Shown: positions 1 to 64,000 of the stretch, piece by piece | Position numbering within the stretch: the first letter of the stretch is position 1 | Layout of the letters: the number at the start of each line of letters is the position of its first letter | Source of the DNA: Oligoflexales bacterium | GTDB lineage: Bacteria > Bdellovibrionota_B > Oligoflexia > Oligoflexales > Oligoflexaceae | NCBI GenBank assembly: GCA_050251195.1 | Contig: JBFWNG010000013.1 | Span: forward strand, 15,331-79,330 | DNA: 64,000 bases | Direction: 5' to 3' | The notes under the pieces: model-generated | Databases searched by the model: none | The model's input: only the letters and a program-made list of their open reading frames with translations | What the model was told of the DNA's origin: nothing | Made by a program: the position numbers and the translations under genes

Positions 1-991
1 CGCCAAGGAAGAGTATGGGTTCGTCAAGGTAGTCGAGAGCAAGCGCACATGCTTGTTCGTAGATGGTTCCCTGGATACGTTTCCGTTCTTCGTTGCAAGA
101 TTCCATGTTTTGGATGAGTCCTTCCGGATCATCGTCGGTAAAGGCTCGGATAATGGAATCGGCGTGTTGAAGGCGCCCTACAGCGTTTATGCGCGGTCCG
201 ACCCGAAATCCTACATCCTTTTCGTCAAGTCCTTCCTCAAGGGCGCAGGCCTCTCGAAGCTTTGTAAGGATGGGGCGTTTGCTAGACAGAAGCGCTTTAA
301 CGCCGAGTTGCACGAGTTTGTGGTTGACCTGGTTGAGCGGTACAATGTCGCAGATTGTCGCAATGCCCGTCAGGGCCAAAATATCCGTCCAAACGGCGTT
401 AGGAATGTTGAAGTGGACACCCAGTTGTCGCAGGAGCACAAACGTGATACCGCAACCGCAAAGTTCCTGATAGTTTTCGTCGGGATGGAGTTTGGGGTTC
501 ACAATGATACTGTCCGGCATTTTGTCGGGCTGAATCTTGTGATGATCCGTGCAAATAAACTGCACCCCATGCGCTTTGCAGTACGCAGCCTCTTCGTTCG
601 CCGTAATTCCGGTATCCATTGTTATGATAACGTCCGCATTCTCATTTTGAACGAGATGCTGGATCGCTTTCATGTTGAGCCCGTAGCCCTCGCTCATCCG
701 GCAAGGTATATAGTGTAAGTAGTTGCGGAAGCCTATTGCATTAAAAAACCACATCCAACTCACACAGCTCATGGTGCCGTCGACGTCGTAATCGGCATAG
801 AGGGCGATCCTTTTTTCCTGCTCGATGGCTTGCAGAATAGTTTCGCAAGCATCATTTAATCCGTGATTGCCGTAATTGAGACCGTCGGCGGATGTAAAAT
901 TGCGGTTGGCTCTAATAATATGAGAAACATCAAAGACATTTTTTGGGTCTTTGTTAGAGCGTTTTTGCCAAATGTCAAATTTTGACCCCAA
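1..991 (-). CDS. recJ: Single-stranded-DNA-specific exonuclease RecJ, N-terminal ~330 codons (gene continues beyond left window edge)
   Basis: Not in the ORF track because no stop lies inside the window. The reverse-strand translation reads ...RIALYADYDVDGTMSCVSW...VIITMDTGITANEE...FICTDHHK...GFRVGPRINAVGRL..., which are DHH-family RecJ motifs. The only plausible start is TTG at 991, preceded by GGGAG about 9 nt upstream, with an in-frame TAA a further 14 codons upstream. Confidence 0.8.
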   Translation of the reverse strand, partial: MGSKFDIWQKRSNKDPKNVFDVSHIIRANRNFTSADGLNYGNHGLNDACETILQAIEQEKRIALYADYDVDGTMSCVSWMWFFNAIGFRNYLHYIPCRMSEGYGLNMKAIQHLVQNENADVIITMDTGITANEEAAYCKAHGVQFICTDHHKIQPDKMPDSIIVNPKLHPDENYQELCGCGITFVLLRQLGVHFNIPNAVWTDILALTGIATICDIVPLNQVNHKLVQLGVKALLSSKRPILTKLREACALEEGLDEKDVGFRVGPRINAVGRLQHADSIIRAFTDDDPEGLIQNMESCNEERKRIQGTIYEQACALALDYLDEPILFLG

Positions 992-1190
992 GTGTCGCGA
1001 TCTCCCGTATTTGTATTCTTTGTTTTGTAGCGATTATTTTGCCAAGCCTCAACTGATAATGGAACGGACAGGTGTTTTTTTATTTTTTTCGAAAAAAGAT
1101 CTAAAGCCCGGACCTCTTCCGTCGAAAAGTTGGATGAATTCTTATTAACGCTGTAGTGAGCCTAAAAGAAAGTTTTAGGAGGTTCTTCTT

Positions 1191-2009
1191 ATGAAACTTG
1201 GGATTGTAAAACATTGTCTAATAGTAGGAGTGATCCCTTTCCTGATGTGGGCGTGTTCTTCAGACCCGCAAGCGACGCAATCTGCGCAGGGCGAAGTTGA
1301 ACCGTCAACGGAGGAAGGTGCCGCTGCACCTGACGATAGCGGTGCGCAAGGAGATGCTGCCGAAGGCGGAGGAGACAACTACGGAGGTGAAGGCGAAAAT
1401 AATTACGGTGCGAATTATTCTGACAACGCAGCTTCGAATGAAGCGGCAAACGAAAATAGTGAAGAAGGTGGCGAGGAAGTAAACAGCACAGGTGATGAAT
1501 TTGCGGCAGGAGGAAATTACGGCGTCAACAGTACCGCTAACGCAACTGCTAGTGGAAACGAAGCCGTGGACTTCAACAATCAAGGTTACAATGCTGGTTT
1601 GGCAGCAGGCGACCCGAGTGGCGAGGGCGTTAACAGCGCGCCTGCCGATCCGTATGCTGATCCCGGTGCAACTTCTGTTGGCTATAATGCTGCTCCTTAC
1701 AACGCTCCCGCGACCGACGCAGCCGTGCCTGCGGCGACTCCTACTCCGGATATGGCGGCCGCTGCAGTACCGGCAGCTCCTGCTACTTATCAAATGGGAG
1801 GCGTCGTTCGGTATGTTTTAGCAGGTGGTGTTGATCTATACAACGCCGCGGGGAGCGGCACGGTTGTTGGAAGACTCGAGCAAGGTGATCATCCCCTCGT
1901 ATGGGAAGAGAACCAATGGGCGCGAACTTCAGATGGCTTTTATGTTCCCTCGACCAATCTTACCGACAATGGGGTAGGTCGCGCGAAACAACCGGCGATT
2001 TGGCGCTAA
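1191..2009 (+). CDS. Lipoprotein with a low-complexity N/A/G/E-rich linker and a C-terminal bacterial SH3 (SH3b)-like domain
   Basis: AGGAGG lies 8 nt before the ATG. The signal peptide has lipobox L-M-W-A-C. The C-terminal VDLYNAAGSGTVVGRLEQGDHPLVWEENQWARTSDGFYVP fits the SH3_3 pattern. Confidence 0.7.
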   Translation: MKLGIVKHCLIVGVIPFLMWACSSDPQATQSAQGEVEPSTEEGAAAPDDSGAQGDAAEGGGDNYGGEGENNYGANYSDNAASNEAANENSEEGGEEVNSTGDEFAAGGNYGVNSTANATASGNEAVDFNNQGYNAGLAAGDPSGEGVNSAPADPYADPGATSVGYNAAPYNAPATDAAVPAATPTPDMAAAAVPAAPATYQMGGVVRYVLAGGVDLYNAAGSGTVVGRLEQGDHPLVWEENQWARTSDGFYVPSTNLTDNGVGRAKQPAIWR

Positions 2010-2058
2010 GTTTGCAAAAAGACCAAGCGGACTCGCTAATTTTAGGTTATAATACCCT

Positions 2059-3330
2059 ATGATGAAGATATTGAGCAGGCAGGTAGTTTTCCTTTTCCTC
2101 GTTTTTGTCTCCCTTCAGGGCTGTGACAAGCAGGAAATGGGCATTCAGAGTGCGAGCGTAGCGAAAGCTGACGATACTCCAGCCCCACCCAAAGATCCTC
2201 CGCTTGTCATTACCCAGCACATAATGAAAAGAGGAACAACCGCTTACGACGCCATACGGTCCACAGGGTTGCCTCCGAAAACTGTGTACGAACTCCTAAC
2301 TATCGCCAAAGACGTTTCCCCTTTAGACAATCTAAAGGAAGGTACTATTTTCAAGGCTCTTTGGTCTGACCAAAACCAATCCGAACTCAAAAAAATCGTG
2401 GTAGAAAGAACGCCTACGGAAGATCTGGTGTTCGAGACAAACGGATTGAATTGGTATGCTACAACAGTCAAACACCCAGAAACGGTGGAGGTTGTTACCT
2501 ACACTAATGAAGTGGAAAACAGCTTATGGGATTCCGCAAGCGAAGTAGGAATGGATCACGTGTTGATCACTCAACTCGCAGAAATCTTCGCTTGGCAAGT
2601 CGACTTTAACCGAGAAGTTCGGAGTGGTGACCGCTGGCGGATCGTTGTTGAGAAGAGGGTCGCCAAAGGCCGCCAAGTAGGTTGGGGCAATATCTTAGCC
2701 GCAGAATATGAAAACCTGGGAGAAGTTTTCCAGGCAATCCGATTCCCGCAACAAGGTAGTCCGGCTTCGTATTATGAAGCTGACGGCTCAAGCATGCGCA
2801 AAATGTTTCTCAAGAGCCCGATGCGGTTTGGTCGTATCACTTCTCCTTTTACTGGGAAGCGATTTCACCCTGTGCTGAAGTACTATAGGCCGCATAACGG
2901 CGTCGACTATGCCGCTCCTGTCGGTACTCCTATCATGGCTGTCGGCGGTGGCAAGATTGTGGAAATCGGAACTTACGGCGCCCAAGGAAAGAAGATCACA
3001 ATCCGACACAATTCCGTATACAAGACCTCCTATCTTCATATGAACGGCTTTGCAAAGGGTCTTAAGAACGGCGCTAAAGTGGAGCAGGGGCAGATCATTG
3101 GTTACGTTGGTACCACCGGCTTAACCACTGGACCGCATCTGCATTTTGCGTTCTTTGAAAGAGGAGTTTATGTGGATCCGCTTGGGATGAAGTTTCCTTC
3201 AGCAGATCCTGTTGATGAAGATAAAATAGAAGACTTCAGAAAAATTACAGCTGCTGTTCTTGCTCTGCTTCCGGACTGGAAGGTTGCGAGTAACGACCGT
3301 ATCGTGCCGCGAGTTTTGGCGCCGAATTAA
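2059..3330 (+). CDS. M23 family (LytM-type) metallopeptidase lipoprotein, MepM/NlpD-like
   Basis: Lipobox SLQGC. Catalytic motifs HNGVDYAAPVGTPIMAV and GTTGLTTGPHLHFAF are present. The N-terminal region is OapA/LysM-like. Confidence 0.9.
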   Translation: MMKILSRQVVFLFLVFVSLQGCDKQEMGIQSASVAKADDTPAPPKDPPLVITQHIMKRGTTAYDAIRSTGLPPKTVYELLTIAKDVSPLDNLKEGTIFKALWSDQNQSELKKIVVERTPTEDLVFETNGLNWYATTVKHPETVEVVTYTNEVENSLWDSASEVGMDHVLITQLAEIFAWQVDFNREVRSGDRWRIVVEKRVAKGRQVGWGNILAAEYENLGEVFQAIRFPQQGSPASYYEADGSSMRKMFLKSPMRFGRITSPFTGKRFHPVLKYYRPHNGVDYAAPVGTPIMAVGGGKIVEIGTYGAQGKKITIRHNSVYKTSYLHMNGFAKGLKNGAKVEQGQIIGYVGTTGLTTGPHLHFAFFERGVYVDPLGMKFPSADPVDEDKIEDFRKITAAVLALLPDWKVASNDRIVPRVLAPN

Positions 3331-3665
3331 TGCAAACACTTTTGTGCTGACATTTCATCTGACGATTTGTCAGTCGCGGATACGCGCGTCGTTTTGCGTT
3401 TAAAGATGCAATAGTTCGCAACGTCATAAGCGTAGGGGTAAAACGATTGACCATCTTCAAGATAGACGATGGGTCCGTAGGTTACGCTGTCAGACGGACA
3501 AGAAGTTAATTCCCAGCAATCTCTTCCCAATTGATTAAGGTATTCGACGCTCATAGTTTCGGGAGTATTTATCACCTTCAGATACTCCCAAGATTGCGCT
3601 TGACCCGTCATTGATATGGATAGAGCGGACATTGCAAGTAGTAGCTTAAGAACTTTGTGCTTCAT
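3327..3665 (-). CDS. Small secreted protein, DUF4177-like
   Basis: Signal peptide (ALSISMTGQAQS). WEY...YLNQLGRDCWEL...IFKRK resembles the DUF4177 pattern. Convergent with the M23 gene, overlapping it by 4 nt. Confidence 0.5.
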   Translation of the reverse strand: MKHKVLKLLLAMSALSISMTGQAQSWEYLKVINTPETMSVEYLNQLGRDCWELTSCPSDSVTYGPIVYLEDGQSFYPYAYDVANYCIFKRKTTRVSATDKSSDEMSAQKCLH

Positions 3666-3689
3666 GATTGCTCCGGTTTTTTAGTCTTA

Positions 3690-3723
3690 AATCGGTGCAG
3701 AGACTAAGATCTCTGCACCGATT
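3690..3723 (-). terminator. Hairpin downstream of the collagen-like gene (14-bp perfect stem, 6-nt loop)
   Basis: AATCGGTGCAGAGA (3690-3703) pairs with TCTCTGCACCGATT (3710-3723). On the minus strand it is followed by TTTAAGACTAAAAAA, a weak U-tract. Confidence 0.45.
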
Positions 3724-3729
3724 GCGTTG

Positions 3730-6570
3730 TTAACGTGTCTTTGGGTTGTTTGGCACTGTTGACGTTGGTGCGAACAGCGCGTTGCCTATTTTGAGCAGAT
3801 TGCCTTGCCAGCAGATGACTTGGGCTCCTGTGCAAGCCGGGATCGTGCCGCCAACGGAACCAATGTCGCTTGGGCCTGCAGGTCCTTGAGGTCCTGTTTC
3901 ACCTTGTGGTCCTCGCTCTCCTCGGTCGCCTTTCGGCCCTTGAGGTCCGGCTGGCCCAGCTGCACCTGTCTCACCGGCGACTCCTCGTTCACCTTTGTCG
4001 CCCTTGTCTCCTTTTGGACCTGGAACACCTTGAGGGCCAGCAGGTCCAATGTCGCCTTGCGCTCCTTTGACTCCTGCAGGTCCAACGTCGCCTTTTTCAC
4101 CCTTGGCTCCTTGTGGTCCCGCGTCGCCTTTAGCTCCTTGCAATCCGATGTCGCCTTTGTCGCCTTTAGCGCCGGCAGGTCCCGCGACTCCCCCAGGTCC
4201 TTGAGGTCCAGCAGCTCCTTGGTCACCCTTGTCGCCTTTTGGTCCCATTGCGCCCGCATCGCCTTTGAGGCCTTGTGGTCCAACTGCGCCCGTCGCGCCT
4301 TTTGGTCCAATCTCGCCTTGTTCACCTTTGTCGCCCTTTTCGCCTTTCAAACCTTGCGGTCCAGCATCGCCTTGATCGCCTTTAGGGCCTTGAGCTCCTT
4401 TAGCTCCCGCCGGGCCAACGTCACCCTTCAGTCCTTGCGGTCCTGCAGGTCCTGCGTCGCCTTTAGGACCCGCTGGTCCTACTTCGCCTTTCGGTCCTAT
4501 CGCGCCTTGAGGTCCAGCTTCACCGCGTTCGCCTTGAGGGCCGGCTTCGCCTTTTGGTCCTGCTGGACCAACTTCGCCTTTGTCACCCTTATCGCCCTTC
4601 ACACCTTGCTCGCCCTTTTCGCCCACTGGTCCTTTAGGTCCTTGAACTCCAGGGTCGCCTTTGGGCCCAACCTCGCCTTGCGGTCCGGTTTCGCCTTTGT
4701 CGCCTTTTTCGCCTTTTGGTCCTCTTTCGCCTTGCGGTCCTGGCGATCCGTCAGCACCGGGTATACCTTGCGTTCCAATCGGTCCGGTGGGCCCTTGAAT
4801 CCCTTGCGGTCCTCTAGGTCCGACATCGCCTTTTTCACCTTGTGGTCCGGTATCGCCTTTAGGGCCAATGTCGCCCTTGAGACCTTTTTGTCCTGGGGCT
4901 CCCGTGTCGCCTTTTGGTCCTGGGAGACCCTGTGCTCCCGCAGGTCCTTGAGGTCCCGAAGGTCCTTCCGGCCCAACGGCTCCTATTGGCCCTGCTTCCC
5001 CTTTTTCTCCCTTTTCGCCTTGCGGCCCGGCAGCGCCGACGTCACCTTTTTCACCTTTATCGCCTTGTGGGCCTTTAAGTCCTATATCGCCTTTTTCACC
5101 TTTTTCGCCTTGAGGACCTGCATCGCCTTTATCGCCTTTTTCACCTTTAGCACCTTGTGGTCCCACTTCGCCTTTTTCGCCTTGCGGTCCTTGAGGGCCA
5201 ATGGGTCCCACTTCGCCTTGCTCGCCTTTAGGTCCCGCAGGTCCTTTTTCCCCTTGCGGTCCATTTTCGCCCTGTGGTCCGCGTTCGCCCCTTGCTCCTT
5301 GCGGGCCTGCTTCGCCTTGCGGTCCTGCAGGTCCTATTTCACCTTTGTCGCCCTTTGGTCCATCTGGACCAGCCGGACCTTGTTGTCCTTTTTCACCTTG
5401 CGGCCCCCGTTCGCCTTGTGGGCCCTTCTCGCCTTGAGGTCCTCGCTCACCTTGCGGTCCGCGTTCGCCTTGCGGGCCGTTTTCACCTTTGTCGCCCTTT
5501 GGACCTGCGGGCCCCATTTCGCCTTTGTCACCCTTGGGTCCAACGTCGCCTTTGGGCCCTTGCTCACCCTGTGGTCCGCGTTCGCCCTTCGGGCCTATCG
5601 GTCCAACGTCGCCTTTAGGACCAACTTCGCCTTGTGGGCCTCGTTGCCCTGTTTGACCTTGAGGTCCGCGCGGTCCCTGAGGGCCCGCTAAACCTTGTAT
5701 ACCTTGCGGGCCGACTTCGCCCTGCATACCCAAATCACCTTTGTCACCTTTCGGTCCTGCAATACCTTGTGGTCCGCGGTCTCCGGCATCGCCCTTGTCT
5801 CCCTTAGGTCCTTGAGGGCCCAATTCACCTTGAGGTCCGCGCGGTCCTTGCGGTCCCATGGGGCCTTCTTTTCCGCCGCCGAAACCATTATAAATAGGAA
5901 CAATCTCTGTACGTCCCCCCGATGTTAGTTTTGCGCGGAGATCATTGAGAGGTTTTTCTTTCAGAGAATCAGGAACAGGAGCTTCGTCGCCAATGTAGAA
6001 TGCAAGTTTGCAAGTGTTGTCGACAATGACCTTGTGGATTTCTGGACCCCACAAAACTTTGGAACTGGCAGCGTCGACAATTTCTACTTTGTAGCTTTGT
6101 TGATTCCGGCACGTCACTGGACCACTGCCGCAGTCACAACTGCCTTTGACAAGGAGGCTTGCTTTACCTTGGTTCTGTTCAAACTTGTAGCCTTTGGCTT
6201 CGAGTTCTTCAAACCGGGCGTTTTCCACAATGCTTGGTTCGCCCGTATCGAGTTTGCCGTTTTGATTGAAGTCAATACCTAGGCTGACGCGGCCGTAATC
6301 TGGGTCGACGTCAACTTTGATGTCTCCTTTGATTCGTGTGCCGAATCGCGTCGCGAAAGACTTCAAATGGCTGATGTCAACGGATGGGTAAATTACCTCA
6401 CCCTCCTGCATGACGAGAATACGATATTGAAGATCATAGACGTCGAGGTCTTGAAATTCGTAATCAACCGAGAAACTCAGTTCGTCTGCAAGCACAGATT
6501 GCGAGCACAACATCGCGTACGCGAAAGCGCTCGCCGCAAAAAAATCATAAAGCCGCCTGAGATGTCGCAT
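3730..6570 (-). CDS. Secreted collagen-like (Gly-X-Y triple-helix repeat) protein, 946 aa
   Basis: Signal peptide, then a roughly 200-aa Cys-containing N-domain, then Gly at every third residue from aa 233 to 901, then a 46-aa C-terminal tail with two Cys. Confidence 0.9.
3868..5874 (-). repeat. Gly-X-Y coding repeat, about 223 triplets with no interruption found
   Basis: [15 protein letters not shown] triplets throughout. This periodicity also produces long stop-free antisense and off-frame ORFs in the track. Confidence 0.9.
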
Positions 6571-7008
6571 GAAAGCCGTCTCCTATCGTTCGAAAACTGA
6601 TTAAACTGCAAATGGAGGTACACATTTAGTCTAATGAAAAACCTTCTAAAAGCCTAGACGCGCAAGAAGGGCGGGCTAGGAAGAATGCTCCTATTGCTTC
6701 ACGAACAGAGATTTTTCGAATGGTTTTGGACAAATAGCGATATGTCAGAGCTGCTTAGATTAAGAAAAGATAAACTGACTCTAAACCCCTTAAAACATGA
6801 GTTCATTCATACGTCATTCTTACTTGCCCCATTGCAAAAAAATTACGCGGCGCAACTCCCGATAAAGGAAAGCAAAAGCCTAAGATTACTGGACAAATAA
6901 AAAAGTTCTTTGGGGATTTAACTTTTGTTTTTTTGATTCCGACAAACTGCCAGAGATAAACGGACCACAGGTAGTGGCCTTATTCACATTTTTAGTGGAA
7001 CAAAGACC

Positions 7009-9189
7009 ATGAAAAACATCTTTAAGCTTAAGACTCTTATTGCTACGTGTTTCATGTTTGTGAGCTGCGGCCGGGAAGCCGAGTTTGTCGATAACAAAGT
7101 CCCGGTTAAGGAGCTCACACCCGAGGAACAGGCCGACCTTGAGCGCTCGATTGCCAAAGACTTCACGGCAGGCAAAATCAATGATCAAAAAATCGACTTC
7201 GATACGGGATTCAATGCAATCACGCAGAAGCTGACCTTCACGACCGGCTTGCCTACGGAAGAAATGTTTTTCCAAACGACCAGAACGCCTGTTAAGGACG
7301 CCTTTGTCCAAGGTCATGTCGGTACTTCATTGACAGAAAACTTTGCGGTTAAAGAGAGGGGCTTACTCGACATCATTATCGTGATGGACAACTCTCATAG
7401 CATGTCGAGTATGCAGGCTAAGACCGCAAGCCAAATCGCCGGTTTGTTGGCAGAGATCAGGAACACCAATTGGCAAATTGGAGTGGTGACGACGGAATCC
7501 AGCCGACTGCGATCAGCTAAGACGAGCGCGGGCATGACGATAAATTATGTAACGAAGAAATTTTATGACGAGAATACGGTCGATGCGATGACGGCTTTTA
7601 GTGACATGCTCAACGCGGGCACAAGCGGGCACACGGTCGAACAAGGAATTTTTATGGCCCGCAAGGCGCTCGACGGCGAATGCTGGTATCTAGATCGCAA
7701 TACGCCAGACGGCAAGCAAGTGCGTTGCGATGCCGATGATGCCACCTGGCTTCGACCCGAAGCAAATAAAGCCGTTATCATTATTTCTGACGAGCGAAAC
7801 TGCGGCAGCATCGGTACAGGCGACCCGAATCCATGTGCGGGAAGGCCCGGCGAAACTGCCGATTACCTCCTCGACGGACTGCCGCTGACAACAGTTATTC
7901 ATGGTCTCTTGTTCTTGAAGAACGACGGGGAAGCTGCTGAAGATTACCGTACCGACACGCGATTTATTTGCGACCCGGATAAGACGGGCTCTAACGGCCA
8001 GCAAAGACCAGTTGAATATGAAAAAGCTATTGCAGCCCATGGCGGCGTGGTCGAGTATATCTGTAACGCTGACTATACCAGCATGTTGCGGAAAATATCG
8101 AGCAACATTAACGCGCACATCAGGAAGCAATACGAACTTACCTACACACCTGACCCTGGGTCTTTGGTTGTTAAAGTTGACGGAGTGGCGACAACGGATT
8201 TCGAAGTTAGAGGCAACATTCTTGAACTTAAAAGCGTGAGCGACGGTTCGACCAATCTCGACGTAAATTATAAGCATGGCGCCGTTCCCGTAGAGAAAAC
8301 CTTCGACCTTTCTACGCGCCCAGCCAGCGAGACGCTGCAAGTGACGATCAATGGTAGCCCGGCGAGCCCCATGAGTTTTAAACTCTTCGGACAAAAAGTT
8401 CAGTTCAACGATTATCCGCCGGAAAAAGCGACGATCGAAGTAAGTTATCGCAAAGACGAACCACTCATCGATAAAGTAACGACTTCGTCGCAGTTTGCGG
8501 ACCATACTATTAAGATATCCGTTGCTGACAAACCATTTTCTGATTACACCGCGGACGGCTCCACACGTCTCGTGCAGTTCACTAAAGTTCCCAAAGACGG
8601 GGATGCTATCGTGATCAGATATCTCAAACCGTCTGACTTGCAAACGCGATATCCCGTCAACGTTGACCATACGAAAATAGAGGGAGTAACGGTGGTTGAC
8701 GATGTTTCTGGGGGCGATATATCCGCCGTGATTGAGGGGACGGAGATTGTTTTCCCAATGGAAGCTGTTGTTAACGACAGAAAAGTATCTGTCAGTTACG
8801 ACATGCAGCATTTGGGTGATGAGTTGAAGTTTTCCGTACCCTTAGCGGTTCCAGTGCTGGACGAAAAGGTGGATGTGTTTGCGGACGGGGGGCAATCGCG
8901 TTGCCAAAACATTATCGAGCTAACGTCCGAAAAGATAGGCATCCAATGTGAAGATGATGACGTCAAATTGTTGTCCGTCGAATATCAATACGTTACTGAG
9001 TATACCAATACGTTCACGATGGAAGGCGAGTTTCTCGATAGAAAAGTTTGGACTGTATTCGTGAACGACAAACTTTATGAGAACTACACGCGAACAGAGA
9101 ATACAATCACTATACCGGAAGAAGACTTGCCGCTCGGCGCGCGAGTCAGAATTCTCGTTGAGCCGGCGCCCGAGAATATTCGGGAGTAA
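7009..9189 (+). CDS. Lipoprotein with an N-terminal von Willebrand factor A (VWA) domain with MIDAS motif and a long beta-rich C-terminal region
   Basis: Lipobox FVSCG. The DxSxS motif is in IIIVMDNSHSM, followed by NAGTSGHTVEQG and AVIIISDERN, the pattern typical of VWA MIDAS. Confidence 0.8.
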   Translation: MKNIFKLKTLIATCFMFVSCGREAEFVDNKVPVKELTPEEQADLERSIAKDFTAGKINDQKIDFDTGFNAITQKLTFTTGLPTEEMFFQTTRTPVKDAFVQGHVGTSLTENFAVKERGLLDIIIVMDNSHSMSSMQAKTASQIAGLLAEIRNTNWQIGVVTTESSRLRSAKTSAGMTINYVTKKFYDENTVDAMTAFSDMLNAGTSGHTVEQGIFMARKALDGECWYLDRNTPDGKQVRCDADDATWLRPEANKAVIIISDERNCGSIGTGDPNPCAGRPGETADYLLDGLPLTTVIHGLLFLKNDGEAAEDYRTDTRFICDPDKTGSNGQQRPVEYEKAIAAHGGVVEYICNADYTSMLRKISSNINAHIRKQYELTYTPDPGSLVVKVDGVATTDFEVRGNILELKSVSDGSTNLDVNYKHGAVPVEKTFDLSTRPASETLQVTINGSPASPMSFKLFGQKVQFNDYPPEKATIEVSYRKDEPLIDKVTTSSQFADHTIKISVADKPFSDYTADGSTRLVQFTKVPKDGDAIVIRYLKPSDLQTRYPVNVDHTKIEGVTVVDDVSGGDISAVIEGTEIVFPMEAVVNDRKVSVSYDMQHLGDELKFSVPLAVPVLDEKVDVFADGGQSRCQNIIELTSEKIGIQCEDDDVKLLSVEYQYVTEYTNTFTMEGEFLDRKVWTVFVNDKLYENYTRTENTITIPEEDLPLGARVRILVEPAPENIRE

Positions 9190-9217
9190 TCGACGAGATC
9201 CTTCACCTACGTTGATT

Positions 9218-9243
9218 AACCGTGACGCTTAGGCGTCACGGTT
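9218..9243. terminator. Hairpin between convergent genes (11-bp stem, 4-nt loop)
   Basis: AACCGTGACGC-TTAG-GCGTCACGGTT, followed by TTCACTTATTT on the plus strand. It lies between the stops at 9189 (+) and 9248 (-). Confidence 0.5.
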
Positions 9244-9247
9244 TCAC

Positions 9248-10411
9248 TTATTTCGGGGGATTCGCGGGTTCTTTACATTTCTCTAACTGGCTCTGAAGAC
9301 AGAACGGGATAACAAGGATCTTTTCTTCTCCAGCAAATGGATCTGAGTAAATTGGATCGCATTTCTTGTGCTTGTATTTCTTTTTCTTATTATACTTCTT
9401 GTTGAAGTCGTCTTCGTCTTTATACTTATCCTTATATTTGTCCTTATTGAAGTCGTCTTCGTCTTTATACTTATCCTTGTATTTGTCGTTATTGAAGTCA
9501 TCATCGTCTTCGTCTTTATACTTATCCTTGTATTTGTCCTTATTGAAGTCGTCTTCGTCCTTATACTTATCCTTGTCCTTGTATTTGTCGTTATTGAAGT
9601 CGTCATCGTCTTCGTCTTTGTATTTATCGCCATGGAAGTCGTCGTCGTCTTTATATTTATCATTCATAAAGTCGTCGTCGCCGTCCTTATAGGTATCGTC
9701 GGTATAGTAATCATGATTGTCGCCATGGTCACCGTCTTCATCTTCATAGCAATAGTCTTCGTCGTAGTCCTTGTCTTTGTCCTTGTCGTATTTGTGATCT
9801 TTATCTTTGTATTTATCCTTATTGAAATCCTCGTCACTGTCATTTTCTTGATCGATCAAGAGCTGTGCGCTTTCTTCGTCGGTAACAATGCGTCCCGTTG
9901 GAAAGACTTCGATGGGGACGGGGCCGCAAGGCTTCAAGTCGACAATCTTTTCGCCCTTGCGTTGTTTGAATACAAAACTAACGTCGAGATGAATTCCTTC
10001 TCTAAACGAATCGAGCCGCATTTCCACGTTGGAGTAATCGTCGAAGTTACGGTTAAAGAATCCGGTGGACGTAAAAAGATTGAGTTGCGGATCGTAATGG
10101 ACGCGATGCGGAAAAGTTGGCGTCAAATTGTGCCCGTTGCCGTTAAGTCCTTCGACCGGCATCACAAAGTCCGTGTTCGGGATGAGATGTTTATTGAGTA
10201 TCAGGGTGATGCACGGATGGAACTTTGCAACGTAGACGCCGATTTGAGGCAGCTCGGCAATATAGTTATCTGGAATCTCGTTGGGATTGTTGGGAACGAA
10301 GCTGTTATTAGGCTCTGCAGGTTTGATAACCGTGTTGTTTTTCTCTTTGGTGCAGGAGAAGGTAAGACTGCAAGCTACTAATAACCCTGAAATTATGACT
10401 TTTCGTGACAT
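9248..10411 (-). CDS. Lipoprotein with a C-terminal Asp/Lys/Tyr-rich tandem-repeat region
   Basis: Lipobox LTFSC. The first ~170 aa after the signal/lipobox peptide have normal composition. About 200 aa then consist almost only of D, K, Y, E, N and F, with repeats of FNKDKYKDKYKDEDD. The C-terminal tail contains Cys. Confidence 0.75.
   Translation of the reverse strand: MSRKVIISGLLVACSLTFSCTKEKNNTVIKPAEPNNSFVPNNPNEIPDNYIAELPQIGVYVAKFHPCITLILNKHLIPNTDFVMPVEGLNGNGHNLTPTFPHRVHYDPQLNLFTSTGFFNRNFDDYSNVEMRLDSFREGIHLDVSFVFKQRKGEKIVDLKPCGPVPIEVFPTGRIVTDEESAQLLIDQENDSDEDFNKDKYKDKDHKYDKDKDKDYDEDYCYEDEDGDHGDNHDYYTDDTYKDGDDDFMNDKYKDDDDFHGDKYKDEDDDDFNNDKYKDKDKYKDEDDFNKDKYKDKYKDEDDDDFNNDKYKDKYKDEDDFNKDKYKDKYKDEDDFNKKYNKKKKYKHKKCDPIYSDPFAGEEKILVIPFCLQSQLEKCKEPANPPK
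9402..9690 (-). repeat. Tandem coding repeats of 45/51 bp
   Basis: Units start at 9402, 9447, 9492, 9543 and 9594 (TTGAAGTCGTCTTCGTCTTTATACTTATCCTT...). The first four are near-identical and later ones are degenerate. Confidence 0.85.
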
Positions 10412-10621
10412 TTTAATTCCTACTATTGCAGAATAGAAAATCGGTTGCTTATATATAATATGTCAGCGGCTCATAATATTAATTTTTAATAAAAAATCAA
10501 ATTATTTTATCGAAAACTCCATATTTGCATTCTAGGTAGTGTTTTTATTGGAAAAACCCCACTGCGCCAAGGCTACGTAGGGCTGGCCCAGGAGGCGTGG
10601 ATGGGCCGTCATGGTGGCGGC

Positions 10622-10650
10622 GGAGATCCTTCGCTGCGCTCAGGATGATG
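10622..10650 (+). repeat. Dispersed intergenic repeat, family A copy (GAGATCCTTCGCTGCGCTCAGGATGA)
   Basis: Near-identical to 48441-48471 and 61201-30. Partial copies lie at 48475-48497 and 9192-9204. Confidence 0.6.
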
Positions 10651-10715
10651 AAGTCCGCTGCGATGATGAAGTCCGTTTCGATGATGAAGTCCGTTGCATA
10701 ATGAAGTCCGTACCG
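10644..10715. repeat. 18-bp tandem repeat x4 (GATGATGAAGTCCGYTKC)
   Basis: Units at 10644, 10662, 10680 and 10698, the last degenerate. The array is directly fused to the family A copy and is followed by the hairpin GTCCGT...ACGGAC at 10706-10728. Confidence 0.8.
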
Positions 10716-10752
10716 ATGACGAACGGACTTTGCAAGGGTGACGGTCTTGTTC

Positions 10753-12627
10753 TCAGGATGGCGATTTAGATGGCTCTGGACTGCCGCCAAACCTTCCAAG
10801 CAAGCTTGCCGACCGTTCGATGAACGCTTTCATATCGTCGCGCGAGAGTTTGCCGTGTTGGAGATTGGCGAGGTCGTAGATGTGTTCAACGACAAGCTGG
10901 ATTTGGTCCTCGTCGATGATGATCTTTTGTGTCAAAGCCAAGAGGTTCTTAACGGCGGTCGAGTTCGGGTTGACAAGTAACGTCTGTTTAGCGTCGAGGT
11001 CCTTTTGTGCGAGAGCCGCATAAAGAGGATTTGCGGCGCTCATCTCCTTGATTCGACGCATGGATTCGTCGGCAATTATCATAGCCGGGATCTTTTCCGA
11101 CTTAATGGATTCTATTCGGACTGCGATGTTCTTGTTGGGAAGGTATTTTTGAAACAGTGTTTCGAGGCGTTCCTTGTTTGTCTTTTGGTCCTTAGGGTCG
11201 ATAATCTTTGATTCGCTCGTTGCATCGACGAGGTGGGTGAGAACATCGGCATCGATGCGCTGGAATTTGTATTTTCCCGACGAGTTCATCTCGAGATGCG
11301 GAATAAAGTGTTGGTCAATTAAGGAATTGGTGACGACGGCTTCGATACCGTTTTCGCTGAGCAATGACAGATAACTTGATTGCAAGGTGTCGTCACTTGC
11401 ATAGATAATACGGCCGTCAGTCTTGTCCTTCATCCTTTCAAGATAATCGTCGAGCGTGATGAACTTGTCGTCGGATGATTTAAAGAGCAGGTGTTCCTTT
11501 AGGCGGTCGAAGAACTTCTGGTCGCGCATCATTCCGTATTTGACGAAGCCGTGGATGTCGTCCCAGTATTTCTCAAAGTTTTCCTTTTCGGTTTTCGCCA
11601 TGCCGGTCAGACGATCTGCAACTTTCTTAACGATATGGTCGCGGATCTTGATCGCTTGAGGTTCATTTTGCAAGTAGCTTCGCGATACGTTGAGGGGCAG
11701 GTCTGGACAGTCGATGACGCCTTTGAGCAGCGTTAGGAAGTCAGGTAAAAGCTCTTTGGGATTATCGGCAACATACACTTGGTTGCAATAAAGTTTCACC
11801 TCTCCAGAGGAGGCGTCGAGTTCATGCTTTAGTTGAGGGAAGAAGAGTATTCCGCGAAGTTTAAACGGATAGTCAACGTTGAGGTGGATCCAGAATAACG
11901 GCTCTCTCGCGAATGGAAAGAGTTTGGAGAAAAATTGTTTATAGTCTTCGTCCTTAAGAGACGAGGGGTTCTGTGTCCATAACGGTTTGGTATCATTGAC
12001 TTGAGATTCGCCGAGGTAGATGGGATAACGGATGAATGCGCAATATTTTTGAAGGATTTGGCGGATCGTTCCCGGCTCGAGCATTTCTTTGCTGTCGTCG
12101 GAAATATGAAGCGTTATCGTTGTGCCAATGTCCTTCCGTTGCGAAGGAGAAAGTTCGAATTCTGTCGAACCGTCGCAGCTCCAGTGAATGGCTTCGGCGC
12201 CGGTTTGGTACGACAACGAATCAATTTCGACTTTCTTTGCGACCATGAAAGTCGAATAAAATCCCAGGCCAAAGTGGCCGATAACTTGTTCCTTGTCGTC
12301 CTTGCCTTGGTATTTTTCGATGAAATCCTTAACGCCCGAGAAGGCGACTTGGTTGATGTATTTTTTGATTTCGTCCGCAGTGAGGCCAATTCCGGTGTCT
12401 GTAATGGATAGCGTGCCTTTGTCTTTGTCGCAAACAATGGTTACTTTGGCATCAGGAATGTCTTTGGCGCACTCGCCCATAAGGGAAAGCTTTTCTAGTT
12501 TGTAGATAGCATCGCAGGCATTCGAAACAAGTTCGCGCAGGAAGATCTCTTTTTCGGAGTACAGCCACTTCTTGATGATGGGGAGAATGTTTTCGGTATG
12601 TATGGAAATATGTCCGGTTTCTTTCAT
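10753..12627 (-). CDS. htpG: Molecular chaperone HtpG (Hsp90)
   Basis: N-terminal ILPIIKKWLYSEKEIFLRELVSNACDA and GHFGLGFYS motifs. The 624-aa length is typical. Confidence 0.95.
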   Translation of the reverse strand: MKETGHISIHTENILPIIKKWLYSEKEIFLRELVSNACDAIYKLEKLSLMGECAKDIPDAKVTIVCDKDKGTLSITDTGIGLTADEIKKYINQVAFSGVKDFIEKYQGKDDKEQVIGHFGLGFYSTFMVAKKVEIDSLSYQTGAEAIHWSCDGSTEFELSPSQRKDIGTTITLHISDDSKEMLEPGTIRQILQKYCAFIRYPIYLGESQVNDTKPLWTQNPSSLKDEDYKQFFSKLFPFAREPLFWIHLNVDYPFKLRGILFFPQLKHELDASSGEVKLYCNQVYVADNPKELLPDFLTLLKGVIDCPDLPLNVSRSYLQNEPQAIKIRDHIVKKVADRLTGMAKTEKENFEKYWDDIHGFVKYGMMRDQKFFDRLKEHLLFKSSDDKFITLDDYLERMKDKTDGRIIYASDDTLQSSYLSLLSENGIEAVVTNSLIDQHFIPHLEMNSSGKYKFQRIDADVLTHLVDATSESKIIDPKDQKTNKERLETLFQKYLPNKNIAVRIESIKSEKIPAMIIADESMRRIKEMSAANPLYAALAQKDLDAKQTLLVNPNSTAVKNLLALTQKIIIDEDQIQLVVEHIYDLANLQHGKLSRDDMKAFIERSASLLGRFGGSPEPSKSPS

Positions 12628-12701
12628 GGTCGCCTTACTCCAAGAACAAGTGATCTTTAATTTTATGTAATGCTTAACTTGCGAACGTCAAGAGGGCAGT
12701 T

Positions 12702-12728
12702 CTATGGATTTTTGAGCGATATTTCAAG
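12702..12728 (-). promoter_or_regulatory. Possible sigma32-type heat-shock promoter upstream of htpG
   Basis: The minus strand reads CTTGAAA-N12/13-(A)TCCATAG, against the consensus CTTGAAA-N13-15-CCCCATNT. The spacing is slightly short and the -10 matches only partly. Confidence 0.3.
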
Positions 12729-12749
12729 AAGAAATGTAAGGACTCAGAG

Positions 12750-13652
12750 CTAGTCTAAGTCCCTTCGAGCGCGGTAAGTGGCCGATAGTTCTAGCCCCGG
12801 TGTCGGGATTAAGTTGAGTGGTTTTTCTTGTGGTTTTGGCAAGTTGAGATCCGAAGCGAGCCCCAACGCGCGCATGAGCTGGATGACGAGAAACGTTAGA
12901 TCGAGCTCCCACCAGCGCAAACCGTGGCGCGCAAGTTTAGGCGCCGCGTGATGATTGTTGTGCCAGCCTTCGCCTAGAGCGAATATTCCGACCCACCACA
13001 GATTGGTAGCGAGATCGTCCTTCAGCTTGTGGGTGCGGTATCCCCATTTATGAGTGGCGCTGTTGACGGCCCAGGTGATGTGATAAACTGCCACTAAGCG
13101 TACAAAGACCCCCCAGACTACTCCGGGCCATCCGGCAGCTAGGTACATGAGTATGCCGATAAGGATCTGAACCGCAACGACGACAAGCGGATTGCTTATA
13201 AAGACGAGGAAAGGATCGCGGTGGAGGTCTCTGGTAAATGCTCGAATCTGCTTTAAATCGTCAAACTGCGGACGCTTTACGGTCATCCAAAGAAGATGGC
13301 TGTGCCAAAAGCCCTTGCTGGCGTCATGCGGATCCCCAATGGTATCGGAGTGCGCATGATGCATGCGGTGGTGCCCCACCCATTCTATAAGTGTACCTTG
13401 CATCGCCGTCGTGCCAAGCACGGCGAGAGCATATTCCACAGGTTTGGGCGCGCGAAACGCCTTATGTGTAAAATACCGGTGAAATCCGAGAGTAATGCCA
13501 AGGGCAGTAAAAAAATACAGAACGCCAAACCATATAAATGCTTCCGTTGAGTAGTACCATACTCCAAAACAGGCACCAGAATGGATAAGCAGCATGCTAA
13601 TAATAGTAAACCAGGCATACTTTTGGACGCTGCCGTTTTTCGCCGAACTCAT
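12750..13652 (-). CDS. Acyl-CoA/acyl-lipid delta-9 fatty acid desaturase
   Basis: Three His boxes are present: HRYFTH, HRMHHAHSD and GEGWHNNHH. The protein is membrane-spanning. Confidence 0.9.
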   Translation of the reverse strand: MSSAKNGSVQKYAWFTIISMLLIHSGACFGVWYYSTEAFIWFGVLYFFTALGITLGFHRYFTHKAFRAPKPVEYALAVLGTTAMQGTLIEWVGHHRMHHAHSDTIGDPHDASKGFWHSHLLWMTVKRPQFDDLKQIRAFTRDLHRDPFLVFISNPLVVVAVQILIGILMYLAAGWPGVVWGVFVRLVAVYHITWAVNSATHKWGYRTHKLKDDLATNLWWVGIFALGEGWHNNHHAAPKLARHGLRWWELDLTFLVIQLMRALGLASDLNLPKPQEKPLNLIPTPGLELSATYRARRDLD

Positions 13653-13734
13653 AGTGTCTCCCTAGATATTCAGCTTAATTATCGGGGGAGTTTGGTAAAC
13701 GCGGTGTCAAAGGATTGTAAAAGAATTGTAAAAG

Positions 13735-14436
13735 CTAGGTGGGGGAGTCGGTCCGTGCCTTGGCTTTTAGTGATTGGAACTGCTTGATAGCCGGGTCGAG
13801 GTGCTTAATCACCTCGTCAACGGAATCCACGACAACAATGGACTCGAGGTCTTTAGCGTCGAGAAGAGCAGACTTCAGCGGCACTTCATCAAGCCACTTG
13901 AGTAAGTCTTTCCAGAAGTCCTTTCCCAACAGGATGGTCGGGCGTCGCGTGATATGGCCCACTTGCATCAACTGCCAAGTGTAGAAAAGTTCGAGGAGAG
14001 TACCAATTCCGCCCGGTGTGACGACAACGGCGTGGCTAATGCGCATGAATTCGTCAAGTCTCGAGGAGAAACGGCGGTGCTGGTATTTTACGTCGAGATG
14101 GGAATTGGCGTCGGCCTCGTAAGGTAAGTCGATGGGTAACCCAAATGAACGGCTTTGATTGGATCCTGTTTTGGCGCCGAGATTTGCGGCTTCCATAAGT
14201 CCGGGTCCTCCCCCGGTTACGATATCCACGCCGCGGCTTGCAAGCGCAAAGGCGAGGTCGTGCACAATCTTATAATAGGTGGAATTTGGTTTGATACGCG
14301 CCGAGCCAAAAATGCTGACTCGATAGAATTCCAGGCCCATTTCTGTGACCATGGTATCAAGGTCAGCCACGATGTCATTGAGCTGTTGGATTTTCTTACT
14401 TAAAAACTTACGTATTTTCGCTTCTTTTATCGCCAA
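13735..14436 (-). CDS. LOG family protein (TIGR00730-type Rossmann fold nucleotide-binding protein)
   Basis: GGGPGLMEA and PGGIGTLLEL motifs. Confidence 0.85.
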   Translation of the reverse strand: MAIKEAKIRKFLSKKIQQLNDIVADLDTMVTEMGLEFYRVSIFGSARIKPNSTYYKIVHDLAFALASRGVDIVTGGGPGLMEAANLGAKTGSNQSRSFGLPIDLPYEADANSHLDVKYQHRRFSSRLDEFMRISHAVVVTPGGIGTLLELFYTWQLMQVGHITRRPTILLGKDFWKDLLKWLDEVPLKSALLDAKDLESIVVVDSVDEVIKHLDPAIKQFQSLKAKARTDSPT

Positions 14437-14561
14437 CAGGCAGCTCCTATTTTTAAGGGAAATTCGCGTTTTTTTGTCGTTTTCGAAAACGCGCCCATCA
14501 TTCGCATGTAAATTTTATGTCCCGTTTGCCGAATAGAGCCTCGATAAGAGGATAGCGGAGT

Positions 14562-15287
14562 TTGAGAAGGATGTTAAGGCCTAACATAATAATTTCGGCG
14601 TTGATAATCGTTTGGACCGCTATTGCCTTTGCGCAAGGGCAAAGCAACGTTAAGATGTCGAGCGGGAATGACGTAGGCGTACTGATCATGGGTTCGATCG
14701 CCCATACGGACGCGGCTCAAACAGTTGTTCTCATCAAAGAAGCTAAAACAGGTAAGGTCCGAGCAGTTAAGAAAGGCTTCCTGGTTGCCGGCGAGTTTAA
14801 GGTTCTCGAAGCAACCGCTAAATATTTAATGCTCGAAAAGAAAACCGGCGAGAAGCACCTCGTGTATCAAAGCAGCTTCGCGGGAGAGTTTAAAGGCAAT
14901 TCAATGCCCACGACTGCATCAAGTGACCTAGACTACTATTCAGAAGACGGTTTCGAACGTAAAGCCGGAAAAATTCGCATGACGGCAAGCTATAAAGACA
15001 ACATGATCAACAACGATCTCTCAAAGATATTGATGCAAGCTTCGGCAATACCACATTACGTTGACGGACAAATCAAGGGCTTCCAACTTCTCCAAATCGA
15101 TAAAGGAAGCATTTTTGACAACGCGGGCTTCAAGGACAATGACGTTATAATCTCAATTAACGGTTCAGTGCTTAACAACGTTTCCGCGACGATCAAGCTT
15201 TTGCATTCACTGAAAGCTGAGAACCACATTGAGGTTGAATTCGATCGAGGCGGCCAAATCTCTACTACCTCGGTGGAAGTGAATTAA
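14562..15287 (+). CDS. GspC-like protein (N-terminal anchor, HR-like domain, C-terminal PDZ)
   Basis: PDZ-like GFQLLQIDKGSIFDNAGFKDNDVIISINGSVLNN, with an upstream HR-like segment VVLIKEAKTGKVRAVKKGFLVAGEFKVLEA. The start may be TTG at 14562 or ATG at 14571. Confidence 0.55.
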   Translation: MRRMLRPNIIISALIIVWTAIAFAQGQSNVKMSSGNDVGVLIMGSIAHTDAAQTVVLIKEAKTGKVRAVKKGFLVAGEFKVLEATAKYLMLEKKTGEKHLVYQSSFAGEFKGNSMPTTASSDLDYYSEDGFERKAGKIRMTASYKDNMINNDLSKILMQASAIPHYVDGQIKGFQLLQIDKGSIFDNAGFKDNDVIISINGSVLNNVSATIKLLHSLKAENHIEVEFDRGGQISTTSVEVN

Positions 15288-15374
15288 CCTCACCCTGTTT
15301 GATCTCAAAAAACCAGCTATGTAAATACCTTTGGCGCCCCTCCGTTTTTGGCAGAGGTCGTGTTCTTACCCGTA

Positions 15375-16220
15375 TCACTTTACATTGGGATTCTTTACGT
15401 AGCTTATTTGAGCGCTGAGCGGCAAAGCGCTGTGCTGGCAGTCGTTAGTGTTCACATCGCCAGTCACGGCAACAGAAAATTTGACAGAGTCTTTTCCGAT
15501 AAGGTCGAAGCTTAATGGTGCAAGCTGATTTGACGTAACGCTAACTTGTAATGGGCTCGCTATCTCTTTAACGACACAGGTACCGGCTCCGCCCACGCAG
15601 TATTCTGTTTTGTCATTTGGCAACAAGGCTGCGGTATACAGAATTTGATCGAAATCCCAGATGTACAATTCCCCAGCTTTATCGAATTCCATAATCGAAG
15701 GTCCGGCATCCGTCGCAAGTATGTACTTATCCATGATGAAGTAGAAATCATCATTATGCGTTAAATCGTTGGCTGCAGAAGTGATGGCAATATCGCAAAG
15801 AATTTCGTCCGTTGCTAGAGCTAAATTCTGTTCGTCAATTGCTCTCGCGGTTACTACGCCGGGCAGGGGGAAGCCATTAGGAGGGAGGAGAAAACCGCAT
15901 CCTCCAGCACGAATCGGAAAATTAAGCGCCTCAATTCTTGTCAACTTTGTGCCTGCGCAAAGCGTTTTAATGGCTTCGGCACTCAAAACAACAGGGGCGG
16001 GAACTGGCTGTGTCATGTCTTCGGAGGAAGACTCTGCGGGATCTTCGGCCGCCTCGTCGGCGGACGCAGTGTCGTCGGTTGACACATCTCCTTCTTCTGT
16101 TTGCAACTCCTCGTCACCAGCGATTTGTCCTTCTGAAGCAAAACTAGCTTCTGGCGGAGTAGGTGCTCTATCACATCCCCACGCAAGAATAAGAAATATT
16201 GTGAATCGGGCTAGTTGCAT
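15375..16220 (-). CDS. Hypothetical lipoprotein with an acidic linker
   Basis: Lipobox LAWGC, then a D/E/S/A-rich linker and a Cys-containing globular region. It lies downstream of the MoxR-VWA genes on the same strand after a 136-nt gap (16221-16356), so membership of that operon is uncertain. Confidence 0.6.
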   Translation of the reverse strand: MQLARFTIFLILAWGCDRAPTPPEASFASEGQIAGDEELQTEEGDVSTDDTASADEAAEDPAESSSEDMTQPVPAPVVLSAEAIKTLCAGTKLTRIEALNFPIRAGGCGFLLPPNGFPLPGVVTARAIDEQNLALATDEILCDIAITSAANDLTHNDDFYFIMDKYILATDAGPSIMEFDKAGELYIWDFDQILYTAALLPNDKTEYCVGGAGTCVVKEIASPLQVSVTSNQLAPLSFDLIGKDSVKFSVAVTGDVNTNDCQHSALPLSAQISYVKNPNVK

Positions 16221-16356
16221 GCAGTTCCCTTGATAATGCTGAACACTTCTTTTCGGAAGAAATCGTAAGAAATCGTAGGAATGGACTAAATCGTCCCTTA
16301 TATTAGGGTGTTAAGTTACCGAAAAAGAGGCCACGTCCCGGAGACGCGCGCAGGGT

Positions 16357-18672
16357 CTACAATCTCGACTTTTTCAAATAAGTCAGGTGCTTCAGGCGTC
16401 GAATGATGACTTCCAAAGGCAAAAAGGCAAAAAGTGCGTAAATCCAACCTGAGTCTAACATCCAGTAATAGTTCTTCGCAGAATTGACTTGCGGGGGAAG
16501 CAGGGTGCTCATTTCGTCCGAAACGCTTCGCAACCAGTCATCAACGGCCGCAAAACCGTCAGGTTCGGGAAAGAAGAGCGGCGCTCCGGTGAGCTGGCCC
16601 AGTTGTTTGAGTTTTATTGTCGAAAAAGGTACGTCGGAATCTTTGTAGGTATTGGGGATGACGCCATAGAGACTTGCCCTTACGGAACCGAACGCCTTAT
16701 GGTCAGCCGCGAAATCCACCTCGCAAAGAGAGCTTCCGTTTTTAGGCTTTGGCGCTTTTCCTGAAACGCGTCCCAAGATGTCGCTTTTGAGTTCGAGTAC
16801 AAGATCTTTCGCAGGGATTTCTTCCCCGCACACTCTAAGATGCCACGATTTTTCTTTCGCCAAATATTTGAGGGCTGGTCCTTGCATAAACATTTCAAAC
16901 GAAAGCGTCGAAGCGGAGTCGGGAACTAAGCTGAGGTTTTTGAGCATGATTGGCTTATTGATTTCCTCTCGAAGGAGCCATGAAATGGTCTTTGAGAAGA
17001 GCGCCGTATAAGCCGACTTAGACGATACTTGATCGGGATTAAGAGAAAGATTCCATAAATTGTCGGAAAAAAGCCACACGGCTCTTCCTTTGTCCGGGTA
17101 AGACGCTATAGCAAGCGGGAGCGACCCTCCGTTGTCAAGCTGCGCATTGAGTAACGGAGTGTACCCTCCCGGTTTGAGTTCGACATTTTCCATATGATGT
17201 ATGCCGCTCATCTTCTTTTGCGAAGCGAGAGCCGGCTCTAGTATTTCGACGTCGTCGAAAATGCTTGCGAGCGCCCGTTCGTCCGGAGAAGGCTTGGCGA
17301 GATTGATTTGGTAGTTTAAGTTTTCGTCGTAATACGGTCCCTTGAGATCGAGCGTGTCTCTTTGCAAGGCTCCCAAAAAGTTTTGGTCAGCCGGCAAAGA
17401 ACGCGGGCCCGAAGGACTATTGAAGGGAATTATTTCCGCGAGAGGTGATCCAATATAGTCACCTGGTTTGAGGGCGCGTGGTCCCCCCATGAAAAGAAGG
17501 CCTCCGCCGTTCTTGACAAAGTTCACTAGATTTTGCTGGTACTCGGGTTCGAGGAATTGATAAAGAGCAAAATTTTGCAGAATGATTACTTTGAAGTTGG
17601 TCAATTCCTGCGTGAAGAGCCGGTGCACTGGAAAAGGTATTAAGCTAAGTTCTCTTTCATTCACAAGTTGCAGATCCCCGGGATCGCGCAGGATGAAAAA
17701 ACTGATGAGGTCGTACTTTGGCTCCGACTTGAGGTAGCGGCGTAAGAATCGTCCGTCCCAACTTGGGGCGCCAAGAAGATGAAGAATTCCTATCGTGTTC
17801 GGAAGAACCTCGACGCCCTTGTGCTTTATGTTGTCCCACACGACGGTTTCGAGATTAGTCGGCAAAGCTTTTACCGTGAGCAGATGTTGACCCTTTGCAA
17901 GACCGGGAATGGCGATACCAACTTCCAGTCGGTTTTCGCCCTGATTAAATGTGGTGTTGAGTGTCGTAAGTACCGTTGGTCCCGATAAAACCTGAAGCTG
18001 GACGGTCTCTTCGCTGAGGTCAAAAGACTCCCGATTTACCGATACTTCGAGATTAAGGGTTTTGTCAGCGAATGAGAACAACGGTCTGTCCGGAATCTCG
18101 ATCCAGATATTATGGAAGCGCTGCGGCTTCAGGCCAATTATCGCCCCGCGGGTCTTTTGTTGAGACGTGACGGCTATGTTCTCCAACGCATCGTCCCAAG
18201 GAATGTCTGGGCGAAAATCGCCGCCGTCCGTAATGATCATCCACGGTTCATTACCCGCGGAGTAGAGCCACGGCTTTAAGATCGCGCTAAGCGGGGTATA
18301 GCCGTTCTCCACTTCGTCGCTTAACTCGCTTAGAAGGGTCTTCTTGGTGTAGCAACCTAGGTCAAGGCATTCTTCATTGATCCGCTTTAAGGTAGCGTCA
18401 ACTTGGTTGGTAAAGGATGTTCCCTCGTTTTCATTGGTCACGCTTTTGGAGTCGTCGACGAGCACATGAATAGGGTTGCGAGCCAAGCTTCGGGGGCCGC
18501 TTTCTGTCACCGTTCGCGGAAATGCTGCCAGTATAAGAGGTGCGATCCACCCGATACGGCAGAGAGCGGACAGCGCACCCCGGATCACACCCAGTTCATA
18601 GCACCATGATATGGACAGCAAGACAAAACTGCCAAACGCGAACCACAGCAGAAGTTGTAAATAATCTGTCAT
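16357..18672 (-). CDS. Membrane protein with a VWA-like domain (BatB-like) and a GATase1-like region
   Basis: N- and C-terminal TM segments. DxSxS in HVLVDDSKSV and IITDGGD. GGGLLFMGGPRAL is typical of the last gene in MoxR/Bat-type operons. The start overlaps the upstream gene by 4 nt. Confidence 0.7.
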   Translation of the reverse strand: MTDYLQLLLWFAFGSFVLLSISWCYELGVIRGALSALCRIGWIAPLILAAFPRTVTESGPRSLARNPIHVLVDDSKSVTNENEGTSFTNQVDATLKRINEECLDLGCYTKKTLLSELSDEVENGYTPLSAILKPWLYSAGNEPWMIITDGGDFRPDIPWDDALENIAVTSQQKTRGAIIGLKPQRFHNIWIEIPDRPLFSFADKTLNLEVSVNRESFDLSEETVQLQVLSGPTVLTTLNTTFNQGENRLEVGIAIPGLAKGQHLLTVKALPTNLETVVWDNIKHKGVEVLPNTIGILHLLGAPSWDGRFLRRYLKSEPKYDLISFFILRDPGDLQLVNERELSLIPFPVHRLFTQELTNFKVIILQNFALYQFLEPEYQQNLVNFVKNGGGLLFMGGPRALKPGDYIGSPLAEIIPFNSPSGPRSLPADQNFLGALQRDTLDLKGPYYDENLNYQINLAKPSPDERALASIFDDVEILEPALASQKKMSGIHHMENVELKPGGYTPLLNAQLDNGGSLPLAIASYPDKGRAVWLFSDNLWNLSLNPDQVSSKSAYTALFSKTISWLLREEINKPIMLKNLSLVPDSASTLSFEMFMQGPALKYLAKEKSWHLRVCGEEIPAKDLVLELKSDILGRVSGKAPKPKNGSSLCEVDFAADHKAFGSVRASLYGVIPNTYKDSDVPFSTIKLKQLGQLTGAPLFFPEPDGFAAVDDWLRSVSDEMSTLLPPQVNSAKNYYWMLDSGWIYALFAFLPLEVIIRRLKHLTYLKKSRL

Positions 18673-21206
18673 CGCAACCGTTTCAAAATTTCTGGCAAAT
18701 GTATCTGATCCTTCTTATAGTCCGTTGTCAACGCGACCATAAGAATATTGATAAATGTACGCACGTCGTTTTCATGAGACTGAGTACCAAAGCAGGTCTC
18801 GGTCCTTTGGTTTGTAAGAAGGGCGTTGGCAAGTGAAAACGGCGCGGCAAGCAGCGCTAATCGTCCGTCGTAGTGATAACCCCACCAATATTGGTTCTCA
18901 CAGACCGGAAGTGTATCGAGTAGATGAAAGCTTCGCATGAGTTCATGGTCGGGCGGAATGACCTGCCATTGTCCGTCAAGCTGGTTGACGCCTTCGGTCA
19001 GTCCCTTGAGCTCTTCTAATGATGTTGCGTTCTCAATTATGAGGAGGCCGCCGCGGTAAATCCAAGAAACAAGGTCTGATTTGATCTTGCCATTCTGCGT
19101 CACCGCATGTGGATTAAACGCCCAAATCCACGGATGTTGAAGGGTGTCCTTTTGCACGGTATCGGAGAAATAAATCTTGTCGCTTATGGTAATACTGGTT
19201 CTTCCCGAGACTTCTTTCGCGATGAACGCGCTGGAGTACTCAGTTTTCGGATATCCAACCATGTTGAGGTAAATCGAAGCGGAGCCGTCGTCGGAAAAGC
19301 CGAAGGCAAGAAGAACAACCGCTGCGCCCGCCGCAGCTCGTTTTCTCCTTGCTTTGGCAGCGAGGAAGAAGAATTTTCCGATGGCCTCGATAACAGATGC
19401 CAACGCGACAACGGCAATACATATCTTTATCCAAAAGGTAGGATCGCTTTTGAATTGACCGGCTGATAGATTCTCGGCTGCATTAGAATCTCCAGGATAC
19501 CAGAGTGGGGGAAGCGATTCTGATTCTAAAGTAGCTAGCAAACTTTCTCCCATGGGAACATTTGTCGGCTCGACGACATCAGCAGCTGTTGATATATCAT
19601 CAATTCTCGGAATGAGATCCTTCTTCTCAAGTTCACCGGATTTTATCACGTTTTGCCATTCAAGGACGTTTTTTATGAACAGCGGAAACTTCAGGTAGGA
19701 GATATTTGTCCCAGCGAATGGTCTTAACGGAACGGTGAATGCTAGGATTTCTACACCCTTGTCGCGTGGAACGTATTTCCAAGCAATCGATTCAAGTGCT
19801 TTGCCTACATTGCCCCCAACTTGTTTGGCGTCAAAGGAAGTCAACGCCGCAATCCAGTCTTCGCGACTGCGAACGTCGCTGCAGAACTCCGATGTTATTC
19901 CTGAAAGTTGGGTCAGGCATTTGCACAGATAGGAGTAGTTTGAATTCTCGCCGTGTGGCGCGAGCCAAATCTTTGTGACTCCGCCTTTGCTTAACCCTTG
20001 GTCGCCGTTGATCGAAGGGCAAAAACTAGTACCTTCGCTGTCCAGGCCGCCCAAAAGGATCCACAATGGATAGTGCTCATAATCGAAGTTTTCATCTGGA
20101 GCTTTGTCAAACGCGCGCACCTTAAAGCCCAGTGTTTCTAAGCTCGTGGAAATATGATGGTTGGGGTTGTCCAGGAAGTTCTCGCCAATAGGGTGTGAAA
20201 TAACGAGTAGCTCTTGTTTTATCCCACTCGCGGAAGTGAAATAAGTGTTGTCCATGGCTAAGCCGTCATTAACTACCAACTCCCATTTCAGAAACTGTTC
20301 ATTGGCTAGCATACGGGAATTAAGACTCGTTTCGGGCCAGTCTACCTTTACTTGTGTCTGGCGTGTTCCTGCCTGCATGTACCAGGGCGTTTCTTTCAGC
20401 ACATTTTGCCCGTACGCCACCTTCAGAGTGCCGCTGACGTCGTTCTCTAAAGGCTGGTTTGCAAGTATCTCGATCTCCCAATCGATTGTTGGGGAAAAGG
20501 GGGCGGACGTAAATTCGGCTTTGTTAACGAAGAAATTAACGGGACGCGAGGAGTCTTCAAAATGTGACGGGTAGTAGAAGAAATCAGTGTTTTCTTTGAG
20601 AAAGGTCCAGTTGAAATCCTTCCATGAATGAAGGTCCGCGTCGGAAACAATAATAAGCTTGTCGATCTTTTGTCCCGCCTGAAGGTACTTTGCCATCCAT
20701 TTGCTAATCTTAATGCCTGACCTGTGAAACCCTAGGTCCGTCAAATACTTCTGCAGATTCATATCTTCGGAGAACGCGACCGTGTCGCCGTGACTGGTGC
20801 TGATCGTGATTGAGTTTTCTTTGCCTATGGAGCGCACCATGCTGTCGATGCGCTGGCTGTATGTGGACATATCGAGGTCTCGAGCAACAGAAGGACTCAG
20901 ATCGACCAAAACGTGGTAGTTTTCGCCCTTGGGACTTTTGTCAGCTTCTATTGTCCGTGTGGGTTTCAGCGTAAAAAATGCCATTACGAGCGCTGCCAGG
21001 AGGAACATGAGAAAGCTCAATAGAGGGGGAGGGACAAAAGTTAGCTTTGGTACCTGCTTCCTTTCTTCTTCGATGACCCTGAGCGTTGGTAACCAGATTT
21101 TCTGTCGCTTGAGCCGAACAAGGAACCAGATAACGATACTAGTTCCCAGAAGAGCGAGGAGGCTGCCGGTAATTGACGTGAATGCGGAAAAATGTAGATT
21201 CAGCAT
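18669..21206 (-). CDS. BatA-like protein: N-terminal double-TM (BatA_N) plus VWA domain, fused to a C-terminal DUF4159-like domain
   Basis: N-terminus LLALLGTSIVIWFLVRLKRQKIWLPTLRV. DxSxS in VLVDLSPSV and IIVSDAD. C-terminus WIYRGGLLIIEN...HELMRSFHLLD. Confidence 0.7.
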   Translation of the reverse strand: MLNLHFSAFTSITGSLLALLGTSIVIWFLVRLKRQKIWLPTLRVIEEERKQVPKLTFVPPPLLSFLMFLLAALVMAFFTLKPTRTIEADKSPKGENYHVLVDLSPSVARDLDMSTYSQRIDSMVRSIGKENSITISTSHGDTVAFSEDMNLQKYLTDLGFHRSGIKISKWMAKYLQAGQKIDKLIIVSDADLHSWKDFNWTFLKENTDFFYYPSHFEDSSRPVNFFVNKAEFTSAPFSPTIDWEIEILANQPLENDVSGTLKVAYGQNVLKETPWYMQAGTRQTQVKVDWPETSLNSRMLANEQFLKWELVVNDGLAMDNTYFTSASGIKQELLVISHPIGENFLDNPNHHISTSLETLGFKVRAFDKAPDENFDYEHYPLWILLGGLDSEGTSFCPSINGDQGLSKGGVTKIWLAPHGENSNYSYLCKCLTQLSGITSEFCSDVRSREDWIAALTSFDAKQVGGNVGKALESIAWKYVPRDKGVEILAFTVPLRPFAGTNISYLKFPLFIKNVLEWQNVIKSGELEKKDLIPRIDDISTAADVVEPTNVPMGESLLATLESESLPPLWYPGDSNAAENLSAGQFKSDPTFWIKICIAVVALASVIEAIGKFFFLAAKARRKRAAAGAAVVLLAFGFSDDGSASIYLNMVGYPKTEYSSAFIAKEVSGRTSITISDKIYFSDTVQKDTLQHPWIWAFNPHAVTQNGKIKSDLVSWIYRGGLLIIENATSLEELKGLTEGVNQLDGQWQVIPPDHELMRSFHLLDTLPVCENQYWWGYHYDGRLALLAAPFSLANALLTNQRTETCFGTQSHENDVRTFINILMVALTTDYKKDQIHLPEILKRLR

Positions 21207-21212
21207 GTGCTC

Positions 21213-22112
21213 TTACCCAGCTTCAAGATAGAAAGTCACAACTTTATGAAAGTACGATATGGGCGAGTTGTCGGTGAGAAAGACGTAGTCGCTGCCTACT
21301 TTTCGAAGGCTACCCGTAAGCTTGTGTTTCCATTTCTCAAGCTCAGATTTATAAAATCCGTTGTGCTTAAGAGCGCTTCCCAAATACTCTTTTCGATCTC
21401 GTTCATAGTCGAAGTAACAGATTTCGTCTTGCGTCCACTCTATTTCATCCTCAAGCGATGAAAGAATATGAATGAAAATTTTTCGTCTGCTTGTGGAGAA
21501 GAAAGCCGGCAGGTTGTCGTTCAAGGCGTCAGACAAGAAATAGACCATATCGGGACGGCCAAGTCTCAGAGGATCAAAAGCTTGCACAAAACCGGTATGT
21601 TCAAGATCGAACGCATTCTTGGTTAGGTGTTCAAAAATTTGGAGGACATCGCTCGAAGAAGATGCGATAAGCTTCTGCATCCCTTGTGCTCCGGCAGCGT
21701 TCTTGGTGAGAACGATGTTTACGCGGTCCCCTGATTTAAGGTGAAAGTAGCAAAGATTGAGCGCAAGTCTCGTCGCAATTTCACGCTTCGTCGGCGTCGC
21801 ATTGGCAAGTTCCATGCTGGGCACGGGCCAATTCATCGTATCAGACCAGTCAATTCCGATAACGACGTTTGCTCGAGCGTTATCTCTCTTCTCTCGCACA
21901 ATGGCTTGATCGGTACGCGCAAACACTTTCCAGTCGATCAGTCGAGGCGGATCTCCCGGCATATACTGTCTGCTAAAAGCAGGGAATCGATCGGGTTTTC
22001 TCATCTTTAAAAAGAAGCTGCCGTGATGGACGGGAGTATTCTTGGTTCCGATGCCCTCCGGATCCACGGCGTCCACGGGTCTGAGATTGCGCAAAGTGCC
22101 CTTAGGATTCAT
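21213..22112 (-). CDS. DUF58 domain protein (MoxR-associated)
   Basis: Its position between MoxR and the VWA proteins and its ~300-aa size fit the family. The start overlaps the moxR stop by 4 nt. Confidence 0.75.
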   Translation of the reverse strand: MNPKGTLRNLRPVDAVDPEGIGTKNTPVHHGSFFLKMRKPDRFPAFSRQYMPGDPPRLIDWKVFARTDQAIVREKRDNARANVVIGIDWSDTMNWPVPSMELANATPTKREIATRLALNLCYFHLKSGDRVNIVLTKNAAGAQGMQKLIASSSSDVLQIFEHLTKNAFDLEHTGFVQAFDPLRLGRPDMVYFLSDALNDNLPAFFSTSRRKIFIHILSSLEDEIEWTQDEICYFDYERDRKEYLGSALKHNGFYKSELEKWKHKLTGSLRKVGSDYVFLTDNSPISYFHKVVTFYLEAG

Positions 22113-23149
22113 GCAATTCCCTTGGCGATGAAATCGTATTTTTCGACGATCTGTCCAAGAAGTCGATCCACAAGCGAATCCTCGGTGTAACCGTTGTTGA
22201 CGCCCTCGGGAGTAAGTCGTAGGCGATGGCGCAATACAGGCTTTGCAAGTCGCTCAATATGTTTCCATCGAACTGTTTCTGACTTGTCGATCAGAGCCAT
22301 TGCCTTTGCCGTCGACACTAAGCTTATTCCTGCTCTCGGGCCAGCGCCGTACCATATGCAGGGTTTGATTTCTTCAGGGCAGCTGGCGTCTGTTGGACGG
22401 GTGGATCGCACAAGGTCACGGACGACATGCAACAGTTCGTCGGCGATGGAAATCTGCCGACATGTCGCAACCAATTGCAGAGTGTCTTCCAATGTCAGAA
22501 TCGGTTTGAGCTCCGGTTTTGCCTGAAATTCTCCAGCGAGCCTATTGGAGTTGTGAGCGATCAATATTCTGTCTTCAGCCGCAGCGTCGGGATAGTCTAC
22601 GAGAGAGTGCAGCATGAAGCGGTCAAGTTGGGCTTCAGGTAGAGGAAATGTTCCCTCGGACTCAAATGGGTTTTGAGTGGCAAAGACCATGAAAGGCTGC
22701 GGAAGCTTGTGGGTAATACCGTTGACAGTGCAGTTCTTTTCTTGCATTGCCTCGAGCAAAGCCGATTGTGTCCTTGGCGACGCTCGGTTTATCTCGTCCG
22801 CGAGCATCAAGTTCGTGAACACGGGCCCCTTCGAAAAATCGAAACTACGCTTTCCCGAAACGGCGTCGAGGTTCAGAATATCCGTTCCGATAATGTCAGA
22901 AGGCAACAAATCGGGAGTAAACTGCACGCGACCGAACTGGAGTCCAAGAGATTGTGAAAATATCCGGACAAGCGTGGTCTTCGCGAGACCGGGAGCGCCC
23001 GTGATAAGAATATGCCCTTCAACGAGAAAGCAACACAGCGCTTCGTCGACGAGGTGCTTCTGGCCGAAAATCTGTGTGTTTATTTGCTGCCTCAGTTTGT
23101 CGGCAAGATCCGCACAAGCGGTAAAACCATATTCGGATGCATGGCTCAT
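22109..23149 (-). CDS. MoxR-family AAA+ ATPase
   Basis: Walker A ITGAPGLAKT, Walker B LMLADEINRA, and the characteristic VFATQNP motif. Confidence 0.9.
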   Translation of the reverse strand: MSHASEYGFTACADLADKLRQQINTQIFGQKHLVDEALCCFLVEGHILITGAPGLAKTTLVRIFSQSLGLQFGRVQFTPDLLPSDIIGTDILNLDAVSGKRSFDFSKGPVFTNLMLADEINRASPRTQSALLEAMQEKNCTVNGITHKLPQPFMVFATQNPFESEGTFPLPEAQLDRFMLHSLVDYPDAAAEDRILIAHNSNRLAGEFQAKPELKPILTLEDTLQLVATCRQISIADELLHVVRDLVRSTRPTDASCPEEIKPCIWYGAGPRAGISLVSTAKAMALIDKSETVRWKHIERLAKPVLRHRLRLTPEGVNNGYTEDSLVDRLLGQIVEKYDFIAKGIA

Positions 23150-23302
23150 GATTTTAGCTCCCTGTTTCGTTCGGGTGTCCTAAATTCCAAGAAATCTTTC
23201 TTTTTATCTTACCTCAGAAGTTACCTAAAGTCTCCGGCGATGTCAGTGGATTAGAGTTTTCAGCGGCTGTATGGTCTTCGAACGATGGGCTAAGGAGGAC
23301 CA

Positions 23303-23506
23303 ATGAAAAAAGCGTTTTTAAATGAAGGGATGTTAAGAGGTGCTCAAACGGGTGGCGCTGCCATTGAGTACATCATCGTATCGATCTTCGCTATTGTTGT
23401 GGCGGCAGGGGGAATCACTCTCGTGTCAAAGGCCATCAAGAAGCAGATAGAGGAGATACAACAGAAATATGGCATTGAGATCGACGCCGATTGGCCCGTT
23501 TTTTAG
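23303..23506 (+). CDS. flp: Flp/Fap family type IVb pilin
   Basis: AAGGAGG lies 5 nt upstream. The 67-aa product reads ...GAQTGGAAIEYIIVSIFAIVVAAGG..., the Flp G/xxxIEY motif followed by a hydrophobic helix. Confidence 0.65.
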   Translation: MKKAFLNEGMLRGAQTGGAAIEYIIVSIFAIVVAAGGITLVSKAIKKQIEEIQQKYGIEIDADWPVF

Positions 23507-23509
23507 GGC

Positions 23510-23860
23510 ATGTTCTTGAGGTGGGTCGTTTTGGCGATCGTCCTTTTGCAGTACGTCGGTTTGCGCGTTCACGGTGTAAAGTCTCAAAGCCTAATGGAAA
23601 ATTTTTTTTCATACAGCTTGACCTTGAAGAGAGACCCGGAGGCATTTAGGGAGCAACATTGCAGAAACTATTCGCCATCTGCCTGTTCCATAACCGTGGA
23701 CTGGATTGAAAGTGGCGAGTGGAAATCCATTTGCGGGGCAGGCAGCTACGAACACCGACTCCCTCGATACTGGAGGATTGTTGCCCGCTGCCCCGTTCCG
23801 CTATTTTTGTTGAAGGGTTTGGATCTTCCTCTTTCGATATCGCGAACAATCTATCGGTGA
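23510..23860 (+). CDS. Hypothetical small protein with an N-terminal hydrophobic segment
   Basis: Starts 4 nt after the flp stop. No recognisable motif, so coding status is uncertain. Confidence 0.35.
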   Translation: MFLRWVVLAIVLLQYVGLRVHGVKSQSLMENFFSYSLTLKRDPEAFREQHCRNYSPSACSITVDWIESGEWKSICGAGSYEHRLPRYWRIVARCPVPLFLLKGLDLPLSISRTIYR

Positions 23861-23862
23861 AG

Positions 23863-24366
23863 CTAGAGGAACAATTCAGGGTTGAAAGTTATGTCGGTAG
23901 ACCCATAGTTTAGGCCGGTTTTATGGAACTCGCTCGTGACCTGGCTTCGGTGGTGGGTTTGGTGGTTGAACATATGCATGAAAAAAAACGATCGCTGCAT
24001 TTTCCTGAGTTTTCCGAGCTTCTTATTCTCGAAGTCCAGTTCTAGGTTGAGCCAATCCTGAGAATACCCTTCCGCTTCAAGCACGAGCCGATTGTCAAAC
24101 TCAGCGCGAGCGTATCTCAGATCCTCAAAGTTGACATAGGGAATGGCCTCAAAGGAAATATATTTAGGCTTTCCTGTTTTAATGAGCTCATAGAGAGAGG
24201 TATCAATGGCAATAATATGATTCAGAGTTGCGTGGATGGAGCCAAAGAACATTCCGCGGTTTTTCTTTCGTTCTTCCTCCCCAATCTTCTGGCAAAGTTT
24301 GTAGGTCGCATCGTTTTGCCAGCGATTGTACTTGGCCATCTCTTTAACGTATTGTGGCGTTACCAT
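23863..24366 (-). CDS. DinB family protein
   Basis: YNRWQN...LNHIIAID...MFNHQTHHRSQ pattern of the DinB/YfiT four-helix bundle. Confidence 0.8.
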   Translation of the reverse strand: MVTPQYVKEMAKYNRWQNDATYKLCQKIGEEERKKNRGMFFGSIHATLNHIIAIDTSLYELIKTGKPKYISFEAIPYVNFEDLRYARAEFDNRLVLEAEGYSQDWLNLELDFENKKLGKLRKMQRSFFFMHMFNHQTHHRSQVTSEFHKTGLNYGSTDITFNPELFL

Positions 24367-24385
24367 TTCTCCTCCTCTCTTCGAT

Positions 24386-26266
24386 TTATTGCAGTGAAGC
24401 CCCGGAGGCTAAAATATTGGCCTGATAATTCGATTGCGTGTAGTCGGTGGGCATCCCCAGCTGAGAACACGCTAATTGGTAGTAGTAACCGCGTGCACCC
24501 ATTAGGGTTTCGTGGTTCCCAGCTTCCACAATAACGCCCTTCTTAAATACAAGAATCTGCGAACATTGAAGAATCGTGTTGAGTCTGTGAGCGATTATAA
24601 AGCAGGTCCGATTCTTAAGGATAGTCGAAATCGCGCCTTGGATAAGTTCTTCGCAAGACGGATCGATATTCGCGGTTGCTTCGTCGAGGATGAACAGCTG
24701 AGGGTCTTTTATGAGCATGCGCGTCAGCGCGATGAGTTGCTTTTCGCCCACGCTCAAGTTTTCGCCGCCGTCAAGAATTTGGAAATTCAGGCCATCGGGA
24801 AGCTTTTCAAGGATGTTGGATAAACCGGTTTGTTGGGCATAGCGTATGAGGTCTCTATCTGTCAGAGGGGCCTTTTGCGCTCCTCGGGCTACAATCAAGT
24901 TTTCTCGAAGAGTTCCTCCGAACACTATGACATCTTGCCCAACCATTCCAATTTGTGTGCGCAAACATTGTCGGTCCCAATCTTCTGTCGCAACGCCGTC
25001 AAAGAGAATCCTGCCGCGTGTTTTTGAATAGAGCTGGGGTATCAGATTTATGGTTGAGGTCTTTCCAGACCCCGTTTCGCCGACGAGGCCCACCGACGCT
25101 CCCGGAGCAATTTCAAAACTGATTCCTTTTAATACGGGAGCGTCCTCGTTGTATGCCATATGGACTTCATCAAATTCCACGTGGCCTTGCAAACGTGCTC
25201 GATATTTGCCGGAGGGGCCGAGATACTGCAGCTCCTCGCTTTCACTGAGCATCTTTTGAACTCGCTCGCTGGATGCGATAGCCTCTTGGATTACATGAAC
25301 CTCTTGCGATATTTGCATGACCGGTCGCAAGATTCGCTCAGCATAGCGAACAAAGGCTACGACAATGCCGACGGTTAAAGCACCCGCGAGAACCTTGGTC
25401 CCGCCAACCCAAAGAATCAGCGCCACGGGAAGGCCGCAAAGAAAAGCGGCGCTCGGACGGATAAAGCTGTTCCAGTTTGTTATACAGATGCCGGCGTTTC
25501 GAACGTCGTCGTTAAGTTTGTCATAACTCCTAAAGCTCCACGACTCGAGCCCAAAAATCTTAATGAGAGGAAAACCGTTGATGTATTCCGCAGTTTTTGC
25601 GTTGAGAGTTGAAGATCGAATTTTGTGTTCTCTAACCCAATGGATCACCGGTTTTTTCGTGAGAATAGTAATGGCAACTGCCGGCAAGCACGACGCGATC
25701 ACGATCAGGCCGACGCCAACGTCGGTGAAGAGCATTGCCAAAATAACCGTAAAAATCGTGATGAATGCGTTTACAATGCGCGCCAGAGGGCCAGTAAAGA
25801 ATTTTTCGATGCCCTCGATGTCGCTGGTTAACCTCGTGATCGTTCGCCCCAGTGGTTGTCTATCAAAATAGGGGATGGGAAGCTTTGTGATCTTCTCAAA
25901 AAGATCAATTCTGATTTTGTATGCGATCTGGTTGGTTATTTTTGCAAGATTGATTCTGCCGATATACATCAAACCGACGTTTATCGTTTCTAAGAAGAGG
26001 ATGATCGCAGCAAGAGTATAAATCTGGGTTGTGTTCTTCTCAGGGCGAAGAAATTCTTGCGCGAGGTCGCCGAGCGCCTTTGCCGAAAACATCAGAGCCA
26101 TGGAAGAAAGAAGAACGAGCACCAAGGCGAATGCGAGTCCTAGCTTGAAAGGTCGGCTGTATCGAAGGAGGAGTACGAATGCCGACAATCCACTGCTGGC
26201 GATTTTGATTTCGTCTTCCCAAAACTCATAAGCGTTGCTGGGTTTTTTATTGGTGGTTTCTTTCAT
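24386..26266 (-). CDS. ABC transporter permease/ATP-binding protein (type I exporter half)
   Basis: Six-TM region, Walker A GETGSGKTS, signature LSVGEKQ, Walker B LFILDEAT. Confidence 0.9.
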   Translation of the reverse strand: MKETTNKKPSNAYEFWEDEIKIASSGLSAFVLLLRYSRPFKLGLAFALVLVLLSSMALMFSAKALGDLAQEFLRPEKNTTQIYTLAAIILFLETINVGLMYIGRINLAKITNQIAYKIRIDLFEKITKLPIPYFDRQPLGRTITRLTSDIEGIEKFFTGPLARIVNAFITIFTVILAMLFTDVGVGLIVIASCLPAVAITILTKKPVIHWVREHKIRSSTLNAKTAEYINGFPLIKIFGLESWSFRSYDKLNDDVRNAGICITNWNSFIRPSAAFLCGLPVALILWVGGTKVLAGALTVGIVVAFVRYAERILRPVMQISQEVHVIQEAIASSERVQKMLSESEELQYLGPSGKYRARLQGHVEFDEVHMAYNEDAPVLKGISFEIAPGASVGLVGETGSGKTSTINLIPQLYSKTRGRILFDGVATEDWDRQCLRTQIGMVGQDVIVFGGTLRENLIVARGAQKAPLTDRDLIRYAQQTGLSNILEKLPDGLNFQILDGGENLSVGEKQLIALTRMLIKDPQLFILDEATANIDPSCEELIQGAISTILKNRTCFIIAHRLNTILQCSQILVFKKGVIVEAGNHETLMGARGYYYQLACSQLGMPTDYTQSNYQANILASGASLQ

Positions 26267-27965
26267 CGTCCCCTAACCTCAGGCGCCCATCGTTCATCTC
26301 GTATACTTTTTTGCACATCTTAAGCGTCGATTTTCGATGAGCGACCCACACGACGCTATGGCCGTCAAAATGTTCTCTAATCAAGTCTAACATAAACTCT
26401 TCTGTAATAGCGTCAACCGCGCTAAGGCAATCGTCCAGAAGTAAGATCCTCGGCTTTCGAAGTATGGCGCGGGCGATATTGAGCCTTTGTTTTTGACCTC
26501 CCGAGAGGTTCACGCCCCATTCTCCAATCCAGCTGTCAAGTTGTCCGTCGAATTCCGCGATGTCTTTGTCGACTTGCGCTATTCTCAGCGCGTTCCACAG
26601 ATCGTCATCCGAATAATCCTCGCCCAGAGACAAGTTGTAACGTACAGACCCCGAGAAGATAAAAGGCTTCTGTGAAACGAGCAAAACCAGGCGCGATAAC
26701 AATTCTCTGTTCATTTGACCAATATCGGTGCCGAGTATTCCTATACTTCCTTTGTAGTCTTCAAGGAGGCCGGATATGGCCTTGAGTAATGTCGATTTCC
26801 CGGATCCTATTGGTCCGGTTATGCCAATGAACTCTCCCCGTTCAATGCTCAACGAGACGTTGTCGAGAGCGGGCCCTTTGGCGTCGGGGTAAGTGAAGGA
26901 AAAATTCTGAATATCTAAAGTTTTTGCTGTTGCGTCTGTTTCGCTGAGTTCTTTTAAAGCCGAGGGATCAGGGCGGCCTTTCAGATTAAAAATTTCTGCC
27001 AGACGCCCATAACTAACCAGGCCCGTCTGCCATTCAGAAACGACCTGACCGAGTTCGAATAGCGGATTTTGCAATAAGAGAACGTACGATTGCATCGCCA
27101 CGAATTCGCCAACTGTCACGTCGCCGGCAATGACCTTTTTGATTCCGTAAGTCAACAGCACTACGTAAGCAAAAAGAGTAGGCAATGCTCCAAGCGGAAA
27201 TATTTGCCATTCGGTTCTAAGTACCTCAAAACGTTGATTTGCATAGGCTGTAGCTTCGTTTTTGAGTTTGGTTTGCCAAATGGCTTCGGAGCCAGTGCCT
27301 CGCTGTAGCTTTATGGTATTGATCGCTTGAGCAATTATTTCGGACAATGAAGACAGCTTGTTTTGCGCTTCCTCATGCAATCTTCCTTCCTTTTTTGTAA
27401 GGCGGGTGATCGGGCGAGGTAGAAAGGGCGCCGTGAGCAAACATAGGATGGTTAGCTCTACGTTCATCTGAAGCATCGAGATGACGGCAAGACTCGTGAA
27501 GAAGATAACGTCAAACGTCAGAACCAAGGTGAAACCGTGAATGAACCTTGCGTTTTTCCAATCTCCAATGGCCCTGTTCATGAGGTCGCCGAGAGAATAA
27601 TTTTTGAAAATGGAAATGCTTTGATAGCGGAGAGCGTCCCAGAACTTGCTCTTAAGTTCGTATCCTGCATTGTGGCTCGCACGCGCCAGAGTTTGCCTCC
27701 AGCCAATCCTACCTATGTACGCTACGAAAAGTGCCGCAACCATTCCCAAAAGGATATTGCCGAGCGTTTGTACCTTGTCCGAAGAAACAAAGAAGCTTGG
27801 GACCAGCGTCGACTTATCCGGAAAACTCAGAAAGTCCAGCGACCACTGAATGAATTTTGGAATGAGAATTTCGCTCGAATTCGTAATGAACACGAAGAAA
27901 CCACCCCAAATATATACTTGCCAGTTACGGATGATATATTGGGCAAAAAGAGCTCTAGCTTTCAT
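26247..27965 (-). CDS. ABC transporter permease/ATP-binding protein (type I exporter half)
   Basis: Walker A GPIGSGKST, signature LSGGQKQ, Walker B ILLLDDCLS. Overlaps the partner gene by 20 nt. Confidence 0.9.
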   Translation of the reverse strand: MKARALFAQYIIRNWQVYIWGGFFVFITNSSEILIPKFIQWSLDFLSFPDKSTLVPSFFVSSDKVQTLGNILLGMVAALFVAYIGRIGWRQTLARASHNAGYELKSKFWDALRYQSISIFKNYSLGDLMNRAIGDWKNARFIHGFTLVLTFDVIFFTSLAVISMLQMNVELTILCLLTAPFLPRPITRLTKKEGRLHEEAQNKLSSLSEIIAQAINTIKLQRGTGSEAIWQTKLKNEATAYANQRFEVLRTEWQIFPLGALPTLFAYVVLLTYGIKKVIAGDVTVGEFVAMQSYVLLLQNPLFELGQVVSEWQTGLVSYGRLAEIFNLKGRPDPSALKELSETDATAKTLDIQNFSFTYPDAKGPALDNVSLSIERGEFIGITGPIGSGKSTLLKAISGLLEDYKGSIGILGTDIGQMNRELLSRLVLLVSQKPFIFSGSVRYNLSLGEDYSDDDLWNALRIAQVDKDIAEFDGQLDSWIGEWGVNLSGGQKQRLNIARAILRKPRILLLDDCLSAVDAITEEFMLDLIREHFDGHSVVWVAHRKSTLKMCKKVYEMNDGRLRLGDDERNHQ

Positions 27966-27988
27966 TTACACCATTTCTAGGGCCGCGC

Positions 27989-28795
27989 TTATTCCTGGTT
28001 CGCGGCGCCTGCAAAGAACCCCATTACGTTGTAACCTGCATCAACGTAGTGGACCTCGCCTGTAACTCCGCTCGATAAGTCGCTGAGAAGGTACGCGGTC
28101 GACTTAGCGACTTCTTCAACGGTGACGTTTCGTTGCATGGGAGCCGTCATTGCGTTGATATTCAGCATTTTGCGGAAATCTTTGATCGCAGCGGACGCCA
28201 GCGTCCGGATGGGTCCGGCGCTCAAGGCGTTAATTCTTAAACCGTCTTTTCCAAGGTCCCAAGCGAGATACTTGACTGTCATTTCCAGCGCGGATTTGCA
28301 AAGCCCCATGATATTGTAACCGGGTATGACTTTTTCGCCGCCGTAGTAGGACATCGTGCAAACGGAACCGCCCTTGTTCATGAGTGGCTGAGCCGCTCGC
28401 GTTGCGTTGATGAGACTGTAAACGCTGATGTCCATCGCTTTGAGGAAACCTTCTTTGGATACGTCTATTGTAGCAGACCTTAAATCTTGTGTGGGAGCAA
28501 AAGCGATCGCATGCACCAGAAAATCAATCGTGCCGAAAGCTTCTTTAACTTGCTTAAAAAACGCGGCAACGTCTTCGGTGTTGCTTACGTCACAGGGGAT
28601 GAGAAGTTTCGAACCCAAAGGTTCTACAATTTTTCTCACGCGATCTTCGTAACGATGGCCCTCGTCCTTGTCGGGAAGAAAACTGAACCCCAGAGTCGCA
28701 CCCTCGTCAGCCAAGAATTTTGCCACGTGCGTCGCAATGGATCTCTCATTTGCCACGCCCATAATGATTCCGGTCTTACCAGTAAACAGTCCCAT
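27989..28795 (-). CDS. fabI: Enoyl-[acyl-carrier-protein] reductase (NADH) FabI
   Basis: GKTGIIMGVANERSIA nucleotide-binding motif and full-length FabI similarity. I prefer ATG at 28795 (GAGGAAA RBS) over the track start at 28867. Confidence 0.9.
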   Translation of the reverse strand: MGLFTGKTGIIMGVANERSIATHVAKFLADEGATLGFSFLPDKDEGHRYEDRVRKIVEPLGSKLLIPCDVSNTEDVAAFFKQVKEAFGTIDFLVHAIAFAPTQDLRSATIDVSKEGFLKAMDISVYSLINATRAAQPLMNKGGSVCTMSYYGGEKVIPGYNIMGLCKSALEMTVKYLAWDLGKDGLRINALSAGPIRTLASAAIKDFRKMLNINAMTAPMQRNVTVEEVAKSTAYLLSDLSSGVTGEVHYVDAGYNVMGFFAGAANQE

Positions 28796-28953
28796 ATTGT
28801 TTTCCTCTGTTAACTTAATAATATATTTAGAGAAACTTGTTTTAGCATCTTTGCCCTGAGGGAACAAGGTTTAAAGCCCCAGTGCGGGACCCCGAAAAAA
28901 CAGGGATAACGAGGCGTAAAATTTGCGAAATTTGATTCTTAAGAAGAGTGTAT

Positions 28954-29412
28954 TTATGGGCTGGGCGAACGGTTCTCAGTCTTTTCCTCGAAATTTCTAA
29001 TGTAGGCGACAAGTCCCTTGAGTTGCGGGTCAAACGTCTTGCCCCAAATAGGCATGTTAGGGCTTAGGCCGTGGGCGGCCCCACCTTCTCTAATCACAGA
29101 TGCAATCCGCTCGTCGGACGTTTCCTTCTGCCACGCCCCATCTGTAAAATTTCTCGGTTTTACTGAAAGAGTTTTCACTTCTGGCCCGTCACCCTTGCCA
29201 GTGGCTCCGTGACATCGCGCACAGTAATGGGCGTAGAGAGCTGGAGGATCAAGTTCTTCTACTTCTTCTTTTGTTTCGGAGGTTACGTTCTCCGGCAGTG
29301 GGATTGTGGAACCGGAGGTTTGAGTGCCGGAGTCCCCGCTGCGTTTGGATTTAAAGAGGTCGCAGCTACCGATAAATGCAGTAAGAAAGATAAGGATAAA
29401 CAAGTGCCGCAT
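28954..29412 (-). CDS. Monohaem c-type cytochrome lipoprotein
   Basis: CARCH haem motif with a distal PNMPIWG. I prefer ATG at 29412 (GGGGAGG RBS), which gives MRHLFILIFLTAFIGSC with a lipobox. Confidence 0.75.
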   Translation of the reverse strand: MRHLFILIFLTAFIGSCDLFKSKRSGDSGTQTSGSTIPLPENVTSETKEEVEELDPPALYAHYCARCHGATGKGDGPEVKTLSVKPRNFTDGAWQKETSDERIASVIREGGAAHGLSPNMPIWGKTFDPQLKGLVAYIRNFEEKTENRSPSP

Positions 29413-29500
29413 GACCGAACCTCCCCGCAATAGTGTGTTGCAATAGGGGCTCCAACTTTCGCCCATCCTTTAAATTCTAAGCCGTTTCATTGTCGCCTTT

Positions 29501-29515
29501 TTAGACAGTGTCTAA
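29501..29515. promoter_or_regulatory. Perfect palindrome TTAGACAgTGTCTAA in a divergent intergenic region (possible operator)
   Basis: 7-bp arms around a single central base, between the cytochrome c gene (-) and the TPR gene (+). Confidence 0.25.
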
Positions 29516-29676
29516 GCTTTTGACAGAAGAGTTGGCTCATCGGCCATCGCAACCGACGGGAACTTCGGTCGTTTTTCGTCGAGGTCATCAGCGTATTTCT
29601 TGCACAGATGGGGTTGCCAGTGTCCCCAATGGTGAAGTGTGTTCTATGGGATGCGGGTAGGAAAGTCTGTTGATCG

Positions 29677-32600
29677 TTGTTGCGAAGAACGGTTGTAGGG
29701 AGTTGGACAGTGCGTTGGAATGACTTCAAATGTGTGGTTTTGGTTGTCGGTGCTTGCTTTGTTAGTAATGCTGATGTTTTTGCCGAATCGCTGAAGCCGG
29801 TAATCCCTCTTCAAGAAAGATTGGATGACCGCCTCTACTGGGAGCTAGCGCTTCGAGATCCGGGGGTTGCGTCGTCTCTCATTAGTGACGACCTATATTT
29901 TGAACAGCTCGCCGGCGAGATCAATCAACTCATTTCAGAAACTCGCCAAACTAAGGGCGTAAGCAAAGAAGATGCGCTCAAGAGTATCTACGAAAAATTT
30001 CTTTTGATGACTTACTTTCAAGAGGACGTTTTGATGGGCAGGGTGGTTACCGGCCTTCAAAAAACTAAGATTGCCTCTAGTCTTTCAGAAACACGCAAGA
30101 ACGTTGTGCGGTATGCCAAAGCTCATCTGGAAGTAACTAAAAACAAATCTTTCCAAGCTTCTGCCCGCTACCATATTGCAACCCAGTCTTATCTCCTTGG
30201 CAGCAAGCGAGACCACTGGTTGAAGTATCTAGACGAAACAAGGAATCTTAATGGAGCGTTGCTGCGCCGTTCACGCTTTTTGGTAACAGCTCACAACGTT
30301 CTCAATAAGAACGATGAAAAAGCTCGAACGGAACTCGCCCGCATTTCAGCATCCCTCACCACCGAGGGAACCATTGCGGCGCAACTTGTGGTCGCTCGCT
30401 CGTTCGGAGGCCTGAACAGAAACGGCAAGAAAGCCGGAAAGACTAGCGACAAATATCGTGCTTCCCTAAATGCAGCCGTGAACAAGTCTCGAAAACTGTC
30501 GGAAGGCGAGGCGGAAGTTATTCTAACGAATGCCATCACGGTCTGGAAGCGTGCTGAGGGCAAAAACCAAAACTGGTCGAAGCCCCCATTCGCACTTAAT
30601 GGTGCGAAAAAGTCTAATCAAACGCTTGCCATCCTCGAAAGGTCCGCGATACAGGATTACGCAGACGGCAACCTCGGCCCGGCAATCAAGAAATATAAAG
30701 CGTTGAGCAAACAGGTTGATGACGCGGCATTGGCATATACCATGGACCAAAGAGTCGTCTCAATTCATCAAGCGCAATTCCAAAAAACAAAAGAACCAAA
30801 AGGGTATGAAACTGTCCTCGTCGAGATGGTTGGTAAGTACAACGATCTTTTTGTGGCGAAGTCGATCGACGAATCTATTTCTGGTCGGGCTAAGCAACAT
30901 TTCGAAACAAAGTATAAGCAGTTCGTGAACGGCTTTGTTGTCGCCGCATTGAAGTCGTCTGCAAGCCGCAAAGAACGCATGCAGGCAATCAAAATCGCGG
31001 GACGATACAAAGACAGTGTTTCCGATCAGGCCGAAAAAGACAAAGTCGACTTGAGCATTGCAAAGATATTTGCGGTCGACGGTCAACATGGTGAAGCTGT
31101 GGCGATATTGAGAGATCTAATCCAAAGATCGCAAGGACCGGAAGTCGTCACATACACCCAATTGGCAATCAAGTCGCAAAGCGTCGTTGCGGATTGGCCT
31201 GAAACGGCTCCATGGGCCGGAGTTAGCACCGGTAATGCCCAAGAAAGAACGGAACTTGTAACTTTCTACGAAAAGCTCAACGAAGTGAATCCCTCCTGGG
31301 CAAGCATAGCGCAAATGGGGCTTTTGAAGCTCAACCTTGGTTTTAAAGACGAAGCTTTCAAACTTTGGACGGCGTCACTCGAAAAAGACTCTGCGAACAA
31401 GCATGCCCAACAAGCCGCCGGTTACATGATGATCTCTTATTATGACGGCAAACAATGGGATGAGTTGGAAAAATTTGCGGATTTGAACTTGAAAAACAAT
31501 ATCAAGCCTATGCGTCTTCAGAAAAGCTTGAATCCTCGAACCTATCTTGGTCATGCGCTGTTCAATGGTGGAAAGAAACACTTTGAAGAGAAGAATTTTA
31601 CGGAAGCAAAGACTAAATTCGAACGCTTCCGAGCGGAGTTTGCGTCTGACAGCAGAATGGACGAAGCGACCTACCTGCTAGCGCATTGCTATCACGAAGT
31701 GGCAGAACATGAAAAATCAATCGAAACACTTATGGTATTGGTGCAGAAATACCCAAATACTAAGTTCATGCGTCCTGCTTTGTTAAACGGCGGAGAGTGG
31801 TCTATCCCAATGGCTTATGAAGAGCAGGCGATGTTTTTTCTTAAGCGATTTGTCGTGCAGTTCCCTAAAGATAAAGTTGTTGAAAACGTAAAAGACACCC
31901 TGATTCCTCTGCTGGCTGGCCGTGAACTATACGGCGATATTTCTCGTGTGCAATACGAACGGTCTGAATCAAAGTCGTTGGACGCCGATGCGCGCGCTAA
32001 AGCGGCATTCGAACTTATGAAGTTGGAAGAAAGATTTGGCGACAAGAGCATTGCGGAAAAGGCTGCAAAAAAAATCGTGAGCAACAAGAATTCTTCAGCA
32101 TCGGCGCGGTCGCAGGCACTGATCTTTGAAGCGAAAAACCTTTACATGAATAACGTAGCCAAACTACGTCAAGTCGAGCAAGAAATCGCGTCTCTCGATT
32201 TGACAAATGCCGACGTTATGGAGAGTTTGGCCGAAGTCCGGTTTATCTTGGCGCAGAAGAGCGCATATCAAGTGAAAGAAGAAGTGTTTAACCTGGGTCT
32301 TAAGGATCCAGCAGCTGAGCTTAGCAACCAGCATAAGGCTTTCTTGGCGAGCTATAACAGTTTCAAGAAAGTATGTGAGACAGGACAAAACAGTTTTTGC
32401 GTTCCAGCACTCTTGAAAATTTCCGAAATGACTGAGCAGGCCGTTGCTGTAATGGAAGAGCTGACGATTCCGGAAAGTTTGGACGCCAAGTCGGTTGCAG
32501 CGTTTAATACCCATAAAGAACAATTTCTCGATGAGCTTGCGCAGATCACGCAGCAAGCAGATGGGCAGTCAGTGGATTCTGTAGCCCAAGGGTCAACGAC

Positions 32601-32739
32601 GCCTGAATGGGTGTCGCGGGTAAACTGGACGAACAACAGCGATTGGTTCTTTAACGAAAGTGAAAACGAAACCGGAAATAGTTTTATTCAATGGACAACA
32701 GAAGAAAGTCACGATGGAGCGGAAGATGATCAACAATAA
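29677..32739 (+). CDS. Large secreted TPR-like repeat protein
   Basis: Helical repeat composition with YbgF/BamD-like TPR segments (FTEAKTKFERFRAEF...ATYLLAHCYHEVAEHEKSIETLMVLVQKYPNTKF). The likely start is GTG at 29710, after AGGGAG. Confidence 0.7.
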   Translation: MLRRTVVGSWTVRWNDFKCVVLVVGACFVSNADVFAESLKPVIPLQERLDDRLYWELALRDPGVASSLISDDLYFEQLAGEINQLISETRQTKGVSKEDALKSIYEKFLLMTYFQEDVLMGRVVTGLQKTKIASSLSETRKNVVRYAKAHLEVTKNKSFQASARYHIATQSYLLGSKRDHWLKYLDETRNLNGALLRRSRFLVTAHNVLNKNDEKARTELARISASLTTEGTIAAQLVVARSFGGLNRNGKKAGKTSDKYRASLNAAVNKSRKLSEGEAEVILTNAITVWKRAEGKNQNWSKPPFALNGAKKSNQTLAILERSAIQDYADGNLGPAIKKYKALSKQVDDAALAYTMDQRVVSIHQAQFQKTKEPKGYETVLVEMVGKYNDLFVAKSIDESISGRAKQHFETKYKQFVNGFVVAALKSSASRKERMQAIKIAGRYKDSVSDQAEKDKVDLSIAKIFAVDGQHGEAVAILRDLIQRSQGPEVVTYTQLAIKSQSVVADWPETAPWAGVSTGNAQERTELVTFYEKLNEVNPSWASIAQMGLLKLNLGFKDEAFKLWTASLEKDSANKHAQQAAGYMMISYYDGKQWDELEKFADLNLKNNIKPMRLQKSLNPRTYLGHALFNGGKKHFEEKNFTEAKTKFERFRAEFASDSRMDEATYLLAHCYHEVAEHEKSIETLMVLVQKYPNTKFMRPALLNGGEWSIPMAYEEQAMFFLKRFVVQFPKDKVVENVKDTLIPLLAGRELYGDISRVQYERSESKSLDADARAKAAFELMKLEERFGDKSIAEKAAKKIVSNKNSSASARSQALIFEAKNLYMNNVAKLRQVEQEIASLDLTNADVMESLAEVRFILAQKSAYQVKEEVFNLGLKDPAAELSNQHKAFLASYNSFKKVCETGQNSFCVPALLKISEMTEQAVAVMEELTIPESLDAKSVAAFNTHKEQFLDELAQITQQADGQSVDSVAQGSTTPEWVSRVNWTNNSDWFFNESENETGNSFIQWTTEESHDGAEDDQQ

Positions 32740-33682
32740 ACAAACAAAACTAGCGGCGACTCTGGTGCTAGGTGCGTCCCTACTGACAGGTTGTACGCTC
32801 TTTGGCGGCAAGAACGCGAACGAAGTGGTCGTGGCAGGTTCAAAGCCACAGACGATTGTCCAACATGTTGGGCACGACAAGCCAGTTATTTCAAAGCTTG
32901 ATCGGGACAGCTGGGTGGAGATTCGCAAGTCTTCGGACAATGCAGTCAAGAAAATGTATGCGGCACTTGGCGCAAGAGAGTGGAACGTAGCGATCACAGA
33001 CGCTCGTGCTTATCTTGCAAAGAAGCCAAAAGACTTTGACGCCCTCACCGTGCTGGCCGTCGGTTTGGCCATGGATAAGCAGTTGTCGCTTGCGAGCTAC
33101 TATGCCAATCTAATCGAGAAGTTTTACGGCGACAATGCACACGTTAAGAATATTCGAGGTATCGCCGTTTATTACGCTCCGAACGTAACGATCCAAGATT
33201 ATCGCCAAGCCATGGAACTCTTCCGCCAAGCCTTTGATATGGACAGCAATCAAATTGCTGCCGGATTAAATCTTGGTCACGTTTATCTGAAGATGAACAA
33301 CTTCCAACAAGCCGCTGAGACCTTTCAAGCCACTGAGCAACGCTGCAATTGCGAACCAGCGCTTATTGGCTACGGCTTGGCAACGGCACGCCTTGGACAG
33401 TACAAAGAATCCAAACTGGCGTTCGAGAAGGTTTTAGACATTAACCCTGACAGCTCTTTGGCTCTTTACAGACTTGCTCTTATCGAGAAAGACGTTAATA
33501 AAGACTGGAGCAAAGCAAAACGCCATTTAGAGAAGCTTCTTGCCGCTCCTTCGGAGACGAACCTAGACATCAAACGCAGGGCAAATTTTCTTCTTCAAAG
33601 CATTGAGGCTCGAAAACTTGCTGACGACAATAACGAAGAAGATATAAAGCCAACGAAGACGACGTTGGAGTCGAACGAGTAA
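32726..33682 (+). CDS. TPR repeat lipoprotein
   Basis: Lipobox LLTGC and TPR motifs (LNLGHVYLKMNNFQQAAETFQ..., YRLALIEKD). I prefer ATG at 32726 (GGAG 6 nt upstream). The track start at 32660 overlaps the upstream gene by 80 nt. Confidence 0.75.
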   Translation: MINNKQTKLAATLVLGASLLTGCTLFGGKNANEVVVAGSKPQTIVQHVGHDKPVISKLDRDSWVEIRKSSDNAVKKMYAALGAREWNVAITDARAYLAKKPKDFDALTVLAVGLAMDKQLSLASYYANLIEKFYGDNAHVKNIRGIAVYYAPNVTIQDYRQAMELFRQAFDMDSNQIAAGLNLGHVYLKMNNFQQAAETFQATEQRCNCEPALIGYGLATARLGQYKESKLAFEKVLDINPDSSLALYRLALIEKDVNKDWSKAKRHLEKLLAAPSETNLDIKRRANFLLQSIEARKLADDNNEEDIKPTKTTLESNE

Positions 33683-33721
33683 TCGCAAAGAACGTCAATG
33701 GATTATTCTTCCGCGTTTCCA

Positions 33722-33832
33722 AACTTCCGCGCCTCCGCGATCAAAACGGTAAAAACCGGCCACGTGGGTAACGCTGATGGCTGGAGATATAGGTAACGAA
33801 TTATACCGCTTGAACGCGGAGGCGCGGAAGTT
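33722..33832. repeat. Long imperfect inverted repeat (family B core AACTTCCGCGCCTCCGCG), about 30-bp arms and about 46-nt loop
   Basis: 33722-33739 is the exact reverse complement of 33815-33832. The arms extend imperfectly to about 33754 and 33801. A single-arm copy lies at 48509-48551. Confidence 0.75.
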
Positions 33833-33866
33833 AGCGCCCTTTGCGGTTAAATATCTTTGCCATTTT

Positions 33867-33875
33867 TGCTATAGT
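33867..33875 (+). promoter_or_regulatory. Extended -10 promoter element TGCTATAGT upstream of the 33908 gene
   Basis: TGnTATAGT lies about 33 nt before the ATG and AGGAGG lies 7 nt before the ATG. There is no good -35 element. Confidence 0.4.
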
Positions 33876-33907
33876 AGTCAGATACTCTTTAGGACTAGGA
33901 GGCTACT

Positions 33908-34630
33908 ATGGCTCGACGGCTGACCATTGTTTTTTTGTTTTTCTTTTCACCTGTAGCCTTCGGCGGTGATTCCTCCCTAGTCAACCTGCTTTCCGCTTTT
34001 CTCTATAACCAGGTGAAAATATACGAATTCGTGGGTAAAAAGGATTCAGATTCCGCTAATTTTGTCCTTAATAGGGCAGTCGCTTTTAATCAATTCATGC
34101 AGCTCCCTAAGTTCCCGACGGGGTTCAAAAGGGACGTGAGAACGGACAAACGGGCTCCCGAAAGGTTTATGAAGAATCTTGTCGATCCTAAGGAACTTGC
34201 GTTTGTTCAAGAGACATACCTCCGCGCAAACCCCAAAGAATGTCAAGATAGTGATGGACTTGCGGCCATATCGCTTTTTGATAACCGTCAAGCTCGGCTC
34301 TCTTATATTGTTGACCCAAAAGAAAGGGTTAAGCTAGAATGCCTGGCTTTAGCGCCGTTCTTGCAAGACAAGAATTTCAAAGATCTTTCCCTTGCCGACA
34401 AAGTTCAGTTTTTGGCGGATTGGGAGAAGAAGGGCAGTATATCAAGTGAGGCGGCACAACTTGCGAAAGCAGCGCTTTTTGTAGCGCATCATAAGTTCTC
34501 GGCGGCACTGAACGGTCTCTTTGACCTTCAAACTAAAGACAGCAAATACGTTATTATGTACGACGTCACGCAGAGAGCCTATAGCTACATGGAACACGGA
34601 AAGGGCAATGTTGCCCTAAAAGGTTTGTAA
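33908..34630 (+). CDS. Hypothetical secreted protein
   Basis: Signal peptide (FFFSPVAFGG) and a strong RBS. No recognisable motif. Confidence 0.6.
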   Translation: MARRLTIVFLFFFSPVAFGGDSSLVNLLSAFLYNQVKIYEFVGKKDSDSANFVLNRAVAFNQFMQLPKFPTGFKRDVRTDKRAPERFMKNLVDPKELAFVQETYLRANPKECQDSDGLAAISLFDNRQARLSYIVDPKERVKLECLALAPFLQDKNFKDLSLADKVQFLADWEKKGSISSEAAQLAKAALFVAHHKFSAALNGLFDLQTKDSKYVIMYDVTQRAYSYMEHGKGNVALKGL

Positions 34631-34639
34631 GGAACATAG

Positions 34640-36502
34640 GTGAACAGAACAGATATTAGAGACGTTCTCAGGAATAAGATTCCACTTTTGTTTGATGGTG
34701 CGACAGGTACCGAGCTTTACAATAAGGGCATTTTCATCAACAAATGCTTTGAAGAAGCAAACCTCTACAACACGCATATGGTGGCGGAGCTTCATAACGA
34801 CTACGTTAAAGCCGGTGCGGAAGTTTTGGAGTCCAACACTTGGGGCGCAAACAGATTTAAGCTAGCTAAGCACAATCTTCAGGATAAAACCTACGAAATA
34901 AATAAGGCTGGCGCTTCGATAGCCCGTCAAGCGGCCGGCGCCGAAGCATACGTTGCCGGCTCCGTCGGTCCTCTTGGTGTGCGAATTGAACCGTGGGGAC
35001 CTACCTCGTTCGATGAAGCCATCCAGGCGTTTACCGAACAAATGCAAGGCCTGATTGACGGCGGAATCGATATCTTTAGTTTGCAAACGTTCTCGGATAT
35101 TTCCGAGCTTCAGCAGGCGATCAAGGCTGCTCGGAATGTGTCAAAGGACACACCGATTTTCGCGCAGGTTTCTATCAACCTTGACGGCAATCTGCCGTTA
35201 GGTACTCCGCTGAAATGGGCGATACAAAAGATGGACGAATGGGGCGTGGACGTTATCGGTCTCAATTGCTCCATCGGCCCGCAACCGATGTTTAGCCGAA
35301 TCGCGACAATAAAGGGGCTCACGACCAAGCCCATTGTTATGCAACCAAACGCTGGCTTGCCAAAGGAAGTGGAAGGTCGGACGATCTACATGTGTACTCC
35401 GGAATACATGGGAGAGTTTACGAAGAACTTTTTGCAAGAAGGCGTCCAGTTTGTCGGTGGTTGCTGCGGTACTTCGCCGGAACATGTGAAAGCAATGGCA
35501 AAAGCGTTTCGACACTATCGCTCGACAATGCATATCGAACAACCGCTCACGCGCATCTATGCGACGCCAACAGAGGAGAAGAAGCCGGATGTTGCGAAGG
35601 TGCCATTCCGGGAAAAGTCTATGTGGTCGCAAAAGATCGCAGACGGCGAGAGCGTGTTCTCAGTTGAGCTATTGCCTCCAGCGGGCGTCGATTTCACCGA
35701 TATTTTGGCGAAATCAAAGGCGCTGAAACAAGCTGGCGTTGATGCGATAAATATTCCCGACGGACCGCGCGCCGGCGCGCGCATGAGTGCCATTCTCACC
35801 TCGGTAATCATCGAACAGCAAGCTGGTATTGAAACCGTTCTTCACTACACCTGCCGCGATAGAAACTTGCTTGGCATGCAGTCCGATATGTTGGGTGCGC
35901 AAGCAATCGGTCTTCGCAATATGCTGTTAATAACAGGCGATCCGCCTAAAATGGGAAGTTATCCTGACGCTACGGGCGTCTTCGACATCGACGCCATTGG
36001 CCTCGTGAACATGGTTCGTCAGCTAAACTCAGGTGTTGATCTCGGTGGACGGCCGATAGGCAAGCCTACATCCATGTCTATTGGAGTCGGCGTCAATCCC
36101 GTTCATCAAAACTTCGAATATGAGATGAAGCGCTTTTGCTACAAAGTCGAGGCTGGCGCCGAATGGGCGATTACCCAGCCGGTATTCGATGTCGCAGCGC
36201 TCTACAAATTTATTGACTATATTGAAAAGCATAATGTTCGAATTCCGATTATTGCAGGCATATGGCCCCTCTTAAGCTTTCGCAACGCCCAGTTCATGAA
36301 CAACGAGGTACCCGGCGTCGTCATCCCTAAGGAGATAATGGCGCAAATGGCGGAGCCGCAAACACCGGAAGAAGCGCGACAGACAGGAGTTCGCATCGCC
36401 CGCAAAATGTCAGAGGAACTTAAGGGCGTTGTGCAAGGAATACAAGTCTCCGCGCCGTTCGGTAGGATCGACCTCGCGTTGCAAGTGGCGGGACGCAACT
36501 AA
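34640..36502 (+). CDS. yitJ: Bifunctional homocysteine S-methyltransferase / 5,10-methylenetetrahydrofolate reductase (YitJ-like)
   Basis: The N-terminal domain (FDGATGTELY, GLNCSIGP, GGCCGTSPEH) is the Hcy-binding methyltransferase domain. The C-terminal half (FSVELLPP...) is MetF-like. GTG start. Confidence 0.85.
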   Translation: MNRTDIRDVLRNKIPLLFDGATGTELYNKGIFINKCFEEANLYNTHMVAELHNDYVKAGAEVLESNTWGANRFKLAKHNLQDKTYEINKAGASIARQAAGAEAYVAGSVGPLGVRIEPWGPTSFDEAIQAFTEQMQGLIDGGIDIFSLQTFSDISELQQAIKAARNVSKDTPIFAQVSINLDGNLPLGTPLKWAIQKMDEWGVDVIGLNCSIGPQPMFSRIATIKGLTTKPIVMQPNAGLPKEVEGRTIYMCTPEYMGEFTKNFLQEGVQFVGGCCGTSPEHVKAMAKAFRHYRSTMHIEQPLTRIYATPTEEKKPDVAKVPFREKSMWSQKIADGESVFSVELLPPAGVDFTDILAKSKALKQAGVDAINIPDGPRAGARMSAILTSVIIEQQAGIETVLHYTCRDRNLLGMQSDMLGAQAIGLRNMLLITGDPPKMGSYPDATGVFDIDAIGLVNMVRQLNSGVDLGGRPIGKPTSMSIGVGVNPVHQNFEYEMKRFCYKVEAGAEWAITQPVFDVAALYKFIDYIEKHNVRIPIIAGIWPLLSFRNAQFMNNEVPGVVIPKEIMAQMAEPQTPEEARQTGVRIARKMSEELKGVVQGIQVSAPFGRIDLALQVAGRN

Positions 36503-36507
36503 AACCC

Positions 36508-37812
36508 GTGTTCGATCGGATTCAGGATTACATCACGACATACGGAGAACCTTCCTCCGAGAAAATCGCGCGCAGCGTCCCCTACGGGCAGTGGGACCAT
36601 GTCTTTGCTGTTCCTTCAATGGGAGAAAGTTCGCTTGCCACTCGATTCTTGGATTCGGTCGAGAGGGTAGCGCGAGCGAGCAAGCGACGCTTACTCGTTC
36701 TCTTCTTTATCAACGCGCGAGAAGGCACAGACAGGCATTTTCAAGATAACCAGGCAACTTTGGAAATTATTCGCGCCCGATACGGCAATGCTCGCCTCGT
36801 CTGCACCGACCCGCCAACCTATTTCGTATCAGGCGAAGGTGTGGATATTGTTGTTCCGTATTTCAATGAAGAGCCTCACCTGATTCCCTTTAAAGAGGGC
36901 ATTGGCCTCGTTCGAAAACTGATCAATGATACGGCGGCATGGTTGTGTTCGACGAATGTTGTCACGTCAGGTTGGATCCATAATACGGACGTGGACGTCG
37001 AGTTGCCGTCTGACTACCTTGGCATTTACGAGAGTCCTGGCGATTATTGTGCCATTATTCATCCCTATCGTCATCTGCCGGCAGGCGATCCAAATTCGGC
37101 GAAATGGCCAATCCTCCAAACTTATGAAATATGGCTGCGCTACTACTATTTAGGGCTAAAGCATGCAGGCTCCCCATACGCGATGCATACCCTTGGGAGT
37201 ACTATCTCTGTCAGCGCTGAGGCCTATGCAAAAGTTCGCGGTGTGCCGAAACGTCAAGCCGGAGAAGACTTTTATTGGCTTAACAAGTTGCGCAAAGTCG
37301 GAGAGATCCGTTACGAAAGGGATGTCGGTCCTTTGAATATCATTGAACGGGAGTCGACGCGCGTTCCCTTCGGAACAGGGGCTACTCTTGCTAAGACGCA
37401 TTCCATTTCTGAATTTCATTTTCTTGACCCCCGAAATTTCGATGTGTTGGAAACTCTGTTGCGATGCATGGATGACTTTCTCATGGGTGACGGGCAATTC
37501 AGTGTCAGTGATGTGTTGAGCGTTATGCCGATCGACGCGGAGTTAAAGTCTGTGCTTGGCAGCGTTTTCACGAAAATGGGCTTTGATGACGCCTGTAAAA
37601 GAATTTCTCGTTCCGCAGGCGATCGTATCCGTCGAAAAAACTTTGTTGATTGGTTCGACGCCTTTAAAACTCTCAAATTTGTTCATGCACTAAGAGACAA
37701 CGTTTTTCCTAATGTTTTCTACCGTGATGCATTGACTGCCGCCCGCTTCATATCTCTCGATGAAAATTGGTCGGATAAGCAAATTCTGACGCTTCTGCAA
37801 ACAATTTCATGA
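36508..37812 (+). CDS. Glycosyltransferase family 2-like (GT-A fold) protein, putative
   Basis: FAVPSMGES (cf. PxxNE), NTDVDVELPSDY (DXD-like) and RGVPKRQAGEDFYWLNKLRKVG (cf. GGF..GEDxD) lie in the order expected for GT2. The match is weak. Confidence 0.45.
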   Translation: MFDRIQDYITTYGEPSSEKIARSVPYGQWDHVFAVPSMGESSLATRFLDSVERVARASKRRLLVLFFINAREGTDRHFQDNQATLEIIRARYGNARLVCTDPPTYFVSGEGVDIVVPYFNEEPHLIPFKEGIGLVRKLINDTAAWLCSTNVVTSGWIHNTDVDVELPSDYLGIYESPGDYCAIIHPYRHLPAGDPNSAKWPILQTYEIWLRYYYLGLKHAGSPYAMHTLGSTISVSAEAYAKVRGVPKRQAGEDFYWLNKLRKVGEIRYERDVGPLNIIERESTRVPFGTGATLAKTHSISEFHFLDPRNFDVLETLLRCMDDFLMGDGQFSVSDVLSVMPIDAELKSVLGSVFTKMGFDDACKRISRSAGDRIRRKNFVDWFDAFKTLKFVHALRDNVFPNVFYRDALTAARFISLDENWSDKQILTLLQTIS

Positions 37813-37824
37813 TGTTTTCCTTGT

Positions 37825-39918
37825 TTGGTCTCTGACGATAGTTTCTCAAGGTTCTCGTTAAGATGCCGAAATTCCTATGAGGATAAACCAGAATTTAAAC
37901 GGCTTTGCATGAAGGCTTTTAAAACTCTTTTAAAACAGTGTCTCACCCTCAGGGCGACTCAGATCGATATTGTTCCCGATCAGTACGTCGTCGTGTCGGT
38001 GGACGGCAAAGCCAATCCTCTAAAGAACTTCGGCAAGCCCGACAAACAAGCCCTCAAAGAATTGATGCAGTCACTGTTCCCTAAAGATCGTGACAAGCTG
38101 AGATCTGGCCAACCCGTGAAGGGAATGCTGACCATTGTGAACGTCGGCAACGTATACATGGTGGGAGTGCCGCTTAAGTTGTCGGTTCACATCTTCCTGA
38201 GCGAAGCCGGAAAGCAACAAGCGGACATATTTATGAGTGCGCAAGGACGCGCGCCCACCAATTTGCCAACTGGCAAACCCAAAGCCCCTCCGTCAGGTAT
38301 GTCCAATGTCACTACAAAAAACCCGGAGCCAATGCGATTGACTGGTTTCGATAGTGACCAGGTAGATGAATCAATGGTTGATGCTTCGACCGACGGCAAC
38401 TACTTGATGGACGGAGCTTCGATTGCCAAAAAACCAATGCCGCTCGAGGCGAGACTTGACGCGCATGTTGAGCAATCCTCTTCGATGGTTGATGAACGCG
38501 TTGAAATTGCAAAGCCGAGGGATGTTGCATTAGACATGACGAGCGCGCCCTTTGAAATCGAGAGAAAAGGGACTAGCTCGGTTGTGGAACCGACGGCGCC
38601 CGCTACCTCCGAAATGCAATCGGGTAGTTCTCCTCTATATTCCCCTTCGGCGTCGGTTTCCGAGAGCATGGTTTCCGAGAATGTGATTTCCGAAAGAGTA
38701 GAAGGGGCGCATGTTCCGGAGAGCTCTGAAAGCTACGTTCTAGAAACAAAAGTGAAGGACATCAGTGCTGTGATGGCGATGTCCACGGCACCGGTCGAAA
38801 GCGATGTGACGGAACCGCCGGCGAGAATGGAATCGGTAGAATCCTCACATCCCGCAGATCCTACGCCTGACATGAGGCTGGTCGAAATAGTTGCTGAGGC
38901 GAGAGACAAAAGGGCTTCGTCAATTCATCTGCGTGGCAGTGACCCTGTGTTCTTACGAATCGACGGAACACTGCACAATAACTATGGCCAGGAAGTAAGC
39001 CGAGAAGACATTGACCGGATCGTTACAGGACTCGTTAAGGGGCATCGGTATGATCAGCTCTTGAGAAACGGCTGCACTGAGTTTTACGAATCAATGCCAG
39101 ACCTGGGTCGGTGCAATTTTAAGGTGTTTTTCGAAAGAGGCGAGCAAGCTCTCATCGTCACTCCAATTTATCAGGAAATTCCTTACCTAAGTGTATTCGG
39201 ACTGAGTGATTACTGGAATTCCGTATCAACGTCACCCGGGCTTGTCTTAGTACTTTCTGAAGATCAAATTTCCTTGCGCAAGGTGCTTGCATCGTTGGTC
39301 GAGAATATCAATGAGCACAGCGTTAAGCATATAGTAAGCTATGTTGAAGACGCATGCTTCGAGCATAAAACAAAAAATTCCATCATTAGTCATATGGAAA
39401 ATGGGTCAGCGCAACCTTGGGAAAAACAGGATGCAGACGTTGTCGTTGTTTCTCAAATATCTGGGAAGCATACGATCCGGAGAGCGTTCGAGATGGTCCA
39501 AAGAGGCGGGTTAGTCGTTGCTGGATGTACTGCAAAATCTATCACGGACGGCTTGCGGGCAATAAAAAACGTTATTGTTTGTGATGACCCGAGAACGTCC
39601 TACATGTTTACCAGTTCGTTGAACGCCATATTCTGTGTCAAAAGCATTACGTCGGTGGATAGAACTCTTTGCTACGCCCACGAAGCGCTCCTTATGAGCG
39701 AACCCGTTCGCAAGGAACTCGAGTTGAACCTTGCTTCCGACCTTAAAGACCTTCTAAGAACCATGGACGCCCGCGGCGCATCTCTGAACGAGAGCTTGCT
39801 CGTGTTGATGAAAGCCGGTTCCATCGGCCTTGATATCGCCCTAAGGGTCACCGATGACCAAGAAGATCTTATGACCCGGCTGCACGAGGCCGGAATGCTT
39901 GGACAAAGTAGCGCCTGA
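37825..39918 (+). CDS. PilT/PilU-like protein with degenerate ATPase motifs and a duplicated PilT-N-like domain
   Basis: The C-terminal half is colinear with PilT, but Walker A reads GLVLVLSEDQISLRK, Walker B reads DADVVVVSQISG and the His box reads GGLVVAGCTAKS. A second PilT-N-like domain lies at the N-terminus, separated by a roughly 240-aa S/E/P/V-rich linker. The start may instead be ATG at 37909. Confidence 0.6.
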   Translation: MVSDDSFSRFSLRCRNSYEDKPEFKRLCMKAFKTLLKQCLTLRATQIDIVPDQYVVVSVDGKANPLKNFGKPDKQALKELMQSLFPKDRDKLRSGQPVKGMLTIVNVGNVYMVGVPLKLSVHIFLSEAGKQQADIFMSAQGRAPTNLPTGKPKAPPSGMSNVTTKNPEPMRLTGFDSDQVDESMVDASTDGNYLMDGASIAKKPMPLEARLDAHVEQSSSMVDERVEIAKPRDVALDMTSAPFEIERKGTSSVVEPTAPATSEMQSGSSPLYSPSASVSESMVSENVISERVEGAHVPESSESYVLETKVKDISAVMAMSTAPVESDVTEPPARMESVESSHPADPTPDMRLVEIVAEARDKRASSIHLRGSDPVFLRIDGTLHNNYGQEVSREDIDRIVTGLVKGHRYDQLLRNGCTEFYESMPDLGRCNFKVFFERGEQALIVTPIYQEIPYLSVFGLSDYWNSVSTSPGLVLVLSEDQISLRKVLASLVENINEHSVKHIVSYVEDACFEHKTKNSIISHMENGSAQPWEKQDADVVVVSQISGKHTIRRAFEMVQRGGLVVAGCTAKSITDGLRAIKNVIVCDDPRTSYMFTSSLNAIFCVKSITSVDRTLCYAHEALLMSEPVRKELELNLASDLKDLLRTMDARGASLNESLLVLMKAGSIGLDIALRVTDDQEDLMTRLHEAGMLGQSSA

Positions 39919-39998
39919 CGAGGCCCCTTCTTCTCTGAAATTCATTAAGTTTTTCTTAATAATGCCGATTTATAACAAAACGGGTTTAAGGACTTCTT

Positions 39999-40529
39999 AT
40001 GCTTCTAAAGTATATCCTCGTCCTCGGCATTGCTCTCGTTACTACCACTATCTCTTGTAAAAGAGAGACCGGAAATACGGTATCGTCGGGTGCTCCTCCT
40101 CCGCAAGAATCAGCCGCACCACCGCCACCTCCACCTTCGGCGGATACGACGACGACAACTAAACCACCCTGCGAAGACAAAGATAAAGATAAGGATGACG
40201 ACGACGACAAGGAATTGGTGAGCGGAGGCAAGACCACCATTGCTAGTTCTGGTTGTAGTTCTGCTTGCGAGACTTTTATTAAGGTTTGCAAGAAAAATCC
40301 AAAGGATACCCTAGCCTGTCAGGGATCGGATAACTGCAAGAAAACCTGCGGTGATGACGATGATGACAAGGACGACGATAAGGATGATGACAAGGACGAC
40401 GATAAGGGTGATGACGACGACGATGATGATGATAAAGATGACGACAAGGACGATGACGACGACAAAGATGACGACAAAGACGACGACAAAGACGACGACG
40501 ACGATAAGAAGGAAGAAGATTGCGTATAG
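39999..40529 (+). CDS. Lipoprotein with a Pro-rich spacer, a Cys-rich module and a poly(Asp-Lys) tail
   Basis: Lipobox TTISC, then PPPQESAAPPPPPPS, then seven Cys within about 45 aa (CSSACETFIKVCKK...CQGSDNCKKTC), then about 65 aa of D(3-8)K repeats ending in EEDCV. Confidence 0.7.
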   Translation: MLLKYILVLGIALVTTTISCKRETGNTVSSGAPPPQESAAPPPPPPSADTTTTTKPPCEDKDKDKDDDDDKELVSGGKTTIASSGCSSACETFIKVCKKNPKDTLACQGSDNCKKTCGDDDDDKDDDKDDDKDDDKGDDDDDDDDKDDDKDDDDDKDDDKDDDKDDDDDKKEEDCV

Positions 40530-40553
40530 GACGCATTAAGAGACGGAAGAAAC

Positions 40554-40580
40554 AGAGCGGGTCAACCCGCTCTTTTTTTT
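40554..40580 (+). terminator. Rho-independent terminator
   Basis: AGAGCGGG-TCAA-CCCGCTCT followed by T8, 25 nt after the stop at 40529. Confidence 0.85.
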
Positions 40581-40762
40581 GAGATACCCCATCGAACCTT
40601 CGGCGCCGTGGATAACGGGTGCTCTCGCCAGCGCCGAGCGCCCCTTCAAGACAATTGTTGGGCGTTCGACTGTCCCCTTAATTGGACCCTTAATTTATTC
40701 CCCATAAAAACAGTAACTTGACCGGATCCTTCTGTTTAATGAAAATTTACTATACAAAAAAA

Positions 40763-40791
40763 TTGACATTGGCCAAATTAATGTATATAAA
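40763..40791 (+). promoter_or_regulatory. Sigma70-type promoter (TTGACA-17 bp-TATAAA)
   Basis: Exact -35 at 40763-40768 and -10 at 40786-40791, about 50 nt upstream of the 40842 ATG. GAGGAG RBS. Confidence 0.5.
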
Positions 40792-40841
40792 ACTCAACAA
40801 AGGAGAATGGCTCCAATAACCGAAAAACCGAGGAGTTTTAT

Positions 40842-42116
40842 ATGCAAGCCACACTAAAAAAGGTTCTCGCAACAATCTGTGCTTTTCACATGGTTAGCTG
40901 CGGCGTCGACACGAAGCCGCTTCCACCGCGCAAAGAAGCAGCTGAGTCTGCCGCGAATGCCAAAGATCCTGACGATGGTACCTACGGTTCTTACGAGGAA
41001 ACAAACGAGCCTGAAGCTACGTACGAAATCAGAGGGCGTTACCTCAACGATGCAGGAGAGCCAATTCCCGGGAAGACAGTTTATATCCAACAATCTCAAT
41101 ATGCCCCGATGGACGATTTCACGGACGCAAAAGTTCATACCTTGGGTGAGCTTGGACAGGCCGTCGGTATGGCGGTATTGTTTCTCATCTTCCTACCGTT
41201 TTCTTTGTTTGTTGATTGCTCTGGATCGAGCGACGACAGTAGCGATGCTACGTCGGCACGGGAGGCCTCAGAGCGCCGCCTCATTTCCGAAGTCTCCACG
41301 GATCCCGAAGGATATTTTTCTGCGACAATTGCTGCGAGCAGCATCCCCAAAGACTTTGCCGGCGAGAGAAACATTATCGTTGTCACGGAAACAAATGACG
41401 GCAACCTTGGAAAAGCCGTCCTAACTTTAGATGACGAAGTTGTCGACGTCGGTTCTTTGCGCGAGTGTAACATCGACCTTACCGCGCAAGATAGCGGTCC
41501 CTCCGTCATGGTTCATTGGCAAAACCCCGAAGTCATCGTGGAAAAGTACAATATATACGCAATTAGAAACGACGGTTCTTATCCGTTCTGGGTAGACTCG
41601 TCCATCGACAGCCCGGGCATGGCGCTGGCGCTCCCTAAATCAATTTTCAAGGCGGACAATTCGAGAATCTTTGTCGAGGGCTATTACGAGAGGAGCGAAA
41701 AGCGACTCCTGTCATGTGTCTCTTCAGTAGAGGTGAAAACAGAAAACCGCCCAGAATCTCTGACAGTCAATGCTATGGCCTATGTCGGAGCGGAATCGGT
41801 TCCTGTCGACTCTATCACAAATAACAGTTTCGCGGACAAGGATCTATTCCTCGATTATCAAGCAAAGTCTGTGGTTGTTGATCTCATGAGCGCAAAGGAA
41901 ATCAAAGAACTCGTTTTCCATAACCTGTCGCTAAGAGACGCTGATGGAAAGGTTGGGGTGTCCATTCAGCTGCCGTCAGGAGAATGGCAACGGGTCGGGA
42001 CCGAAGATGCACGCAGGTTCTTTTACATGAAATTGGCAACTCCCGCTGTAGCCCAGAAAATCAAATTGGACTTTAGCAGCGATCTTGCTGAACTCACGGA
42101 GTTGGGAGTTTACTAA
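40842..42116 (+). CDS. Hypothetical lipoprotein
   Basis: Lipobox MVSCG. A CarboxypepD_reg-like segment (YEIRGRYLNDAGEPIPGKTVYI ... TDPEGYFSATI) appears split by a hydrophobic stretch (AVGMAVLFLIFLPFSLFV). The C-terminus is beta-rich. Confidence 0.6.
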   Translation: MQATLKKVLATICAFHMVSCGVDTKPLPPRKEAAESAANAKDPDDGTYGSYEETNEPEATYEIRGRYLNDAGEPIPGKTVYIQQSQYAPMDDFTDAKVHTLGELGQAVGMAVLFLIFLPFSLFVDCSGSSDDSSDATSAREASERRLISEVSTDPEGYFSATIAASSIPKDFAGERNIIVVTETNDGNLGKAVLTLDDEVVDVGSLRECNIDLTAQDSGPSVMVHWQNPEVIVEKYNIYAIRNDGSYPFWVDSSIDSPGMALALPKSIFKADNSRIFVEGYYERSEKRLLSCVSSVEVKTENRPESLTVNAMAYVGAESVPVDSITNNSFADKDLFLDYQAKSVVVDLMSAKEIKELVFHNLSLRDADGKVGVSIQLPSGEWQRVGTEDARRFFYMKLATPAVAQKIKLDFSSDLAELTELGVY

Positions 42117-42118
42117 AG

Positions 42119-43117
42119 TTAGAGGGTAGGAATAAAGCCAATGGCATCATGAATTCGTTCATAGGTCGCATTGGCTTTTTCTCTTGCCTTGGCTGCCCCC
42201 TTCCGAAGAAGGTTCTCGAGCTCTCCTCGGTCGTCGAGATATTTGCGCATCGCATTCTGAATCGGTTCGAGTTCGGCAATGACGAGATTTGCAGTATCGA
42301 CTTTAAGGTGACCGTACTGCTTGCCTTTGTAGCTTTCCTCTAGGTCCGCGATAGGTTTACCGGTAATGCACATTTGGATTTCGAGCAGGTTTTTGACGCC
42401 AGGTTTGTCATCCTTATAGAGAATTTCAGTGCCGGAATCTGTGACAGCACGTTTAAATTTCTTCTCGATGTCTTTGGGACTGTCTAACAGAAAGATGGTT
42501 CCGAGCTCTGTCTCCGCGCTCTTGCTCATTTTGTTTTCAGGATTTTGCAAATCCATAATGCGTCCGCCAGCCTTGGGAATAAATGGTTCTGGGATGACAA
42601 TGACTTCTTTGTTCACAAATGAATTGACGCGTTGCGCGATATTTCTAGCTATTTCTATGTGTTGTTTCTGATCTTCGCCAACAGGAACGAGATTCGCGTC
42701 GTACATAAAAATGTCCGCGGCCATGAGTATAGGATAGCTAAATAGCCCGGCAGAGATATTCGTCCCTTCCTTCTGACTCTTTTCCTTATATTGAGTCATC
42801 CGATTCAATTCGCCCATATACGAGAAGCAGGTGAGGATCCAGCTAAGAGCTGAGTGCGCTTTCACGTGGGATTGAATGAACAGGCAGTTGTCTTTAGGGT
42901 CTAGGCCGCACGCAAGATACGCTGCAGCGGCAAGGTACGACGCCTCTCGAAGCTCCCCCGGGTCTTGTCGGGCGGTGATAGCGTGCAAATCGACGACCGG
43001 AAAATAACAGGTATATTTTTCTTGTAGCTGGACCCATTGGCGAATAGCGCCCAGGTAATTTCCCAGTTGCAGGTAGTTTGTAGGTTTCACGCCAGAAAGT
43101 ATTATGGGCTTCGACAT
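42119..43117 (-). CDS. trpS: Tryptophan--tRNA ligase
   Basis: LQLGNYLGAIRQW (HIGH-region variant) and KMSKS motifs. 332 aa. Confidence 0.95.
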   Translation of the reverse strand: MSKPIILSGVKPTNYLQLGNYLGAIRQWVQLQEKYTCYFPVVDLHAITARQDPGELREASYLAAAAYLACGLDPKDNCLFIQSHVKAHSALSWILTCFSYMGELNRMTQYKEKSQKEGTNISAGLFSYPILMAADIFMYDANLVPVGEDQKQHIEIARNIAQRVNSFVNKEVIVIPEPFIPKAGGRIMDLQNPENKMSKSAETELGTIFLLDSPKDIEKKFKRAVTDSGTEILYKDDKPGVKNLLEIQMCITGKPIADLEESYKGKQYGHLKVDTANLVIAELEPIQNAMRKYLDDRGELENLLRKGAAKAREKANATYERIHDAIGFIPTL

Positions 43118-43187
43118 AGTTACCGCAAGTGTTGTCTACGTTGAAGCCGAGTATAAGCGAGATGGGAGGGCGGGACAAGGGTTTATG

Positions 43188-45446
43188 TTAGGTGTACAGG
43201 AACTCCAGCCCGCCGTTTTTCAGATCGAGGTAGCACTCGCCGCCTTCCTTCAATCTGCCAAAAAGAACTTCTTCCGCTAGCGGCTTTTTAATCTTGTCGT
43301 TTATCAAACGTTTGATGGGTCGTGCGCCGTATAGAGCGTCAAATCCCGTCTTCGCGATCCAGTTGAGCGCCGCATCGGAATACCTAAGCGCAACTTTTTT
43401 CTCAACGAGAGAAGCATTGAGTTCTTCAAGGAATTTGCGCGTAACCTGTTCGACGATCTTAATGTCGAGAGCATGGAAGGTGATTATTTCCGTCAAGCGA
43501 TTGCGAAATTCAGGCGAGAACATCGTTTTTACAGCCTTCGACAGACCCTTCGTATCTTCTTGGTGGTCCCGAGAAAAGCCGATCGCGGCTTGTGCGAGTT
43601 CTTGTGCCCCGGCGTTGGTTGTCATAATGATAACCACGTTACGAAAGTCGACATGCTTACCGTTGTTATCCGTCAAAGTGCCGTTGTCCATTACTTGAAG
43701 CAGAATATTCTGCATGTCGGGATGCGCTTTCTCGATTTCATCGAGGAGTAGAACGCAGTAAGGCTTTTTGCTCACTGCCTCGGTCAGCAAACCGCCTTGT
43801 TCGAAGCCAACGTAACCGGGAGGCGCTCCTATCAAGCGCGAAACGGCATGCTTCTCCATATACTCGCTCATATCAAATCGAAGGAGTTCGACGCCAAGAC
43901 TCAGAGCCAGTTGCCTTGCCGCTTCCGTCTTGCCGACGCCCGTGGGACCGGCGAAAAGGAAGCTGCCGATAGGGCCGCGGCTTTCGCCTAATCCTGACCG
44001 ATTGAGTTTTATAGCGGTAGCCAGCGCTTCGAGAGCTTGATCTTGCCCGAATACCTTGGACTTGAGATCGCCGTCCAGATGCTGAAGGGTTTCTCGGTCC
44101 GCCGTGGAGACTTTTTGCGGAGGAATGCGCGCCATTTTGGCGACTGTCGCTTGGATAGCGTCGATATCGATCGTCTTGCGCTTGGTTCCTTTGTTCTTCA
44201 GACTCGCTTTGGCGGCGGCCTCGTCGATCACGTCGATTGCTTTGTCAGGCAACATTTTGTCGGTGATGTACCGTGCCGAGAGCTTAACTGACTGGGTTAA
44301 CGCTTCCTTGGTGTATTTGACATTGTGAAAGTCCTCGTAGTACGACTTAACGCCTTCGACGATTTTTATCGCGTCGTCGATGGTCGGTTCGCTAACGTCG
44401 ATTTTCTGAAACCTTCTCGCTAACGCGTGGTCTTTTTCGAACCAATTTCGATATTCCTTGTAGGTCGTGGAACCTATACATCTAAGCTCCCCAGTCGCTA
44501 ACGCTGGTTTAAGCAGATTCGATGCGTCCAACGCACCGCTACCCACTGCTCCTGCGCCTACGAGAGTGTGGATTTCGTCGATGAACAGGATGCTGTTGGG
44601 AACCTTCTTGATTGACTTCAAAAGGTCCTTCAGCCGCTGTTCGAAATCGCCGCGGAACTTTGATCCCGCAACGAGCGAACCGAGGTCCAATGCATACACT
44701 TTTGCATTGTACAGCGCTCGCGGGACTTCCCGGTTGACTATCTTTACAGCAAGGCCTTCCGCAAGCGCGGTTTTTCCCACGCCCGCTTCGCCGACAAAGA
44801 TCGGATTGTTTTTACGTCGTCTTGCCAGAATCTCTATTGTTCTTTCAATCTCTTCGGTTCTGCCGACGATGGGATCGATTTGCCCTTTTTTGGCTTTGGC
44901 GCACAGGTCAACAGTGTACAGGTTGAGCGGGTCGCGTTGATCCGAAGTCCCTTCTTGCTCCTGTTGTTCTCCAGGGAGTTTGGGGTATCCTTCGTCCTTA
45001 ACAACTTCGATGTCGCTTCGAGGCATGCCGTGTGAAATGTAACGCATGAGCCCGAGTTTTTCTACCCGTTGCTTTTTAAGAAAGTAAACCGCATGTGAGT
45101 CTTTCTCGACAAAAATAGAGACAAGTAAGTGCGGGCCGTAGATCTTTTCCTTGCCGGCAGCATGGACTTGTTGAGCTGCCCTTTGGATGACCCTTTGAAA
45201 TCCTATAGTTGGTTTGGGCAGATGTCCCTCGAGCAGCTCCATGGTGCCCAATCTGGTTTGGAAGAACTCTTCCAGATCTTCCCGGATTTTGCGGATATCA
45301 GCTCCGCACTCTCTAAGCGCCTCGACTACGAATTTATCGTGTAGCAGCGCATACAAAATATGCTCAATAGTTACGTACTCGTGCTTCCGTCGGGTCGCCT
45401 CGTTTATGGCTAGATTTAGGCTAATTTCCAATTCTGGACTAATCAT
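43188..45446 (-). CDS. clpA: ATP-dependent Clp protease ATP-binding subunit ClpA
   Basis: Clp N-domain and two AAA+ modules (GEAGVGKTA, GPTGVGKTE). Located next to clpS. Confidence 0.95.
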   Translation of the reverse strand: MISPELEISLNLAINEATRRKHEYVTIEHILYALLHDKFVVEALRECGADIRKIREDLEEFFQTRLGTMELLEGHLPKPTIGFQRVIQRAAQQVHAAGKEKIYGPHLLVSIFVEKDSHAVYFLKKQRVEKLGLMRYISHGMPRSDIEVVKDEGYPKLPGEQQEQEGTSDQRDPLNLYTVDLCAKAKKGQIDPIVGRTEEIERTIEILARRRKNNPIFVGEAGVGKTALAEGLAVKIVNREVPRALYNAKVYALDLGSLVAGSKFRGDFEQRLKDLLKSIKKVPNSILFIDEIHTLVGAGAVGSGALDASNLLKPALATGELRCIGSTTYKEYRNWFEKDHALARRFQKIDVSEPTIDDAIKIVEGVKSYYEDFHNVKYTKEALTQSVKLSARYITDKMLPDKAIDVIDEAAAKASLKNKGTKRKTIDIDAIQATVAKMARIPPQKVSTADRETLQHLDGDLKSKVFGQDQALEALATAIKLNRSGLGESRGPIGSFLFAGPTGVGKTEAARQLALSLGVELLRFDMSEYMEKHAVSRLIGAPPGYVGFEQGGLLTEAVSKKPYCVLLLDEIEKAHPDMQNILLQVMDNGTLTDNNGKHVDFRNVVIIMTTNAGAQELAQAAIGFSRDHQEDTKGLSKAVKTMFSPEFRNRLTEIITFHALDIKIVEQVTRKFLEELNASLVEKKVALRYSDAALNWIAKTGFDALYGARPIKRLINDKIKKPLAEEVLFGRLKEGGECYLDLKNGGLEFLYT

Positions 45447-45449
45447 AAG

Positions 45450-45767
45450 CTATTCTTTTTCTATGGTACACTGCAACGGGTGCCCCATCTTTCGAGATTC
45501 GTCCGAGACCTGTGCAACTTTGGTTTCTGCAATTTCTAAGGTATAGACGCCACAAATTGCGCGGCCTTCGTGATGAACCCGAAGCATGAGTTCAGTCGCT
45601 GTAGCGTGGTCTTTGCCAAATATTCTTTCCAAGACGTCTACAACGAATTCCATTGGAGTGTAGTCATCGTTAATCAGCAACACCTTGTACATGGGGGGTG
45701 GGCGAACTTCTGCCTTTTCTTCGACGATGAGTCCGTGATCTTCTTGTGGCTTGCTGAGTTTTGACAT
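45450..45767 (-). CDS. clpS: ATP-dependent Clp protease adaptor ClpS
   Basis: [27 protein letters not shown] motif. 105 aa. Confidence 0.95.
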
Positions 45768-45826
45768 CTTTCACCCGCCAGTTATCATAAGAGTAAACAT
45801 TCAACAGTGAATGTCAATACTCCTCA

Positions 45827-46510
45827 TCATTCTAAGCGAATAACAACTCTACGGTTGCTCGCCCGCGCTTTCGAAAGTGACTCACCCGAAAGACCATTTA
45901 CGGTAACCCTGGGTTTGGTGTCGGCATAAGCGGCTACTTTCGTTCTGTTTTTATCGGCACCAAGCGCATCGAGTTGGTTAAGAACAGTAATCGCTCTTGC
46001 CGCCGATAATTCCCAGTTGGATTTGAATTCGCCGCCACTTATCGGAATATCATCTGTATGCCCTTCGACTGTAATGTTGTATTTGGCGCTGGAACTCGCG
46101 AGGAACTTCAGTACGGTTGAGGTCATTTCGGAACTTTTGGGCGCAAGTTTCGCGGAGCCGGAGGGGAAAAGCACTTTTTCTTTGAACTCAATGGATACGC
46201 CCGCTTCGTCGGGAATGATTTCCACAACGTCTGACAGGTTTTTATCTTTTATTTCTGCAGCAACCTTAGCCTGTATTTTTTCGAGATTCATTTCGTTCTT
46301 CGCCTTCGCTTTTTCCGATACGGTGATGCCGTCGCTAACTTCCTCAAACTTTTTTGTATTTACCGTCGACATGGAGAGCATGAGGGCAAAAAATGCGATG
46401 TTGATAAAGCTCAAATCGCAAAACGAGGTCATCCAAAGACCCTCGTCTTTTTTCGTCTTCTTTGGCTTACTTGTGACGTAGGAACTATTAGGGGACAGAC
46501 CCATGGTCAC
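45827..46510 (-). CDS. motB: MotB-type stator protein (OmpA-like C-terminal domain)
   Basis: TM segment with conserved Asp (SFCDLSFINIAFF). OmpA-like VEGHTDDIPI...SNWELSAARA...NRRVVI. Confidence 0.7.
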   Translation of the reverse strand: MTMGLSPNSSYVTSKPKKTKKDEGLWMTSFCDLSFINIAFFALMLSMSTVNTKKFEEVSDGITVSEKAKAKNEMNLEKIQAKVAAEIKDKNLSDVVEIIPDEAGVSIEFKEKVLFPSGSAKLAPKSSEMTSTVLKFLASSSAKYNITVEGHTDDIPISGGEFKSNWELSAARAITVLNQLDALGADKNRTKVAAYADTKPRVTVNGLSGESLSKARASNRRVVIRLE

Positions 46511-46521
46511 GCCTTCCTCGA

Positions 46522-47304
46522 CTAACCCTGCTGGCGTCGCGCCGCAGGTTCATCGCCACCTTTGTTTTTGCTTCCGAACGTTTTCATAATATCTTTCATG
46601 TGAATGCTAGATTTTTTAGATTTGAGTCCAATGACTCCCTCGAGAACCATCAAATCGATTTCCAAACTTTTTTCCGCCTCGAGAGAGATTTTTTCGCCGC
46701 ATGGGGCGTACAACAACGTTCCCAAAAGCAGTCCATAAAGAGTCGTGATCATTGCGAGAGCCATACCGCCGCCAATCTTGGTTGGATCCTGCAAGTTCGA
46801 CATCATCGAAATAAGACCCATTAACGTTCCTATAAGGCCCACTGCTGGACTGGCTTTAGCCATGTTCTCAAAAAGGTTGGCCGAGAGCGACATGCGGCTT
46901 TGTTTTGCGTTGATCTTATTGGAAAGATTGTGACGAATCTCTTCGACAGTGAAGTCGTTAACGATCAATGAAATACCGTCCCGCAACAGCTCATAACGAA
47001 TGTGGTTGCGCACGTTCATCAGTGAGCCAATTCCCTGCGTTCGCACGAGTGCTGACGACTTTGTCAGAATTTCAATGACTTCGTTATGCGCTCTGTTTTG
47101 CGTTCTGAAAAGCGCTCTAAGTAATGTCGCAATACCGTTCAGAAAGTCCTTTATCGTGTGCGAAAGCAACAAGACGCTAGGAGGCATAAGGCCGATCAGG
47201 ACTAAAGCGGATTTGTCAAAGTATCCTGTAAATGTCCCATGAGGGTGGGTCAAGACATAATACAGGCTGAAGAATATCCCGCATACTGCGATGATGGGTG
47301 ACAT
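46522..47304 (-). CDS. motA: MotA/TolQ/ExbB-family proton channel (MotA-type)
   Basis: Four-TM layout and PAVGLIGTLMGLI motif. Adjacent to the motB-like gene. Confidence 0.7.
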   Translation of the reverse strand: MSPIIAVCGIFFSLYYVLTHPHGTFTGYFDKSALVLIGLMPPSVLLLSHTIKDFLNGIATLLRALFRTQNRAHNEVIEILTKSSALVRTQGIGSLMNVRNHIRYELLRDGISLIVNDFTVEEIRHNLSNKINAKQSRMSLSANLFENMAKASPAVGLIGTLMGLISMMSNLQDPTKIGGGMALAMITTLYGLLLGTLLYAPCGEKISLEAEKSLEIDLMVLEGVIGLKSKKSSIHMKDIMKTFGSKNKGGDEPAARRQQG

Positions 47305-47533
47305 TTGTCCATCCGAAAGTAGTTGTATACTTTCAGTCTAAGAGACCAGAATTTCCTTGTCAGTGGGCAAAACTTTCCAAGTGATAAGTCTATGTGATTT
47401 TGGGGAAATATATTTGGCAAAATACAAAAGTGACGTTGACCGATACTACAATCAGTGCTAAAAATTCCTCTGACTTAATTACCAACTACGAATAGCATCG
47501 GGTCGCGGATACAGATCTTACCGGAGGAGGCAC

Positions 47534-48442
47534 TTGGCTCTTATGAAGAAAGAAACCCCTGTTAAATATCAAAGTTCTGCCAACCTGTTTCAGTTTTGCC
47601 GCCTTGTCCTGGACAAAAAGTTTGGGGGGATCCGAGTCATTGATCAAGACGTAGGACAAATATTGGGTTTTGACCCTGCTGATTGTAGTCATTGGAAAAA
47701 GGGCAAGAAGAATATCAAGTCAATTCATGCCATGAAGGCGATAGCAGACCACCTTGGGGTGGATGAGCGGCTTGTTGTTGACGTTGCCAACGGCGAGATC
47801 AACGACAAAGAAGCGTTTTACGAGCTTTCCGGTTACGGCGAATTCAAGATTCAAGATCAGCTGTTCGATCAAGCAAGAAAAGAATACTACAGAAGAAACG
47901 TCAATACTTGGACTCGAGAGAAAGAAAGCGAGTTTCGCACCTTCTTTGATCTCAACGAGACAAGAATTAACGAAATCGTTAAAGAGATTCACCAGAAGAT
48001 CAATTTCAATGAAGCGCCGCTCTACTTGCCTGAAATCGCACAAGGGTACGCCGAATTGGAACTTGTGCCAACTGCGACCGACGAAAGTGAAATCAAGGTT
48101 GAGCGCCGCCAGGACAAGTGGGAGATTTTCTATCCAGGACAGATCAAGATGCGGCCCTATATCCGTTATCATATCGGCAAGTGTCTTGCTAAATATTTCC
48201 TCGAGAAAGAGGGTCTGCAGATTTCTAACGAGCTTGGCGAATACGCTGAGCGCGTGCACGATATTCAAACCAACCTATTCGCGGCCAAGCTTTTGACGCC
48301 GGCGAATCTTCTTCGAAAAGAGTTGGCAAATGTTAATCCAAGCAAAGATATTATTACGCAGCTTGCGGATATATTCTGGGTTTCGAAGACGTTTGTTAAT
48401 GTGCGGTTGAAGGAGATTTTGCAGACGAATCCTGAGTTGTAA
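47534..48442 (+). CDS. HTH (XRE-like) plus degenerate ImmA/IrrE (M78-like) domain protein
   Basis: The N-terminus is HTH-like (VGQILGFDPADCSHWKKGKKNI). The C-terminus RYHIGKC...NLFAAKLLTPANLL aligns to the M78 pattern HExxH...ANxFAxxLLMP but lacks the Glu and the second His. The start is TTG at 47534 or ATG at 47543, after GGAGGAGG. Confidence 0.5.
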   Translation: MALMKKETPVKYQSSANLFQFCRLVLDKKFGGIRVIDQDVGQILGFDPADCSHWKKGKKNIKSIHAMKAIADHLGVDERLVVDVANGEINDKEAFYELSGYGEFKIQDQLFDQARKEYYRRNVNTWTREKESEFRTFFDLNETRINEIVKEIHQKINFNEAPLYLPEIAQGYAELELVPTATDESEIKVERRQDKWEIFYPGQIKMRPYIRYHIGKCLAKYFLEKEGLQISNELGEYAERVHDIQTNLFAAKLLTPANLLRKELANVNPSKDIITQLADIFWVSKTFVNVRLKEILQTNPEL

Positions 48443-48638
48443 GAGATCCTTCGCTTCGCTCAGGATGACGGCTGGACGAGATCCTTCGCTTCGCTCCAAC
48501 CTGTCGGACAATTCCTTCTGCGTTTCCTTTATTCCGCGCTTCCGCGTTCAATTAAGAGATCTTGGAAACGCTGAAAGGGTCGGGCGCAAGCAAGATAGGT
48601 GCTCAGAATGACGGGCTCACAGCTCATCAGGATGATGG
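48441..48638. repeat. Mosaic of short dispersed repeats (family A x2 plus half copies, family B x1) between convergent genes
   Basis: Family A at 48441-48471 and 48475-48497. Family B at 48509-48551. A-like 3-prime halves (GCTCAGAATGACGG, GCTCATCAGGATGATGG) at 48601-48638. Confidence 0.65.
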
Positions 48639-48658
48639 GCAGCCTGCTTAGGACCGGC

Positions 48659-49576
48659 CTATTCGTCTAACTCTTTCTCCTGCTCGGGCTCTTTCTTGGT
48701 GTCGTCAATAGTCTTCCCTTCGGGAAGAGACAGCCACTGATCTGAGTTGAGCTCCACAACGTCAATTTTCTTCGCGCGGTTTTCGAACAAAAATCCTTCG
48801 GGATTTGCGATTTCCCTCTTGTGGCATTTCTCGATCTTGTAAAGTTTTGAAAAATAGGATGCATATCTGCCGTCAATGCCGCGACAGGCTTCGTGGAGCG
48901 GTATGATTTCAAGGATCTCCTCGGATGCAGATTCTGCCGGTTTGTTGAGGACCGAAGGAAACGGCGTTCCGTCCGTAAGGCTTTTGAGTTCGGCCGGCGA
49001 GAGCTCTACCAAAACTTGCGAGCTTTTCTTGTCGTGTTTGTGGGTCTCGTAGGTATCGTAATCGGGGAAAGCCCTCTTCTTGCAGTTCTCGACATAAAAG
49101 ATATCGTTGGTTTGGGAAATAACGTAGCTGTTGTTCACGCGATTGCAGCTAAATGCGGCCTTCTTTGGCGGTGATTCGATCGGTTTGCCGACGCGAAGTT
49201 TGCCAATCGTGTCGTTTTCAACATTGATAACCTTTTGATTACCTTTGAGGATGCCGTTGAGATAGTCTTGATCTCTGATTTCCCGACGTTTGCAATTTTC
49301 AATTTTATAGATGAATTCGTAGTATCCAAGAAGCTTGCCTTCGTACTTCCGACATTCCGCCAGTCGCTCGGCGGCGGTGTACGTTTTACGTGGGGGCGGC
49401 TTCCAGTCGTCTTTCATGGTTGTAGGTACGGCCTTCTTTTGTAGACCCGAATTGCCGGAACTTCCGGAAGGTTCTGGCTCGACATCACGCACCTCAAAAT
49501 CGCCCGAATAGTCGTCCTGTCCGAACAAAGAGGAACTTAGCGCCAATGAAAACAACGAATAGATGAGTAAACGCAT
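48659..49576 (-). CDS. Secreted protein with three internal Cys-containing repeats
   Basis: Signal peptide. Three modules of roughly 85 aa each contain ...C...(Y/F)(K/Y)(I/V)E(N/K)C(K/H)(R/K)R(E/A)(I/F). Confidence 0.65.
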   Translation of the reverse strand: MRLLIYSLFSLALSSSLFGQDDYSGDFEVRDVEPEPSGSSGNSGLQKKAVPTTMKDDWKPPPRKTYTAAERLAECRKYEGKLLGYYEFIYKIENCKRREIRDQDYLNGILKGNQKVINVENDTIGKLRVGKPIESPPKKAAFSCNRVNNSYVISQTNDIFYVENCKKRAFPDYDTYETHKHDKKSSQVLVELSPAELKSLTDGTPFPSVLNKPAESASEEILEIIPLHEACRGIDGRYASYFSKLYKIEKCHKREIANPEGFLFENRAKKIDVVELNSDQWLSLPEGKTIDDTKKEPEQEKELDE

Positions 49577-49655
49577 ACGGTGATATCTCCACTATCCATA
49601 CTATTATAGTGATAGATCTATGATAAATGGATTTGTAGGTTTTTACGAATAATTT

Positions 49656-53480
<3,825 letters not shown>

Positions 53481-53481
53481 A

Positions 53482-53682
53482 GTGGTTGTTTGGATTAACG
53501 GAGAAGAAAGGACTTTGGCGTCGGATACGTCTATCGCTGATCTTCTCCGAGATTTAGGCTATCGAAGCGATTTTGTGGCTGTCGCGATTAATAACGAATG
53601 CGTTAAACGAGCATCATTTCAAGCTCACATCGTCCGCGCTCAAGATCAGATCGAGATTCTTGCTCCAATGGCAGGGGGATAA
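53482..53682 (+). CDS. thiS: Sulfur carrier protein ThiS
   Basis: 66 aa ending in GG. GTG at 53482 follows AAGAGG. The track start at 53455 overlaps thiO. Confidence 0.85.
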   Translation: MVVWINGEERTLASDTSIADLLRDLGYRSDFVAVAINNECVKRASFQAHIVRAQDQIEILAPMAGG

Positions 53683-53684
53683 TA

Positions 53685-54482
53685 ATGGCGTTTCGTCTTT
53701 ATGGAGAAGTATTCCAGAACCGATTGATCATCGGTAGCGCGCAATATCCGTCGCTGGAGGTTTTGCGTGAATGCGTGCAAAGATCTGCGACAGAGATTCT
53801 TACTGTGTCATTGCGTCGAGAGTCGGCGGCTGCCCAAGCCAACGGGCGGTTTTGGGACTTCATAAAGGATTTGAACGTCAAGATACTTCCGAATACGGCG
53901 GGATGTCATAGCGCAAAGGAAGCGGTCTTGACGGCGCAGCTTGCTCGAGAATTATTCAATACTCATTGGATCAAACTCGAGGTCATTGGGAATGACGATT
54001 TGTTGGCTCCGGATCCTTTTGGGACCTTAGAGGCCGCCAGGATTCTCATTGCCGACGGATTCAAGGTTTTTCCCTACATCAATACGGATCTCATCGTTTG
54101 CGAAAAGCTTCGGGAGGCGGGGTGTGAGGTCATCATGCCATGGGGATCCTATATTGGTTCGGGGCGAGGCTTGGAGCATCTTTCGGGTCTAAGAATTTTA
54201 CGCAGTCGTTTGAAAGAAACGACCCTTATTGTTGACGCGGGTATTGGACGACCGTCACATGCCGTGCAAGCGATGGAGTTGGGCTATGATGGTGTTCTCT
54301 TGAACACGGCTATTGCCAAAGCTGTCGAGCCGCAGGCAATGTCCGAGGCGTTCAAGTTGGCAGTCGAGTCCGGGCGACGCGCCTATGAATCAGGATATAT
54401 TGAAGCGCAGGAGCGAGCTTTCGCATCGTCTCCCACGGTTGGTATGCCCATATGGCATGATTTGGAGCTAGGAAATGTTTAA
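53685..54482 (+). CDS. thiG: Thiazole synthase ThiG
   Basis: Full-length ThiG similarity (KLEVIGNDDLLAPDP, PWGSYIGSGRG). Confidence 0.95.
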   Translation: MAFRLYGEVFQNRLIIGSAQYPSLEVLRECVQRSATEILTVSLRRESAAAQANGRFWDFIKDLNVKILPNTAGCHSAKEAVLTAQLARELFNTHWIKLEVIGNDDLLAPDPFGTLEAARILIADGFKVFPYINTDLIVCEKLREAGCEVIMPWGSYIGSGRGLEHLSGLRILRSRLKETTLIVDAGIGRPSHAVQAMELGYDGVLLNTAIAKAVEPQAMSEAFKLAVESGRRAYESGYIEAQERAFASSPTVGMPIWHDLELGNV

Positions 54483-56031
54483 ACCGAGTGTTCTTTCGGT
54501 CGCTGGTTCGGATAGTAGCGTTGGGTCCGGCTTGCAAACGGATCTTAAGACAATTTCAACTCTCGGCGGACATGGAATGTGTGTGGTCACTGCCGTAACG
54601 GCGCAAACGCCCAGTCAAGTTTTGAGCGTTCAGTCGGTAGACGAGCGGATGCTTGACCAGCAATGGGACGCCGCTTTTATTCAAACCGTGCCGAAAGCGG
54701 TCAAAGTTGGTCTCATCCCCAGCCCAAACGTAGCGAGATGGATCGGAAGAAAACTGGCAGCACTACAACCTGGGATCGTGCGAATCTGGGACCCGATCCT
54801 TAAAGCTTCTTCGGGCGAAAATCTAAGCGACGGCGACGAAATGTCCGATGCGTCTCCCTTCAGTTACGAAGTTGGCGAGACTTGCTCGAACCATGCCTTG
54901 GTAGCAACGTCTCTCCAACATATTCTGCCATTTACCGATCTCGTCACCCCGAATATTCCCGAGGCAGAGAAAATGACCGGAATGGTGATCGCTAAACCAG
55001 AGGATTTCGTAAAGGCCGCTGCGCATTTGAGATCGCTTGGAGCGCGTGCCGTCCTTATTAAAGGCGGTCATATCCAAAGCAGCCTTGCCTCCGATTATTT
55101 TATGGACGGGGAAAGCGAGTTTTGGTTGGAATCGAAAATGCTGCCGGGTAACGTGCGAGGAACAGGGTGCAACCTTTCTTCCGCAATTGCCACATTTCTG
55201 GCTCGCGGTTTTTTGCTGCATGAATCACTCGTGATGGCAAAATCATATCTTTTCGACGGTATTAAAACCAGCTATCAAGCTGGTAGCGTGGATGTCAACT
55301 TTTTTGCCCATAAGCCTTGGCCTGGGCCGGCAAGCTCTCTTTGCGGAGTGCGTGACAAGGCGCCAGCAAAACCCTTGAGATTCAAAGGAATGAGCGGGGC
55401 AATCGGTTTTTATCCCATCGTCGACAGAGCGCACAAGATAGCAGATCTCATCGAATTGGGAGTTGGCGTGTGCCAGCTCAGAGTGAAAGATTTGGAAGGG
55501 AAGGCCCTTGAGCAAGAAGTGCGCGCGGCGACCGAAATGTGCCTTGGAACCCGAACTAAGCTCTTTGTAAATGATTATTGGAGGCTCGCGATCGAATTCG
55601 GCGCTTACGGCGTTCATCTGGGACAGGAGGATATTGCCGGTGCTGATCTGGAGCGGATTCAGTCAGCGGATCTCAGGCTGGGTTTGAGCACGCACAGCTA
55701 TTTTGAAGCGGCTCGCGCCAGTGTTCTTGGACCCAGTTATATTGCGTTGGGCCCGATATTTCCCACGACGTGCAAGTCCATGAGATTCGGTCCACAAGGT
55801 ATTCAAAAGATTTCCGAATGGGTATCTCTTTTGCCTTATCCAATTGTGGCCATTGGCGGAATTCGGCTCGAACACGGAACCAAAATCTTAGCCTCCGGGG
55901 TGTCTGGAATTGCCTTGATTTCGGATATTGACCACCCTACGGAGCGGCGCCATCGCATTAAGCAGTGGCTCAGCTTGTTCGCTGGAAGATCGTTTCCGCG
56001 AAGTGAGCCGGACGCTGTTCTTCTCGCGTAG
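54475..56031 (+). CDS. thiDE: Fused hydroxymethylpyrimidine/phosphomethylpyrimidine kinase (ThiD) and thiamine-phosphate synthase (ThiE)
   Basis: N-terminal VLSVAGSDSSVGSGLQTDLKT is ThiD. C-terminal FYPIVDRA...LRVKDL...VNDYWRLA...GVHLGQED...IAIGGI is ThiE. Confidence 0.9.
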   Translation: MFKPSVLSVAGSDSSVGSGLQTDLKTISTLGGHGMCVVTAVTAQTPSQVLSVQSVDERMLDQQWDAAFIQTVPKAVKVGLIPSPNVARWIGRKLAALQPGIVRIWDPILKASSGENLSDGDEMSDASPFSYEVGETCSNHALVATSLQHILPFTDLVTPNIPEAEKMTGMVIAKPEDFVKAAAHLRSLGARAVLIKGGHIQSSLASDYFMDGESEFWLESKMLPGNVRGTGCNLSSAIATFLARGFLLHESLVMAKSYLFDGIKTSYQAGSVDVNFFAHKPWPGPASSLCGVRDKAPAKPLRFKGMSGAIGFYPIVDRAHKIADLIELGVGVCQLRVKDLEGKALEQEVRAATEMCLGTRTKLFVNDYWRLAIEFGAYGVHLGQEDIAGADLERIQSADLRLGLSTHSYFEAARASVLGPSYIALGPIFPTTCKSMRFGPQGIQKISEWVSLLPYPIVAIGGIRLEHGTKILASGVSGIALISDIDHPTERRHRIKQWLSLFAGRSFPRSEPDAVLLA

Positions 56032-56042
56032 TTCGGTCGCCT

Positions 56043-56065
56043 GTTTTCGCTTCGCGAAAACTTTG
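56043..56065 (+). terminator. Hairpin after the thi operon (8-bp stem, 3-nt loop, short T run)
   Basis: GTTTTCGC-TTC-GCGAAAAC followed by TTTG, 12 nt after the stop. Confidence 0.4.
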
Positions 56066-56108
56066 CGGTGTGCTAGCATGCCGGCAGTCTAAAAAGGGAG
56101 AATAAGCC

Positions 56109-57146
56109 ATGAGCTCTATTGAACGGCTCGTTTCCTGTGGCACGAAGGTTTGGCTGGATTCCGTTGACCCGCAGCTCATCAAAAAATATATCGCTATCGG
56201 GATCACCGGCGCAACGTCAAATCCTATAATCATATCAAATCTCATCAAATCGGGAGCTGTCGACAAGACGCTCGTTTCACACTTGAAGTCTGGCAAGACT
56301 AACGACCATATCGCATGGTTGCTAACGGATGAGCTTGTTTCCGAGGCGGAAAAAGTCTTTCTTCCCGTTTACCAACGAACAAACGGCGATGACGGTTTTG
56401 TAAGCTTCGAGCTCGATCCGCTGCTCGAAGACAGCAACGGCATGTCTCTAAAGGAACGCGTTAAGCACTATGTTGATTTAGGGAAGAAATGGTCGGTTAA
56501 TCACCCCAATCGTATGCTGAAGGTTCCCGCTACTGACGCCGGCATTGCGGCGTTGACGGAGCTTGCGTATCACGGCGTCCCCCTCAACGTGACGTTGATT
56601 TTCACCGACAGACAATATGCTGCTGCTCGAAATGCTATTTTTGAAGGTGCAAGCGCACGCGGGAACTTAGATCGCTTTAAGGCGGTCTATAGCGTCTTCG
56701 TCTCTCGGATCGACGTTTATGTCGACAAAATGTATCCGAACTTGCCGCCCGAGGCTAAAGGGACGATGGGAATATTTAACGCGCAGAAGATGTGGCAGGA
56801 TAATGAGAAATTTTGGAAGCAGCATCCCTCCAAATTAAGGCATGAAATGATTTTCGCTAGTACGGGAGTAAAGAGCGCGACGGAAAAGCCCTGGAAGTAC
56901 GTCGCGTCATTGGCGGGCAGCGATATTCAAACCAATCCGCCGGAAACTCTCGCAGCTCTTGAGCAAAACGACATTACCTTTGAAAACACTCTTCAGATCC
57001 CAACATCCTCCGCAGTGCTTAGCGCCGCAGGAAAGATTGATTGGAAAAAGCTTGAGCAGGATTTGTTGCAAGAAGGTATCAAAAAGTTTGTCGACCCGCA
57101 GAAAGAATTATTGGCCCTTATCGAAACGAAGAGAAAGTCGCTTTAG
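56109..57146 (+). CDS. tal: Transaldolase
   Basis: VWLDSVDP...TGATSNP...VSFELDP...LKVPAT motifs. Confidence 0.9.
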   Translation: MSSIERLVSCGTKVWLDSVDPQLIKKYIAIGITGATSNPIIISNLIKSGAVDKTLVSHLKSGKTNDHIAWLLTDELVSEAEKVFLPVYQRTNGDDGFVSFELDPLLEDSNGMSLKERVKHYVDLGKKWSVNHPNRMLKVPATDAGIAALTELAYHGVPLNVTLIFTDRQYAAARNAIFEGASARGNLDRFKAVYSVFVSRIDVYVDKMYPNLPPEAKGTMGIFNAQKMWQDNEKFWKQHPSKLRHEMIFASTGVKSATEKPWKYVASLAGSDIQTNPPETLAALEQNDITFENTLQIPTSSAVLSAAGKIDWKKLEQDLLQEGIKKFVDPQKELLALIETKRKSL

Positions 57147-57161
57147 TTTAGGAGAAGCCTG

Positions 57162-57833
57162 ATGAAAACCGTCCCGATGACCGAAGAACTTTATCAATAC
57201 GTAATGAAGTTTTGTCCCCTTCCGCATCCGATTCTTAAGAAGGTGGAAGAGGAAACGGCTATACGTAAAGACAAAGGGATGCAGATTAGCCGCGATCAGG
57301 GCGCGTTCATGCACATGCTTGCGAAGCTTATGAATGCTGAAAATGCTATCGAGGTCGGATGTTTCACAGGCTATAGCGCTATTTCCATTGCGATGGGTTT
57401 ATCCAAGACGGGCAAACTCTACACGCTCGATATTGACGAAGACACTGCAAAGGTTGCGAAGAAGTACTTCGCGGACGCAGGGCTCGCAAACAAAATTGAA
57501 CACCTCCTTGGACCTGCGAACAAGAGTCTTGATACGCTTGCTCAAAAAGTTGGAAAAAATAGGTTCGATATCGCGTTCGTCGACGCCGACAAAACAGGGT
57601 ACCTAGGCTATTACGAACAGCTCCTTACGTTGATTCGTCCAGGCGGAATTATTATCGCAGATAATGTTATATGGGGCGGCAGTGTGATAGACTCTACTCA
57701 ACAGTCTGACGACACCAAAGCTGTAAGGAAGTTTGCGGAGGTAGTGTCGAGGGATGAGAGAGTGGACGTTATGATGCTACATATTTCCGATGGTCTCTTG
57801 CTTATTCGGAAAAAGGAAATTAACGAAAAGTAG
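57162..57833 (+). CDS. Class I SAM-dependent O-methyltransferase (caffeoyl-CoA OMT-like)
   Basis: IEVGCFTGYSAISIA, DIAFVDADK and IIADNVIWGG motifs. Confidence 0.85.
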   Translation: MKTVPMTEELYQYVMKFCPLPHPILKKVEEETAIRKDKGMQISRDQGAFMHMLAKLMNAENAIEVGCFTGYSAISIAMGLSKTGKLYTLDIDEDTAKVAKKYFADAGLANKIEHLLGPANKSLDTLAQKVGKNRFDIAFVDADKTGYLGYYEQLLTLIRPGGIIIADNVIWGGSVIDSTQQSDDTKAVRKFAEVVSRDERVDVMMLHISDGLLLIRKKEINEK

Positions 57834-57870
57834 TAGCTGTTTTTAGTTCCACGTAAAGAGGAGGCTTTTC

Positions 57871-58248
57871 TTGTTTGGTGTAGGACCTTTAGAACTAGTT
57901 GTAATTGTAGTTGCCGCTATTGTCTTTGTCGGCCCCAAAAGACTGCCTGAAGTTATGAAGCAGATGGGGCGTTTTTTCGTTCAGGCTCGTCGTTATTCGA
58001 ACGAAGTGAAAAGCGGTTTCAACGAAGTGGTAAGACAGGCTGAAGACGAACTTCGACAAGAAGAACTCAAGAAAATCAGGGATGAACTCAAAGAAGACGT
58101 TAAGGCTGCACTCCCTGACAAAAGTGAAGTTTTTGTTCCCTCTTTTAAAAAACCCCAAGAGAAGCCACCGGGGGACCACGGCCCTGATTTCTTTGCCGGT
58201 GATAACCCCGAAGATGTTAATTCGCTGAATGAGAAAGATTCAAAATAA
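57871..58248 (+). CDS. tatB: Twin-arginine translocase subunit, TatB-like
   Basis: MFGVGPLELVVIVVAAIVFVGPKRLPE followed by an amphipathic helix. 125 aa. TTG start. Confidence 0.75.
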   Translation: MFGVGPLELVVIVVAAIVFVGPKRLPEVMKQMGRFFVQARRYSNEVKSGFNEVVRQAEDELRQEELKKIRDELKEDVKAALPDKSEVFVPSFKKPQEKPPGDHGPDFFAGDNPEDVNSLNEKDSK

Positions 58249-58360
58249 GCCATCGTCATGGTAAATTATTACTATTGGTTTCCAAATAGGTTCCCATAAG
58301 TTCTCTATTTTATTTGCGGTTTTTTACGCCCCCTCCATAATTTAGTATTTTGAGGATGCA

Positions 58361-59905
58361 GTGTCGATGCTGATGTGGCGGTTGTTCGTCTTTGCTGTAC
58401 TCGCCGTTGTCGAGCTGCCTATCCATTCGCAGTTTCAAGCCCAGGCTGAACCCTGGTTGGCAAGTCGTTACGCACAAAATTGTGCTGCTTGCCATGCGCC
58501 GGGTAGAAAGAACCTTAGGTCCCAGGATCGTCGGTGCTCCGCTACTTGTCAATCGTGTCACGTAAATCCAAACGGCGGAGGACTGCGAAGCTTTTACGGC
58601 AAATGGAACGAAAACCGATGGCTTCGGTCATGGGGCAACGCGACCTTCAAGAGCGAAGAGGTACCAGCGCCGCTTAAGGAGCAGCCATACGCAGGCAAGA
58701 GAAAACGAAAGGCGAAGAGGCTGCAACGAATCTTTGCCAAGGGATTCGTGATGGAGGGGCTCAGAGGCGAACCGAAGAGCGAAAATCCCTATAACAGGGA
58801 TCACGATTCCAACTACCAAACGCCGGCCAGAAACCGTTACGACTTCTTGTACTCCATACCGCAGCACGATCCGTATCGACAGTTGGTCGACTTAGGCAAA
58901 ATCGACGGAGGCAGCGACATTCGCTTTGCGACAATTATTCCACAATCCACCCAATCTTCCCAAGGTCCTGTCGAAAAAGAAAAGACGAGGCACTTTATAA
59001 TGAGCGCCGATTTCGGAATACGCTGGAGGCCGGTGAACAGGCGTTATCACCTTGTCTACGAGACTCGCTGGAGGGGAGACCCAACGGGCGATAATTTGGA
59101 CGCGCAAGTTACTGCTAATAATTTAGACACTCGTTCCCTCTATTTCTTGGCGGAGGACCTGCCCTATAACATGTTTGTCATGGCTGGGTATTATCGGCCG
59201 CTTTTTGGCAACTATGTTCCCGATCATACCACCTTGGGACAAAGGATGATGGCCTATATCCTAACAGACACCCCAATGGCGTATTCGTTTATTTATAGGG
59301 CGATATCGGTCGGCGCTGCGCCTTTCGGCCATGCGTCTACTATTCCCTATTTCAACCTTCACTATATCGGCGATAATGTCGGACCAGGTGCCCAACAGGT
59401 CAAAAGCGGCGGAGACAATACCAACGGCTACGCCGCCAATATTGGTATGCGTTTCGTGTCTTATGGGGCTTCGGTGAATTATTCGTTGTGGCGGACGAAG
59501 CACACACGGGATAACGTGTTTATAGGCAAAGTCGACATTTTGATGCATGCTTTCGGCATGATGGGACAGCTTCTCGACAAACGCCTTTTTTTAAGTTTGG
59601 AAGCAATTTCCATGGAAAAGGACGACGTTACGGAAAGTTTCAGAAAAGGCGGAGTGATCATCCTAGACTCCAAGTACCGGATGTGGCGAGAACTTTGGGC
59701 GACGCTGGAATACTCTAAAGCAAATACTTCCCACGATTTAAAGCCGGGATCTGCGAATCAATTGAAGGCTGGTGTAAGAATGTTTATGATACCAGGTATC
59801 GATTATTCGTTTCAGTATACCAAGGATGCGAATAGTTACGACGATCCAGAGGCGGACAGCAGAAAGACGGCTTATCTGATAAGTCAGTTGCACACTTATT
59901 TTTAA
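58361..59905 (+). CDS. Secreted protein with two N-terminal CXXCH haem-binding motifs fused to a large beta-rich (possibly outer-membrane barrel) domain
   Basis: Signal peptide. CAACH at aa 41-45 and CQSCH at aa 63-67. About 440 aa are rich in aromatic/Gly alternation and end ...SQLHTYF (terminal Phe). Confidence 0.6.
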   Translation: MSMLMWRLFVFAVLAVVELPIHSQFQAQAEPWLASRYAQNCAACHAPGRKNLRSQDRRCSATCQSCHVNPNGGGLRSFYGKWNENRWLRSWGNATFKSEEVPAPLKEQPYAGKRKRKAKRLQRIFAKGFVMEGLRGEPKSENPYNRDHDSNYQTPARNRYDFLYSIPQHDPYRQLVDLGKIDGGSDIRFATIIPQSTQSSQGPVEKEKTRHFIMSADFGIRWRPVNRRYHLVYETRWRGDPTGDNLDAQVTANNLDTRSLYFLAEDLPYNMFVMAGYYRPLFGNYVPDHTTLGQRMMAYILTDTPMAYSFIYRAISVGAAPFGHASTIPYFNLHYIGDNVGPGAQQVKSGGDNTNGYAANIGMRFVSYGASVNYSLWRTKHTRDNVFIGKVDILMHAFGMMGQLLDKRLFLSLEAISMEKDDVTESFRKGGVIILDSKYRMWRELWATLEYSKANTSHDLKPGSANQLKAGVRMFMIPGIDYSFQYTKDANSYDDPEADSRKTAYLISQLHTYF

Positions 59906-59908
59906 GCG

Positions 59909-60895
59909 TTGGGGTATATGGCTTTAGGAAAATTAGCGCTATTATTATGTGCATGGGGGTTTTGTTCGGACCTTCTGGCAGGGTACGTTAAGGCAGCTCA
60001 GGTGAAAAGATGGGGCGGCGAGTTTCTTCCCCCAAATACCGGTGCGTTTGCGCTTCTGCTCGATACAGAAGGATTTCCTTTGGTGTCCAAAACAGGCGAG
60101 TTCTCGAGCGATGCGAATCTGTTTCTTCGCGAAAAGAGAACCAAGGCTCTCTATGTATACAACCAAAAAGTGCCACAAAGTAACCCCGGTCAAAGGTTCG
60201 TCTTTTTGTTGCCAGCCGGAGACTACGTCGTCGACCGAATAGAGCTTGTCGACCATCAGGGTAAGTTGCGCAAGTGGTCACCTCGAAAGTCGAAGGTTAT
60301 CTACGTTAGAGCTCTAACGCTGGCGCAGCTCGGGGTGTGGCAAATCGCGCCGTACAAATCGGATCTGAAAGTGAAGTTCAAAATGGATCAGAAACACATC
60401 CGGCCCAAGGACCTGGTTGAAGGGGACAAGACGTTTATGGCCTTTATCGATGGCTTTACGGGTAAGGTCGTTGGAAAGTATGGCGGCAAGGCAGTTTATG
60501 AGGCGTCACTCGATGAATTTGGGGAAGAGGATGAGTTAAGAAGTTCCTATACAGTTCAAACAAGGATCGCTGTTGTCTTTAAGCTCACCCTTCGCGGCGG
60601 CAGCAAGCCTGAATACGCCGACGTCTCAACAATCTTGTCTGTAAACGACACAAATATTCGAGGTTGTTACACCTCCGGTCTCGAAGTGAACGAGAAAATT
60701 AAGGGAACGGTAAAGTTCAACTTCGTTCTATCCAAAGCAACTGGCACGATGAAAAACGTGAAGCATTCGGGCGGGACCTTGCAGACCCAAAAGGTTATTT
60801 CCTGCTTGTATTATGAATTAGGAGCGATTAAATTTCCTATAAACAGAGACATTAGCGGCAATGTGCAATACCTTTTTCAATCCGAAACAGTATAG
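59909..60895 (+). CDS. Secreted protein with an AgmX/PglI-type (TonB-C-like) C-terminal domain
   Basis: Signal peptide. C-terminal IRGCYTSGLEVNEKIKGTVKFNFVLSKATGTMKNVKHSGGTL..KVISCLYYELGAIKFP resembles the AgmX/PglI C-terminal pattern. Confidence 0.5.
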   Translation: MGYMALGKLALLLCAWGFCSDLLAGYVKAAQVKRWGGEFLPPNTGAFALLLDTEGFPLVSKTGEFSSDANLFLREKRTKALYVYNQKVPQSNPGQRFVFLLPAGDYVVDRIELVDHQGKLRKWSPRKSKVIYVRALTLAQLGVWQIAPYKSDLKVKFKMDQKHIRPKDLVEGDKTFMAFIDGFTGKVVGKYGGKAVYEASLDEFGEEDELRSSYTVQTRIAVVFKLTLRGGSKPEYADVSTILSVNDTNIRGCYTSGLEVNEKIKGTVKFNFVLSKATGTMKNVKHSGGTLQTQKVISCLYYELGAIKFPINRDISGNVQYLFQSETV

Positions 60896-60904
60896 GAGGG
60901 GAGT

Positions 60905-61189
60905 ATGGAAAATTTTGACGAAATAAAGGCAAACATTAAAGACAGGAGTACGTGGGTTGTCGGTTTTTTCATTCTAGTATTTTTGCTTCTCGGCGGCCTA
61001 GCTAAAGCGATTACATGTGTTTTAGCTCTGTTCCAATTTATCCATACGCTTATTACTCGAGAACCTAATGCGCACTTGATTCGGTTCGGTCGATCTTTGA
61101 GCGAGTGGATCTATCAAATCGCTCTTTACGTGACGTTTAACTCCGCTGAAAAACCGTTTCCGTTTAGTGACTGGCCTAAGCCTCTTTAG
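60905..61189 (+). CDS. Small membrane protein, DUF4389-like
   Basis: Two hydrophobic helices and a C-terminal ...EKPFPFSDWP motif. Confidence 0.55.
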   Translation: MENFDEIKANIKDRSTWVVGFFILVFLLLGGLAKAITCVLALFQFIHTLITREPNAHLIRFGRSLSEWIYQIALYVTFNSAEKPFPFSDWPKPL

Positions 61190-61200
61190 TTGCGGAGGGG

Positions 61201-61230
61201 TGAGGTCCTTCGCTGCGCTCAGGATGACGG
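61201..61230 (+). repeat. Dispersed intergenic repeat, family A copy
   Basis: TGAGGTCCTTCGCTGCGCTCAGGATGACGG, 12 nt after the stop at 61189. It overlaps the last 4 codons of egtD on the other strand. Confidence 0.6.
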
Positions 61231-62190
61231 AGAAGGCTTCAAGACAAATTCGGCAAAGTATTTCTTGGGATCGGTAAAAACGGCTTCGACATCGAAACCG
61301 TTTTCTTTAGTAAAATTGCAAAAAGATTTTATTTCGTACTTGCGGGAGAATTCAGTACAAATGCTCTCGCCTTGCTCAAAATGAAACATCTCTCCTTTTA
61401 TTGCCACCTCTTGGTTGATCTTGCTGACGAGGTGCATTTCGATACGTTGCGACGTTTCGTTGTAATCCGCCCTATGTTCGAAGCCTTTTAAATCGAAATT
61501 GGCTCCTATTTCGTTGTTCACTCGTTCGAGAAGATTCAGATTAAATCGCGAGGTAACCCCTTTGGAATCGTTATAGGCCTTTTGTAACGTCGTGCGATTT
61601 TTTACAAGATCGAGACCGACGATAAAAAGACCGTCGCCGTTAAGGATCTCCCGAACGAGTTGGAAAAGGCTTCTTGTTTCTTCCGAACTCATATTCCCGA
61701 GTGTTGAACCAGGAAAAAAGACAGCCTTGTTTGGATACCCCTTCTGAAGTTCTGGGGGGAAGGCAAGCTTTTGATAGTCGGCGCATATTGCGGAAATTTT
61801 CACGTCGGGAAAGAGCACGTTCAACTGTTTGCAGGATTTGAGAAGATGTTCGTATGATATGTCTACCGGTGCGTAGGCTCTTACCTTTCTTGAGACCTTC
61901 AGAATCCGCTGAATCTTGCTGATATTGCCGCTTCCCAATTCAATAAGAAGGGTGTCGTGGCGGAAGAGAGCGTCGATTTTTTCGGCGTACGTGTCGAGGA
62001 TGCTGCTTTCCGTCCGTGTAGGGTAATATTCCTTTAGGCAGCAAATTTTGTCAAAAAGTTTAGACCCTCTCTCGTCATAGAAGTATTTCGACGGAATATG
62101 TTTCGGATTATCGCGCAGACCTTGGACCACGTCAGCGAAAAAGTTGCTTTTAGCGGGTTCTAGGTTGTAGAAGTCTATTGTTTGTTGCAT
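61219..62190 (-). CDS. egtD: L-histidine N-alpha-methyltransferase EgtD
   Basis: YFYDERGSKLFDKICCLKEYYPTRTE and LIELGSG motifs. Adjacent to egtB. Confidence 0.9.
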   Translation of the reverse strand: MQQTIDFYNLEPAKSNFFADVVQGLRDNPKHIPSKYFYDERGSKLFDKICCLKEYYPTRTESSILDTYAEKIDALFRHDTLLIELGSGNISKIQRILKVSRKVRAYAPVDISYEHLLKSCKQLNVLFPDVKISAICADYQKLAFPPELQKGYPNKAVFFPGSTLGNMSSEETRSLFQLVREILNGDGLFIVGLDLVKNRTTLQKAYNDSKGVTSRFNLNLLERVNNEIGANFDLKGFEHRADYNETSQRIEMHLVSKINQEVAIKGEMFHFEQGESICTEFSRKYEIKSFCNFTKENGFDVEAVFTDPKKYFAEFVLKPSPSS

Positions 62191-62219
62191 TTCTCCGTCG
62201 TTTCCGCTTTGCGATCAAT

Positions 62220-63542
62220 CTAGCAGGATAACGGAGTTCTTCTTGCCAATCTTATGCCACTAAGTTGCCAGCGGCTGTGGGGAGGGAAAAAATTCCGATA
62301 TGTTGGTCGGATATGACTTCTGGGCGTTATTGATGAGCCGCCCCGTAACACCATTTGATTGCACATAAATTTGCCGTTGTACTCTCGGGGCATTCCCGGA
62401 AAAGGTTGGAAGCCAGGGTATTCGCTGTAAGGCGAAGCAGTCCATTCCCAAGTGTCTCCATAAAATTGGGAGCTTGCTCCGCTTGTTTGGTCCAGAGCAG
62501 ACGGTTCGAGCCAATCGTTGGCGCTTTCCGCCTCGTCGTCGAGGAGGTGGCCGATAATTGGTCGGTGGCGAGCGACGGTCTCCCATTCGCTTTCTGTCGG
62601 TAGGCGGGAGCCGGCCCAACGAGCAAACGCATCAGCTTCGAAAAAGCTGACGTGGCAAACGGGGTCGGAGTTTTGTATTGATTGCAAGCCGTGTAAAGTA
62701 AAAACCTCCCAACTTTCTGTATCTTGTTTGTACCAGTACAAGGGAGAGTTGATGTTATTTTGAGTCACCCATTGCCAGCCTTCTGAGAGCCAGAGCAAGG
62801 GGTCGCGATAGCCTCCGTCTTCCATGAATTCTATAAACTCCAGATTGGTCACCAAGTGAGAGCTGAGGAAACACTCGCCGATATACACCCTGTGCGCCGG
62901 CATTTCGTTGTCGAAGCAGAATGCTTCGGCGTTGTGTCCGACGATGTGTACCCCTTGGTTGACGGGCAGCCACGCTACGGGGGCTTGGTTCAAGAGGCCC
63001 GTGGGACGCCTTGCGGGAAGATAGGTTGGCAACATTGGATTTTGGGCAAAATTATATTTCTGATCCATGAGGATGAGTTCTTGGTGCTGTTGCTCGTGAT
63101 GTATGCCGAGTAGGATTCTTTTGGCGAGGCTTTCGGAGAAGTTGGCGTTTAGATACTCCAATGCGGTTTTGATTTCATTATCCACATGCTGCCGATAGGC
63201 ATACACTTCGGCCACTGTCGGTCTGGACAGAAGCCCCCGATTCTTACGCTCAAATAATTTTCCGGCCGCGTGGTAGTAGGAGTTAAATAGCAAGAGGTAA
63301 TCGTTGGAGTAAGGACGATAATGTGGAAAGTACTCCATCAAGACGAACTTCTCGAAGAACCAACTGGCATGGGCGAGGTGCCACTTTGCAGGACTTACGT
63401 CCGTCATGCTCTGAAGTCCGAAGTCTTCGATAGCGAGGGGAGAGCAAAGCCTTTCCGTGAATCTCCGGGTTCGGAGAAAAGCATCTCCAAGAGAAAGGGG
63501 ATCAAGTGAATGATTCGAGAGGTTGACGTCTGCGCTTGTCAT
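62220..63542 (-). CDS. egtB: Ergothioneine biosynthesis sulfoxide synthase EgtB (DinB_2 plus FGE-sulfatase-like domains)
   Basis: GIHHEQQHQELI iron-binding region. GDTWEWTASPYSEYPGF and MVLRGGS motifs. Confidence 0.9.
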   Translation of the reverse strand: MTSADVNLSNHSLDPLSLGDAFLRTRRFTERLCSPLAIEDFGLQSMTDVSPAKWHLAHASWFFEKFVLMEYFPHYRPYSNDYLLLFNSYYHAAGKLFERKNRGLLSRPTVAEVYAYRQHVDNEIKTALEYLNANFSESLAKRILLGIHHEQQHQELILMDQKYNFAQNPMLPTYLPARRPTGLLNQAPVAWLPVNQGVHIVGHNAEAFCFDNEMPAHRVYIGECFLSSHLVTNLEFIEFMEDGGYRDPLLWLSEGWQWVTQNNINSPLYWYKQDTESWEVFTLHGLQSIQNSDPVCHVSFFEADAFARWAGSRLPTESEWETVARHRPIIGHLLDDEAESANDWLEPSALDQTSGASSQFYGDTWEWTASPYSEYPGFQPFPGMPREYNGKFMCNQMVLRGGSSITPRSHIRPTYRNFFPPHSRWQLSGIRLARRTPLSC

Positions 63543-63673
63543 ATCCTAAGCCTCATTAACCGCGTTCATCCTAGGAAAATGAGGTTTATTAGTAAAGGCG
63601 TTTGTTCTAGAATGGCGTCATAACCATTGGTGAGGCGCTGCGGATGCCCGTTCGTCTCGGACAACTTTTTCGC

Positions 63674-64000
63674 ATGGAGCGCAAAGAACAAATGAATATT
63701 CCTGCCGCTGTCGTCCTGTTGTTTAGCTTTTTTGGTAGTCCTGCCGCTTTCTCCCAAGGGTCGAAAAACGACGACCATAGGATTCCAAAAAGTCAGATAA
63801 TGTATCGGGTTAAGGATTTTCGGCAAACTTATGACAATATTACCAACAAGGAGCATTTGGCAATTAAGATCACCCCGCCTGCCAAGATGGGGCCCAAAGA
63901 GTATGTTATTGCCGAGATTTACAATCATACGAAGACCGAACTAAACTTCATGCAATTTGATTTGCGCTTAGAGAGCAAAAGCTATTATGAACTCAACGCG
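63674..64000 (+). CDS. Secreted hypothetical protein, N-terminal 109 codons (continues beyond right edge)
   Basis: Not in the ORF track because no stop lies inside the window. The frame is open from ATG 63674 (or 63692) to the window end. Signal peptide MNIPAAVVLLFSFFGSPAAFSQG. Confidence 0.55.
   Translation, partial: MERKEQMNIPAAVVLLFSFFGSPAAFSQGSKNDDHRIPKSQIMYRVKDFRQTYDNITNKEHLAIKITPPAKMGPKEYVIAEIYNHTKTELNFMQFDLRLESKSYYELNA

Follow-up and report, generated by a model that had tools for sequence, protein, structure and literature searches.

Two bacterial proteins, Bd0875 of Bdellovibrio and CglD of Myxococcus, are the closest characterised relatives of the lipoprotein considered here, and for both of them a role as a surface MIDAS adhesin has been shown experimentally or proposed (PMC11003981; 10.1101/2023.10.19.562135). 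In both cases the targets are external substrates and not a cognate bacterial fibre (PMC11003981; 10.1101/2023.10.19.562135). Bd0875 was described as having a VWA domain inserted in a beta-sandwich (PMC11003981), which is the same topology as the one modelled for our protein. We have analysed a window of 64,000 nucleotides from an Oligoflexales MAG, in which a distant relative of Bd0875 and CglD is encoded next to a collagen-like protein. The comparison of related loci points to a previously undescribed bacterial fibre-and-receptor pair, and we consider the chances about even that these genes form a conserved two-gene adhesion module of the Oligoflexia (phylum Bdellovibrionota).

The gene of the VWA/MIDAS lipoprotein occupies positions 7009–9189 of the forward strand, including the stop codon, and its product of 726 aa is 100% identical to the NCBI entry 'hypothetical protein AB7T49_18480 [Oligoflexales bacterium]'; about 70 full-length relatives are found in Oligoflexia. 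A lipobox, F17-V-S-C20 (7057–7068), can be read near the N-terminus. Of the six other rows of our alignment A1, five have a cysteine at the equivalent position and the remaining row, P0002, has no N-terminal region. In the AF2 model the beta strands of aa 48–113 (7150–7347; pLDDT about 90 for aa 80–110) and those of aa 373–423 together make up a hybrid-like beta-sandwich, in keeping with the Foldseek matches given below, and the VWA (beta-I-like) domain of aa 120–370 (7366–8118) is inserted into this sandwich. The remainder of the C-terminal beta-rich region (aa 373–720, 8125–9168), defined by AF2 secondary structure, is modelled as about three further beta-sandwich 'leg' domains, with pLDDT 75–93 for aa 380–540, and the length of this region is conserved across the family. 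The match to Pfam VWA_2 (E=8.4e-4, 20.4 bits) falls below the gathering score of 27; we assign the VWA domain from its conserved motifs, from the model and from Foldseek. The last of these matched the model, whose pLDDT is about 55 in the VWA part, with probability 1.00 to the VWA protein 4fx5, the integrin beta3 and beta1 headpieces and the SpaC tip pilin, so that by fold match the lipoprotein resembles the headpiece (I/hybrid) of integrin beta. The NCBIfam family of Bdellovibrio MIDAS adhesins, NF052240, is weakly but consistently matched by the window protein and its relatives, and the NCBIfam family of the gliding lipoprotein CglD, also weakly, by the relatives L009 and L037 only.

Six residues are invariant in 58 of 58 full-length family members: D127, S129 and S131 of the MIDAS motif D127-N-S129-H-S131 (7387–7401), E211 (7639–7641), and D261 and E262 (7789–7794), with which the IIISDE strand ends and which supply the MIDAS Asp. 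The first-pass annotation, made from the letters of the window, had proposed an intact-looking MIDAS built from the first motif, a GTSGHT element and IIISDE; the first and the last are borne out, but the Thr of GTSGHT (T205) is variable. Its place as metal ligand is probably taken, as the alignment suggests, by E211, the acidic residue in a G-x-x-G-x-x-x-E-x-G loop, which we liken to E220 of integrin beta3. The equivalent residue of Bd0875, E213, was mutated in the study of that protein (PMC11003981).

The collagen-like gene lies on the reverse strand (3730–6570, including the stop codon) and encodes a probably secreted protein of 946 aa, whose collagen-like label was confirmed by a match of 351 bits to Pfam Collagen (PF01391). 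A signal peptide is predicted at aa 1–28 (6487–6570), with likely cleavage at VLA/DE, from sequence reading, from the hydrophobic N-termini of homologues and from the AF2 model, in which a helix spans aa 2–21 and the first strand begins at aa 30. It is followed by a globular domain of two beta-sandwiches (aa 29–235, 5866–6486), modelled with pLDDT 88.4 and pTM 0.81, for which searches of PDB and BFVD returned nothing below E=0.01. The family of this N-domain comprises 46 representative clusters, and G-X-Y repeats follow the domain in all fetched members whose sequence reaches that far. Four cysteines (C145/C147/C154/C187) and a W174-G-x-E177 motif are conserved in the domain. The loop from D100 to E111 (6238–6273) has what we take to be an EF-hand- or dockerin-like pattern and is a candidate Ca2+ site; among the 25 sequences of alignment A3, D100 never varies and E111 hardly does. 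The collagen-like region (aa 236–901, 3868–5865) consists of 222 G-X-Y triplets without interruption, among them 40 GPQ, 22 GPK, 15 GDK, 15 GEK and 9 GER, which agrees with the about nine GER and many GEK triplets reported in the first-pass annotation; the nine GER are a mild excess over the 3.5 expected from the composition of the X and Y positions. A triple helix rises about 0.286 nm per residue, and the region would be about 190 nm long if it forms one. The protein ends in a short domain (aa 902–946, 3733–3867) that carries the motif IPAC...ICW-G-x-LKIGNA-F-P and shares 45% identity with the C-terminal end of the collagen-like protein at L088 (E=1e-9). The pattern C...C...G..L..G..F.P also occurs in P0019, P0022, P0023, P0025, P0029, P0037 and P0040, all of which carry an extra 90–150 aa that are absent from the window protein. 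On inspection the C-terminal sequence of the fibre displayed no visible membrane anchor and no LPXTG, so some partner would be needed to keep the fibre on the cell.

Could the neighbouring lipoprotein be this partner? We compared about 68 non-redundant full-length loci of the VWA family with flanks of up to 10 kb, about 2 Mb of DNA altogether. Collagen-like ORFs occurred only within 3.5 kb of a VWA gene and nowhere else, a 979-aa ORF of L070 with just 10 triplets not being counted as collagen-like. The VWA proteins linked to the homologous collagen-like genes form one clade (the window protein, L009, L001, L088, L089, L169 and L174) with a neighbour-joining bootstrap of 87/100 and subclades of 100 and 97, in which pairwise identity is 25–48%. 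For six of the seven, a homologous collagen-like gene lies no more than 3.5 kb away, and the contig of the seventh, L001, stops 123 bp upstream of the VWA gene. Judged by the alignments, these neighbours are true homologues which share more than repeats: the N-domain of the window fibre matches the L089 protein with E=3e-20, the full-length fibre aligns to the L009 protein from residue 1 with E=5e-22, and the homology of the three N-domains is also seen in a three-way alignment. The search from the fibre side gave a similar result. Two loci of the N-domain family, P0029 and P0025, extend far enough on the side in question, and each adjoins a VWA gene of the clade encoding about 710 aa (BLASTP 3e-60; tblastn 1.8e-63 and 2.5e-54). 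Synteny in relatives, on which the first-pass annotation had staked the pairing, was therefore found, and it is likely that the two genes act in one pathway as a functional pair. The divergent layout on which that annotation had remarked is not conserved, as orientation and spacing vary: the genes are divergent in the window, L169 and L174, convergent in L089, and separated by four genes in L009. Only L169 and L174 have a common layout. The clade also differs from other family members in the segment between strand beta2 and E211, which measures 46–65 aa compared with a median of 37, and this could be a clade-specific insertion facing the ligand.

It has to be considered whether such linkage is simply inherited synteny or chance between functionally unrelated genes. 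There are few independent lineages (the window, L009, L088/L089 and L169/L174, all uncultured assemblies), no VWA gene lies in the 7.4 kb upstream of the collagen-like gene of L172, the side visible there, and the positional statistic is weak by itself. The latter, P about 0.03 for five of five within 4 kb, is arithmetic from near-zone fractions; as the flanks ended at 10 kb, this enrichment is only modestly significant, and our case rests mainly on the analysis of the clade. There, no other gene common to the pair loci was found when L009, L088, L089 and L001 were compared with the window. Because neighbours are unshared and gene order and orientation vary, except between L169 and L174, selection on proximity is indicated rather than a retained ancestral block: at this level of divergence all other neighbours have been replaced and the pair itself rearranged in most loci, yet the two genes have stayed at most 3.5 kb apart. 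Besides, the sampled DNA has no collagen-like ORF in any other place, bar that of L070, and at L037 and L045 an unrelated type of collagen-like gene lies near a VWA gene from a different clade. We therefore regard an accidental or merely inherited association as improbable.

The same gene linkage would also be expected if the lipoprotein served the assembly, export or quality control of the fibre and were no surface receptor, for instance if it faced the periplasm from the outer membrane and caught the fibre, or joined it into trimers, as it is secreted. VWA/MIDAS domains also work in assembly and chaperone systems, a MoxR-DUF58 cluster is present in the same window (16360–23149), and a lipoprotein could face either the periplasm or the surface. 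However, Bd0875 and CglD are surface adhesins, the multi-domain leg suits projection from the surface, and most paralogues of the VWA family lie beside housekeeping genes, with no collagen-like gene next to them. Such a role has in our view only a slim chance of being the right one.

We hypothesize instead that the lipoprotein holds or recognises the fibre at the cell surface. The fibre would consist of a disulphide-containing head of two beta-sandwiches, a 222-triplet stalk forming a trimeric rod some 190 nm long and a short Cys-containing C-terminal knot, and the lipoprotein, seated in the outer membrane, would present an integrin-beta-like headpiece with its invariant MIDAS (DxSxS...E...DE) on the leg. 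Export, trimerisation and an outer-membrane or surface location of the module are our inference. An acidic side chain on the fibre might be coordinated by a cation bound at the MIDAS, and the two proteins together could form an adhesive appendage of long reach whose attachment point depends on metal and is sensitive to force. A direct, MIDAS-dependent contact between fibre and lipoprotein is a real possibility, though we rate it somewhat under even. More doubtful is the contact point. The first-pass annotation had suggested that a collagen Glu completes the metal coordination, as in GFOGER. Many members of the fibre family contain no GER at all and neither GER nor GEK triplets are conserved, so chemistry of the GFOGER type has no comparative support, and we think it rather unlikely that the contact is made by a Glu inside the triple helix.

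The same lack of conserved GER also fits the view that the two proteins are parallel adhesins of one pathway which never touch each other. The fibre would then make the first contact, at long range, with the substrate, prey or host, the lipoprotein would afterwards bind another ligand of the target from close by, in the way proposed for Bd0875, and the linkage would reflect co-regulation only. Conserved linkage suits co-regulation no less than binding, the targets of Bd0875 and CglD are external, and the LRR (internalin-like) proteins whose genes separate the pair at L169 and L174 suggest a general locus for interaction with host or prey. On the other hand, a shared transcript is impossible in most loci, where the genes are divergent, convergent or four genes apart, so co-transcription does not explain the linkage, and the fibre would be left with no visible anchor of its own. 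We consider this possible but less probable than direct contact.

The pair had at first been read as part of a wider island of six envelope genes serving adhesion or attack on the cell wall. Six ORFs do lie where the first-pass annotation had placed them, the other four being gene 1 (1191–2009, forward), gene 2 (2059–3330, forward), gene 3, for a 112-aa protein (3327–3665, reverse), and gene 6 (9248–10411, reverse). All six N-termini look exported at the level of patterns, with lipobox-like motifs in gene 1 (LMWAC), gene 2 (SLQGC), the VWA gene, which is gene 5 (FVSC), and gene 6 (LVAC), while the products of genes 3 and 4 begin with stretches that resemble signal peptides. By a crude rule, however, 17 of the 50 ORFs of the window look exported; because this is about a third, the run of six is only weakly unusual, its chance somewhere in the window being a few per cent by arithmetic from that rate. 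Gene 2 does encode a genuine M23 peptidoglycan endopeptidase domain (PF01551, 1.4e-27, plus Csd3_N2), but the protein is of the ShyC/MepM-like housekeeping type. Neither the label 'SH3b' for gene 1 nor 'DUF4177-like' for gene 3 was supported: there was no Pfam hit at E<=10, and searching PDB by sequence brought up nothing significant. The six genes alternate between strands, the four extra genes are absent beside the pair in L009, L088, L089 and L001, and the gene calls of L169 and L174 include no such neighbours. Because these four genes are never co-conserved with the pair, the island dissolves, and nothing here speaks for a module that attacks cell walls; by this comparison they are ordinary neighbours, and a common function of all six is very improbable. 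The 438-bp divergent spacer between the collagen-like and VWA genes (6571–7008) had been delimited correctly. A scan for sigma-70-like promoters gave none inside it, the sole promoter-like site (7151–7178) lying within the VWA gene, and the sole terminator-like site is at 6963–6979, neither being in excess over shuffled sequences. The repeats noted in gene 6, the D/K/Y lipoprotein gene, are present as tandem repeats of 51 and 96 nt.

The conserved unit in this region is, judging from gene order in the relatives, the pair formed by the collagen-like gene (3730-6570, minus strand) and the gene of a VWA/MIDAS lipoprotein (7009-9189, plus strand), and not the six-gene envelope island (1191-10411) of the first-pass annotation: no further module genes, whether M23, 'SH3b', 112-aa, D/K/Y-repeat lipoprotein or others, are common to the pair loci. 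The first five database homologues of the VWA protein were without a collagen neighbour; after 160 more loci, collagen-like ORFs had been found in six fetched loci and in the window, and in the loci L009, L037, L045, L088 and L089 such an ORF lies no more than 3.5 kb from a full-length gene of the VWA family. A 979-aa ORF in L070, with just 10 triplets, was not counted as collagen-like, and no collagen-like ORFs were found elsewhere in the ~2 Mb of fetched DNA. The positional enrichment calculated from the flanks alone, by arithmetic from near-zone fractions, is weakly significant (P ~0.03) and is not relied on here. An NJ tree places the VWA proteins of the window, L009, L001, L088 and L089 together in a single clade. 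By a reverse search from the collagen side, the contigs of two collagen-family proteins, P0029 and P0025, were found to hold a VWA gene of ~710 aa as well (BLASTP 3e-60; tblastn 1.8e-63 and 2.5e-54), and the products of these genes join the same clade (bootstrap 87/100, subclades 100 and 97). The proposed pairing was thus recovered from both sides, with a collagen-like gene nearby in six of the seven clade members (window, L009, L001, L088, L089, L169 and L174); the seventh, L001, lies 123 bp from the end of its contig. The partner collagen-like genes also have non-repeat domains in common with the window protein, whose N-domain matches the L089 collagen-like protein at E=3e-20, whose full length aligns to the L009 protein from residue 1 (E=5e-22) and whose C-terminal motif is found in L088 (E=1e-9). 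At L172, one of the collagen-family loci, the 7.4 kb upstream, the only side visible, contain no VWA gene, and four other collagen-family loci were left out of the pairing test, their sequence being too short to judge.

How the two genes lie to each other varies between most pair loci. In the window they diverge across the 438-bp spacer that had been described, around which a promoter and terminator scan was uninformative. In L009 the collagen gene lies 3.5 kb downstream with four genes in between; in L088 the order is collagen gene, 224-aa gene and VWA gene on one strand; in L089 the pair is convergent with one intervening gene; and in L169 and L174 the VWA gene diverges from a gene for an LRR protein, which precedes the collagen gene. 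Could the pairing be pure synteny, the genes being neighbours by inherited order only? Every relative comes from an uncultured assembly, and few of the lineages are independent. The clade members are only 25-48% identical to each other, and a proximity that was kept at this distance through repeated local rearrangement argues for a functional link between the fibre and VWA genes, so that we regard pure synteny as the less likely reading. It is quite probable, in our judgement, that the fibre and the lipoprotein act in the same pathway. Most VWA paralogues outside the clade adjoin housekeeping genes (the recurrent neighbours of the other paralogue groups are, by Pfam, uridine kinase, PPTase, LPG synthase, a hydrolase and PEPCK), and therefore no general rule of 'VWA plus fibre' holds for the whole family. 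No integrase or phage genes occur among the annotated neighbours examined, and nothing among them suggests that the pair is mobile.

Several pair loci hold additional genes. Directly upstream of the VWA gene, L088 (1271-1945) and L089 (1992-2669) share a conserved lipoprotein-like gene of ~225 aa (27% identity, E=9e-31) to which no Pfam family matches and which the window lacks; that it might be a homologue of the collagen N-domain was ruled out (BLASTP E=2.3). In L089 the VWA gene (2758-5007) is broken into two ORFs, 2758-4605 and 4627-5007, and the collagen-like gene on this contig has an unrelated C-terminus; a frameshift, a pseudogene or an assembly error could account for this. The proteins encoded between the VWA and collagen-like genes in L169 (2419-3588) and L174 (7378-8616) are internalin-like leucine-rich-repeat proteins (LRR_4, 5e-35 and 8e-39), which may point to a broader locus for interaction with hosts or prey in that subclade. 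In two Oligoflexus-type MAGs (L037:9689-13951 and L045:640-4806), a VWA lipoprotein of another clade is followed by two genes on the same strand. The first encodes ~295 aa that weakly resemble fibrinogen-C (PF00147, E=0.0011, motif DMETDGGGWTL) and the second a short secreted collagen-like protein of a different type, without the N-domain of the window protein; as a pair they look like a ficolin divided between two genes, beside a MIDAS lipoprotein.

The fibre protein of the window is collagen-like as had been claimed, with a Pfam Collagen match (PF01391, 351 bits) and 222 consecutive G-X-Y triplets at aa 236-901, among which GER occurs 9 times and GEK 15 times; the commonest triplets are GPQ (40) and GPK (22). 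It thus has the uninterrupted repeat of bacterial collagen-like proteins (PF01391), long enough for a triple helix, and may form a trimeric fibre, whose predicted length is ~190 nm. A word-indexed search for homologues, run with the N-terminal 230 aa, gave no match, and an exhaustive HMMER search with the N-domain gave 46 representative clusters at 50% identity, 18 of them at E<=1e-10. The fetched members of this family run on into G-X-Y repeats wherever they are long enough, and the stalk of the window protein is by far the longest (222-223 triplets vs 8-123). Many members have a 'G-S-x-D-I/V' junction directly after the helix and a C-terminal domain marked by IPxC...C..G..L..G..F.P; of this domain only the first 45 aa (3733-3867) remain in the window protein. 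The L088 fibre likewise ends ~45 aa past the helix; most members (P0019, P0022, P0023, P0025, P0029 and others) carry 90-150 aa of extra C-terminal domain ending in ...VRI..GKIQEWH... The model of the N-domain, built on a 25-sequence alignment, consists of two beta-sandwiches (pLDDT 88.4, pTM 0.81), and Foldseek found no match for this confident model in PDB or BFVD below E=0.01, so that neither a fold family nor a phage origin can be assigned. Conserved residues of this domain are C145, C147, C154 and C187 and the motif W174-G-x-E177. Its loop D100-x-N-x-N-G-x-x-D-x-x-E111 (6238-6273, minus strand), with D100 invariant and E111 nearly so in the family, fits the EF-hand/dockerin pattern, and by pattern recognition only we take it to be a putative Ca2+-binding site; the L089 counterpart reads D-L-N-G-N-G-R-V-D-T-N-D. 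The C-terminus of the window protein (DIGSVGG...NNPKTR) has no LPXTG and no visible membrane anchor.

The 726-aa VWA protein is 100% identical to NCBI 'hypothetical protein AB7T49_18480 [Oligoflexales bacterium]'. Homologue searches together with scans of genome and metagenome contigs yielded ~70 full-length relatives, and nearly all of those with a taxonomic label are Oligoflexia (Pseudobacteriovorax, Oligoflexus and Oligoflexales MAGs), whose genomes often hold several paralogues of the family. Its Pfam scores are below the thresholds (VWA_2 20.4 vs 27 bits; VWA 15 vs 23.8) and a PDB sequence search gave nothing meaningful, but the metal site noted in the first-pass annotation is mostly real: the protein carries D127-N-S-H-S131 and IIISD261E262, and D127, S129, S131, E211, D261 and E262 are invariant in all sequences of a 58-sequence alignment. 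A MIDAS consists of DxSxS, a distal Thr or Glu and an Asp, which are here supplied by D127, S129, S131, E211 and D261. Of the element GTSGHT, which had been counted as part of the site, the Thr residues vary across the same alignment. The protein begins with a lipobox (FVSC, aa 17-20). In its AlphaFold model (mean pLDDT 66) the VWA domain, residues 120-370, sits between beta strands 48-113 and 373-423, with more beta-sandwich domains up to residue 720; the flanking beta domains reach 85-93 and the VWA core ~55. A profile search with the alignment of VWA relatives added only four proteins, so the alignment was not deepened and this part stays at that value. Foldseek gave probability 1.00, for a VWA region of pLDDT only ~55, to the VWA protein 4fx5, to many integrin beta headpieces, in which the beta-I domain interrupts the hybrid domain, and to the SpaC tip pilin, in keeping with the Rossmann-like VWA fold. 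On these grounds the protein appears to be a divergent member of the VWA/MIDAS superfamily.

It was natural to compare this protein with the MIDAS lipoproteins of predatory bacteria. Bd0875 of Bdellovibrio starts with a lipobox, and its N- and C-terminal segments build a small beta domain into which the MIDAS domain is inserted; its MIDAS, of DxSxS plus Glu, is reported to be required for prey invasion (PMC11003981). Like Bd0875 and Bd1483 (NF052240), the window protein comes from the phylum Bdellovibrionota, to which the Oligoflexales belong through the class Oligoflexia, and it combines a lipobox with a VWA domain that, in its own model, is inserted between beta segments. It matches NF052240 ('MIDAS family adhesin') weakly but reproducibly, at 62.5 bits vs a cut-off of 700, as do five relatives at 33-90 bits. 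At this distance from the cut-off it is not an equivalog of Bd0875; nor is it one of CglD. Unlike the two-domain, L-shaped Bd0875 of ~380 aa (the NF052240 profile has 378 positions), it has 726 aa, with ~300 additional C-terminal residues of beta-sandwich. No collagen-like partner is reported for Bd0875, and the word 'collagen' is absent from PMC11003981. In Myxococcus xanthus, CglD is described as a beta-integrin-like gliding lipoprotein of the outer membrane, exposed at the surface (10.1101/2023.10.19.562135), and CglB as an alpha-I-like adhesin that is likewise a surface-exposed outer-membrane lipoprotein (PMC9946355); the MIDAS-bearing VWA/beta-I domains of both were matched to integrin beta3 (10.1101/2023.10.19.562135; PMC9946355). 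The CglD model (NF033765) does not match the window protein, and the relatives L009 and L037 reach 26-29 bits over ~75 residues of the VWA core vs a cut-off of 400. CglD, which acts together with the Glt gliding machinery, contains COMP-like Ca2+ repeats along with Cys-rich modules of EGF type, whereas neither such modules nor Glt genes are seen here; 'collagen' does not occur in the CglD preprint either (10.1101/2023.10.19.562135). Topology, Foldseek and the weak NCBIfam matches together place the window protein, as a divergent and longer member, among the MIDAS lipoprotein adhesins of integrin-beta type that predatory bacteria and their kin possess.

The likeness to integrins themselves lies in the fold and topology, which match the beta I plus hybrid domains, in the invariant MIDAS and in the collagen-like protein as a genomically linked candidate ligand. 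Unlike integrins, the lipoprotein is without alpha subunit, transmembrane segment and cytoplasmic tail, and the sequence identity is only 11-16%. In integrins the alpha2 I domain binds GFOGER and the beta-I domain RGD/LDV. Gram-positive pilus tip adhesins offer a second comparison: SpaC of L. rhamnosus (PDB 6m48), which was among the top Foldseek matches, has its VWA/MIDAS domain inserted in a beta-sandwich stalk, and RrgA and GBS104 also have an inserted VWA domain. Such pilins are sortase-assembled, with isopeptide bonds and LPXTG, while the window protein has a lipobox of Gram-negative type and there are no pilus genes here. Some VWA pilus tip adhesins bind collagen, in their case that of the host; the candidate here is self-encoded.

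On the fibre side, the window protein shares with Scl1/Scl2 of Streptococcus, Lcl of Legionella, BclA of the Bacillus exosporium and Bucl8 of Burkholderia a signal peptide, a non-collagen head, a charged Pro-rich G-X-Y stalk and a terminal domain. The Scl models NF038329 and NF038330 score 578 and 424 bits, above their cut-offs, with the best stretches within the repeat region, and the Lcl model NF046116 scores 513.6 bits vs a cut-off of 500, with its best stretch at aa 377-569, again within the repeats. Unlike Scl1/Scl2, the window fibre has no LPXTG, and its N-domain is in a different family from the streptococcal V domain; its 45-aa C-terminus seems too short to hold the GAG-binding C-domain of Lcl. 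Since the Scl and Lcl matches are confined to the repeats and the N-domain forms a family of its own, we take both terminal domains to be probably unrelated to those of the proteins named. BclA, whose anchoring needs a separate basal-layer protein, provides an analogy for a fibre without an anchor. In the literature searched we found no conserved VWA-lipoprotein partner for any of these proteins, and full-text searches returned no description of a conserved collagen-like/VWA-lipoprotein pair and nothing relevant on collagen-like proteins in Oligoflexia or Bdellovibrio. Both components are thus of known kinds, a MIDAS/VWA lipoprotein adhesin and a bacterial collagen-like protein; with NF052240 and CglD scores far below the cut-offs and neither LPXTG nor an apparent Scl or Lcl terminal domain, both would nevertheless seem to fall outside the characterised families.

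What might the lipoprotein do for the fibre? The most economical mechanism is that it tethers or recognises the fibre through a MIDAS-bound cation. We favour it because the lipoprotein is an integrin-beta-like MIDAS adhesin and the fibre itself lacks a visible anchor, and because the segment from beta2 to E211, the part of the fold that carries the specificity-determining loop in integrin beta subunits, is longer in the collagen-linked clade (46-65 aa vs a median of 37 in paralogues). The chief alternative would have the two proteins act side by side, as parallel adhesins in a single attachment pathway, which would keep their genes together just as well. An assembly factor, too, might be kept beside its fibre gene; this role we find less likely for a lipoprotein with adhesin features. 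Direct binding of the fibre by the lipoprotein is proposed here only tentatively. If there is such binding, which residue would complete the metal site? The first-pass annotation pointed to the Glu of GER triplets. We no longer regard GER as a conserved motif for the ligand, since it is missing from many family members, and the integrin GxxGER motif is not conserved in the family. A Glu within the triple helix is an improbable MIDAS ligand for this reason, and also because charged triplets are common in bacterial collagens generally. Perhaps the conserved acidic residue right after the helix, at the S-x-D-I/V junction, or the acidic loop of the N-domain could serve instead; both suggestions are speculative.

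The key part that integrin-like MIDAS lipoproteins play in the adhesion of predatory bacteria has been recognised only lately (Bd0875 in Bdellovibrio; in Myxococcus, CglB and CglD), and we know of no ligands for them. The functions and anchoring of Gram-negative collagen-like proteins are likewise, to our knowledge, poorly understood. Through the conserved pairing each protein becomes a concrete candidate partner of the other: the fibre as ligand of a bacterial integrin-like receptor, the lipoprotein as anchor of a bacterial collagen-like fibre. If binding through the MIDAS were true, bacteria would have their own counterpart of integrin-collagen adhesion, a prokaryotic receptor-ligand pair with the chemistry of metazoan integrin and matrix, of independent origin or deep shared ancestry, and this would bear on the evolution of this chemistry and on the attachment of Oligoflexia to prey, hosts or surfaces; Pseudobacteriovorax is listed from gorgonian-associated MAGs. 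That Oligoflexia encode a self-contained adhesion system of integrin-like receptor and collagen-like ligand is an attractive but doubtful extension. Two uncharacterised families are newly delimited by this work: the collagen-like proteins with the distinctive N-domain of two beta-sandwiches, and the VWA lipoproteins of ~700 aa with several paralogues per Oligoflexia genome.

As for the remaining genes of the proposed island, all six ORFs are present where the first-pass annotation had placed them. They lie on alternating strands (+ + - - + -), so co-transcription is conceivable at most between neighbouring genes on the same strand. Exported-looking products, by a crude rule of hydrophobicity, charge and lipobox, are encoded by 17 of the 50 ORFs in the window, which makes a run of six only mildly unexpected. 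The second gene (2059-3330, plus strand) is indeed an M23 gene (PF01551, 1.4e-27, plus Csd3_N2), whose best NCBIfam models, all below their equivalog cut-offs, are the housekeeping peptidoglycan endopeptidases ShyC, ShyA and MepM. Two labels fell away: the 'SH3b' gene (1191-2009, plus strand) has no Pfam family at E<=10 and its C-terminal 80 aa have no PDB sequence match, and the 'DUF4177' gene (3327-3665, minus strand) has neither PF13783 nor any other Pfam family at E<=10, its sole matches being weak ones to Sp36 (E=0.0015) and, in a PDB sequence search, Rv0899 (E=0.036). The acidic and basic repeats of the D/K/Y lipoprotein (9248-10411, minus strand) were borne out. Tandem repeats of 51 and 96 nt (9408-9680, 82-91% matches) encode the FNKDKYKDKYKDEDD-type repeats of this 387-aa protein, for which neither Pfam nor NCBIfam gives a match and which lacks a homologue next to the pair in the other loci.

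Two further observations concern the surroundings of the VWA gene. At 16360-23149 on the minus strand, 7 kb from it, lies a Bat/MoxR-like cluster of genes for a MoxR-type AAA_3 ATPase (3.5e-60), a DUF58 protein, an 845-aa protein with DUF4159 and a 771-aa protein without a Pfam match; MoxR systems usually work with VWA proteins. A fatty-acid desaturase gene is found near a VWA-family paralogue both in the window (12750-13652) and in the unrelated locus L005 (8741-9718), which is probably a coincidence.

Follow-up and report, generated by a model that had tools for sequence, protein, structure and literature searches.

The feature under study lies on the minus strand of the window, by which we mean the whole 64,000-nucleotide stretch of DNA that was analysed. 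At 3730-6570 (minus strand) there is a complete coding sequence for a collagen-like protein of 946 amino acids, with an ATG start and a stop codon at 3730-3732. Read from the sequence, a Shine-Dalgarno-like AGGAG is present at 6580-6584 (minus strand), with the ATG 9 nt downstream. In scans at the gene, a sigma-70-like promoter was not found, and terminator-like sites occurred at background level only. Downstream lies a 112-aa ORF that has no homologue in 21 related genomes (0 found), and on this ground it was rejected as a conserved partner.

Residues 1-28 (6487-6570, minus strand) form a signal peptide, recognized from the sequence and a hydropathy profile, with a hydrophobic core, VLA at positions -3 to -1 and a predicted SPase-I site between VLA and DE. 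The AF2 model places a helix at residues 3-21 within the signal peptide, and the signal peptides of homologues have an equivalent site between SGSAWA and ED (alignment A1). The cysteines of the protein are at positions 22 (in the signal peptide), 145, 147, 154, 187, 913 and 920. The original prediction described a signal peptide followed by a Cys-containing N-domain of about 200 residues, and both were borne out.

A script found a single run of 223 uninterrupted Gly-X-Y triplets at residues 233-901 (3868-5874, minus strand), as expected from the approximately 223 unbroken triplets originally claimed, and the protein matches the Pfam Collagen model (PF01391) with E 2.7e-107. There is one glycine in the Y position (GPG-GVA), a minor irregularity in the triplet run. 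At ~0.286 nm per residue, the 669 residues give a predicted rod of ~190 nm, which agrees with the length first proposed.

Collapse of the repeat or a frameshift had been named as something to check, and we found neither. The longest exact direct repeat in the 2 kb of collagen DNA is 22 nt, the repeat units reported by TRF are only 62-88% similar to one another, and the reading frame is unbroken across the 2 kb. Comparison with an independent Logan contig (run SRR27751816) showed 8,423 nt of identical sequence, with the same 946-codon gene called on it. The possibility that the repeat length is an assembly artefact, whether a collapse or a chimera, is raised by the homologous gene in one related genome (G007), which is interrupted by a 100-N scaffold gap within the collagen region, so such genes can be difficult to assemble. 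Because the longest exact repeat here is 22 nt and the independent contig is identical, however, collapse of the collagen region is unlikely, and we consider an artefact of either kind very improbable. In an exact-sequence look-up in a protein collection, the 946-aa protein was absent and the proteins of its neighbours were present. We conclude that the gene at 3730-6570 (minus strand) is genuine and intact and specifies an exported collagen-like protein.

Within the 223 triplets, the X position is occupied by Pro in 91 cases, Glu in 48 and Asp in 39, and the Y position by Lys in 65, Gln in 56 and Ala in 31, with Pro in only 6. The commonest triplets are GPQ (40), GPK (22), GDK and GEK (15 each), GPA (14) and GER (9). 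KGE and KGD are described as kinetic clamps of triple helices (PMC11923368). We observed 56 KG[E/D] motifs compared with 25.2 +/- 3.4 expected from 5000 shuffles, and the observed number was reached in 0/5000. A prolyl-hydroxylase-type domain (PF13640) was not found in the organism's own genome, which is 94% complete; because no hydroxylase of this type was found and Y-position Pro is so scarce, there appears to be no route to hydroxyproline. The excess of KG[E/D] and the scarcity of Y-position Pro thus support, at the level of sequence, the charge-stabilized and hydroxyproline-free design that had been proposed. The occupation of 41% of X positions by Pro and the 2.2-fold enrichment of KG[E/D] would favour triple-helix formation.

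The N-domain consists of two predicted beta-sandwiches. Sub-domain 1 (residues 29-117; 6220-6486, minus strand) was delimited from the AF2 model and profile cross-matches, and had a mean pLDDT of 79-90 per 10-residue block over residues 31-110, in an N-domain model of moderate confidence overall (pLDDT 74). Sub-domain 2 (residues 136-227; 5890-6165, minus strand), delimited from the AF2 model and alignment A1, adjoins the collagen region and contains a LWGPE motif and the invariant cysteines C145, C147, C154 and C187. These four cysteines, together with D100 and N102, are the invariant columns of the family in the nine sequences of alignment A1. An EF-hand-type loop at residues 100-111 (6238-6273, minus strand) was identified by a regex match to the canonical loop pattern and in the same alignment. 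A direct Pfam match of the N-domain to SdrD_B (PF17210) was not found. Over its positions ~58-116, the family profile cross-matches multi-repeat proteins of the SdrD_B, SpaA and CarboxypepD_reg kinds. The AF2 model and these cross-matches suggest a remote similarity of sub-domain 1 to Ca-binding sandwiches of the SdrD_B and CNA-B types, and the N-domain probably binds Ca2+. In some paralogues sub-domain 2 alone precedes the collagen region, with matches at profile positions ~130-237.

Foldseek of the N-domain against the PDB returned only generic tandem Ig-like matches with E of at least 0.007 and TM of about 0.2, none of them significant, and HMM searches of PDB sequences with the N-domain and C-domain profiles returned nothing meaningful. 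A word-indexed protein search with the N-domain gave no matches, a null result that reflects a limit of sensitivity, because profile and genome searches did find the family.

The family N-domain profile gives E 6.8e-86 for the gene itself and found homologues in 27 other genomes. Like its homologues, the protein has a signal peptide and a two-sandwich N-domain with the six invariant residues, directly before the collagen region. Of 17 genomes sampled from the same family, 15 have the N-domain, as do some genomes from four sister families (f4, f13, f14 and f15), whereas a search of 33 genomes from another family of the same class (f17) did not find it. The domain is rare: searching 1.84 billion representative proteins with the profile gave 107 matches, of which about 50 (clusters) are genuine; the three sampled (P0004, P0006 and P0025) all have a collagen region. 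One member (G013) comes from Oligoflexus tunisiensis Shr3, a cultured organism with at least 3 genes of the family, and the other named matches are from Oligoflexus or Oligoflexaceae MAGs, the organism names having been obtained by a search with a four-sequence alignment (A2) of closely related Oligoflexus-type relatives. Oligoflexus is a genus described as filamentous. In the literature searched, a link between collagen-like proteins and either Oligoflexus or Bdellovibrionota was not found. Judged from these searches, the collagen-like family is confined to Oligoflexaceae and to a small number of sister families in its order, within Bdellovibrionota.

Genomes with the family have several paralogues, and their rod lengths are very different, with 36-372 uninterrupted triplets in Oligoflexaceae homologues. 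The fibre had originally been called unusually long. This description stands in comparison with the characterized Scl, BclA and Lcl proteins, but not in comparison with homologues from the same bacterial family that have 124-372 uninterrupted triplets, and long collagen runs are normal within this Oligoflexus-like family. Prokaryotic collagen-like chains in general reach up to about 2000 triplets (PMC11923368).

After the last triplet comes a C-terminal tail of 45 residues (902-946; 3733-3867, minus strand), which corrects the 46 first given. The tail contains a Cys-bracketed hairpin at residues 913-935 (3766-3834, minus strand). In alignment A3, both hairpin cysteines are invariant, a Leu is nearly invariant, and a GxLLKIG motif is aligned. 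The tail had no Pfam or PDB match. Across the family, the last triplet is directly followed by one of two modules. Class a is the 14-residue, heptad-like or coiled-coil-like QDLxDILRRLxALE, and class b, the kind present in this protein, is the Cys-x(7-10)-Cys hairpin. Because two interchangeable modules occupy one position, a role in chain registration or nucleation fits. The terminal domains, left unassigned in the original prediction, are no longer wholly so, since the N-domain defines a lineage-restricted family and the tail is a conserved hairpin module.

Most class-b paralogues carry a beta-sandwich head of ~90 residues after the hairpin. The AF2 model of one relative has short strands at 20-23, 26-29 and 32-34 after the Cys pair, followed by the beta-sandwich, with pLDDT 90, and Pfam gave no match on the C-domains of the relatives. 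The head is absent from the protein studied here, whose tail matches profile positions 1-50 only, and a head-like sequence was found nowhere else in its genome. The head-less tail could mean that this copy has been truncated and that its function has changed or been lost. By this account a deletion removed the head and left a decaying or disabled copy, in which the ORF stays open and the job of the family is lost. The closest syntenic homologue, that of G007, shares the order M23, collagen, VWA, htpG and retains the hairpin and a roughly 105-aa head, and the orphan 112-aa gene lies where the head would be expected. However, 223 triplets over 2 kb with no frameshift and no Gly substitution are unlike neutral decay. 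The salt-bridge bias is strong throughout the rod, and the RBS and signal peptide are intact. In other members of the family, including the paralogue in the same genome and those with class-a tails, the protein likewise stops where the collagen region does or shortly beyond it. We consider a decayed copy quite improbable.

The head of the relatives is similar in fold to phage proteins, which are uncharacterized or annotated as tail fibre or collagen-like (E about 1e-4, TM 0.5-0.57), and its matches to a P1 baseplate chain and a pyocin fibre were weak. Phage tail fibres often contain collagen-like segments (Rasmussen et al. 2003, as cited in PMC11923368), and collagen-like tail fibres resemble the class-b relatives in that a small beta-rich tip accompanies the collagen stalk. 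The gene could be a collagen-like tail fibre derived from a phage or tailocin and left in a prophage remnant. Yet its neighbours are cellular (recJ, an M23 peptidase, htpG and lipoproteins), synteny at the locus extends to another genus, and the PHROGs gave no match for the N-domain, the tail, the head of the relatives or the downstream ORF. In addition, the protein carries a Sec signal peptide, a feature absent from virion fibres, and it has no tip. A phage origin is highly improbable, and we continue to regard the gene as one for an exported cellular protein.

We compared the protein with characterized collagen-like systems. Like Scl1/Scl2 (SclA/SclB), it is exported and has a globular N-domain followed by an uninterrupted, hydroxyproline-free and charge-rich Gly-X-Y stalk. 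Scores with the NCBIfam SclB and SclA models were 578 and 424 bits, above their cut-offs, with matches that cover the collagen triplets only. Unlike Scl1/Scl2 (NF038330 / NF038329), it has no LPXTG, and the tail ends in VPNNPKTR without a hydrophobic segment. The V-domain of Scl proteins is helical, whereas the AF2 model here is an all-beta pair of sandwiches and not of the V type. The stalk is also roughly three times longer, and the host belongs to the Gram-negative phylum Bdellovibrionota. We conclude that the 946-aa protein is not an Scl member, and automatic annotation would probably misname it.

Bacillus BclA and the exosporium nap proteins are likewise collagen-like filaments in which triplet number sets length, with a trimer being the predicted form here, and trimerization of BclA is probably driven by a C-terminal module. 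The C1q/TNF-like head, the GXT-rich glycosylated triplets and the exosporium-targeting N-terminus of BclA are not present in our protein, which instead has GPQ, GPK and G[ED]K triplets, no head, a different N-domain and no Pfam domain besides Collagen.

Legionella pneumophila Lcl is also a Gram-negative collagen-like protein with a signal peptide and no membrane anchor, and it exits the cell by type II secretion. The NCBIfam Lcl model (NF046116) scores 513.6 bits against a cut-off of 500, with a best-scoring stretch, model positions 57-252 of 431, that falls in the collagen repeats (residues 377-569). The Lcl-type C-terminal domain is absent here because the 45-aa tail is too short. The 946-aa protein was found to have neither a lipobox nor LPXTG, and neither a beta-barrel nor a C-terminal sorting domain, that would anchor it or direct it across the outer membrane. 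By analogy with Lcl, type II secretion is a possible route. Three secretins were found in the organism's own genome, and, in a further difference from Lcl, GspL was not detected there.

Divergently transcribed from the collagen-like gene is a gene for a probable lipoprotein of 726 aa (7009-9189, plus strand), with a lipoprotein signal in which FMFVSC precedes G, and a VWA domain that gave a weak Pfam VWA_2 match. A motif search located the MIDAS motif DNSHS at residues 127-131 (7387-7401, plus strand). In resemblance to the MIDAS/VWA surface lipoprotein adhesins Bdellovibrio Bd0875 (PMC11003981) and Myxococcus CglB (PMC9946355), it combines the lipoprotein signal with a VWA domain in which DxSxS is intact and with additional C-terminal domains. 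The NCBIfam model for the Bdellovibrio MIDAS-adhesin gave 62.5 bits against a cut-off of 700, so the 726-aa lipoprotein is not an equivalog. A text search of the Bd0875 paper (PMC11003981) returned no mention of collagen, and among the papers listed by our search of the MIDAS/VWA literature there was no mention of a collagen-like protein.

The distance between a collagen-family gene and a gene for a VWA lipoprotein homologue of roughly 720 aa is 365-1,833 bp in 13 genomes and 3.5-7.1 kb in 3 further genomes (16 genomes in total). The pairs occur in both divergent and tandem orientations and in four families. By our own estimate, such a pair within 2 kb would be expected by chance at about 1-5% per genome. 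The M23 and htpG genes are syntenic only in G007, so the pairing is independent of context. The VWA family was found in 28/28 genomes with the N-domain, and in 63 of 121 genomes compared with 28 of 121 for the collagen family; because it is so much wider, the VWA lipoprotein cannot be a dedicated partner everywhere. Part of the conservation of the pair may be inherited synteny, since related genomes are not independent. These patterns make the 726-aa lipoprotein a candidate partner of the fibre. A more specific proposal is that the two form a receptor-ligand or anchor pair, in the manner of an integrin I-domain on collagen. The Glu/Asp of G-x-x-G-E/D-K/R would complete the MIDAS metal coordination, the lipoprotein would tether the 190-nm fibre to the outer membrane or link cells, and the couple would have been inherited across Oligoflexales. 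We offer this proposal tentatively and consider it unlikely.

Taken together, we favour with moderate confidence a model in which an intact, Sec-exported collagen-like protein forms a homotrimeric fibre of ~190 nm that works with the MIDAS/VWA lipoprotein. The signal peptide would be cleaved after VLA28. The Cys-bracketed hairpin right after the last triplet would bring three identical chains into register, and the 223 triplets would zip into a homotrimeric triple helix of about 190 nm. Pro, at 41% of X positions, and about 56 salt-bridge motifs between chains (Lys-Gly-Asp/Glu) would stabilize this helix, and hydroxyproline would have no part in it. At the opposite end, the fibre would carry three copies of the two-beta-sandwich, disulfide-containing and probably Ca2+-binding N-domain. 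The fibre would act with the divergent MIDAS/VWA lipoprotein, which would most likely hold or bind it at the cell envelope, and outside the cell the two would make up a system of fibres for adhesion or spacing. We infer the extracellular location of this putative surface fibre, and trimerization, the nucleation site, a physical interaction with the MIDAS protein and an adhesion function are likewise predictions of the model.

The same molecule could also have a structural role, as a matrix, sheath or spacer fibre that holds or spaces the cells of a filament, with MIDAS lipoproteins as cross-linkers. Such a role is consistent with the filamentous habit of Oligoflexus, to which the named relatives belong, with the presence of several paralogues of 36-372 triplets per genome, and with the lack of a distal binding head on this copy. 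The phage-fibre-tip-like head on most class-b relatives, however, suggests ligand recognition, and we identified no self-assembly or cross-linking motifs. We consider the structural role unlikely and retain the model of an exported fibre that works with the lipoprotein.

Research on bacterial collagen-like proteins is concerned with them both as adhesins and as collagen scaffolds, free of hydroxyproline, for use in biomaterials. The family described here provides natural, long, uninterrupted and charge-clamped stalks, of 223 triplets in this protein and up to 372 in relatives, from a non-pathogenic Gram-negative lineage with a cultured type strain. If the tail modules nucleate folding, they would be useful tags, and they would also offer a natural test of the chaperone-free folding of very long helices, which has been raised as an open question (PMC11923368). 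Further, the repeated pairing with MIDAS/VWA genes suggests a prokaryotic collagen-MIDAS interaction, in which the lipoprotein would be a candidate collagen-binding partner.

The ORF at 3730-6570 on the minus strand encodes a 946-aa collagen-like protein, with AGGAG 9 nt 5' of its ATG. Its first 28 residues, followed by DE, read as an SPase-I signal peptide, and inspection of the protein sequence found neither a lipobox nor an LPXTG motif. A script identified residues 233-901 (nt 3868-5874) as one unbroken Gly-X-Y run of 223 triplets, and the protein matched Pfam Collagen with an E-value of 2.7e-107. The original observation of a signal peptide, an N-domain of about 200 aa and about 223 uninterrupted triplets is confirmed; the C-terminal tail also exists, at 45 rather than 46 aa. 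The GC content of the collagen region is 58-60% compared with ~47%, because of its Gly and Pro codons.

An assembly artefact is an unlikely source of the repeat, because the longest exact direct repeat within the 2 kb of collagen DNA is 22 nt, TRF detected only degenerate periodicities (9-63 nt, 62-88% matches), and 8,423 nt of a Logan contig (run SRR27751816) match without a difference. The same 946-codon gene is called on this second assembly, which speaks against repeat collapse. The degenerate periodicities resemble duplications that are old and have diverged. A collection of 15 billion proteins reportedly lacks the exact 946-aa sequence, though neighbouring proteins are present and the gene is called on the Logan contig; our guess is that low-complexity proteins were filtered out.

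The X position of the run is occupied mainly by Pro (91), Glu (48) and Asp (39), and the Y position by Lys (65), Gln (56) and Ala (31), with only 6 Pro. Lys-Gly-Asp/Glu motifs, which according to a passage in PMC11923368 clamp the chains to one another by salt bridges and slow unfolding, occur 56 times, compared with 25.2 +/- 3.4 expected when the X and Y residues were shuffled; none of 5000 shuffles reached 56. The bacterium's own genome, 94% complete, yielded no hydroxylase of the PF13640 type. With Y-position Pro nearly absent and no such hydroxylase found, the composition implies that triple-helix stability must rest on X-position Pro and charge pairs, in agreement with the predicted hydroxyproline-free stabilisation.

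This protein exceeds the curated cut-offs of the NCBIfam equivalog models SclB and SclA (Gram-positive) and Lcl (Legionella). The best-scoring stretch of each match is confined to the triplet region, so automated annotation would probably misname it. The protein is a collagen-like stalk protein that works in the same way as Scl, Lcl and BclA, but it lacks their defining anchors and terminal domains, and we reject its membership in those families.

A word-indexed protein search with the N-domain gave no matches. Of 21 genomes from this taxonomic family searched in six frames, 20 hold homologues that include the N-domain, mostly as several paralogues each, and a scan of named genomes placed the collagen family in Oligoflexus tunisiensis Shr3 and in Oligoflexus or Oligoflexaceae MAGs. 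An N-domain profile detected the domain in 15/17 sampled genomes of the same family, in sister families of the order (f13, 7/12; f14, 3/22; f4, 1/3; f15, 1/1), and in 0/33 genomes of another family of the class (f17). Among 1.84 billion representative proteins the profile gave 107 matches, of which about 50 are genuine, and the three genuine representatives sampled all have a collagen region. The other matches are multi-repeat SdrD_B, SpaA or CarboxypepD_reg proteins, aligned at profile positions ~58-116. We conclude that the domain architecture is lineage-restricted.

Full-length relatives carry 36-372 unbroken triplets (for example 372, 286, 285, 278, 269, 222 and 200), and therefore 223 is normal in this family. 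The description of the fibre as unusually long holds against characterised proteins and fails within its own family. A passage in PMC11923368, citing Qiu et al. 2023, puts the upper length of collagen-like chains in prokaryotes at about 2000 triplets. A second paralogue in the same genome (L006, C5:230441-231388; N-domain identity 28%) has 36 triplets and no tail, stopping right at the collagen end.

In an alignment of nine N-domains, identity to the collagen protein is 21-28%, and G82, D100, N102, C145, C147, C154, E177, C187 and G194 are invariant. AF2, given the family alignment, models the previously unassigned N-domain as a pair of beta-sandwiches, residues ~29-117 and ~136-227, with a mean pLDDT of 74. 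Foldseek with this model returned generic tandem Ig-like matches (pilins, ICAM, Fab fragments), none significant. Residues 100-111 of sub-domain 1 form a canonical 12-residue EF-hand-type loop, kept in relatives as DWNxSGxxDxxE; this loop, together with the SdrD_B cross-matches, suggests a putative Ca2+-binding stalk-type sandwich. The four invariant Cys all lie in sub-domain 2, which shorter paralogues retain beside the collagen region.

Across the family, two alternative modules abut the last triplet, and we regard both as candidate registration modules. Class a, 'QDLxDILRRLxALE', is heptad-like and 17-29 aa long, and class b is Cys-x(7-10)-Cys-x2-G-x-LLK-[IV]-G-x3-[FY]-x-P followed by a head of ~90 aa. 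AF2 models the head of class-b relatives as a confident beta-sandwich (pLDDT 90). It resembles phage proteins that are uncharacterised or annotated as tail fibre/collagen-like (E about 1e-4, TM 0.5-0.57), and matches the P1 baseplate chain and R2 pyocin fibre only weakly. The collagen protein carries the class-b hairpin (23 residues) and ends 11 residues later, so that the tail, also unassigned before, is a class-b Cys hairpin without its head, matched in relatives. No head-like sequence was found downstream of the gene or elsewhere in the 94%-complete genome. The closest syntenic homologue, in G007 of the nearest genus (M23 peptidase, collagen gene, VWA gene, htpG), keeps the head, which makes it probable that lacking the head is the derived state. 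A 100-N scaffold gap (L046, G007:C33:14211-14310) splits that homologue inside its collagen region and hides the total, which is at least 195 triplets. Downstream of the collagen gene, after a gap of 64 nt, comes an orphan ORF of 112 aa (3327-3665, minus strand) whose product has a signal peptide of its own and several Cys. There is a 4-nt overlap between the end of this ORF and the stop of the M23 peptidase gene, which converges on it. Searches of 21 related genomes turned up no homologue of the ORF, and Pfam and PHROG gave no match.

Divergent to the collagen gene, 7009-9189 on the plus strand encodes a probable 726-aa lipoprotein with a VWA domain and an intact MIDAS motif (DNSHS, residues 127-131), which matches the Bdellovibrio MIDAS-adhesin model weakly (62.5 bits, cut-off 700). 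A VWA homologue and a collagen-family gene lie 365-1,833 bp apart in 13 genomes and 3.5-7.1 kb apart in three more; by our own estimate, about 1-5% of genomes would have the two genes within 2 kb of each other by chance. The pairs, divergent and tandem, occur in three other families as well as in 7/8 sampled genera of this bacterium's own family (g7 has none). M23 peptidase and htpG, the flanking genes, are syntenic in G007 only, so the pairing is independent of its surroundings. Each of the 28 genomes that have the N-domain carries the VWA family too, which is the wider of the two (63/121 genomes); G006, the sole same-family genome without collagen-like genes, has only a distant VWA match. 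Because these genomes are related and non-independent, the conserved pairing inferred from gene order is a strong association, not proof.

Where the two genes were examined in tandem (G010, G012, G013 and G014), they are separated by the gene for a small lipoprotein. In genus g6 (Oligoflexus-type) it encodes 221-293 aa (L065 788-1453; L066 2956-3636; L064 2892-3773; L067 2833-3711), two of these products ending in an EF-hand-like 'DTNxDxxxSxGDE', and it may supply a third component that the window's locus lacks. Just past the VWA gene, a lipoprotein (9248-10411, minus strand) has Asp/Lys/Tyr-rich tandem repeats (...DKYKDKDK...) in its C-terminal half. Bdellovibrio (Bd0875, PMC11003981) and Myxococcus (CglB, PMC9946355) are known to have surface MIDAS lipoprotein adhesins. 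Searching the text of the Bd0875 paper for collagen gave nothing, and none of the papers listed by a search of the MIDAS/VWA literature mentioned a collagen-like protein.

No sorting signal for outer-membrane crossing was found in the collagen protein; its genome has three secretins, and no GspL was found there. In the mechanism we propose, the chain would be exported by Sec and its signal peptide cleaved, three chains would be registered at the C-terminal hairpin, and they would zip into a salt-bridge-clamped homotrimeric rod of about 190 nm. The other end would display three Ca-binding, disulfide-containing N-domains, and the fibre would associate with the MIDAS lipoprotein at the envelope. 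Taken together, what was originally observed is confirmed and its interpretation stands only in part: what makes the locus valuable is its gene pair and the candidate nucleation modules, and length is not the unusual feature.

Follow-up and report, generated by a model that had tools for sequence, protein, structure and literature searches.

A putative pseudo-ATPase orthologue of a long PilT family in Oligoflexia

PilT motors rank with the strongest known molecular machines, and the cooperation of two PilT-type rings is a topic of active study. In a 64,000-nucleotide stretch of Oligoflexales DNA (hereafter the window), a first-pass annotation pointed to a PilT/PilU homologue whose nucleotide-hydrolysis motifs all appeared degenerate, and proposed that it is a pseudo-ATPase. 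The locus raises the question of what this protein is derived from, whether it has been kept by selection, and what a PilT fold might still do once its motor function has gone. In what follows, G000 designates the genome of the window, P0002 the database record of the window protein and P0003 its close metagenomic homologue; features lie on the forward strand unless stated otherwise.

The reading frame and its three parts

The ORF list of the window contains an uninterrupted frame at 37825..39918, which had been read from a TTG codon at 37825 as a protein of 697 aa. This in-frame TTG is probably not the start codon, which is almost certainly the ATG at 37909 (MKAFKTLL...) instead, because P0002 begins with MKAFK, P0003 with MKSFK and all aligned relatives likewise with M-[ED]-x-F-K. 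The gene for the ATPase-dead protein thus most likely spans 37909..39918 (669 aa, stop codon included), as judged by the ORF and the comparison of starts, and its G+C content is similar to that of the adjoining genes. Its product has three parts: an N-terminal domain folded like the N-domain of PilT, an acidic and disordered linker some 200 aa long, and a PilT fold complete with both domains.

Homology to PilT, colinear with the C-terminal part of the protein, was borne out both by a profile match and by end-to-end alignment with a PilT of known structure. The match to the NCBIfam model TIGR01420 (pilT_fam) extends over aa 352-681, as numbered in the 697-aa reading, and takes in model positions 2-343 of 343 (E = 7.8e-31), with a score of 107.5 bits that lies below the curated cut-off of 319.1; Pfam T2SSE does not match, nor does any other Pfam model even at E 10. 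A phmmer search of the PDB gave an alignment with PilT of Aquifex (2ewv, E 1.2e-21) that runs from end to end, and Foldseek matched the predicted core to PilT2, PilT4 and PilU (E about 1e-23 to 2e-24, TM (target) 0.6-0.7). HMM and Foldseek results agree on a two-domain fold colinear with PilT, in which a PAS-like N-domain is followed by a RecA-like C-domain, and AF2 pLDDT values are about 80-90 in the core and 88-91 around the former P-loop. The N-terminal domain of the core (38866..39183, aa 320-425; delimited by HMMER alignment to PilT structures and by AF2) carries ASSIHLR where PilT has ASDLHL (38914-38934) and GRCNFKVF for GRFRVN (39106-39129), and retains the RIDG motif (38950-38967). 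Together with the C-terminal helical region and the structural strands and helices, this motif is shared with PilT (TIGR01420; structures 2ewv, 3jvv, 5fl3 and 6ojx), whose two-domain fold is the same and colinear over the whole length.

Unlike in PilT, every catalytic motif has been lost in the RecA-like C-terminal domain of the core (39184..39903, aa 426-665; motif columns and Foldseek). At the Walker A position, LVLSEDQISLRKV (39247-39285), LSEDQISLRK takes the place of GPTGSGKST; at the Asp box, TIEDPIEY has become SYVEDACF (39337-39360), behind which about 8 residues are deleted; the Walker B motif with the catalytic Glu, VGEMRD (hhhhGExRD), is replaced by VSQISG (VVVVSQISG) in DADVVVVSQISG (39430-39465); and the His box GTLHTNT (GHLVxxTLHT) by AGCTAKS (GGLVVAGCTA) in RGGLVVAGCTAK (39502-39537). 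An alignment of 179 domains to the PilT HMM bore out the register of the motifs and, together with the HMMER alignment to PilT structures, upholds the proposed replacement of Walker A, Walker B/catalytic Glu and the His box. The Asp box, which the first-pass annotation had listed as a retained similarity (IVSYVEDACFE), turned out to be degenerate too, its acidic pair being off by one residue and the homologue reading SQIDGASY. A shifted but intact P-loop is excluded, because the whole protein contains no P-loop string, whether [AG]x4GK[ST], a relaxed form of it or GK[ST]. With all four nucleotide motifs gone, the full PilT fold confidently predicted and the ORF open in two lineages, the proposal of a pseudo-ATPase is supported. 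Judged from sequence and model, the protein appears to be a pseudoenzyme in the usual sense, homologous to active enzymes, with the catalytic residues lost and the fold kept, and would neither bind nor hydrolyse ATP any longer.

A further difference from PilT is the additional PilT-N-like domain and the disordered linker of about 200 aa that follows it. The presence of a second such domain at the N-terminus (37909..38244, aa 1-112) had been suggested from the sequence, and hhalign, the AF2 model and Foldseek all agree with it. The model (pLDDT 92.7, pTM 0.84) has the topology alpha-beta3-alpha2-beta3-alpha, an N2-like PilT N-domain fold; hhalign aligned the domain with the PilT profile in register with PilT residues 11-93 (probability 87%, E 3.8e-6); and the top 50 Foldseek matches in the PDB were all N-domains of PilT, PilU, DotB, PilB or other secretion-ATPase relatives, with TM 0.65-0.73 and rmsd 2.0-2.8 A against PilT/PilU structures. 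That the extra domain is a recent duplicate of the core N-domain was considered and rejected, since BLASTP between the two N-domains gave E 0.47, though they aligned in register. The linker (38251..38859, aa 115-317), previously put at roughly 240 aa, measures about 200 aa; its AF2 pLDDT is about 32, and it consists of S to 16% and of E, V and P to 10% each, with a net charge of -18. Three islands within it are invariant or nearly so in the alignment of P0002 with P0003, PEPMRLTGFDSD (38323-38358), PFEIERKG (38548-38571) and SYVLETKVKDIS (38731-38766). The C-terminal tail, DLMTRLHEAGMLGQSSA (39865..39915), is likewise nearly invariant in P0003, and it aligns with the tail K[DE]AF..L.Q.KGI... 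of intact relatives. From sequence and model, then, the fold, the extra N-domain, the short linker motifs and the tail were kept while the four ATPase motifs were replaced.

A family of long PilT motors and the position of the gene

The extra N-domain and the linker are present as first described, but they are not peculiar to the window protein, the architecture being common to a family of intact motors. Extra N-domain, linker and PilT are the ancestral layout of a lineage-specific, previously undescribed family, which we term 'long PilT'. With P0002 as the sole query, the N-domains of relatives were matched at E 1.5e-9 to 6.5e-8 and aligned in register, and a 4-row N-domain alignment was the seed of the scan that gave the taxon names of the carriers. 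The N-domain was matched in 72 of 131 genomes in the phylum-level set to which the window belongs (Oligoflexia, Bdellovibrionota), whereas a word-indexed homologue search with the family alignment was swamped by ordinary ATPases. Long PilT is thus frequent among Oligoflexia, as a rule in a single copy and in addition to a canonical short PilT, and about 54 of 65 surveyed ORFs encode intact GPTGSGKST, IEDP[IV]EF, GE[ML]RD and GTLHT motifs. An intact member scores 446.4 bits on TIGR01420 (genome G001), as against 107.5 for the window protein, and an assignment of the family to PilU was rejected, since the intact core is much nearer Pseudomonas aeruginosa PilT (384 bits) than PilU.

By its homologous extra N-domain, long disordered linker, PilT core and conserved tail, as well as by its genomic position and single copy, the window protein belongs to this family, whose intact ATPase motifs it lacks. 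The long PilTs of Oligoflexus tunisiensis Shr3 and of Pseudobacteriovorax MAGs share with it the three-part architecture, a G-x-F linker motif, the tail and the genomic position; they differ in having all ATPase motifs and in cores that are 71-77% identical to one another, whereas identity between the window protein and the intact long PilTs is about 20% in the core and 22-29% in the N-domain. The core-domain tree could not place the window protein because of long-branch attraction and the great length of its stem (6.9), and orthology is therefore argued from synteny, from architecture and from the N-domain.

On these grounds the window gene is a positional (syntenic) orthologue of the intact long PilTs in Oligoflexus and Pseudobacteriovorax. 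The genes for TPR340, a yitJ-like protein, (hyp434) and long PilT are colinear in nine Oligoflexus/Pseudobacteriovorax loci (tblastn), the order being TPR, yitJ-like gene, 434-aa gene, long PilT and then ClpA. The conserved upstream neighbourhood in the window (32660..37812, gaps 5-96 nt; Pfam and tblastn synteny) comprises genes for a TPR protein (32660-33682), a 240-aa protein of unknown kind (33908-34630), a yitJ-like homocysteine S-methyltransferase/MTHFR fusion (34640-36502) and, directly upstream of the window gene, a 434-aa protein of unknown kind (hyp434, 36508-37812). Downstream, clpA on the reverse strand (43188..45446, identified by Pfam) serves as a synteny marker, and ClpA is also found 5-7 kb downstream of long PilT in G007, G001, G002 and G008. 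A terminator scan found no terminator-like site ahead of 40554, and a strong terminator only behind the downstream lipoprotein gene. The neighbouring 240-, 434- and 424-aa proteins gave no significant family or PDB match, and Pfam revealed no pilus gene among the neighbours, which encode a methionine-cycle enzyme and proteins of unknown kind; because the neighbours give no pilus link, the tie of the intact family to the pilus machine is one of homology alone. A type IVa pilus machine is present in the window genome (pilB-pilT-pilC, pilM and a PilQ-like secretin), which encodes a single long-PilT N-domain and no second long PilT. A PilU-type partner was not found there, only one canonical PilT and GspE/PilB-type ATPases.

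Graded loss of motifs and an apparent shift of constraint

The nearest genome to that of the window (G007, ClpA 66% identical, against 61-63% for others) encodes a syntenic orthologue that is half-degenerate, with GPSNSGRST, TLEQPVEY, VSDINH and FAGFTAN at the motif positions and 217 bits on TIGR01420. Dead long-PilT copies are also present in G032 and G046, which belong to another family (f12). A single origin of all dead copies was rejected, as those of f12 group with the intact f12 N-domain with moderate support (85), and from these sequences the dead copies appear to have arisen separately in that family.

The only close homologue of the window protein among 1.84 billion representatives is P0003, which is full-length (728 aa) and equally ATPase-dead, and in both the P-loop position is acidic (SEDQ in the window protein, ADDRD in P0003). 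A profile search of metagenome contigs and genome contigs with the alignment of the two found nothing more. Identity between the two proteins is 88% in the N-domain, 42% in the linker and 46% in the core. The intact family shows the opposite pattern, in that inter-genus pairs are 46-59% identical in the N-domain, about 30% in the linker and 71-77% in the core. In the N-domain tree the dead pair has a stem of 1.64 and tips of 0.05-0.12, and in the core tree a stem of 6.9 substitutions per site, as against 0.1-0.4 in the intact clade, and tips of 1.7. The strongest constraint now lies on the extra N-domain and not on the PilT core, which suggests that the former is the part that does the work. 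This domain seems to have gone through a burst of change followed by very strong constraint; evolution of the core has been very rapid (46% identity), and constraint on it may be weak. At the protein level, the pattern is strong and suggests retention by selection rather than decay.

Possible roles of an ATPase-dead PilT

The first-pass annotation had proposed a regulatory or scaffold subunit that poisons or modulates a PilT/PilB hexamer, or else a ligand sensor, roles that are speculative. We consider it probable that the window gene is an orthologue of a long-PilT motor turned pseudo-ATPase, and that its product now regulates the type IVa pilus machine, or serves it as an adaptor, without catalysis. 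Through its retained PilT fold the protein could form or join a ring, or dock at the site of the PilT ring (on PilC/PilM or on canonical PilT), and its tethered N-domain and linker motifs would serve to bind a partner. More tentatively, this natural and anciently dead PilT orthologue might be a non-catalytic controller of retraction, occupying the docking site or stacked on the canonical PilT ring, with the tethered N-domain as a decoy that binds a partner together with the linker motifs; the conversion of motor to regulator would then have happened more than once in the long-PilT family.

An unlikely alternative is that the protein has taken on a new task unconnected with pili. The highly constrained N-domain and the linker motifs would then be a hub for binding in some other process, to which the co-oriented yitJ-like, 434-aa and lipoprotein genes might belong, and the dead core would be an oligomerisation module only. 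The conserved and tightly spaced adjacency with the yitJ-like gene and hyp434, the strong terminator placed only behind the lipoprotein gene and the lack of pilus genes nearby would fit such a role. So would the N-domains that are fused to non-PilT C-termini or stand alone in G043, G029, G055, G032 and G046, because of which N-domain function would seem separable from the motor. However, the score of the intact orthologues against P. aeruginosa PilT marks them as genuine motors of the PilT type, and they share the adjacency with yitJ, which is therefore not specific to the dead form; in G007, moreover, the yitJ-like gene is absent from the four genes read directly upstream (4.3 kb of flank). 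That the remodelled pocket might bind a ligand other than ATP (another nucleotide, a second messenger or a metabolite), the signal being passed on by a PilT-like domain closure, we regard as improbable. The pocket-forming strands and helices are kept at high pLDDT (88-91 around the former P-loop), and the P-loop replacement is alike in P0002, P0003, G032 and G046 ([ST]-[ED]-D...[RK]-K-[ILV]-L), but the difference between SEDQISLRK in the window protein and ADDRDGLRK in P0003 argues against a precisely shaped site, the acidic residues would repel phosphates, and no known ligand-binding motif was detected in the window protein.

It is very improbable that the gene is a non-functional relic, decaying and not yet interrupted. 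The extreme acceleration of the core might be read in this way, as might the absence of any long-PilT copy from G006, a 96% complete genome of the same family as the window genome, from which it follows that the gene can be lost. Yet at the sequence level a decaying pseudogene is not what is seen: the frames of 669 and 728 aa are both open in spite of the low identity of core and linker, the N-domain is highly conserved and the linker islands and tail invariant, the fold is still confidently predicted, and the G+C content is like that of the neighbours.

A precedent for a pilus-associated, non-catalytic role comes from Vibrio cholerae and Acinetobacter baylyi, in which PilT variants engineered in Walker A/B are also ATPase-dead and still support retraction, functioning as a structural bridge from PilU to the machine (Chlebek et al. 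2019, PMC6821130; Teipen et al., bioRxiv 10.1101/2025.10.30.685630). These point mutants, made in the laboratory, still bind the machine and are otherwise native, whereas the loss in the window protein is natural, complete and ancient, and no PilU-type partner was found in the window genome. The genome of Myxococcus xanthus resembles the present case in that it encodes several paralogues of PilT type, a few of which carry disordered extensions, such as MXAN_6705 with its long disordered N-terminus (PMC13584747). All five paralogues keep the Walker A, Walker B, Asp and His boxes, however, and an extra folded N-domain is not reported for them in that paper. In the literature we found no natural catalytically dead PilT and nothing relevant on PilT in Oligoflexus.

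If the dead PilT has been retained by selection, it would be a natural parallel to Walker-mutant PilT acting as a structural bridge (PMC6821130). The intact motors of most genera, the half-dead copy of G007, the dead pair of G000 and P0003 and the independent dead copies of another family would form a comparative series for the parts of a PilT ring that are needed apart from hydrolysis. The long-PilT family with its tethered second N-domain is widespread in Oligoflexia, and the cultured Oligoflexus tunisiensis, which is among the carriers, could serve for its study.

PilT core, catalytic motifs and extra N-terminal domain

The open reading frame at 37825..39918 (+) carries no interruption. The first-pass annotation had started the gene at 37825, which we correct to the ATG at 37909: since the database record P0002 (669 aa, MKAFKTLL...), its metagenomic homologue P0003 and every relative begin with M-[EK/D]-x-F-K, the gene is taken as 37909-39918. 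Its G+C content is similar to that of neighbouring genes. The NCBIfam PilT/PilU model TIGR01420 covers the C-terminal 330 residues (model positions 2-343 of 343, E 7.8e-31), with 107.5 bits against a family cut-off of 319.1 bits, and the Pfam model T2SSE gives no match to the protein. A phmmer search of the PDB aligns the core over its full length to PilT/PilU structures, among them Aquifex PilT 2ewv (E 1.2e-21). In a full-length AlphaFold2 model built from an 11-row alignment, the core (aa 320-665) is predicted confidently, mostly at pLDDT 80-91, and Foldseek against the PDB retrieves Thermus PilT2, Geobacter PilT4, Pseudomonas PilU and Aquifex PilT (E 2e-24 to 1e-21, ~350 columns). The protein is PilT in fold and ancestry, but departs from the PilT/PilU family in every catalytic feature that marks its members. 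Walker A (GPTGSGKST in PilT) reads LSEDQISLRK, the former P-loop being acidic; Walker B with the catalytic Glu (VGEMRD) reads VSQISG, the His box (GTLHTNT) AGCTAKS and the Asp box (TIEDPIEY) SYVEDACF, after which ~8 residues are missing. Aligning 179 domains to a PilT HMM gives the same register as the residue alignment to PDB structures, so that the replacements first proposed for Walker A, Walker B/Glu and the His box hold, whereas the Asp box, initially listed as a retained similarity, is degenerate too. A shifted but intact P-loop, which the earlier reading had named as refuting its inference, is excluded, because a scan of the whole protein found no [AG]x4GK[ST], no relaxed P-loop and no GK[ST].

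The second PilT-N-like domain that had been noticed at the N-terminus is confirmed by the model, by fold matches and by profile-profile comparison. It is confidently predicted in the full-length model (aa 1-112, pLDDT 80-91) and when modelled alone (pLDDT 92.7, pTM 0.84), with an alpha-beta3-alpha2-beta3 order in common with the core's own N-domain. Its top 50 PDB matches are all N-domains of PilT, PilU, DotB, PilB or other secretion-ATPase relatives (TM 0.65-0.73, rmsd 2.0-2.8 A over ~95-100 residues for PilT/PilU), and its profile aligns to residues 11-93 of PilT without a shift in register (probability 87%, E 3.8e-6). Recent duplication is rejected as the source of the protein's two N-domains: they are in register, but the BLASTP E value is 0.47. 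The intervening linker is disordered (aa 115-317, pLDDT ~32; net charge -18), and its S/E/P/V-rich composition was correctly described (S 16%, E 10%, V 10%, P 10%), although it spans about 200 aa and not ~240. A G-x-F-x-[IS]-[SD]-like motif in the linker (window 38323-38358; columns ~165-180 of alignment A2) is kept in intact and dead members, where dead means that the ATPase motifs are lost, as LTGFDSD in the window and GMFSISS, GAFSMAD, GGFRISD or SGNFSIS in relatives, while the rest of the linker is unalignable; it may be a linear motif for binding.

The long PilT family and orthology of the window gene

A search of 40 related genomes with P0002 yielded numerous ORFs (620-830 aa) that align to N-domain and core alike and have the same three-part layout with motifs intact (GPTGSGKST, IEDP[IV]EF, IGEMRD, GTLHTNT). 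These long PilTs, with disordered linkers of ~150-350 aa, form an apparently undescribed family, with named loci in Oligoflexaceae and relatives (Oligoflexia, Bdellovibrionota), including Oligoflexus tunisiensis Shr3 (L025:4001-6091) and Pseudobacteriovorax MAGs. Loci read from relatives are L002, L004-L012, L021-L031 and L039-L087. In a phylum-level set the N-domain profile matches 72 of 131 genomes, mostly once per genome, and an intact long PilT is usually present as one copy alongside a canonical short PilT. Sixty-five N-domain ORFs were fetched and read for core and motif state. About 54 have an intact PilT core (426-460 bits on a canonical-PilT HMM built here), five are dead or partly dead (window genome G000, 148 bits; G007, 238; G032, 108; G046, 131; and G047, 284, which retains Walker A) and five have no PilT core. 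Against P. aeruginosa PilT an intact core reaches 384 bits, against PilU 252, and on TIGR01420 446, above cut-off; judged from these scores it is PilT-type, not PilU-type. Coreless N-domains (L088 in G032:C33; L089 and L037 in G046:C3:480000-483500; L051 in G055; L071 in G043, 939 aa; L077 in G029, 808 aa) stand alone with a linker (~330-420 aa) or are fused to long C-termini of unrelated sequence, and in G046 a gene encoding only the N-domain has a separate, intact PilT-like gene as its neighbour on the opposite strand.

The window neighbourhood is colinear with loci of intact long PilT. Eight Oligoflexus loci have genes for a TPR protein and a yitJ-like homocysteine-methyltransferase/MTHFR fusion upstream of the long PilT; downstream of it, at 5-7 kb and in the opposite orientation, the window and four relatives (G007, G001, G002, G008) encode ClpA. 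Across Oligoflexus the yitJ-like gene is directly upstream, and in Pseudobacteriovorax, as in the window, an unknown 434-aa gene intervenes (window 34640-37812; L021, L023-L031); in G007 this gene is present alone, the yitJ-like gene being absent from the four genes read immediately upstream. The 434-aa gene has no significant family match, with a faint glycosyltransferase-like hint (E 0.21). Downstream, a strong bidirectional terminator-like hairpin (40554-40573; 8 pairs, 6 G-C, plus a T-run) lies just 3' of the gene for a lipoprotein rich in Asp and Lys (39999-40529). From 33908 onwards no such site precedes this hairpin, which would fit a single transcription unit. The core tree is unable to place the window protein because its stem of 6.9 substitutions per site, versus 0.1-0.4 inside the intact clade, lets long-branch effects dominate, and orthology was therefore rested on synteny, architecture and the N-domain. 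G000 (94% complete) has a single N-domain and one canonical short PilT, adjoining pilB and pilC, its other ATPases being only of GspE/PilB type. Synteny and these counts make the window gene the orthologue of the intact motor and not an extra paralogue.

Constraint and recurrent motif loss

When 1.84 billion representative proteins were searched exhaustively with HMMER, a single close relative emerged, P0003 (728 aa, JGI metagenome; E 1.6e-181), the next matches being intact long PilTs at ~1e-24. P0003 is an open frame and also dead (TADDRDGLRK, SQIDGASY, LYGVMD, AGIVAR). Identity within this dead pair is 88% in the N-domain, 42% in the linker and 46% in the core, the reverse of the pattern in intact inter-genus pairs (46-59%, ~30% and 71-77%). 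Three linker islands (PEPM.LTGFDSD, FEIERKG, YVLETKVKDIS) are invariant between the two and the C-terminal tail, DLMTRLH.AG.LGQS.A, almost so. A tree of the N-domains puts the two on very short tips (0.05-0.12) above a long stem (1.64): at the sequence level, change came in a burst and strong constraint set in afterwards. The comparison shows a shift of sequence constraint onto the extra N-domain, the islands of the linker and the C-terminal tail. Were the gene a relic, one would hardly expect both frames to be open and full-length when they have diverged so far and in this pattern; neutral decay fits poorly, and selection on the gene is strongly indicated.

Motif loss appears to be graded. 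The orthologue in G007, nearest by ClpA identity (66% vs 61-63% for the rest), is syntenic (L033:4365-6419 (+), G007:C11) and half-degenerate: Walker A is GPSNSGRST (Lys to Arg), the Asp box TLEQPVEY, Walker B VSDINH and the His box FAGFTAN, ASDLHL has become WWECFGL, and it scores 217 bits on TIGR01420. This seems to be a motor partway to being lost. In G006, which belongs to genus g7 of the same family and is 96% complete, neither N-domain nor long PilT was found, which suggests outright loss in one genus. Dead long copies also occur in another family, f12, in G032 (L034, G032:C21) and G046 (L081, G046:C3:178600-180920), VGTDCEKRSKIL and AGTSEDLLSKIL, with similar acidic P-loop replacements (GTDCEKRSKIL, GTSEDLLSKIL) and shortened C-terminal domains. 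With moderate support (85), their N-domains cluster with the intact f12 copy instead of the window protein, which points to an independent origin.

Possible role of the window protein

G000 encodes type IVa pilus machinery (pilB-pilT-pilC, pilM and a PilQ-like secretin). The window protein would neither bind nor hydrolyse ATP and would be a non-catalytic regulator or adaptor, whose PilT-like body may form or join a ring, or dock where PilT docks, while the tethered N-domain and the linker motifs would bind a partner. The nearest experimental precedent for a dead PilT with a function is Walker-mutant PilT in Vibrio cholerae and Acinetobacter baylyi, with which retraction persists because the mutant protein acts as a bridge between PilU and the machine (PMC6821130; bioRxiv 10.1101/2025.10.30.685630). 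A ligand sensor, or a role outside pili, are less likely alternatives; the latter would be in keeping with the yitJ-like neighbourhood, conserved in adjacency and spacing, and with N-domains fused to other C-termini, but the adjacency is common to intact motors too.

Pseudoenzymes are common in general. Our literature search found no natural dead PilT and no work on PilT in Oligoflexus, and the M. xanthus PilT paralogues all retain the four motifs (PMC13584747), whereas the window protein has lost all four. Six further PilT-like proteins from the representative search (P0088, P0081, P0046, P0080, P0070, P0079), with no obvious kinship to the clade of the window protein, have Walker A, Walker B and His-box motifs that are degenerate in part or altogether, as in LVTCCSERVRSMT and LVTGIDHHQTQAA. 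PilT-like proteins may have lost catalysis more commonly than the literature suggests, and we rate the window protein, on its sequence, as a putative natural pseudo-ATPase from a previously undescribed long-PilT family.

Follow-up and report, generated by a model that had tools for sequence, protein, structure and literature searches.

The locus raises the question of whether a single polypeptide joins a two-haem cytochrome to an outer-membrane β-barrel and, if so, what such a protein might do. The gene lies in the window, that is, the whole 64,000-nucleotide stretch of contig JBFWNG010000013.1 (Oligoflexales bacterium, assembly GCA_050251195.1) that was analyzed. In this study, we reach the conclusion that the gene probably, though by no means certainly, encodes a two-haem, Cyc2-type outer-membrane fused cytochrome-porin, with two covalent haems and a 16-stranded barrel, that is likely to act as an electron conduit. 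The features on which the argument draws are collected in Table 1.

Table 1. Coordinates of the cytochrome-porin gene, its domains and its neighbors, in window positions
Feature	Position	Strand	Basis
TatB-like gene, upstream syntenic neighbor	57871..58248	+	TIGR01410, 59.2 bits (cutoff, 56.5)
Fused dihaem cytochrome-porin gene	58361..59905	+	ORF list and database copy
Signal peptide, aa 1-29	58361..58447	+	Hydrophobic N terminus
Haem-binding motif 1, CAACH, aa 41-45	58481..58495	+	Translation and alignment
Lone conserved Cys59, RRC motif, four residues ahead of haem motif 2	58535..58537	+	
Haem-binding motif 2, CQSCH, aa 63-67, then VNPNGGG	58547..58582	+	Translation and alignment
Linker, aa 75-180	58583..58900	+	Alignment A1
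16-stranded porin-type β-barrel, aa 181-514, ending ...HTYF	58901..59902	+	AlphaFold2 and Foldseek
Long loop with short helix, strands 5-6, aa 279-311	59195..59293	+	AlphaFold2 strand/helix order
Secreted 328-aa protein, AgmX/PglI C-terminal domain	59909..60895	+	NF033768
DUF4389 small membrane protein, 94 aa	60905..61189	+	PF14333
"Family A" dispersed short repeat after the DUF4389 gene	61196..61232	.	Three copies versus none in shuffles

The open reading frame list starts the gene at a GTG codon (58361), which yields a 514-aa product; the ATG at 58367, 10 nt after a GAGGA sequence (58352 to 58356), is the likelier start and yields 512 aa, the length of an identical database entry (P0001). 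Residue numbers given here follow the GTG start, and the ATG start would shift all of them by -2. A scan for promoters and terminators around the gene gave no excess over shuffled sequences. The elements that the original prediction had read in the translation, namely a signal peptide, CAACH (aa 41 to 45), CQSCH (aa 63 to 67), NPNGGG (aa 69 to 74) and the C terminus LISQLHTYF, are all present there. Immediately after the A-x-A site, E30, P31 and W32 are invariant in 30 homologues, and signal peptidase cleavage after AQA, to leave a mature N terminus of E-P-W, is probable.

Database searches returned 331 homologues and 251 cluster representatives. These proteins apparently all come from Oligoflexia: the named source organisms all belong to Oligoflexia/Bdellovibrionota, one of them under the older label "Deltaproteobacteria." In an alignment of 30 sequences that are 37 to 70% identical to the query, neither CXXCH motif varies; therefore, the pair is not a product of chance. 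The invariant positions are C41, C44 and H45 in the first motif and C63, Q64, C66, H67, P70 and G72 to G74 in and after the second. Two CXXCH motifs were found in 185 of 200 full-length homologues, in keeping with the predicted union of a CXXCH pair and a barrel in one chain, and the longer pattern CxxCH-x13-15-CxxxCxxCH, which takes in both haem motifs and a lone cysteine, was found in 184 of the 200 homologues that are 380 aa or longer, with the exceptions being mostly N-terminally truncated gene calls.

No model in Pfam or NCBIfam covers this family, and only subthreshold matches to the haem motifs were obtained. Paired_CXXCH_1 (PF09699), a family against which the original prediction had proposed a comparison, gave 11.1 bits (E = 0.34) against a gathering cutoff of 20.6. 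NCBIfam diheme_GEGP (NF041762) gave 15 bits against a cutoff of 300, over the haem motifs alone; it was dropped as a candidate, since its matches across the phylum all fell below the cutoff and none lay at the family's coordinates in the source genome. The Pfam scan returned no match to any porin family or to MtrB_PioB, the other family named in that proposal, and the Mtrc-MtrF domain reached 16.7 bits against a cutoff of 30. A sequence profile search of the PDB gave chance matches to cytochrome c6 only (E of about 1). Pfam and NCBIfam also returned nothing for the Cyc2-like proteins of Sideroxydans and Acidithiobacillus, and the failure of these libraries is therefore uninformative with regard to kinship.

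Structural modeling gave a clearer answer. The AlphaFold2 model (pLDDT, 77.5; pTM, 0.76) has 16 antiparallel strands across aa 181 to 513, and a long loop joins strands 5 and 6, which is the arrangement of a general porin, and Foldseek matched it to Omp32 (2fgq; TMt, 0.71), PorB (3wi5; TMt, 0.72) and OmpF, with E values of about 1e-10, TMt values of 0.6 to 0.72 and sequence identities of just 8 to 14%. The barrel that had been guessed from composition and the terminal Phe is thus backed by both the model and the structural matches. These best-matching porins share with the protein both the strand number and a helix-bearing long loop between strands 5 and 6; they have no cytochrome domain. The short paralogue type was also modeled with 16 strands and the same loop. 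The N-terminal domain was modeled with low confidence (pLDDT below 50 at aa 18 to 43, 60 to 62 and 68 to 75), and the confidence for the linker was low to medium. Conservation is higher on the polar, inward strand faces than on the hydrophobic faces, an asymmetry that is clearer than the modest excess of strand amphipathicity over shuffles (1.47 versus 1.09; standard deviation, 0.21). In 198 of 200 homologues, the chain ends in a hydrophobic or aromatic residue. The loop sits where porins have their L3 constriction loop and carries the best-conserved barrel motif of the family, RPLFGNYxPDHxxLxQ, which includes the invariant His289 and recurs as PNHSLW in the short type and as ADHNA in a monohaem family. 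By analogy with the porins, this loop would fold into the lumen.

Among solved structures, diffusion porins come closest in fold, which would suit a nonredox function, in which the barrel transports haem, iron or some other solute and its haem domain serves as a plug, a sensor or a structural cofactor. We consider such a function very unlikely; covalent haem motifs that stay invariant at this level of divergence favor a working redox cofactor.

A closer precedent is provided by Cyc2, a fused monohaem cytochrome-porin that consists of a signal peptide, one CXXCH motif and a 16-strand porin (PMC8406198) and is the Fe(II) oxidase of Acidithiobacillus, Zetaproteobacteria and Gallionellaceae (PMC8406198, PMC13692758). 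Likewise, Cyc572 of Leptospirillum is a single-chain monohaem cytochrome-porin fusion with an N-terminal CXXCH motif (PMC10654088), and both of these fused proteins have one haem and 16 strands (PMC8406198, PMC10654088). The earlier statement that characterized conduits keep the haem protein and the barrel on separate polypeptides overlooked Cyc2 and Cyc572 (PMC8406198, PMC10654088); the fusion as such is already known, and it is the second haem, the lone cysteine and the clade that are new. Cyc572, which was set against the dihaem family by its description alone, differs from it in having one haem.

Membership in the Cyc2 class was judged by the features given in PMC8406198. Translation, alignment, AlphaFold2 and Foldseek together place a signal peptide, an N-terminal c-type cytochrome segment and a porin in one chain, and the models of both the long and the short types have a 16-stranded barrel; the hydrophobic or aromatic C terminus is also common to Cyc2 and the dihaem family. 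However, the family has two CXXCH motifs and the lone cysteine, whereas all 58 of the Cyc2-like ORFs compared have one CXXCH. The Cyc2 motif AXPXFAR[Q/K][T/Y] upstream of CXXCH is missing, as is the PXFAR[QK][TY] signature; in the family consensus, AEPWLxTRFAQN-C, just the A, the P and the hydrophobic position match Cyc2, at the same spacing. This A-x-P-x-hydrophobic pattern, at -12 to -8 from the first Cys, is found alike in Cyc2, the dihaem family and a rare monohaem Oligoflexia family (A4), and [FY]-G-[RK] after the haem site is common to Cyc2 and the dihaem family. The PXL motif that Cyc2 carries approximately 4 residues after CXXCH has no exact counterpart, and the family has Pro and Leu at other spacings (H-A-P-G-R-x-N-L after haem 1 and H-V-N-P-N-G-G-G-L after haem 2). 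Furthermore, the long type has a linker of about 100 aa ahead of the barrel, unlike Cyc2, and the lumen and L3-like loop of the dihaem family show strong conservation, in contrast to the poorly conserved barrels of Cyc2 (mean column identity, 45 to 54% versus 23%).

Profile comparisons suggested a link to Cyc2 that is indirect. The long-type profile (A1) matched Cyc2 with 64% probability, or 9% without signal peptides, the short-type profile (A3) did so with 70%, or 15% without signal peptides, and a merged superfamily profile did so with 59%. In comparison, family A4 matched the Cyc2 cytochrome segment with 95.7% probability, or 89% without the signal peptide, and matched the barrel of the dihaem family (A1 and A3) with 94 to 96%. 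At the profile level, the link to Cyc2 runs only through A4. No sequence similarity was detectable between the barrels of the dihaem family and those of Cyc2, and a Cyc2 profile search of the source genome found nothing. The dihaem family is probably a distant relative of Cyc2, with weak direct profile similarity.

The same alignments bear on the origin of the second haem. Motif 1 sits in a 22-residue segment that is missing from the monohaem relatives, the single CXXCH of A4 aligns opposite motif 2, and the merged superfamily profile places motif 2 opposite the CXXCH of Cyc2. We therefore propose that motif 2 corresponds to the one haem site of Cyc2, and the 22-residue insert appears to add an extra one. 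In the linker, conserved LRSxYGKWNE..WLRS and IPxxDPYR segments flank a variable basic stretch, and approximately 90 aa of this region are missing in the short type (A1 versus A3).

The axial ligands of these haems are a further point. Apart from the two CXXCH motifs, no conserved His or Met was found in aa 30 to 180 of the 30-sequence alignment, whereas His289, His334, His511 and Met214 of the barrel are invariant, which argues for ligands supplied by the barrel. Cys59 is invariant in alignments A1 and A3 and has no conserved Cys partner in the family alignments. In multihaem cytochromes, the residue that ligates a haem distally often lies just before the next haem motif, and Cys59 may be a candidate distal ligand of haem 1. 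Such His/Cys ligation, as in SoxA and TsdA, would also fit an outer-membrane redox enzyme that acts on a small substrate entering the pore, candidates being a sulfur compound, a peroxide or a nitrogen oxide, and the strongly conserved polar lumen would suit a substrate site. It is, however, decidedly unlikely that the protein is such an enzyme: the loci compared have no conserved genes for sulfur oxidation or the like, and the nearly invariant Cys59 is replaced by Phe in one homologue (P0188).

No cytochrome gene was found among the neighbors of the window gene. The two genes that follow begin 4 and 10 nt past the preceding stops (gaps of 3 and 9 nt), as originally described, and their proposed identities were upheld by matches above the cutoff (NF033768, 44.4 bits, E = 1.3e-11, cutoff 40; PF14333, 81.2 bits, E = 5e-23, cutoff 25). 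This tight spacing, together with a gene order (TAL-OMT-TatB-cytochrome-porin-AgmX-like-DUF4389) that recurs in four related genomes (L061 to L064), would be consistent with a three-gene outer-membrane device in which the cytochrome-barrel, AgmX-like and DUF4389 products act together. We regard such a device as extremely unlikely. The order recurs just within the same family-level group, where a reverse-strand MOSC gene splits the cytochrome-porin gene from the AgmX-like gene and one locus (L063) lacks the latter altogether; at eleven loci in remoter genomes, the neighbors are unrelated, the AgmX-like gene is absent and no covariation is seen beyond the family. Conservation of the three-gene cluster was thus not borne out, and the link between the AgmX-like gene and the cytochrome-porin is family-level synteny only. 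The same observations weigh against the nonredox function considered above, for which a neighbor with a TonB-C-like AgmX/PglI domain would otherwise count. The TatB-like gene keeps its position in L061 to L064 only and is probably not a functional partner. The family A repeat that had been noted after the cluster is real: beside the copy at 61208 to 61230, the window contains one at 10629 and one at 48449. It is no part of the cytochrome-porin function.

Because the window gene has no cytochrome neighbor, the evidence from gene context stems from its paralogues. The source genome has three members of the family, the window gene, a second long type and a short type, and although the window copy has no dedicated partner gene alongside, the paralogues pair with small lipoprotein cytochromes; they sit with electron-carrier genes and not with transport genes, which again argues against a transport porin. 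A tetrahaem lipoprotein cytochrome gene adjoins the short paralogue in 15 of 16 other genomes, and the exception lies at a contig end. Of two culturable relatives, Pseudobacteriovorax antillogorgiicola appears to carry every type and Oligoflexus tunisiensis Shr3 just the short type together with its tetrahaem partner. A monohaem lipoprotein cytochrome lies beside the second long paralogue in the source genome and in three others. In the source genome, proteins that contain cytochrome P460 domain repeats also flank this paralogue, a context that would favor the redox enzyme discussed above.

The short paralogue and its tetrahaem partner form a two-gene porin-cytochrome module, like the Mtr, Mto, Pio and Pcc complexes, and the proposed role, to carry haems through a barrel across the outer membrane, is shared with MtrCAB, MtoAB/PioAB(C) and Pcc. 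Those systems use separate polypeptides for the barrel and for the cytochromes, whereas the dihaem family is one chain. The sole HiPIP gene of the source genome lies between the short paralogue and the tetrahaem cytochrome gene; among the genomes compared, this adjacency is seen in the source genome only. PioC, the third Pio gene product, is a HiPIP, and the arrangement recalls PioABC. The MtrB/PioB-type barrel has 26 strands and encloses a separate decahaem protein (PMC8406198), whereas here we found one chain, 16 strands and two haem motifs.

These comparisons bring in the possibility that electrons are exported, as by MtrCAB and Pcc, for example, to reduce Fe(III) or Mn(IV), whether in acquiring iron or in respiring under anaerobic or microaerobic conditions. 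The architecture could run either way; the short paralogue's partner is an outer-membrane-type tetrahaem lipoprotein, which recalls the lipoprotein cytochromes known from metal reducers, and its weak, below-cutoff matches are to c3/c7-type families, which are usually of low potential. On the other hand, the adjacent HiPIP is usually a high-potential carrier, the source genome encodes haem-copper oxidases (aa3-type), and Pfam and NCBIfam detected no Mtr/Pcc-type decahaem or porin family for the protein. Furthermore, a cultured relative, O. tunisiensis, is described as an aerobe that was isolated on R2A medium (PMC4179278). On these grounds, an outward conduit is unlikely.

We favor instead a dihaem cytochrome-porin that probably moves electrons across the outer membrane, perhaps in the inward direction. 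It would be exported by the Sec pathway and cut by signal peptidase after AQA; the Ccm system, of which CcmE and CcmC/F are present in the source genome, would attach haem to C41/C44 and C63/C66, and BamA, for which an Omp85/BamA gene is present, would insert the barrel. The haem segment, tethered on the periplasmic side to strand 1, would then pack into or against the barrel lumen, where His289 of the L3-like loop and the lumen-facing His residues 230, 334, 396 and 511 could supply the missing axial ligands, with Cys59 perhaps ligating haem 1. In this position the two haems would form a short relay between the exterior or the barrel lumen and periplasmic carriers, by which a reductant dissolved outside the cell, such as Fe(II), would be oxidized and its electrons passed to the aerobic chain. 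A cbb3 oxidase was considered as the acceptor and was dropped, as no FixO was found in the source genome. Points that count against this reading are the low model confidence of the N-terminal domain, the weak direct profile similarity to Cyc2, the missing Cyc2 signature, the lack of a cytochrome gene beside the window copy, the restriction of the HiPIP adjacency to the source genome and the aerobic life, on R2A medium, of O. tunisiensis, in a clade for which our literature searches found no account of iron oxidation.

To our knowledge, fused cytochrome-porins are otherwise known only as the one-haem iron oxidases Cyc2 and Cyc572. Cyc2 serves as a marker gene for iron oxidation, and marker-based surveys probably miss the dihaem family, because the Cyc2 screening motif is absent and because Pfam and NCBIfam are blind both to this family and to the Cyc2-like proteins compared. 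Our literature searches found no prior description of Cyc2 in connection with Oligoflexia or Bdellovibrionota, or of a dihaem fused cytochrome-porin, nor did they turn up any Oligoflexia member said to oxidize iron or to transfer electrons extracellularly.

In conclusion, the class of fused cytochrome-porins would gain a conserved branch that has two haems, falls into three paralogue classes and has small cytochromes as dedicated partners. Such a branch would be a natural intermediate for studying how outer-membrane wires gain haems and would be a sign that Oligoflexia carry out extracellular redox chemistry. It can also be envisioned, although we put this forward tentatively and think it rather doubtful as a whole, that Oligoflexia hold a third kind of trans-outer-membrane conduit, in which a Cyc2-like barrel has acquired a second haem, possibly His/Cys ligated, through the 22-residue insert and the short form joins its tetrahaem lipoprotein in a compact six-haem wire. 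If so, the family would link the one-haem Cyc2 to the large Mtr and Pcc complexes as an intermediate form in evolution, and the aerobic, partly predatory Oligoflexia could exchange electrons with metals, minerals or prey.

The ORF studied here encodes a secreted chain in which two conserved haem-attachment motifs are fused to a porin-type barrel. Residue numbers refer to the 514-aa frame from GTG 58361; the true start is probably ATG 58367, two codons further on, because it is better spaced from GAGGA (58352-58356) and agrees with the identical database protein, which has 512 aa. A hydrophobic signal peptide runs up to AQA and is followed by EPW, CAACH (41-45), RRC (57-59), CQSCH (63-67) and NPNGGG (69-74), and the chain ends in LISQLHTYF; the signal peptide, both haem motifs, NPNGGG and the terminus described in the original prediction can all be read in the translation.

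Coordinates of the family copies in the genome and of other features in the window
Feature	Location	Strand	Remarks
Fused dihaem cytochrome-porin gene (subject gene)	contig C13, window 58361-59905	+	514-aa ORF; long type
Second long copy	contig C17, 24773-26407	-	window's genome
Short copy	contig C6, 149586-150788	-	400 aa; window's genome
TatB-like gene	window 57871-58248		125 aa; directly upstream of subject gene
Short dispersed repeat CTTCGCTGCGCTCAGGATGACGG	window 10629-10651, 48449-48471, 61208-61230	+ (all)	0-2 mismatches

A word-indexed search returned 331 homologues; an exhaustive search gave 251 cluster representatives, of which almost all are full length. All are annotated as hypothetical, and the few named sources are Oligoflexus, Pseudobacteriovorax, Oligoflexales, Bdellovibrionota and one older "Deltaproteobacteria" label. 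Neither Pfam nor NCBIfam has a model that covers the family, which was matched in 49 of the 131 genomes of a phylum-level set, mostly of the same order. In an alignment of 30 sequences (37-70% identity to the query), E30-P31-W32, both CXXCH motifs, R57-R58-C59 and P70-G72-G73-G74 are invariant, as are many barrel residues, including M214, H289, H334 and H511. Of 200 homologues with 380 aa or more, 184 have CxxCH-x13-15-CxxxCxxCH, and most of the remainder are N-terminally truncated calls; 198 end in a hydrophobic or aromatic residue, and Cys59 is absent from one homologue, P0188.

The barrel, a guess in the original prediction, gains support from modeling: the AlphaFold2 model built on the 30-sequence alignment (pLDDT, 77.5; pTM, 0.76) has 16 predicted strands between residues 181 and 513, and Foldseek matched it to 16-stranded general porins in the PDB (E about 1e-10; TMt of 0.71 for Omp32 2fgq, 0.72 for PorB 3wi5 and approximately 0.62 for OmpF). 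The haem region was modeled poorly, as expected without the cofactor. Strands 5 and 6 are joined in the model by a loop of 33 residues that includes a short helix; this loop occupies the place of the L3 constriction loop of porins and carries RPLFGNYxPDH, the most conserved barrel motif. Conservation is higher on the polar strand face, which bears His230, His334, His396 and His511, than on the hydrophobic one. Within residues 30 to 180 of the alignment, there is no conserved His or Met beyond the two CXXCH motifs; therefore, the distal haem ligands would come from the barrel, the loop or Cys59. This pattern would fit the arrangement proposed for Cyc2, in which the haem segment is packed in the lumen.

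The original prediction treated haem protein and barrel as separate chains in known conduits, but it missed the precedents of Cyc2, a 16-stranded porin fused to a monohaem cytochrome, whose defining features are one CXXCH, AXPXFAR[Q/K][T/Y] before it and PXL after it (PMC8406198; biochemistry in PMC13692758), and Cyc572, likewise described as a fused cytochrome-porin (PMC10654088). A back-translated motif scan gathered 58 Cyc2-like ORFs from Acidithiobacillus, Sideroxydans, Gallionella, Thiomonas and others, all 58 with a single CXXCH; against a profile of 32 of them, the subject family matched weakly (64% probability; 9% with signal peptides cut). Sequence comparison points to a bridge between the dihaem families and Cyc2, namely, a family of 17 monohaem proteins (A4) founded on a 381-aa protein. 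A4 matched the Cyc2 cytochrome segment (95.7% probability, P 1e-8; 89% without the signal peptide) and, across approximately 300 columns, the dihaem barrels (94-96%). Its single CXXCH aligns with the second dihaem motif, as does that of Cyc2 when a merged profile is compared with the Cyc2-like one. All three share an A-x-P-x-hydrophobic segment at the same 12-residue distance from the first Cys, and H-V-x-x-x-G-G...Y-G-[RK] stands downstream of the second haem motif. On the simplest reading, a Cyc2-like N terminus would have gained haem 1 and the lone Cys through a 22-residue insert, CxxCHxPGRx7RRCxxx. The architectural likeness to Cyc2 is solid, homologous or not; we lean slightly toward true homology. 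The A4 founder lies in an Oligoflexia genome (L049:8937-11008), where it and a 312-aa two-CXXCH protein are directly downstream of a short paralogue; therefore, monohaem and dihaem cytochrome-porins coexist in one cluster.

The window's genome (4.63 Mb, 94% complete) has three family copies, and the paralogues are tied to small c-type cytochromes. Homology between the long and short types is clear (P 1e-47 in profile comparison), and the short-type model likewise has 16 strands. Of 16 other genomes, 15 have the short type adjoining a gene for a tetrahaem lipoprotein cytochrome of approximately 140 aa; in the remaining one, it lies at a contig end. In the window's genome, its sole HiPIP gene (Tat signal, PF01355) and one hypothetical gene lie between the two: at C6:149586-152733, the short paralogue is divergent from the HiPIP gene, which is followed by a 247-aa Cys-rich hypothetical protein and the tetrahaem lipoprotein, a layout that recalls PioABC. 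The second long type adjoins a monohaem lipoprotein cytochrome of approximately 140 aa in this genome (152 aa) and three others. At C17:22957-27422, it is flanked by lipoproteins built of tandem cytochrome P460-like domains, three in one and two in the other, with one CXXCH per domain; such multidomain P460 lipoproteins look unusual. In a remoter genome (L003:11529-13422, from a contig of 2.95 Mb), a family member lies approximately 4 kb from a ccm operon (CcmB, CcmC, CcmE and thioredoxin-like CcmG).

The orthologue group of the subject gene itself has no cytochrome neighbours. As originally described, the following ORFs begin 4 and 10 nt past the preceding stops and encode an AgmX/PglI C-terminal domain (NF033768, 44.4 bits; cut-off, 40) and a DUF4389 protein (PF14333, E 5e-23), and a repeat closes the cluster; the window contains two further copies of this repeat, and shuffled sequences contain none. 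The proposed three-gene cluster is, however, inherited synteny and not a conserved operon, since the order TAL-OMT-TatB-X-AgmX-like-DUF4389 (X, the subject gene) recurs only in four related genomes, where a reverse-strand MOSC-domain gene separates X from the AgmX-like gene, and neighbours in remoter genomes are unrelated. At 59905-59909 of the window, the MOSC gene is missing, hence the apparent tight operon. The TatB-like gene holds the same upstream position in the four relatives; c-type cytochromes are normally exported via Sec, so the shared position again looks like synteny alone, with no functional tie.

The genome encodes both maturation and insertion machinery (CcmE, CcmC/F and BamA); therefore, an outer-membrane c-type cytochrome can be made. 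We propose that haem would be carried at both CXXCH sites, that the haem segment would lie in or at the barrel with barrel or loop His residues as ligands, and that the cytochrome-porin would relay electrons across the outer membrane. Inward flow, in which the protein would oxidize a soluble donor outside the cell, such as Fe(II), as with Cyc2, appears favored because the genome has the HiPIP gene and haem-copper oxidases, the latter consistent with an aerobic lifestyle. Less probable alternatives are outward flow, a catalytic His/Cys haem or a non-redox porin role.

In conclusion, the dihaem cytochrome-porin family is real. In our literature searches, no earlier account turned up of either a fused cytochrome-porin with two haems or Cyc2-type proteins in Oligoflexia, and the family is relevant to researchers working on extracellular electron transfer.
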